From: a bacterium
GTDB taxonomy: Bacteria > Zhuqueibacterota > Zhuqueibacteria > Zhuqueibacterales > Zhuqueibacteraceae
Assembly (NCBI GenBank): GCA_044869275.1
Contig: JBIOXB010000054.1
Span: 1-22,569 of the forward strand
Direction of reading: 5' to 3'
DNA length: 22,569 nt
Both the position numbers and the translations under genes were made by a program. Positions 1 to 22,569 of the stretch are shown here, one piece after another; position 1 is the stretch's first letter; each line of letters opens with the position of its first letter. The notes beneath the pieces are model-generated. The model was not told the origin of the DNA and searched no databases. It worked only from the letters and a program-made list of their open reading frames with translations.

Positions 1-142
1 CGCCTTTGATGGACTTCACACCTTCGTTGGTGGCAAGATTGACCGTCGCCTCAGGCTGGCCCTTGGGCGCGTCGGCACTGGTCTGCGTCAATCCATGGGC
101 TGCCAACAGCGCGACAGATAATAGAGAATTACGAATCTTCAT
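1..142 (-). CDS. 5' part of an exported protein running off the window edge; possibly SMP-30/gluconolactonase family
   Basis: Not in the ORF track. Manual translation from ATG at 142 gives MKIRNSLLSVALLAAHGLTQTSADAPKGQPEATVNLATNEGVKSIKG, open to the edge. AAGGAG at 154-159; signal-peptide-like N-terminus; 27 nt downstream of the GlcG-cupin stop. The family guess rests only on recalled similarity of the 'PEATVNLATNEGVKSIKG' segment. Confidence 0.6.
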   Translation of the reverse strand, partial: MKIRNSLLSVALLAAHGLTQTSADAPKGQPEATVNLATNEGVKSIKG

Positions 143-169
143 GGCTTTGCCATCTCCTTGCGCAGAATA

Positions 170-1033
170 TCAGTTGATCGACTTTACCACGTAATAATTG
201 AACGGTGCATTGACTTCTTTGAACCAATGCGGCACGCCATGAGGCACGATAATCACATCGCCCTGCACCAGTGCGCGCGCTTCACCGCCCTCGATTGCGG
301 CGCCGCGAATCTCGCCCGGCGAAATGCTCTGGCCGTCCGTCACTTTGCCGCCGGTGACGAACGTTGCCGTACCTTCGAGCACATAAATGATGTCGGTCTC
401 ATCTTCGTGGACTTCGGCTCTGCCCGGACCGTCGCGATGACTGGCGTGAACCTTGTATTCGCCGTTTTCCAGCAGCGGTTGGCCTTTGATGAAAGCGGCG
501 GCCACGATTTTGCTGTCGAAAAAAGTCACGGCGGAAGTTGCCGTGCCATTGGCAATCGCGCTCAACGCATTCGCGCTGGCAATGGCAAGTTCTTCATCCT
601 GTTGCGCGCTGGCTGCGCCGCTCACACCGACGGCGCCGACAATCTGCCCATCGATTGTGATCGGCACACCTCCCTGCAATGGCGTGAAATCATCCAGCGC
701 CACCATGGGTGTGCGGCCTTCACGAATGATCTTTTCAAACACACTGGTCGGGCGCTTAAAAATCGCGGCGGTGCGCGCTTTGCCGATGGAAATCAAACCG
801 CCGGCAGCAAAGGTTCCGTCCAAGCGCTCGACCGCCATCAGATTGCCGCTATCATCAACAACCGCGATCACCGCGCCCGGAGCGTTCAATTCCTTTGCTT
901 TGGTAATGCCGGCAGTAATGGCTTTCTTCGCGCCAGCCAGTGTTAAAGTTGTTTTTGTCGTCGTCGATTGGGCATGAAGAACGTTCATGGTGACGCACGA
1001 CAGAATTATGAAGAAAATCTTAACGTTTTTCAT
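170..1033 (-). CDS. Exported GlcG/HbpS-family heme-binding domain fused to a C-terminal cupin domain
   Basis: GlcG/HbpS motifs (IAVVDDSGNL, GKARTAA, GGVPITIDGQIVGAVGVSGA..QQDEELA) and cupin motifs (AEVHEDETDIIYVLEG, GDVIIVPHGVPHWF). Start moved from 1108 to ATG 1033, which follows AAGGAGAG and gives the signal peptide MKNVKIFFIILSCVTMNVLHA|QS. Confidence 0.85.
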   Translation of the reverse strand: MKNVKIFFIILSCVTMNVLHAQSTTTKTTLTLAGAKKAITAGITKAKELNAPGAVIAVVDDSGNLMAVERLDGTFAAGGLISIGKARTAAIFKRPTSVFEKIIREGRTPMVALDDFTPLQGGVPITIDGQIVGAVGVSGAASAQQDEELAIASANALSAIANGTATSAVTFFDSKIVAAAFIKGQPLLENGEYKVHASHRDGPGRAEVHEDETDIIYVLEGTATFVTGGKVTDGQSISPGEIRGAAIEGGEARALVQGDVIIVPHGVPHWFKEVNAPFNYYVVKSIN

Positions 1034-1130
1034 GATTGTTGCTCTCCTTGCCGGGGGTTCTGAAAACTTCAAATCGCCAGACTTGTGCTCGAGAAGGGGC
1101 TCAGACATTGGACCCCTCCAACCTCAAAAT

Positions 1131-1167
1131 CCATCATTCCATCAATCCCATCATCCCTTTCCATCAA
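1131..1167. repeat. Short degenerate ~8-mer tandem repeat (CCATCAWT-like)
   Basis: ccatcatt ccatcaat cccatcat ... ccatcaa in the spacer between the DM13-like and GlcG-cupin genes. Confidence 0.55.
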
Positions 1168-1169
1168 GA

Positions 1170-1206
1170 CGCCGGTTGATGGAGTTTGTGACCCGATCAA
1201 CCGGCG
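1170..1206 (-). other. Intergenic stem-loop after the DM13-like gene (mRNA-stabilising hairpin or weak terminator)
   Basis: Perfect 11-bp inverted repeat cgccggttgat (1170-1180) / atcaaccggcg (1196-1206); no clear U-tract follows. Confidence 0.45.
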
Positions 1207-1223
1207 CGCTTCAATGGCAGCGC

Positions 1224-1634
1224 TTATTGCATGGTCAAAGAAACAGCCTTATCGAACGAGGCTTCACCAAGCAAAGCTTCGGCAAATGCACACCAAACTT
1301 GCACCTTGGCCACATCCTTGATGTAAGCCGGCAGCGTGATTTTGCGATTCACTTTGTCGCCTTTGATTGGAAAGCGAGCAAGCAAATAGACATTGCCCTT
1401 GGAGTCAACGACCTGCCAATGCGGATCAGGTGTGTCAGGAACAGTGAAGTCATCGGAAACCGTCAGAATGTTTTTGTCGTTTTCGACGGAATGTGTCACC
1501 GTCCCGGTGTTGGCCTTGGGGCCCGCGAATTTGCCGCTGGTGTGCGACGCCATCTTGTCTCCGGCAAAGGCGGCCGCAAACACGAGCGCGATCGCCAGAG
1601 TCAGCATCTTGCTGATTGCTGCAGGGGATTTCAT
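1224..1634 (-). CDS. Small exported DM13-like domain protein
   Basis: Start moved to ATG 1634 (AGGAGAA RBS upstream). Signal peptide ...LTLAIALVFAAAFA|GD. Beta-rich body with SGKF, DF.VPDTPD and the DM13-type C-terminal V.VWCAFAEALLGEASF with a single Cys. Confidence 0.65.
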   Translation of the reverse strand: MKSPAAISKMLTLAIALVFAAAFAGDKMASHTSGKFAGPKANTGTVTHSVENDKNILTVSDDFTVPDTPDPHWQVVDSKGNVYLLARFPIKGDKVNRKITLPAYIKDVAKVQVWCAFAEALLGEASFDKAVSLTMQ

Positions 1635-1681
1635 AGGGTTCTCCTGAATGATTGAGAGTTGAAGGTTGATTGGAATTTGAT

Positions 1682-2470
1682 TCATGATTCTTGTTTGCGA
1701 TGCCAGCAGAAGATGCAACGCTTGTCGTTTTGGTGATGCAGCTTGGCGCACATGATCCGTTCATGCCCTTGCCGCATTAGATAAACTTGCGAGGCGAGCA
1801 GCATGCCCAGGGGCGGCGCGATGAAATAAATCCACAGACTCTGCCAGATTTGGCCGGGAAAGGCCGAGCCGAAGCTGCGCGCAGGATTCATGCTCATGCC
1901 GGAAAGCGGCGCTTCGAAGGTGATATAAACCGCAACCAGCACGCCGGCGAAAACTCCGGTAAAGTTGGCGAGGCGATTGGTATTCGAGACCTGCAGAATC
2001 ATGGTCATCAAAATGAAAGTGATCGTCAGCTCAGCGAGGAACGCCAATTGCGGACCACGCGCGCCGGGAAGCGTGGCGACGTAATTGACGGAAGGATCAG
2101 CAATGATTTCGCCGAGGAATGCGAGTGCAATCAACACACCGGCGACTCCACCCAAAAATTGCGCGATGACATAAAAGAAAGCATCCCACCTCGAAACTTT
2201 GCCGAGCCGATAAAATGTCAACGTCACCGCCGGATTGAAATGCGCGCCGGACTGCTTGCCCCAGGGTGAGTAGATAATGCCGATCGCCGTGAGGCCCATG
2301 GCCAGGCCCATCAGCATTCTGCGCACGAAGGGATCAGGAATCGCCTGCCGAATCGGCGAACCGCTGTATTCCAGCAAGGCGCCGAAGCCGCATGCGGATA
2401 TCATGAAGAGGGCGAGCTCGGCGGCTTCCATCAAATATTCCGGCCAGTGAGTTTTGAGTGTTGCGAGCAT
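1682..2470 (-). CDS. MIP family channel (aquaporin-like) with a C-terminal Cys/His motif
   Basis: Two NPA boxes (SGAHFNPAVT, SGMSMNPARS), six hydrophobic segments and the tail CAKLHHQNDKRCIFC. Likely start is ATG 2470 (GAGAG upstream) rather than 2500. Confidence 0.92.
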   Translation of the reverse strand: MLATLKTHWPEYLMEAAELALFMISACGFGALLEYSGSPIRQAIPDPFVRRMLMGLAMGLTAIGIIYSPWGKQSGAHFNPAVTLTFYRLGKVSRWDAFFYVIAQFLGGVAGVLIALAFLGEIIADPSVNYVATLPGARGPQLAFLAELTITFILMTMILQVSNTNRLANFTGVFAGVLVAVYITFEAPLSGMSMNPARSFGSAFPGQIWQSLWIYFIAPPLGMLLASQVYLMRQGHERIMCAKLHHQNDKRCIFCWHRKQES

Positions 2471-2512
2471 TTTGGATTCTCTCGGTGTCTTGCTAATCAA
2501 TTTTCACAACCA

Positions 2513-2541
2513 TTGGTCGAGCGAGTCGCACGATCCTTACA
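2513..2541 (-). promoter_or_regulatory. Putative ECF sigma promoter TGTAAGG-N15-CGACCAA for the aquaporin operon
   Basis: Minus-strand read tgtaagg atcgtgcgactcgct cgaccaa, ~43 nt before the aquaporin ATG; same motif and spacing as the other copies. Confidence 0.75.
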
Positions 2542-2559
2542 AATGCGAATTATTATCGT

Positions 2560-2580
2560 CCGGACGCTCGTCGCGTCCGG
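2560..2580. promoter_or_regulatory. Palindrome between the back-to-back promoters (possible operator)
   Basis: ccggacgc-N5-gcgtccgg, a perfect 8-bp inverted repeat centred at 2570, almost midway between the two -35 boxes. Confidence 0.35.
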
Positions 2581-2594
2581 GCCGAAATCTCGCT

Positions 2595-2623
2595 TGTAAG
2601 GATTGTCCCGTTCGGGCGACGAA
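2595..2623 (+). promoter_or_regulatory. Putative ECF sigma promoter TGTAAGG-N15-CGACGAA for ndh
   Basis: tgtaagg attgtcccgttcggg cgacgaa, ~31 nt before ATG 2654. Confidence 0.75.
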
Positions 2624-2653
2624 CCTGCAAATCACGTTGCACGAGAACGCATA

Positions 2654-4045
2654 ATGCCTTACAGAATTCTTATGAATAAAAACAAAAAAACACGGATCGT
2701 CATTCTGGGCGGCGGATTTGGCGGCCTGTACACCGCCCTGCATCTTGAAAAGACGCTGGCGCGCGATCCAAATGTCGAGGTGACGCTCGTCAACAAAGAA
2801 AACTTCTTCTTGTTTACGCCCATGCTGCATGAAGTCGCAGCGAGCGATCTCGATATCACGCACATCGTCAATCCGATACGCAAGATGCTCACGCGTGTAC
2901 GCTTCTTCGATGGGGAGGTGGAGTCGATCGACTTGGCAAGAAAACGCGTCATCGTAGCTCACGGCCTCGAAGCGCAAGGGCATGACCACGTGCTGGAGTA
3001 TGATCATCTCGTGCTCGGCCTGGGCTCGATCACCAATTTCTTCAACCTGCCGGGATTGCAGGAGCGCGCGATCACCATGAAATCGCTCGGCGACGCCATT
3101 CATCTGCGCAATCGTTTGATCGAGAATCTTGAAGAGGCAGATTTCGAATGCGCCGTTGGCATGCGCGATCATCTGCTGACAGTCGTCGTGGCCGGCGGAG
3201 GGTTCGCAGGAGTGGAAACGATCGCGGGCGTCAACGATTTTATGCGTGAAGCCCTCGAGTTTTATCCGCATCTCAAAGAAATGCAAATTCGCACCGTGCT
3301 GGTCCATCCCGGCGCGGTCATCCTGCCCGAGCTAGGGGAACAATTGGGCCGCTACACACAACAAAAGCTTGCGGAACGCAAAGTGGAGATTCGCGTCAAC
3401 ACGCGGGTGAAGGGAATTTCCGAACGAGGCGTGGAACTGAGTGATGGTACAATGATCAAAGCAAGCATATTGGTTTGGACCGCTGGGACTTCGCCGCATC
3501 CACTGTTGGAAAAATTGCCGTGCCAGAAGGAAAAGGGCCGCGTGGTGGTAAATGCGTTCATGGAAGCGCCGGAATGGCCCGGCGTGTGGGCGCTTGGCGA
3601 TTGCGCAGTCGTTCCCGATCCAGAGGGTAAACCTTATCCGCCCACCGCTCAACACGCGATTCGCGCAGGAAAGGTGCTGGCGCAAAATATCATTGCGACC
3701 GTGCGCGGCGGCAAGAAGAAGCCGTTCGTGTTCAAGACGATCGGCCAGTTGGCGGCAATTGGCCGGCGCACCGGCGTCGCTCGCATTTTCGGATTCAACT
3801 TCTCGGGATTCGCGGCGTGGTGGATGTGGCGCACGATTTATCTGAGCAAGCTGCCACGGTGGGAGAAAAAACTTCGCGTGGCACTGGATTGGACGCTGGA
3901 TTTGTTCTTTTCCAAAGATCTCGTTCAGTTTGAAACCCTGCGCGCGCCTGCGGTTTCACACACGCACGAGGAGGTCCCATTCTTCAACAATAATGGCGTG
4001 AGTACTGCCATGAAGATACCACGCGAAGTGTCGCAAAGCACGTGA
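2654..4045 (+). CDS. ndh: Type II NAD(P)H:quinone oxidoreductase (NDH-2)-like flavoprotein
   Basis: Two Rossmann motifs (RIVILGGGFGG, VVVAGGGFAGVE), FLFTPMLHEVA, VWALGDCA, PPTAQHA quinone-site motif and a C-terminal amphipathic region (GFAAWWMWRTIYLSKLP). Start is ATG 2654 or 2672; the track start at 2603 lies inside the promoter motif. Confidence 0.88.
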   Translation: MPYRILMNKNKKTRIVILGGGFGGLYTALHLEKTLARDPNVEVTLVNKENFFLFTPMLHEVAASDLDITHIVNPIRKMLTRVRFFDGEVESIDLARKRVIVAHGLEAQGHDHVLEYDHLVLGLGSITNFFNLPGLQERAITMKSLGDAIHLRNRLIENLEEADFECAVGMRDHLLTVVVAGGGFAGVETIAGVNDFMREALEFYPHLKEMQIRTVLVHPGAVILPELGEQLGRYTQQKLAERKVEIRVNTRVKGISERGVELSDGTMIKASILVWTAGTSPHPLLEKLPCQKEKGRVVVNAFMEAPEWPGVWALGDCAVVPDPEGKPYPPTAQHAIRAGKVLAQNIIATVRGGKKKPFVFKTIGQLAAIGRRTGVARIFGFNFSGFAAWWMWRTIYLSKLPRWEKKLRVALDWTLDLFFSKDLVQFETLRAPAVSHTHEEVPFFNNNGVSTAMKIPREVSQST

Positions 4046-4101
4046 CAGCGATTGCGCCGCGAAATGGCTCAGGAACACCGATGCTGAAGCGGAGCAACAG
4101 T

Positions 4102-4131
4102 TGTAAGGACTTTTATCGCGTTTCCGACAAA
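4102..4131 (+). promoter_or_regulatory. Putative ECF sigma promoter TGTAAGG-N16-CGACAAA for the GMC gene
   Basis: tgtaagg acttttatcgcgtttc cgacaaa, ~49 nt before ATG 4180; spacer is 1 nt longer than in the other copies. Confidence 0.7.
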
Positions 4132-4179
4132 TGTGTGACTTGAATTCCGCAGCTCAAGAGTGATGGACAGGAGAAAATC

Positions 4180-5727
4180 ATGACTAGTGCAAATCATTTC
4201 GACGTGATCATCATTGGCAGCGGCGCGGGCGGCGGCACGCTGGCGTATCAGCTCGCGCCTTCCGGCAAAAAGATTTTGATTTTAGAGCGCGGTAATTATG
4301 TGCCGCGCGAAAAGGACAATTGGAGCACGCGCGCCGTCAACGTGCAAGCCAAATACAATACCAAAGAGGCCTGGCTTGACAAAGACGGCAAGCCGCTGCA
4401 TCCGCACACCAATTACTACGTCGGCGGCAACACGAAATTTTACGGCGCTGCGCTTTTCCGTTTGCGCCAGGAGGATTTTGGCGAGCTGAAGCATCATGGC
4501 GGCGTCTCGCCAGCGTGGCCGGTTTCGTATGATGAGCTGGAGCCATATTATACCAAGGCCGAGCATCTCTATCATGTGCATGGTGAGCGCGGCGCTGACC
4601 CCACGGAACCGTGGGCAAGCGCGCCTTATCTTTATCCCAAGGTGAGCCACGAGCCGCGCATACAACAGCTGCACGACGATCTCACCCGGCTCGGACACCA
4701 ACCGTTCCACGTGCCGCTCGGCATCATGCTCAACGAGCAGGATCGCTTGCACAGCCGCTGCATTCGTTGCGACACCTGCGACGGGCACCCCTGTTTGGTG
4801 TACGCCAAAGCCGATGCGCAAGTCGTGTGCGTCGATCCGGCGCTCAAGCATCCCAATGTTTCGATGCTCACCGAAGCCTACGTCTCGCGCCTGGAAACCA
4901 GTGCCTCCGGCCGCGAAGTGACGCAAGTACATGTCGAGCGCAACGGCGTACAAGAAACTTATTCGGCGAATGTGGTGGTGGTTTCGTGCGGCGCGATCAA
5001 CTCCGCGGCGCTGCTGCTGCGCTCTGCCAATGACAAACATCCGCGCGGCTTGGCCAATGGCTCCGACGTGGTCGGCCGCCACTATATGGGACATATCAAC
5101 TCCATCGTGCTCGCGATCTCGCAGCATCCCAATCCCTCGGTCTTTCAAAAGACCTTGGCGCTGAATGACTTTTATTTCAAATCAAAGGAATGGGATTTTC
5201 CGATGGGACATATCTCGTTTGTCGGAAAATTGGATGGTGTCACCCTCTCCGCCGGCGCGCCGCCTTTCGTGCCGGGCTTGACGCTCGACATTATGGCGAA
5301 ACACTCACTTGATTTTTGGCTCACTTCGGAAGACTTGCCTGATCCCAACAATCGTGTCGCGCTTGATCGCAAGGGCAACATCCTGCTGTCCTACACGCCC
5401 AACAATGAAGAAGGCCACAAGCGCCTGCAAGCCAAGCTCAAGAACATGCTGCGGCAGATCGAAGGCATGGAGCATATCATTCCGCTGCAGCGCTTTCTGG
5501 GGCAGCGCATCCCGTTGGCGGGCGTTGCGCATCAAAACGGCACGATTCGCTTTGGCAAAAATCCCAACACTTCGGCACTCGATGCCAATTGCCGGGCGCA
5601 TGAAGTGGATAATCTCTACGTCGTCGATGCCAGCTTCTTCCCCTCCAGCGGCGCGGTGAATCCGGCGCTGACCATCATCGCCAATGCGCTGCGCGTGGGG
5701 GATCATCTGCTGGCACGGCTGAAATAA
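4180..5727 (+). CDS. GMC-family FAD-dependent oxidoreductase
   Basis: DVIIIGSGAGGG FAD motif, VGGNTKFYGA, Cys cluster CIRCDTCDGHPC, C-terminal AHQNGT and DNLYVVDASFFPSSGAVNPALT (His/Asn catalytic pair). RBS AGGAG; no signal peptide. Confidence 0.92.
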   Translation: MTSANHFDVIIIGSGAGGGTLAYQLAPSGKKILILERGNYVPREKDNWSTRAVNVQAKYNTKEAWLDKDGKPLHPHTNYYVGGNTKFYGAALFRLRQEDFGELKHHGGVSPAWPVSYDELEPYYTKAEHLYHVHGERGADPTEPWASAPYLYPKVSHEPRIQQLHDDLTRLGHQPFHVPLGIMLNEQDRLHSRCIRCDTCDGHPCLVYAKADAQVVCVDPALKHPNVSMLTEAYVSRLETSASGREVTQVHVERNGVQETYSANVVVVSCGAINSAALLLRSANDKHPRGLANGSDVVGRHYMGHINSIVLAISQHPNPSVFQKTLALNDFYFKSKEWDFPMGHISFVGKLDGVTLSAGAPPFVPGLTLDIMAKHSLDFWLTSEDLPDPNNRVALDRKGNILLSYTPNNEEGHKRLQAKLKNMLRQIEGMEHIIPLQRFLGQRIPLAGVAHQNGTIRFGKNPNTSALDANCRAHEVDNLYVVDASFFPSSGAVNPALTIIANALRVGDHLLARLK

Positions 5728-5730
5728 GGA

Positions 5731-5822
5731 GGGAGTGGGAGATAGGGAGACAGGGAGACAAGGAGAGAGGGAGATATCGCCCCGTCACCCATTCTCCCCG
5801 TCTCCCTCTCCCTCTCACTCTC
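5731..5822. repeat. Inverted octamer repeat array (GGGAGAYA x5, then TCTCCCCG-like x4)
   Basis: gggagata gggagaca gggagaca aggagaga gggagata (5737-5776), then tcgccccg tcacccat tctccccg tctccctc (5777-5808), directly after the GMC stop; can fold into a long hairpin. Confidence 0.8.
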
Positions 5823-5875
5823 GCAGTTCAATACTTCATCGCTCGTGTTTGATTTTAAAATCTTCCAAATAAGAA

Positions 5876-7480
5876 ATGACCGCCGAACAAACAACCTACT
5901 GTCCACTATGCAAAGCTCCTGCTTCCCGCGCGCTACTCGCGCAAGGCGGTTGGATCTCGCCCGAAGCCGAGAGGCAAATGCGTCAGGCGCATCCCAGGTG
6001 GCGCCGCGCCGACGGTGCGTGCCCGGCTTGCGTGCAGCAGTATTTGCTGCAAACCTTGCTGGACAGAGGCGAAGCCGCCTTGCATGAAAGCATTCAAGCT
6101 GTATGGCCACTCGATGCTGAGGCCGCGCTTGGAGCGTTGCCGACACCGCTGCGACTGCATGCGGACCCGCGTTTTACCGGCAGAGGCATTACGCTCGCCC
6201 TGGTTGATAGCGCGTTCTATCCGCATCCGGATCTGGTGCAGCCCGTGAACCGCATTCGTGCGTGGGTTGATGCGAGCGAGCCGGCGATGCCGGCATTATA
6301 CTTTAGATCGCACGAAGCGCCGCGCTGGCCGAACTGGAATGCCGCTGCTTCCGGGCAATGGCACGGCACCATGACCAGCGTGGCCGCGGCCGGTAATGGC
6401 TGGCTGAGCCACGGGCTTTATCGCGGCCTCGCGAGCGATGCTGATCTCGTGCTCATGCAAACGATGGATCGCAACGGCCGCATTTCGAATGACAGCATCG
6501 TGCGCGCACTGCGTTGGCTACGACAGAATCACAAGGCGCTCGACCTCAAAGTCGTAAACATGTCGCTCGGCGCCGACGCGACCGGCGCGTTGCAAGAAAA
6601 TCCGATAGATGCCGAAGTCGAAGCCCTCGGCGGCGAAGGAGTAACCGTGGTTGTTGCCGCCGGCAATAACGGCGAACGCCGGTTGCTGCCGCCGGCAACC
6701 GCGCCCTCTGCACTCACCATTGGCGGACTAGATGATAAGAGCACATTCAATGATGAAGAGATCGAGCTGTGGCACAGCAATTACGGTGCATCGCTCGGGG
6801 GTGCGTTCAAGCCGGAGCTTGTCGCGCCGAGCATTTGGGTGGTCGCGCCGGTATTGCCGGAAACAGAGCTCGCCCAGGAGGCGCAAGAGCTTTTTGCGCG
6901 TCGCGCCGCGGGTGATGAGAGTTGTGAGGGCCGCATCGCAGAGTGTAAGCTCGTCACGCCGTTTTATCAACACGTCGATGGCACCAGTTTCGCCGCGCCA
7001 TTGACCGCGAGCGTCGCGGCGTGCATGCTCGAAGCCAACCCCAAGCTCTCGCCATTTCTGATTCGCGAAGCGCTGATCATGTCGGCCGAGCGGATTCAGA
7101 ACGTGCCGCGTGAGCGCCAAGGCGCCGGGGCGTTGTATGCCGGCCGTGCGCTCACGCTCGCGTTGCGCGAAAAGCACGACAAGCTCAATGGCACTGTGCT
7201 CTCGCCAGAGTTGACAGATTCGATGATGAGTTTCGTGTTGCACGATCATGACGCGAGAAAAGTTCAAGTCTTCGGCAGTTGGAATGATTGGCGCGCGGGT
7301 GTTCTCGCTCATCGAGTGGAAAAGGGGGTATGGCGCGTGAGTTATCCCTTGCCGGCAAAGGGTCGTTATCAATATAAATTTCTCGTCGACGATGAACGCT
7401 GGCGCGATGATTCTGCCAATCCTCACAAAACGCCGGATGGGTTGGGAGGATTGAATAGCGTGTTGGTAGTGATAGATTAA
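5876..7480 (+). CDS. S8 (subtilisin/AprX-like) serine peptidase with an N-terminal CxxC...CxxC motif and a C-terminal CBM48/AMPK-beta-like glycogen-binding domain
   Basis: Catalytic triad motifs ITLALVDSAFYPHPDL (Asp), WHGTMTS (His), DGTSFAAP (Ser) and oxyanion AAGNNG. C9/C12/C49/C52 at the N-terminus. C-terminal VQVFGSWNDW...GVWRV...GRYQYKFLVDDERWRDD.ANP...DGLGGLNSVL. No signal peptide. Confidence 0.9.
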   Translation: MTAEQTTYCPLCKAPASRALLAQGGWISPEAERQMRQAHPRWRRADGACPACVQQYLLQTLLDRGEAALHESIQAVWPLDAEAALGALPTPLRLHADPRFTGRGITLALVDSAFYPHPDLVQPVNRIRAWVDASEPAMPALYFRSHEAPRWPNWNAAASGQWHGTMTSVAAAGNGWLSHGLYRGLASDADLVLMQTMDRNGRISNDSIVRALRWLRQNHKALDLKVVNMSLGADATGALQENPIDAEVEALGGEGVTVVVAAGNNGERRLLPPATAPSALTIGGLDDKSTFNDEEIELWHSNYGASLGGAFKPELVAPSIWVVAPVLPETELAQEAQELFARRAAGDESCEGRIAECKLVTPFYQHVDGTSFAAPLTASVAACMLEANPKLSPFLIREALIMSAERIQNVPRERQGAGALYAGRALTLALREKHDKLNGTVLSPELTDSMMSFVLHDHDARKVQVFGSWNDWRAGVLAHRVEKGVWRVSYPLPAKGRYQYKFLVDDERWRDDSANPHKTPDGLGGLNSVLVVID

Positions 7481-7504
7481 TTAGAAGCTCATGGTTTTGT
7501 GCCC

Positions 7505-7582
7505 CTACTCCTACTCATCCTCTCACTCGTTTTTGAAAAATATTGAACACCGAGTAAGAGTAAAAGTATGGGGACGAGTAAG
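7505..7582. repeat. Inverted hexamer repeat array (CTACTC-like / GAGTAR-like)
   Basis: ctactc ctactc atcctc tcactc ... cgagta agagta aaagta tgggga cgagta in the peptidase-VOC spacer. Confidence 0.65.
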
Positions 7583-7612
7583 TGCTGGAGGCATAAAGCA
7601 AAAGGAGTTCTC

Positions 7613-8704
7613 ATGCGGAAAATGTTAAACAATCGTACAAAAGTTTTCCCTTCGATTTGGCTCCAATGTTTAGCTTTTCTTTCAATCTCTTTTCGATCCT
7701 ATGCTCAGGAATCAATCTCTGTCGTCGACGCCATTGGCATCACGGTTTCGGATATGGATCGCGCACTTGATTTTTACACGAAGGTTCTCACTTTCGAGAA
7801 AGTTTCCGAGATCGAAGTCGCCGGCGAGGCATACGAACATTTGCAGGGCGTTTTCGGTCTGCGCATGCGCGTCGCACGTTTGAAACTCGGAGAAGAGTTT
7901 ATCGAGCTGATGGACTATCTCGCCCCCGAAGGCCGGCCGGTTCCGGTTGATATGCGCAGCAATGATCGCTGGTTTCAGCACATCGCCATCGTGGTGAGTG
8001 ATATGGACCGAGCCTACGCGCATTTGCGCCAGCACAAAGTGCAACACGCCTCCAGCGGCCCGCAACGCATTCCAGATTGGAACAAAGTCGCGGCCGGTAT
8101 TCGCGCGTTCTACTTCCGCGATCCGGATGGCCATCATTTGGAGATCATTTACTTCCCCGCGGGCAAAGGCGATCCCAAATGGCAGAGCCAGGGGCAGATG
8201 GCAGATGGCAAGGAGCAAGGAGCAGAGGGCATAGCGCAGAGGGCGGAGGGCAAGTTGTTTTTGGGCATTGATCACACGGCCATAGTGGTCGCGAACACGG
8301 AAGAGAGCTTGAAATTTTATCGCGATTTGTTGGGATTGGAAGTGGCGGGTGAAAGCGAGAATTACGGCACGGAGCAGGAACATCTCAACAATGTCTTTGG
8401 CGCACGCTTGCGCATCAGCGGCCTGCGCGCCGCGCAAGGACCGGGCATCGAGTTTCTCGAATACTTAACACCGCGTGATGGTCGTCCTACGCCGGATGAT
8501 ATTCGTGCAAACGACCTGATGCACTGGCAAACCACGCTCGTCATATCGAGCGCGGATGCTGTGCTGCAACGCCTGCGTCATAGTGGCGCGAGATTCATCT
8601 CGCCTGCGACAACGGTGATGATTCCTGAAGCTGCACTCGGTTTTAGCAAGGCCTTCCTCGTGCGCGATCGAGATGGCCATGCGATGCGGGTAGCGGAGAA
8701 ATAA
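7613..8704 (+). CDS. Double-domain VOC (glyoxalase/bleomycin-resistance-like) protein, probably exported
   Basis: Two VOC repeats (IGITVSDMDRALDFYTKVL...IELMDY...FQHIAIVVSDMD...FYFRDPDGHHLEI; GIDHTAIVV...SLKFYRDLLG...IEFLEY...LVRDRDGHA). Start moved to ATG 7613 after AAGGAG; possible signal peptide ending SYA|QE. Confidence 0.88.
   Translation: MRKMLNNRTKVFPSIWLQCLAFLSISFRSYAQESISVVDAIGITVSDMDRALDFYTKVLTFEKVSEIEVAGEAYEHLQGVFGLRMRVARLKLGEEFIELMDYLAPEGRPVPVDMRSNDRWFQHIAIVVSDMDRAYAHLRQHKVQHASSGPQRIPDWNKVAAGIRAFYFRDPDGHHLEIIYFPAGKGDPKWQSQGQMADGKEQGAEGIAQRAEGKLFLGIDHTAIVVANTEESLKFYRDLLGLEVAGESENYGTEQEHLNNVFGARLRISGLRAAQGPGIEFLEYLTPRDGRPTPDDIRANDLMHWQTTLVISSADAVLQRLRHSGARFISPATTVMIPEAALGFSKAFLVRDRDGHAMRVAEK
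8191..8253 (+). repeat. In-frame array of nine heptamers inside the VOC interdomain linker
   Basis: ggggcag atggcag atggcaa ggagcaa ggagcag agggcat agcgcag agggcgg agggcaa = 63 nt; same family as 18210-18356. Confidence 0.8.
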
Positions 8705-8752
8705 TTACACAAGCTCCATGCAATGAGATTTACTTCATGATCCAGATGTTGA

Positions 8753-8781
8753 GGTTAGGAATCCTTCCGATCTCCGATAAA
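8753..8781 (+). promoter_or_regulatory. Degenerate copy of the ECF-type promoter, GGTTAGG-N15-CGATAAA, upstream of the glucosidase
   Basis: Same 15-nt spacing and position (~32 nt before ATG 8813); 5/7 match in the -35 box and one mismatch in the -10 box. Confidence 0.45.
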
Positions 8782-8812
8782 GTTTTAGTGAATCCATAAC
8801 GGCGGAGTGTTT

Positions 8813-11446
8813 ATGAACGCGGAGAAAAAACGCCTCGAGGAGGCGCGCCTGCAAAAGGCGGCGTGGAAGAAATGGGGGCCGTATGTGACCGAGCGGCAAT
8901 GGGGCACGGTGCGCGAGGATTACAGCCCCTATGGCAATGCGTGGGAATACGTCTCCCACGACGCCAGCCGCAGCAAAGCGTTTCGCTGGGGTGAAGAAGG
9001 CATAGCGGGAATTTCTGACGAGCGTCAGTTGTTGTGCTTCAGCTTGGCGCTGTGGAACGGTCAAGATGCCATTTTGAAAGAGCGCCTATTCGGCCTGACC
9101 GGTAATGAGGGCAATCACGGGGAAGACGTGAAGGAGTATTACTATTACCTCGACAGCACGCCGACGCATTCGTACATGAAAATGCTGTACAAATATCCGC
9201 AGGCGGAATTTCCGTACAGCCGGCTGGCCGAAGAAAACCGCCGGCGCGGCAAAGGCGCACCGGAATTTGAGCTGATTGACACGGGGATTTTCGATGAAGA
9301 TCGCTATTTCGATGTGTTCGTCGAATATGCCAAAGCGGGCACGGATGATCTATTGATTCGCCTCACGGCGCACAATCGCGGGCCGGAAGCGGCAACCGCA
9401 CATGTGCTGCCGACGGTTTGGTTTCGCAATACCTGGTCATGGGGCTTGAATGGGCATAAACCCAGCATGAGTATTGACACGCGGGGCGGCGTTGAAATCA
9501 ATCAATCTGATCTTGGCAAATTTTGGCTGAAGTGCGAAGGCGTCCCGAAAATCTTGTTCTGTGAAAACGAGACGAACAGCAAGCGTTTATATAATGTCAG
9601 TGACCCGCGAGGGTATGCCAAAGATGGAATCAACGATTATCTCGTTCACCATGATGCGGCTGCGGTGAACCCCATGCAATTGGGCACGAAAGCCGCGGCG
9701 CATTATCAGCTTGAAATTCCGCCGGGAAAATCGTCCAGCATTCGTTTGCGCTTGACCAATTCAAATGCAGCCAGGCCTTTTGCTGACTTCGATGATATCT
9801 TCGCCCTGCGCCAGCAGGAGGCCGATGAGTTTTACGCAGAGATTCAAGCGCTCATCAAAGACGAGGACGCCAGGAACGTGCAACGCCAGGCCTTCGCGGG
9901 CATGCTGTGGTCGAAGCAGTTTTTCTATTTCGACATTCCGCAATGGCTGAACGGCGATCCGGGCCAGCCAGCGCCGCCGGTGCAGCGCAAGCGCGGCCGC
10001 AACAGCGAATGGACACACCTCAACAATGCCGACATTATTTCGATGCCGGATAAATGGGAATATCCCTGGTATGCCGCCTGGGATCTCGCGTTCCATTGCC
10101 TGCCGCTGGCGATGATCGATCCTGATTTTGCAAAAGAGCAGCTGATGCTGCTCACGCGCGAGTGGTACATGCATCCCAACGGCCAATTGCCGGCGTATGA
10201 ATGGGCGTTTGGCGACGTGAATCCGCCCGTGCATGCCTGGGCAGCGTGGCGGGTTTTTCAAATCGATCGCAAGAGGAACAACGCCAAGGGCGATCTTGTT
10301 TTTCTCGAGCGTGTCTTTCAGAAACTTCTGTTGAATTTTACCTGGTGGGTGAATCGCAAAGACGCCCACGGTATGAACATCTTTCAAGGCGGATTTCTCG
10401 GGCTGGACAACATCGGCGTGTTCGACCGCAGCGCGCCATTGCCCACCGGCGGCCATATCGCGCAAGCGGACGGCACGAGCTGGATGGCGATGTATTCGCT
10501 CAACATGATGCGCATCGCATTGGAGCTGGCGCTGCACAATCACGTCTACGAAGATATGGCCACGAAATTCCTCGAGCATTTTCTCTACATTGCCGGCGCC
10601 ACCGCCAACATCGGCGGCGAGGGCATCAACTTGTGGGATCAACAGGATGAATTCTTTTACGATGTCTTGCATCTGCCGAACGATGCGAAGATCACGCTGA
10701 AAGTGCGCTCGATGGTGGGATTGATTCCGCTCTTTGCAGTGGAAACACTCGAGCCGGAATTACTTGACAAAGTGCCAGAATTCAAGCATCGTCTCGAATG
10801 GTTTCTCAACCATCGCCCGGATTTAGCGAACTTGGTTTCGCGCTGGTCTGAGCACGGCATGGGCGAGCGCCGGCTGCTCTCGCTGCTGCGCGGCCATCGC
10901 ATGAAACGCTTGCTCAAGCGCATGCTGGATGAGACGGAATTTCTCTCGGACTATGGCGTGCGAGCACTCTCGCGAGTGCATGATGACAAGCCTTACGTTT
11001 TTCATGTGAACGGCAACGCCTTCACAGTGAAGTATCAGCCGGCGGAATCGGATTCCGGTTTGTTCGGCGGCAATTCCAACTGGCGCGGCCCAATCTGGAT
11101 GCCGGTGAATTATCTCATCATCGAGTCGCTGCAGAAGTTTCATCACTATTATGGCGGCGATTTTAAAATCGAGTGCCCGACCGGGTCCGGCAAGTTCCTG
11201 ACGATTAACGAGGTGGCGAATGAGCTTGCGCGCCGGCTCTCGCGCATATTCCTGCGGGATGAAAATGGCAAACGCCCGGTGTTCAACTACAATGAAAAAA
11301 TTCAAAACGATCCGCATTTTCGTGATTATGTTCTGTTCCACGAGTATTTTCACGGCGACAGCGGTCGCGGCGTAGGCGCCTCGCATCAAACCGGCTGGAC
11401 CGGGCTGGTCGCGAAATTATTGCAGCCGCGCGCGGTTGAGACATAA
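8813..11446 (+). CDS. MGH1-like / GH63-related alpha-glucosidase ((alpha/alpha)6 glycoside hydrolase)
   Basis: [95 protein letters not shown]. Start ATG 8813 after GGAG. Confidence 0.9.
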
Positions 11447-11461
11447 ATTAACCGCTGGGAT

Positions 11462-11490
11462 TGTAAGGTTGCCGCGTAAAACACGACAAC
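11462..11490 (+). promoter_or_regulatory. Putative ECF sigma promoter TGTAAGG-N15-CGACAAC for glucose dehydrogenase
   Basis: tgtaagg ttgccgcgtaaaaca cgacaac, ~58 nt before ATG 11548. Confidence 0.75.
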
Positions 11491-11547
11491 TCTACGGTAG
11501 TGAAGAAATCGACCTTCCAACAGATTGTTGTATCTTACGGAGACAAT

Positions 11548-12651
11548 ATGAAAGCGATTGCGGTTCTTCCAGGAAAGCCTAATTCTACGCATCTGCGTGA
11601 GGTGCCGAAACCGAGCATTTCCGAGGCACCGGGTGGCCGGGGCGTGCTGGTGAAGGTTTTGCGCGTCGGTGTCGATGGCACCGACAAAGAAATCAATGCT
11701 GCAGAGTATGGGGCTGCGCCTCCAGGTTACGATTATCTCATCACCGGCCACGAGTCCTTTGGCGTTGTCGAAGAAATCGGGCCAAAGGTAACGGAATTGA
11801 AGGTGGGTGATTACGTGGTGGCCACGGTTCGGCGTCCCGGCAGCTCGATCTATGATCAGATCGGCGCGTATGACATGACCACCGATGACTTGTATTACGA
11901 GCGCGGCATCAATTTGCGCCATGGCTTTCTCGCCGAATACTACGTCGATGATCCCGAGTATATCGTGAAATTCCCCCGCGGCTTGAAAGAAGTTGGCGTG
12001 TTACTTGAGCCGATGACGGTCGTTGAGAAAGGCATTGCGCAAGCCTACGAAATTCAGCGCCGCCTCAGAGTATGGCGTCCGCGCCGCGCCGCGGTAATGG
12101 GCGCCGGCACGATCGGCCTGCTGGCAACGCTGGTGCTGCGTTTGCGCGGCCTGGAAGTGACGACCTTTGGCCGCACGCCGAAGCCTTATCTTAATTCCGA
12201 CTTGATTGAGACGCTGGGCGCACGCTACGAATCAACCAGCGATTTGCCGATACTTGCTGGCGCTCAGAAATACGGACCGTTCGATATTGTTTTTGAAGCG
12301 ACGGGCGCTTCCTCCATCGTCTTCGAGAGCATGCAGGCGCTCGGCAAGAATGGCGTGCTCGTGCTCTCCAGCGTGACCGGCGGCAACAAAATGATCGAAG
12401 TGGCGGCGGACAAGATCAACCTCGAGTTCGTGCTTGGCAACAAAGTGACGGTCGGCACGGTAAACGCCAATCGCGAATATTTTGAGATGGGCGTAAAAGA
12501 TATGGCTCACGCCGAAGCCGAATATCGCGGCTGGTTGAAACGCCTGCTGACGCATCCGGTCAAAGGCCTTGAGAATTACCAAGAGCTGCTCGACAAGCTG
12601 ACGACCGCCAAGGGCGCGATCAAAGTGTTTTGCGAAGTCGCGGAGCTATAA
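11548..12651 (+). CDS. gdh: Zinc-dependent (MDR family) glucose 1-dehydrogenase, Haloferax-type
   Basis: [69 protein letters not shown]. Start ATG 11548 after GGAG. Confidence 0.88.
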
Positions 12652-12689
12652 ATCAGAAGTTGTTGGCAAAATCTCCAGCGGATCAAAAC

Positions 12690-12735
12690 GACCCAGCTGA
12701 TATAAACGACCAGTTGGGTCTGTCTTTCTATTTCT
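12690..12735 (+). terminator. Probable intrinsic terminator after gdh
   Basis: 10-bp stem gacccagctg (12690-12699) / cagttgggtc (12711-12720) with one G-U pair, followed by T-rich tgtctttctatttct. Confidence 0.55.
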
Positions 12736-12800
12736 GGTTAATATGCCGGCAATAGCGGCGGGCGGAGTTTTGTGGGGCTTCAAGTTTTTATTATGGATCG

Positions 12801-12829
12801 TGTAAGGTGTTACGCCGCTCACCGACTAA
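12801..12829 (+). promoter_or_regulatory. Putative ECF sigma promoter TGTAAGG-N15-CGACTAA for the anti-sigma/debranching enzyme operon
   Basis: tgtaagg tgttacgccgctcac cgactaa, downstream of the gdh terminator and ~79 nt before ATG 12908. Confidence 0.75.
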
Positions 12830-12907
12830 ACATGGGGCGAGGCCGTTTCGTCCTTCCAATTGGTGTAATGGATATGAAAATTGATCATGTGAAGAACCAA
12901 AGAAGTA

Positions 12908-13243
12908 ATGGCAAAAACGAGATTGGACAGGCTTATGAAAATAAACGAAATGTTGGTGACATGGTTGGCGCGGCGATTATCCAATTGCCAAGAAGTCACG
13001 CGCATGGCCTCGGATGCGATGGAGCGAAAACTTTCGCTGCCTCGATGGATTGATATGAAATTGCATTTTTTAATTTGCGCTGCGTGTTACAGGTATTTCA
13101 AGCAACTCCAATTCATGAGAAAAATTGCCCGCCAACACGGGGCGCAAGCCGAAGACCCGGTGTCTTCACCCACCTCTTCTCTTTCTCCCGAAGCTCGCGA
13201 ACGGATGAAACGCAGACTGGACATTCCTCCTCAAAGAGAATAA
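12908..13243 (+). CDS. Small soluble zf-HC2 / ZAS zinc-binding anti-sigma-factor-like protein
   Basis: C27-x25-H53-x3-C57-x2-C60 (NCQEVTRMASDAMERKLS...KLHFLICAACYRYFKQL) and C-terminal LSPEARERMKRRL; no TM segment. Start may be ATG 12935. Confidence 0.85.
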   Translation: MAKTRLDRLMKINEMLVTWLARRLSNCQEVTRMASDAMERKLSLPRWIDMKLHFLICAACYRYFKQLQFMRKIARQHGAQAEDPVSSPTSSLSPEARERMKRRLDIPPQRE

Positions 13244-13253
13244 GGATCTCGGC

Positions 13254-15287
13254 ATGTCTATTTTTTTTGATAAATCCATTACACAAAATTTTGATGAAGC
13301 CGTGCGGCGCGAATGGCTCGAAACCAATGGGCTGGGCGGCTGGGCCAGCTCCACGATCGCTGGCGCACATACGCGGCGTTATCATGGGTTGTTGGTCGCG
13401 GCCACGCATCCGCCGGTGGGGCGCATGGTTCTCCTTTCCAAGCTGGATGAAACGATTGTTCTCAACGGCCGGCGCTTCGAGCTGGGCTGCAATCGTTATC
13501 CTGGCGTTGTGCATCCACAAGGCTACCAATATCTGCAATCCTTCACCAAAGATCTGTTTCCGGTGTTTGAATTTGAAGCGGGTGGCGTTCGGCTACGCAA
13601 AACAATTGTCGCGGTCGATGGTGAAAATACCACGTTGGTTTTGTATGAAGTCCTGAGCGCACCGGCGGCTTTCTCGCTTGAGCTGCGGCCGTTTATCGCT
13701 TATCGCGATTATCACAGTATGACCCATGCCAACGGCGCCATCAGGTGTGGGGCGAATTTCAACCTCGGCGTTTTGCGTGTGCAGCCTTACGACGGTTTGC
13801 CCGAATTATTCCTTGCGATTCCCGGCGCGGCCTTCGAAGCACAGCCCGATTGGTATCGCAATTTCGAATACAGTATCGAGCAATATCGCGGGCTGGATCA
13901 TCGCGAAGATCTATTTACACACGGACTGTTTAAGCTCAGCTTGAAATCCGGTGATACACTGGGCGCCGTTATTTCAACGAATAATCCAGAAAATCGTGAA
14001 GCATTTAAATTGTTCGCCGGCGAAAAGCGTCGTCGCGAAAAACTTCTCGATGGTCCCAGCAACAAAGACGAGTTTTCCAAAATTTTGACGCTGGCCGCGG
14101 ATCAATTCATCGTCAAGCGCGGCGAAGATTTGCGCACCATCATCGCCGGGTATCATTGGTTCTCGGATTGGGGTCGCGATACCATGATCGCGCTGCCTGG
14201 CATTTGCCTCGTCACCGGTCGTTTCGATGACGCTAAGAAGATTCTGCGCGCCTTTGCCCAGAGCACCAGCCAGGGGATGTTGCCAAATCGTTTTCCGGAC
14301 GCCGGTGAGCAGCCGGAGTACAACACGGTTGACGCAACGCTGTGGTTTTTTGTGGCGATTTACAAATATCTGCAAGCCAGCGGTGACGAGGCACTCGTGC
14401 GTGAGGAACTGATGCCAATTCTGCGCGACCTCCTTGCGTGGCACGACCGTGGCACGCGCTATCGCATTCACGTTGATGCCGACGGCTTGCTCTATGCCGG
14501 CGTGCCAGGTGTGCAGCTCACTTGGATGGATGCCAAAATCGGCGATTGGGTGGTGACCCCACGACAAGGCAAAGCCGTTGAGATCAACGCGCTGTGGTAC
14601 AATGCGCTGATGATTTTCGCCGAATTATCCCAGCGGTTTGGCAATGCCGCTGAAGTGAGGCAATTCTCTCAACGCGCCGAACAGGTCAAAACGAGATTCG
14701 GTGAAGTTTTCTTGAACAAAGCTGCGGGTTATCTTTACGATTACATTGATGGCGAGCACCAGGATGTCGCGCTTCGTCCGAATCAAATCTTTGCGCTGAG
14801 CTTGCCTTTCCCATTGTTGGAGGGCAAATATGCAGAACAAGTTTTGAAGATTGTCGAAGAAAAATTGCACACACCGGTTGGTTTGCGCAGTCTCGCTGTC
14901 AATGAATCTGGCTATCGCCCACATTATGGCGGTGATTCATGGTCGCGTGACAGTGCTTATCATCAAGGCACGGTTTGGAGTTGGCTGCTCGGGCCGCTGA
15001 TCACGGCGATTGTCCGAGTTGAAGGCGAGGCCGGGAAGCAGCGTGCAAAGCAGCTGCTTGAGCAAATCAAACCGCACCTGAGCGACGCGGGCATTGGCAC
15101 AATCTCCGAAATCTTTGATGCCGAACCGCCACATGCGCCGCGCGGCTGCATGGCGCAAGCGTGGGGAGTTGCCGAAGTCTTGCGGGCGTATATTGAAGAC
15201 GTGATGGCGCAGACGCCAACGGTGAAGCCGGTGCGTGCTCCAAAGAAGGCAACAACAGCGAAATCCCCAATAATGGAGATGGCATAG
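13254..15287 (+). CDS. Amylo-alpha-1,6-glucosidase (archaeal-type glycogen debranching enzyme, GDE_N + GDE_C)
   Basis: EWLETNGLGG, TRRYHGLL, IIAGYHWFSDWGRDTMIALPG, YNTVDATLW, LTWMDAK, PRQGKAVEINALWYNAL, RPNQIFA, YHQGTVWSWLLG, EIFD..PPH.PRGC.AQAW. RBS AAGGA overlaps the upstream stop codon. Confidence 0.93.
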   Translation: MSIFFDKSITQNFDEAVRREWLETNGLGGWASSTIAGAHTRRYHGLLVAATHPPVGRMVLLSKLDETIVLNGRRFELGCNRYPGVVHPQGYQYLQSFTKDLFPVFEFEAGGVRLRKTIVAVDGENTTLVLYEVLSAPAAFSLELRPFIAYRDYHSMTHANGAIRCGANFNLGVLRVQPYDGLPELFLAIPGAAFEAQPDWYRNFEYSIEQYRGLDHREDLFTHGLFKLSLKSGDTLGAVISTNNPENREAFKLFAGEKRRREKLLDGPSNKDEFSKILTLAADQFIVKRGEDLRTIIAGYHWFSDWGRDTMIALPGICLVTGRFDDAKKILRAFAQSTSQGMLPNRFPDAGEQPEYNTVDATLWFFVAIYKYLQASGDEALVREELMPILRDLLAWHDRGTRYRIHVDADGLLYAGVPGVQLTWMDAKIGDWVVTPRQGKAVEINALWYNALMIFAELSQRFGNAAEVRQFSQRAEQVKTRFGEVFLNKAAGYLYDYIDGEHQDVALRPNQIFALSLPFPLLEGKYAEQVLKIVEEKLHTPVGLRSLAVNESGYRPHYGGDSWSRDSAYHQGTVWSWLLGPLITAIVRVEGEAGKQRAKQLLEQIKPHLSDAGIGTISEIFDAEPPHAPRGCMAQAWGVAEVLRAYIEDVMAQTPTVKPVRAPKKATTAKSPIMEMA

Positions 15288-15444
15288 TCATGATCAACAA
15301 TTCTCCAGGTGAGCCGCACTGTGGATGATGGCCATGGCTTTGAGAACGCGCAGAGACCTTCTTAATGGACTTCCTCGGGTTTTCAGACGAGCTGAAAACC
15401 GAAACCAGAGGGCAGCAGCAATGGCACAATTATCCTGCAAAAAA

Positions 15445-15562
15445 GCAGAAGGCAGAAAGATGCAGGACAAAAAAATGTTTGCCGTTTGCTCTATCCCATC
15501 ACTAACCAGACTCAGAGCATGACGTCCATTGCCATCTTTCTGTACTTCATTTTTCTGTCATT
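15445..15562. repeat. Inverted pair of ~14-mer doublets (RCAGAAARATG-like)
   Basis: ggcagaaagatg caggacaaaaaaatg (~15451-15477) faces gccatctttctgtacttcatttttctgtcatt (15531-15562; reverse complement aatgacagaaaaatgaagtacagaaagatggc). Confidence 0.55.
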
Positions 15563-15570
15563 GCTTTTGC

Positions 15571-16110
15571 TCAATTCGACGCAACATTTCCAAAATAACT
15601 CTTGCTGAAGGGGTGAAGATCGTAAGCACCGCCGGTCCGCGATGCGGCAGGGCAAATCGGAAGGTGGTGAAGTGGTTGAAAGGGTTCGAATGCCGCTTTT
15701 TTTTCAATCGTGTCGCTCTGATCGAATTCGACGAAGTGGTTTTCAATGCCGGTTTTGCCAATTATTTCACGCGGCTTGGCTAAATCGGCGCCCGTCTCCG
15801 GATGTGATTTATGAACTCAACCAGGAATGAAGAAAATAATATAGGGTGAAAAATCTGAACGTGGTTGGAAGGTTATCGTGTCTTTGCGGTTCACAAATTC
15901 TTCATGATAAGCTCTCTGCAGCGGTTGGTTCGCTTGATTATCCAAAATGTGCCTGGCAAGATAAAGCGCGGCAAAATCCACCGAAAAGGCGTTGGAAAGA
16001 TGTTTGAGATGGTCAGGCACTGGCAGAGACAAGCTGTCCGTGTGCCGATGGATTGTGTGTGGTGAGCGCTCTTCCCTACAAATGCCCGAGGCGCACCCCG
16101 TCGAGCACAA
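15571..16110 (-). pseudogene. Probable decayed gene (possibly alpha/beta-hydrolase-like) with an in-frame TGA at 15817-15819
   Basis: ORF 15817..16110 continues in frame past TGA for 81 more sense codons to TGA 15571: ...SNAFSVDFAALYLARHILDNQANQPLQRAYHEEF...PYIIFFIPG*VHKSHPETGADLAKPREIIGKTGIENHFVEFDQSDTIEKKAAF... Composition is protein-like; no good start or RBS. Confidence 0.5.
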
Positions 16111-16203
16111 TCCCGAGTCAGGTTTTCATAGTGGTGCATGATTGGACTTGCAGGACGAAAAAAGGCAATTGCAATTTTTCTCTAGCACGAGCGCTGCACC
16201 ACC

Positions 16204-18051
16204 TCACGCCACCCGGTTTCTCGCGATGCCGAGCTTTTTCATTCGCGCTTCGAGAGTTGTCGGTTTCAAGCCGAGCAGCTTGGCCGCCCCCATCTCACCG
16301 CTGACCCGCCAACCCGTGAGCTCGAGCATCTCGAGAATGTGATTTCGCTCCAGCGCGGCAATAGTCAAAATGCGCTTGCCGTTTGGCGTGGTGTGCGCTT
16401 CCGGAATCCAATCGCCGAGCTCGAGCTGAGGGCCGGGGCTGATGATCACCGCCCTTTCGATCACGTTCTCCAGTTCTCTCACATTGCCCGGCCAGGCATA
16501 GGCTTGCAGAGCATTCATGGTCTTTTGCGAAATGGTCTCGATCTTTTTGCCCAGCTTCGCGCCGTATTTCATGGCGAAATGTTTGGCCAGGAGCGGAATA
16601 TCTTCGCGCCGCTCGCGCAGCGCCGGGAGATGAATGGGGAAGATGTTGAGACGATAGTAAAGGTCGGAGCGAAATCGCTCTTCTTGCATGGCCTGCGCCA
16701 AATCGTGATTGGTGGCGGCAATAACTCTGACATTGACCTGCAGGATATGCGTGCCGCCCACCCGATCGAATTCGCCTTCTTGCAAGACGCGCAGCAGCTT
16801 GGCCTGCAACTCCAAAGGCAAATCCCCGATTTCGTCCAAAAAGATGGTACCGCCGTCCGCCAGCTCGAAGCGGCCAATCTTGCGGGAATAGGCTCCGGTA
16901 AAAGCGCCTTTCTCGTGGCCGAACAGTTCGCTTTCGATCAGCGTGGCCGGCAGGGCCGCGCAGTTGACTTTGATCAGCGCACTGCTTTTTCGAAGGCTGC
17001 GATTATGAAGCGCACGCGCAATCAATTCCTTGCCGGTGCCGGTTTCGCCGGAAATCAAAACGGTGGAGTCCGTCGCCGCGACCAGTTGAATTTCCTGAAA
17101 AACTTTTTTGATGGCGCGCGAAGCGCCGACGAAGGATTCAAAATCATATTCGGTTTTGATTTCTTCCTGCAGATAAATGTTTTCCAGCTGTAATTTGCCC
17201 AGCTCGGCTTTGGCTTTTCTTATCTCATTGACATCGCGCAAAATGATGGTGAAGAGTTGCCGTCCCCCCACTTCGACTTTTGATATGGTCGCTTCAACCG
17301 AAAACTCTTCTCCATCCGCGCGACGGGCGGCGAGCCCCTCCGGCCGCCAAATGTAACTTTGCGTTTTACCGCCATTCGTCGTGGAGGCGATATTCTCAAT
17401 GATGAGATCGTCGAGCGCTTGGGAGAGAAAACGGTCGAAGGGCTGGCCAATGGCATTTTGCGCCGCGCAGCCGAATACCTTCTCCGCGGCGGCATTAAAA
17501 AGGGCAATGCGCCGGTTCTGGTCGATGATGATAATGGCATCCATGGCGGACTCGAGGATGCGGCCGAGACGCTCTTCACTCTCCCGCAATGCGGCGGTGC
17601 GCTCTTTCACTCTTTGCTCCAGCTCCTCGTTGGCCTGGCGCAACGCTTCCTCCGCCTGCCGGCGCGCGGCTCGTTCTTCGGCTTCACGGAGGGCGCGGCC
17701 CACCGCCGGCGCCAACCGTTCCAGTCGATGCTTCAAAACATAATCCGTCGCGCCCTGTTTAAGGGTTTCAATGGCCAGTTCTTCGCCAATTGCGCCGGAG
17801 ACGAAAACAAACGGCGTTTCATGGCATCTTTCCTGTGCCATGGATAATGCCGTGATGCCGTCAAAAGCGGGCAGAGAATAATCGGCGAGAATCAGATCGG
17901 GTGAAAAGGCCTCGAGCTCATGCAAGAAGGCCTCCCGCGTCGCGACGCGCCTGGCGGCGAACTCGATTTGCCCTTTGCGCAGTTCGCGCTCGACCATTTC
18001 CGCATCGGTAGGAACATCTTCGAGAATGAGGATTCGAAGCGTTTTTTCCAT
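16204..18051 (-). CDS. Sigma54-dependent transcriptional activator, REC-PAS-AAA+-HTH
   Basis: REC ([24 protein letters not shown]), coiled coil, PAS ([13 protein letters not shown]...[10 protein letters not shown]...ILRD), Walker [15 protein letters not shown], Walker [19 protein letters not shown] and an FhlA-like HTH ([22 protein letters not shown]). True start ATG 18051 after GAGGAG. Confidence 0.93.
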
Positions 18052-18073
18052 AGTCAGCTCCTCTCTAAATTGC

Positions 18074-18211
18074 CTAGCAGGATGCTGAAAAACACTTTTG
18101 AAGTCATGCCCGCGAAAGCGGGCATCCAGAAAATGCAAGGAAATCATGGATTCCCGCTTTCGCGGGAATGACAATCTTGAGTGATTAGTGAATTTCTCAG
18201 CAACCTGCTAG
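18074..18211. mobile_element. 138-bp MITE-like element: CTAG-flanked terminal inverted repeats with an internal REP-like doublet
   Basis: ctagcaggatgctgaaaaa (18074-18092) vs tttctcagcaacctgctag (18193-18211), 17/19 complementary, with CTAG at both ends; no transposase. Confidence 0.7.
18103..18172. repeat. Inverted REP-like palindrome pair (GTCATKCCCGCGAAAGCGGGMATCCA)
   Basis: gtcatgcccgcgaaagcgggcatcca (18103-18128) and tggattcccgctttcgcgggaatgac (18147-18172); each unit is itself a hairpin with a GAAA/TTTC loop. Confidence 0.85.
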
Positions 18212-18356
18212 AGCATAGAGCCGAGGGCATAGAGCGATGGGTAAAAGGTGTGGGGCGAAGAGCGCACCCATCGCCCTCCGCTCTACGCCCTACACTCTTT
18301 GCCCTAAGCTCTATGCTCTCAGCTCCATGCCCTCAGCTCTACGCCCTCCGCCCTCA
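18210..18356. repeat. Inverted heptamer array, 21 units in continuous 7-nt register
   Basis: Eight purine-rich units (agagcat agagccg agggcat agagcga ...; 18210-18265), then thirteen complementary units (acccatc gccctcc gctctac gccctac ... gccctca; 18266-18356). Confidence 0.85.
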
Positions 18357-18358
18357 GC

Positions 18359-18802
18359 TCACCGCGGTGGCTTGTTGCACAACACCCAGTAATATCCCAA
18401 CTCCGCGACGCACTCGATGAATTTGTCAAAACCCACCGGCTTGACGATGTAGCTATTGACGCCCAATTTGTAACTTTCGACGATATCCCGCTCCTCTTGC
18501 GAGGAAGTCATCACCACCACCGGAATCACTTTGGTGCGCTCGTTCGATTTGATTTGGCGCAACACTTCCAAGCCATCCACCCTGGGCAGCTTCAAATCCA
18601 AGAGCACGACTTTGGGGCCGGTTTTAAGTTGTCGGCTCGCATAAGCACCGGTGCAGAAAATAAACGCCAAGGCCTCGGCGCCATCTTTGGCCACGTGCAC
18701 GAAATTGGCGAGATTGTGTTTTCTCAACGCGCGCAGGGTAAGCTCGATATCATGCTGGTTGTCTTCGACCAATAGAATTTCAACATCATCAACGTTTATC
18801 AT
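18359..18802 (-). CDS. Single-domain response regulator (Rcp1-like)
   Basis: [34 protein letters not shown] and C-terminal LGYYWVLCN; 4-nt ATGA overlap with the kinase stop. Confidence 0.93.
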
Positions 18803-21800
18803 AATTTCGTTCCTTTGCTTGGCAGCGTAAAGTGAAGCGCCGCGCCCTCGTCAACTTTTCCTTTGGCCCAAACCCGGCCGCCGTGCCGCTGAATGATGCG
18901 CTGCACGATGGCCAACCCAACGCCCGTGCCTTCAAACTCTTCGGCGCCGTGCAAGCGCTGAAAGACGCCAAAAAGCTTGTGCACATATTCCATGGCAAAC
19001 CCGACGCCGTTGTCTTTGACATAATACACATTTTCATTTCCCTCGACGCCGGCGCCAACTTCTATCATCGCGGTTTCCCGCGACCTGGTGAATTTGATCG
19101 CATTGGCGAGCAGGTTGACAAAAACCTGGCGCAGCATGGCGCGATCACCATGCGCCACGGGCAATGGCATGATCTTCACGTGCAGCACGCGCCCCGGGGT
19201 CGCGGCATTAAGCTCTTCCCACACCGCTTTGGCCAGCTCGGTCATGTCAACTTCGGTGCGCTGCAATTCTTTGCGACCGATGCGCGAGAAAGCCAGCAAA
19301 TCGTCGATGAGCTGCGCCATGTTCTGTGTGTTGCTGCGAATGATGCTCAACAAACGGTTGCATTCGGCATCGAGCATGCCGGCATGGTCCTCTTGCAAAA
19401 TGCGCGAAAAGCCATCGATCGCCCGCAACGGCGAGCGCAAATCGTGCGAGACGGAATAGGAAAAAGCTTCGAGCTCGGCGGTGCGCTCGGCCACGCGCTG
19501 CTCCAGTTCTACGGCGTGGCGCTGCACTTGTTCGTGCAAGCGGGCCTGTTGGATGGCGATGGCGAGACTGTTGGCGATCTCGCGGGCGATCTCCACGTCT
19601 TCATTGGAAAAAGCGCCCGGCTTTTCAGAAGCCAGATTGAAGGTGCCGATGAACTCACCCTTGGAAATCAGCGGCACATTAATATAGCTGCGAATGCCCT
19701 CTTCCTTCAGAGCCTTCATGATGGGCGATAACGGCCGGCGCAAAAGGTCATCCACCACGACCGGTTTGCCTTGCTCCAGGGTCTCGACCAGCTCGAATGC
19801 CGTCATCGGCCAGCGCGCGCCGGTTCCTATTTTTGTTTCTCTGCGAACCTGAGTCGCCATCACCACGCCTTCCTTGGTTTCGAAGTCGAAGACGACGACG
19901 CTCGTTCTGAAGCATGGCATCAAATCTTGAATGTAATGCAAGGCAGCCTGGGCAATCTTTTCCGGAGAACGCGCCGCCAAAACGGCCCGGTCGATCTCCT
20001 GCAAGTTCTCCAGGCGTTTCGTATATCGCCGCAGCTGATCTTCCGCCCGCTTGCGCTCGGTGATGTCGATGACCGTCGCGATGCGATAGAGCGGTCTTCC
20101 CCGCTCATCTCTAACCGCCGTCACCTGAATGAGCGCGGGAAAAACGCTGCCGTCTTTACGCAGATGCGGCGCTTCAAACGTGAGCCATCCTCGCTCTTTG
20201 ATCGCGCTGATATTCTCAGGTACCTGAGCGCGATACTCCGGAGCGAAAGTATGGGCGATAGGCATGCCGATCAGTTCTTCAACAGCATAACCGTGCATCC
20301 GCGCGAAGGCTGGGTTGACTAGCTCAAAAGCGTCTCCGCTACTGGTGGCCACGCCCGACTCGGTATGCTCGACAATACTGGCGAGTTTGCGCAGCTCCTG
20401 CTCAGCCTGCCGGCGCTCAGTGATGTCTGTGGAAATTAATGTCAAGGCAAAAATCTGTCCGTCACGCTTGATGGGGCCGACCCGGGTGGAATACCATGAG
20501 GTGCTGCCGTGAGGCCCTTTGGCAATCATTTCGAAAGCGTCGGGCTTGCCGGTATGAAAAACTCGTTTGATGCTTTTCCTGATTAAATCATGATGTTCGG
20601 TTGAAATATAGTCAAGAACACTTGTCCCGATGACCTCGTCTATCGTAAAGCCAGGCGCCGTGCGATTGATAAACAAAATTTTGCCGCCACTATCCACGAT
20701 GGCAATGAAATCCGGAGCGTTTTCCACCAGCGAACGGAATTTTTCCTCCGATTCCCGCAGCGCCTCTTCCGCTCGCTTGCGCGCGCTGATGTCACGACAC
20801 ACACAAATCAGGCCGCCTTCGGCAATGGCAGTCAGTGAAATTTCTGTGTCAAAGGTGCTGCCCTCACGTCGCTTTCCGATGACTTCGCCCTGCCATCGCC
20901 CTTTTTCCGAAAGGATGGGCATGATTTCCTGTTCAATTCTTTTGATCTCATCCTGACGGTAAAGCACTCGCCACGTTTTCCCGAGAAGGTCTTTCGGACT
21001 GTCGTAGCCATAGATTTTCGCATGCGCATCATTCATATAAACATAGGCATCGTCCTGAGAGAGTATGGCAATTCCATCCATCGCCGTTTCCATGGCCGCC
21101 GACTGCCGTTTACGCTCAGCGATTTGCTCTCGCAGAATCTCATTGGCTTGCGCCAGCTCGGCCGTGCGTTCCTTCACCCGCTGCTCCAGCTCGTCGTTTG
21201 CTTTCTTGAGCTCCTCTTGCGTGCGCTTGAGCGCGGTGATGTCGCGAACAATCGTCGCAGTTACAATCGGCTCGCCCGTGTGTGGATCATTCACCGTGAA
21301 CAAATGGCGATGAATTGGAATTCGTGCACCGGTCTTGGCGTGTCGAAAGCACGTCTCGCCCTCCCAATGCCCTTGCTCAAGCAAAGCCGGTATGACGACC
21401 TGCATGTAGCGTTTCTGCTCATCTTCCGGATGAAAATCCAGCACGCTGTGGGAAACCGCCTCTTCCAGAGTATCGAATCCCAGCATTTTCAGCCCGGCAG
21501 GATTGATGTACACAGGTTTCGGAGGTCTGTCCATGGTTCCGAACCCGATGAGGTCCGGGCTGTTCTCGATGAGGGCCACCAGCTTTTGGCGATCCTCTTC
21601 CGCCCGTTTACGCTCGGAGATATCTCGCACCATGGCAAGCATAAAATCCTTGCCAGTCATGTTGAAAATTGAAGCTGAAATCTCGGCGGGCAAGTATACA
21701 CCCGCTTTGGTGAGGCAGCAGAGCTCATGCGTCCAACCTTGCCCCTTTGCCAAAACCGTTTGCGCAAACGACATCAGCTTCGGCGTCTCGTGCGCATGGA

Positions 21801-22101
21801 TATCCGACATGCGCCTGGCGAGCAGCTCCTGGCGTGAAAAGCCGAGCATGGCACTGGCCTTGGAATTGCAATCAATGATTTTTTCATCGGCGAGATCGAC
21901 GACAAAAATGGCGTCGTTGGAGTGCTCGAAAATTTTGCGGAAACGCTCCTCGCTCTCCTGCAGCGCCTGCTCAACGCGCTTGTGATCTGCCACTGCAGCG
22001 ACTTTTCCAGCCGCGGCTTGGGGAGAACGCCGTGTTCGGTTTGCCGTCTTTCGCCTCGGCCTTTGGGCGGAAGCACTCTGGCGATCTGAGGGAGATGACA
22101 T
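18799..22101 (-). CDS. Soluble sensor histidine kinase: five PAS/PAC domains, GAF, HisKA, HATPase
   Basis: Five PAS units ending in (R/T/I)DI(S/T)xxKR-type linkers, GAF ([30 protein letters not shown]), H-box [14 protein letters not shown]-box [15 protein letters not shown]-box [15 protein letters not shown]; no TM segments. Confidence 0.94.
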
Positions 22102-22149
22102 TTGCGCGCACTCTTATTTGAAGGGGATCGCTGATGCAGTTGCTTCTAT

Positions 22150-22155
22150 ATTATA
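22150..22155 (-). promoter_or_regulatory. Candidate sigma70 -10 box (TATAAT) for the kinase operon
   Basis: Perfect TATAAT on the - strand ~48 nt before ATG 22101 in an AT-rich region; no convincing -35. Confidence 0.3.
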
Positions 22156-22569
22156 TTAACATCGGCAGTTTAAATAACCAAGGCAAGTACTATTCCAGAA
22201 ACCCCCCAAATATAAAACACATGCGAAATGAATAAAAAACAGATACCTTGATCGCAAGCACCTTAATATAAACTACTTGTTCCAAATAAACTATTCCCAA
22301 TATTATGTGAATTTCGCGAAATATTGGAATTGGCTTCGGCGAGACCCGGTTCTCTTTCCGCCGCACGCTACTTTACAGCGCACAAAGTCGCTGAGAAATA
22401 TCGCTGCGTGATCGCGGAAAAAATACTCTCATGCTTTCATTTCCGTGAGCTGTTCCATTTCCGTGAGATTGAACTTTGCTGCTCGAAGAGCTTCAATTTT
22501 CAGTTTGAAGATTGGGGTAGACCGTTAAGCGGCGTAAAAATGGTGTTGTGTTCGATGAATAGGTCTGCT

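Follow-up and report, generated by a model that had tools for sequence, protein, structure and literature searches.

In Neisseria, the promoters recognized by the ECF sigma factor sigmaE share the consensus GTMAGBWTT-N12-13-CGTCTAAH, with transcription starting at an adenosine 6 nt downstream (PMC2893595). For ECF293, the group (formerly ECF13) to which this sigma factor belongs, PMC7826278 describes an extended sigma2-sigma4 linker, three sigma4 cysteines in most subgroups, an anti-sigma gene at +1 of the sigma gene and promoter motifs that vary among subgroups. The literature on autoregulation of the sigma gene in ECF293 is mixed. A literature search returned nothing relevant on a regulon in the uncultured lineage KSB1 or on the motif described here, and ECF13 is not named in the main text of Rhodius 2013.

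In this work, we compare with these systems a stretch of 22,569 nt (the window, meaning the whole stretch of DNA analysed) contained in a 6.67-Mb genome assembly, G000. The comparison includes relatives' genomes (numbered from G001 upwards; the family of G000, f1, has 19 genomes) and two sequencing runs, X1 and X2.

The repeated motif

An earlier note on the window had described a bipartite ECF-type promoter, TGTAAGG-N15/16-CGAC-N-AA, in front of nearly every transcription unit, and all six stretches it listed were confirmed at their positions. The full pattern is exact in four of them (2541-2513 on the reverse strand, 2595-2623, 4102-4131 with N16, and 12801-12829), with a mean of 0.00 full-pattern matches in 100 shuffled controls; the glucose dehydrogenase (gdh) copy at 11462-11490 has one mismatch, ending in CGACAAC, and the stretch at 8753-8781 has three. 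Since the gdh copy misses only the CGACNAA end, five window copies fit the shorter TGTAAGG-N15/16-CGACNA, which occurs seven times in G000 against 0.55 expected from half-site frequencies. Five of these seven copies lie within the window, the other two being upstream of a second GH63-msrB-msrA unit and of a molybdopterin oxidoreductase gene. When spacers from 5 to 39 nt were allowed in G000, those found were 15 (six times), 16, 30 and 39 nt (once each).

The five main copies are all intergenic and in sense orientation, at 43 nt (aquaporin), 31 or 49 nt (ndh), 49 nt (GMC), 58 nt (gdh) and 79 or 106 nt (anti-sigma) from the ATG. For these copies the claim of the earlier note stands, whereas the subtilase (S8), VOC and NtrC/RR/HK units of the window have no copy. 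The 8753-8781 site, presented as a degenerate member, is doubtful: it is not significant alone, because shuffles give a mean of 3.8 matches at up to three mismatches. It is also the only site compatible with chance matching, an explanation to which we give next to no credit for the set, since none of the 100 shuffles gave such matches and the motif outside the family falls inside ORFs at 5/5 loci inspected. The repeated motif is real, and chance is excluded for the five main copies.

A position weight matrix trained on relatives' sites only and then run on G000 returned eight matches at a score of at least 17 (six intergenic and upstream of regulon genes) against nine in reversed-genome controls, and so hardly stands out at this threshold; at a score of at least 21 it returned five, against none in the controls. 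The matrix missed the C213 site and the 8753 site.

In the 42 relatives' sites, bases outside the search pattern are kept: WTT follows TGTAAGG, an A follows CGACNA in 40, and a purine stands 6 nt downstream of the -10 box in all 42. This purine is present in 8/8 sites of G000, in 14/20 distant-locus sites and in 17/31 loose chance matches. The fixed spacer, the flanks kept beyond the search pattern and the +6 purine uphold the reading as an ECF promoter. Conserved upstream motifs are often operators, and the transcription starts given here are predicted; nevertheless, an operator for a DNA-binding transcription factor seems hardly credible for an element that is asymmetric, always in sense orientation and of ECF spacing, has a conserved +6 purine, agrees with a sigma consensus from the literature and follows a sigma/anti-sigma pair in its distribution. 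The likeness to Neisseria sigmaE promoters, which the earlier note had suggested, was borne out for the -35 box and spacer: in the eight sites of G000, the -35 box matches GTMAGBWTT at 6-9 of 9 positions in all and at 7-9 in seven, and the spacer, counted from the Neisseria-style -35 box, is 12-13 nt in 8/8. The -10 box matches CGTCTAA at only 4-6 of 7 positions.

Genes behind the motif copies

Two copies stand back to back, in a layout also present in G009 and G012. The leftward one (2513..2541, reverse strand; -35 TGTAAGGATC, -10 CGACCAA, predicted start G2507, score 28.4) precedes the aquaporin unit, and the rightward one (2595..2623, forward strand; -35 TGTAAGGATT, -10 CGACGAA, predicted start A2629, score 32.7) precedes ndh, which encodes a type II NADH dehydrogenase-like protein (2654..4045, forward; PF07992, PF22366). 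The reverse strand carries the aquaporin/MIP gene (1682..2470; PF00230), a gene (1224..1634) for a small protein that is probably secreted and has no Pfam match, the G004 and G007 counterparts of which carry a motif themselves, a gene for an HbpS-like haem-binding and cupin protein (170..1108, likely start 1033) and the 5' end of a gluconolactonase-like gene truncated by the contig end (1..142), the N-terminus of whose product is similar to a PF08450 protein at the same place in G009.

On the forward strand, the copy at 4102..4131 (spacer 16, predicted start G4137) precedes a GMC oxidoreductase gene (4180..5727) and likely also serves the genes for a subtilase with a C-terminal glycogen-binding module (5876..7480; PF00082, PF16561) and a VOC/glyoxalase protein (7568..8704), both of which are without a motif of their own. 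The degenerate copy (8753..8781, forward), possibly weak or decayed, lies upstream of a GH63/MGH1-like glucosidase gene (8813..11446, forward). Exact copies precede GH63 genes at C130 in G000 and in G002, G008 and G016, and none was found upstream of the in-cluster GH63 genes of G009 and G012. At C130 and in G002 the order is motif-GH63-msrB-msrA, and at the motif loci of G008 and G016 msrB follows GH63, in both cases as probable co-transcripts; the msrB and msrA genes after the C130 site bear out the suggestion that msrAB would be found in the regulon.

The copy at 11462..11490 (forward; -10 CGACAAC, predicted start G11496) precedes a Zn-dependent glucose dehydrogenase gene (11548..12651, forward; PF16912), and the copy at 12801..12829 (forward; -10 CGACTAA, predicted start G12835) precedes a small ZAS anti-sigma gene (12908..13243, forward; start 12908 or 12935) and an amylo-alpha-1,6-glucosidase (debranching enzyme) gene (13254..15287, forward; PF06202, PF12439), which starts 10 nt past the former. 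The limits of these operons are drawn from gene spacing only, because a scan for sigma70 promoters and terminators was at chance level (9 vs 9.3 and 25 vs 21.9, respectively). The motif recurs upstream of the same genes in f1 relatives, so that the conservation before orthologues that the earlier note had asked about is found within the family.

The anti-sigma protein and its probable sigma factor

Judged by its sequence, the small ORF of the window is a ZAS anti-sigma protein, as had been proposed: it scores 55.7 bits on the antisigmaE profile NF052368 (cut-off 50), and the four ligands of its C-X25-H-X3-C-X2-C motif are invariant in 20/20 aligned ZAS proteins. By eye, the sequence looks soluble. 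The ZAS tree is poorly resolved as to the origin of the orphan ZAS.

The sigma factor had been predicted to be encoded elsewhere, and this agrees with the assembly, in which the TIGR02943 profile reached at best 79.8 bits, below its cut-off of 162.2. In X1, the likely source run, an unbinned contig of 1,889 nt encodes a TIGR02943-type sigma factor; P0021, which agrees with this contig in size (1,889 nt) and loose ends, scores 179.9 on the profile (237 for gonococcal Ecf). P0021 nests inside f1 in the tree, shares one clade with gonococcal Ecf (FastTree 0.958) and is 40% identical to it, whereas the binned ECF factors of G000 are at most 30% identical to it over comparable lengths (with 37% in a single stretch of 67 aa). 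The sigma2-sigma4 linker of the G009 orthologue is 11 residues longer than that of E. coli sigmaE, and P0021 has sigma4 cysteines at 155, 175 and 181, only two of which are invariant in 64 aligned proteins. By profile and tree, P0021 and the sigma factors of the relatives belong to the Neisseria Ecf clade, of which the G000 assembly has no gene. PDB and ESM Atlas searches returned distant ECFs (E 5e-12 or weaker) and generic ECF clusters only, respectively.

A model of the complex between P0021 and the window ZAS gave an ipSAE of 0.79 (best of three controls 0.00), with at least 91% of contacts agreeing between runs and a partner pLDDT of at least 81; the mark used for such models is reached by 116/157 solved pairs and by 2/215 mismatched pairs. 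As sigma/ZAS complexes are a textbook case, the model may have passed owing to its similarity to structures already solved.

P0021 is assigned to G000 from its position in the tree and from read depth in two samples, both belonging to one study. In X1, the depth of the sigma contig is 10.4 (window pieces 10.2-14.4), and in X2 that of the same sigma sequence is 3.0 (window pieces 3.2-5.2). If P0021 came instead from a co-occurring relative, the window would hold genuine ECF293-type sites whose sigma factor has been lost, now silent and decaying. In agreement with such a loss, G000 has no TIGR02943 gene or remnant, even in the gap of 900 nt (15288-16203) that corresponds to the place of the sigma gene in G009; the sister species G001 is without the sigma gene, its ZAS has a premature stop and its debranching gene is fragmented; G002 (100% complete) has neither sigma nor ZAS found, yet retains three strict copies, two of them upstream of regulon orthologues; and the GH63 site is degenerate. 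Nevertheless, the genes of the window are all intact, as are the ZAS ligands, the sigma contig follows the window depth in both samples and the bin is incomplete locally, as an X1 contig extends 8.6 kb past the left end of the window with a gene absent from G000. We therefore regard this loss as rather improbable.

The distribution of the motif also bears on its reader. Within f1, at least three strict copies occur in 10/12 genomes with a ZAS against 1/7 without; phylum-wide, at least five loose copies occur in 8/13 TIGR02943-positive genomes against 7/154 negative ones, a contrast among kin that are not independent. The loose pattern (TGTAAGKN15-16CGWCNA) was rejected as a detector and kept only for this contrast because it is noisy, the reversed control often exceeding it. 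In distant phyla, a ZAS homologue follows a TIGR02943-type sigma gene at 7/9 loci, and at three of these seven the motif lies upstream of sigma. There are also exceptions: G012 and G014 have the motif and a ZAS with no sigma found, G010 has sigma and ZAS with no strict copies, and G128 has sigma with no loose copies.

The motif might instead be read by another ECF factor of the assembly, given the 34 sigma region-2 matches in G000. Candidates include the sigma at C117, which comes with a small zinc-finger partner of its own, and the SigH-like one at C167; in G009, G012 and G015 the motif immediately precedes a SigH-like sigma gene, an arrangement readable as autoregulation. This seems very improbable: the C117 orthologue occurs in 7/19 family genomes and was not found in the motif-rich G004, G008, G009 and G012-G015, SigH-like genes occur in 16/19, including G003, G006 and G011 with no strict copies, and none of the G000 sigma genes listed has the full motif upstream. 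Both candidates were rejected for this mismatch in distribution. We infer that P0021 is the reader of the motif.

Circuit and comparison with known systems

What the data show directly is the motif with its positions and its conservation upstream of orthologues, the ZAS motif, the family to which the sigma factor belongs, and the fact that the sigma and anti-sigma genes lie apart. We consider it probable that the motif is the promoter of a TIGR02943/Neisseria-Ecf-type ECF sigma factor that would itself be held inactive by the window ZAS until stress sets it free. The proposed layout is a -35 box TGTAAGGWTT, 12-13 nt, a -10 box CGACNAA and a predicted start at the purine 6 nt downstream. The window ZAS would bind P0021, and oxidation of its zinc-cysteine site would let the sigma factor go, as for MseR and HrsE, where such a release has been reported or proposed; the trigger is uncertain, because oxidants left sigmaE expression unchanged in meningococci. 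The free sigma factor would then transcribe about 12 window genes, the GH63-msrB-msrA unit and the molybdopterin oxidoreductase gene, and the output would couple glucose release from alpha-glucans and glucosides and glucose oxidation (supplying NAD(P)H) to methionine repair.

In contrast to known ECF293 systems, the sigma and anti-sigma genes are apart in 8/8 family genomes: among sigma genes with readable downstream DNA, a ZAS gene follows in 0/8 cases in f1 against 5/5 in families f7 and f8. The anti-sigma gene carries the promoter motif, and none of the seven f1 sigma genes with upstream DNA has it within 800 nt, contrary to the autoregulation that the earlier note had proposed to look for; in G009 and G015 it lies about 8 kb upstream of the TIGR02943 sigma gene, in front of another sigma gene. 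The anti-sigma gene, and not the sigma gene, would thus be the feedback target in this ECF293-type circuit, and feedback would be negative only.

Synthesis of the sigma factor may be driven by sigma54, a dependence that is the weakest step of the proposal and to which we give somewhat less than an even chance. The rpoN gene is present, and, with a pattern picked post hoc, the sites upstream of the f1 sigma genes all (7/7) reach 10/12 or more against the sigma54 consensus, in which GG at -24 and GC at -12 are separated by ten bases; the same score is reached by 8.1% of 4,208 G000 upstream regions, only 1/7 of the sites has C at -12, and the GT-type variant is not enriched in G000 (15 vs 14 in reversed controls). 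More tentative still, and rather doubtful as a whole, is the idea that the switch was rewired in the KSB1 family as a two-tier cascade, in which a sigma54 activator would set the ECF sigma level and the ECF factor would drive the anti-sigma gene encoded elsewhere. Feedback would then be only negative, giving a pulse and not a latch, and methionine repair would be coupled with the mobilization and oxidation of alpha-glucan reserves.

For KSB1, these results yield a model of a regulon and its promoter that has good support. They widen the range of the Neisseria/Haemophilus sigmaE type of promoter by several phyla, in a form whose -10 box is altered, and link a dozen or so little-understood genes with a single stress response. 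Additionally, they supply a sigma/anti-sigma/promoter set testable in E. coli.

Among known systems, Neisseria sigmaE/Ecf with MseR has in common with the present one the -35 box, the spacer and the +6 purine (PMC2893595, PMC7826278), a small soluble ZAS and msrA/msrB targets, and its sigma factor, like P0021, passes TIGR02943, the two clustering together. It differs in its -10 box (CGTCTAA there, CGACNAA here); here, moreover, the anti-sigma gene does not adjoin the sigma gene, the sigma gene is without the motif, and the regulon, with 7-8 predicted promoters, exceeds the Neisseria one and includes many genes for alpha-glucan use and glucose oxidation. Haemophilus influenzae RpoE2/HrsE pairs an ECF group 13 sigma factor with a peptide ZAS, controlling msrAB; the window ZAS, likened by description, fits the HrsE motif C/H-X23-26-H-X3-C-X2-C, and the molybdenum enzyme target mtsZ there recalls the Oxidored_molyb gene with the motif here (PMC7907618). 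Bradyrhizobium EcfF/OsrA (ECF16) also controls methionine sulfoxide reductases, from a similar promoter, tGTAACc-N16-CGAA (PMC3420878). Identity with ECF16 (EcfF/sigmaF) was rejected, as its -35 GTAAC is absent here, where GTAAG occurs in 42/42 sites (searched with a pattern tolerating one mismatch) and the partner is a small ZAS protein. In Sinorhizobium RpoE2, the anti-sigma gene rsiA1 is likewise remote from the ECF gene, but the ECF group is another and a second anti-sigma stays in the sigma operon (reviewed in PMC8103513). The promoter type is thus already published, and what distinguishes this locus is a rewired circuit with new targets rather than a new kind of element.

The proposed promoter element and its gene set

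The window, which is the whole of contig C54, belongs to a genome (assembly G000) of 6.67 Mb, 94% complete, in which the predicted ECF promoter pattern TGTAAGG-N15/16-CGACNA occurs seven times versus 0.55 expected, with a spacer of 15 in six copies and 16 in one. Four of the five full copies that the earlier note had described in the window are exact (TGTAAGG-N14-17-CGACNAA, 0 in 100 shuffles), while the gdh copy carries one mismatch; the degenerate copy (8753-8781) is present, but with three mismatches, a level reached by chance 3.8 times per window. The window sites lie 31-79 nt before an ATG start. Outside the window, a copy on contig C130 stands ahead of another GH63 gene with msrB and msrA behind it, bearing out the suggestion that msrAB might be a target, and another on C213 precedes a molybdopterin oxidoreductase. 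In the stretch C213:39029-43660, this oxidoreductase gene is succeeded by a transketolase gene and a PGI-domain gene, possibly in one transcript.

The strict pattern is present in 11 of 18 family relatives, ten of these having 3-7 copies, and it precedes the same genes (ndh, GMC, GH63, gdh, debranching enzyme, HbpS unit, oxidoreductase and anti-sigma), even where the cluster is dispersed. Outside the family, all five matches inspected sit within ORFs. In a set of 42 different sites, drawn from 32 loci in relatives (picked by pattern match, with gene context checked for part of them), positions beyond the search pattern are also conserved: A/T-T-T follows TGTAAGG, and an A follows CGACNA in 40. 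A purine stands six bases after the -10 box in 42/42 of these sites and 8/8 G000 sites, and in 14/20 sites from distant loci and 17/31 loose chance hits. A PWM built from the relatives gives eight G000 hits at scores of at least 17 (six being regulon sites) versus nine in reversed-genome controls, and five versus none at 21 or above.

Elsewhere in the window, short low-complexity or repeated intergenic elements were seen at 5730-5830, 15400-15570, 18180-18360 and 22410-22530, the last with similar copies on many other contigs.

The anti-sigma factor and its probable sigma partner

The ORF at 12908-13243 (+), named as an anti-sigma factor in the earlier note, indeed passes NF052368 (antisigmaE), with the four ZAS ligands invariant. 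Its homologues lie directly behind an ECF sigma gene in 7/9 loci from other genomes; the four such sigmas tested all pass TIGR02943, the profile of the Neisseria-Ecf type (ECF13, now ECF293), and the motif is found just upstream of the sigma in 3/7 sigma-ZAS loci. TIGR02943 genes occur in 8/18 family relatives and 13/167 phylum genomes. At least three strict copies are found in 10/12 family genomes with the ZAS versus 1/7 without it, and loose copies average 6.0 in sigma-positive phylum genomes versus 1.1 in the others, these kin not being independent. Two other ECFs were rejected as candidate readers, since their distribution does not track the motif.

There are exceptions: G002 has motif sites, with neither protein found, no sigma was found in G012 and G014, and in G010, which encodes the two proteins, strict sites are absent. 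Additionally, in the sister species G001 (L007/L087) the ZAS reading frame is broken by a premature TAA, the debranching gene is fragmented and the promoter is present in degenerate copies, with no TIGR02943 sigma found; this points to apparent decay of the system, or to assembly errors. Because of these five genomes, the sites might be left over from a lost system, a reading that we consider improbable.

We favor a functional regulon, whose sigma the earlier note had placed elsewhere. No TIGR02943 gene or remnant was found in the G000 assembly; however, a 1,889-nt sigma contig was found in sequencing run X1 and the same sequence in X2 (two runs of one study, compared with the G009 sigma; X1 may be the window's source). 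The G000 bin is incomplete beside the cluster: an X1 contig runs 8.6 kb beyond the window's left end and holds a gene missing from G000. The depth of the sigma contig agrees with that of the window, at 10.4 in X1 (window 10.2-14.4) and 3.0 in X2 (window 3.2-5.2). The sigma protein P0021, whose source contig has the same 1,889 nt, fits that contig's loose ends, passes TIGR02943, sits among the family's sigmas in the tree (97/90) and groups with gonococcal Ecf. Its predicted complex with the ZAS scores 0.79 (best control 0.00), a mark reached by 116/157 solved pairs and 2/215 mismatched pairs, with contact agreement of at least 91% and partner pLDDT of at least 81; since sigma and ZAS form a textbook pair, the model may owe this score to likeness.

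Gene layout and possible upstream control

Based on the supplement of PMC7826278, the anti-sigma gene of ECF293 lies at +1, whereas the ZAS follows the sigma gene in 0/8 cases in this family. Autoregulation of the sigma gene, as earlier envisaged, did not hold (motif within 800 nt upstream in 0/7). Each of the 12 ZAS genes has a copy of the motif, exact or with one mismatch, either immediately upstream or ahead of an oxidoreductase gene that heads its operon; in G004, G007, G010 and G013 this is the same molybdopterin oxidoreductase as on C213. In families f7/f8 (same phylum), sigma and ZAS are adjacent in 5/5, and four of these sigma genes contain, within their 3' end, a full promoter copy (TGTAAGGAA..CGTCYAA; L097:1596(-), L098:1912, L099:1906, L100:1924), seemingly placed to drive the anti-sigma; no such internal copy was found in the window family's sigma genes. 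Since the motif thus accompanies the ZAS genes and not the sigma genes of this family, and lies mostly inside the sigma gene in f7/f8, the anti-sigma would be the constant feedback target. In L008, L009, L011 and L012 (Acidobacteriota, Verrucomicrobiota), a second ZAS gene lies downstream of a motif copy and adjoins S8, MIP, GH63 or debranching genes; judged by sequence, the motif/ZAS/enzyme-gene module recurs across phyla.

A sigma54-like site scoring at least 10/12 against the sigma54 consensus precedes 7/7 sigma units of the family (from three genera), with a pattern chosen after seeing the sites; 8.1% of 4,208 G000 upstream regions score as high. The -12 C is missing in six of the seven, and rpoN is present. 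In G000 upstream DNA, YGGYAY-N5-T-N-G-x-W is enriched in the sense orientation, with 33 sense, 16 antisense and 5 reversed matches for A at -12, and 18, 9 and 7 for C; a base other than C may be tolerated there by this lineage's sigma54 promoters. On C211:77300-78300 (-), the gene of a sigma54 activator comes before a sigma54-like site and a STAS-like gene whose homologue precedes the ECF sigma in G008/G009; an 85-aa sigma2-only ORF comes next. In G009, a motif at L047:5018 stands before a second ECF gene, of SigH-like type, and a DoxX gene; behind these, an 1,858-aa kinase-to-sigma54-activator fusion (L047:6623-12199) immediately precedes the STAS-like gene and ECF293-type sigma. A motif-free unit in the window (16204-22101, -), encoding a PAS/GAF histidine kinase, a response regulator and a REC-PAS-sigma54 activator, converges on the cluster where G009 carries its sigma gene.

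Proposed mechanism and relation to Neisseria sigmaE

The motif, its positions and conservation, the protein families and the separation of the sigma and anti-sigma genes are observed. In the mechanism that we infer, zinc-thiol oxidation of the ZAS would free the sigma (by analogy with statements in PMC2893595 and PMC7907618). The freed sigma would transcribe genes for glucose release (GH63, debranching enzyme), glucose oxidation (glucose dehydrogenase, GMC, lactonase), NADH handling (ndh) and methionine repair (msrA, msrB), with enzyme roles assigned from Pfam families, and would also bring back the ZAS that inhibits it. A meningococcal study reports that oxidants left sigmaE expression unchanged. 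In literature outside subscription journals, no description of such a regulon came to light for candidate division KSB1 (the label on close homologues of a relative's sigma); other literature cited is PMC3240639, PMC3420878, PMC4176332, PMC8103513 and PMC3817407. Two Neisseria gonorrhoeae records of 2.17 Mb each (NZ_CP119142.1, NZ_CP119140.1), filed as plasmids, look like chromosomes.

As given in PMC2893595, the Neisseria sigmaE consensus is GTMAGBWTT, 12-13 nt, CGTCTAAH, and the mapped gonococcal msrAB start is an adenosine six bases downstream. The likeness proposed in the earlier note is confirmed at the -35 box (6-9/9 matches) and in the spacer (12-13 in all G000 sites), whereas the -10 box is changed (4-6/7 matches to CGTCTAA); in a gonococcal locus, the same promoter geometry precedes the ecf operon. 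We regard the element as a genuine ECF promoter that defines a regulon, both of a type known from Neisseria sigmaE but with a changed -10 box, a split sigma/anti-sigma layout and new targets.
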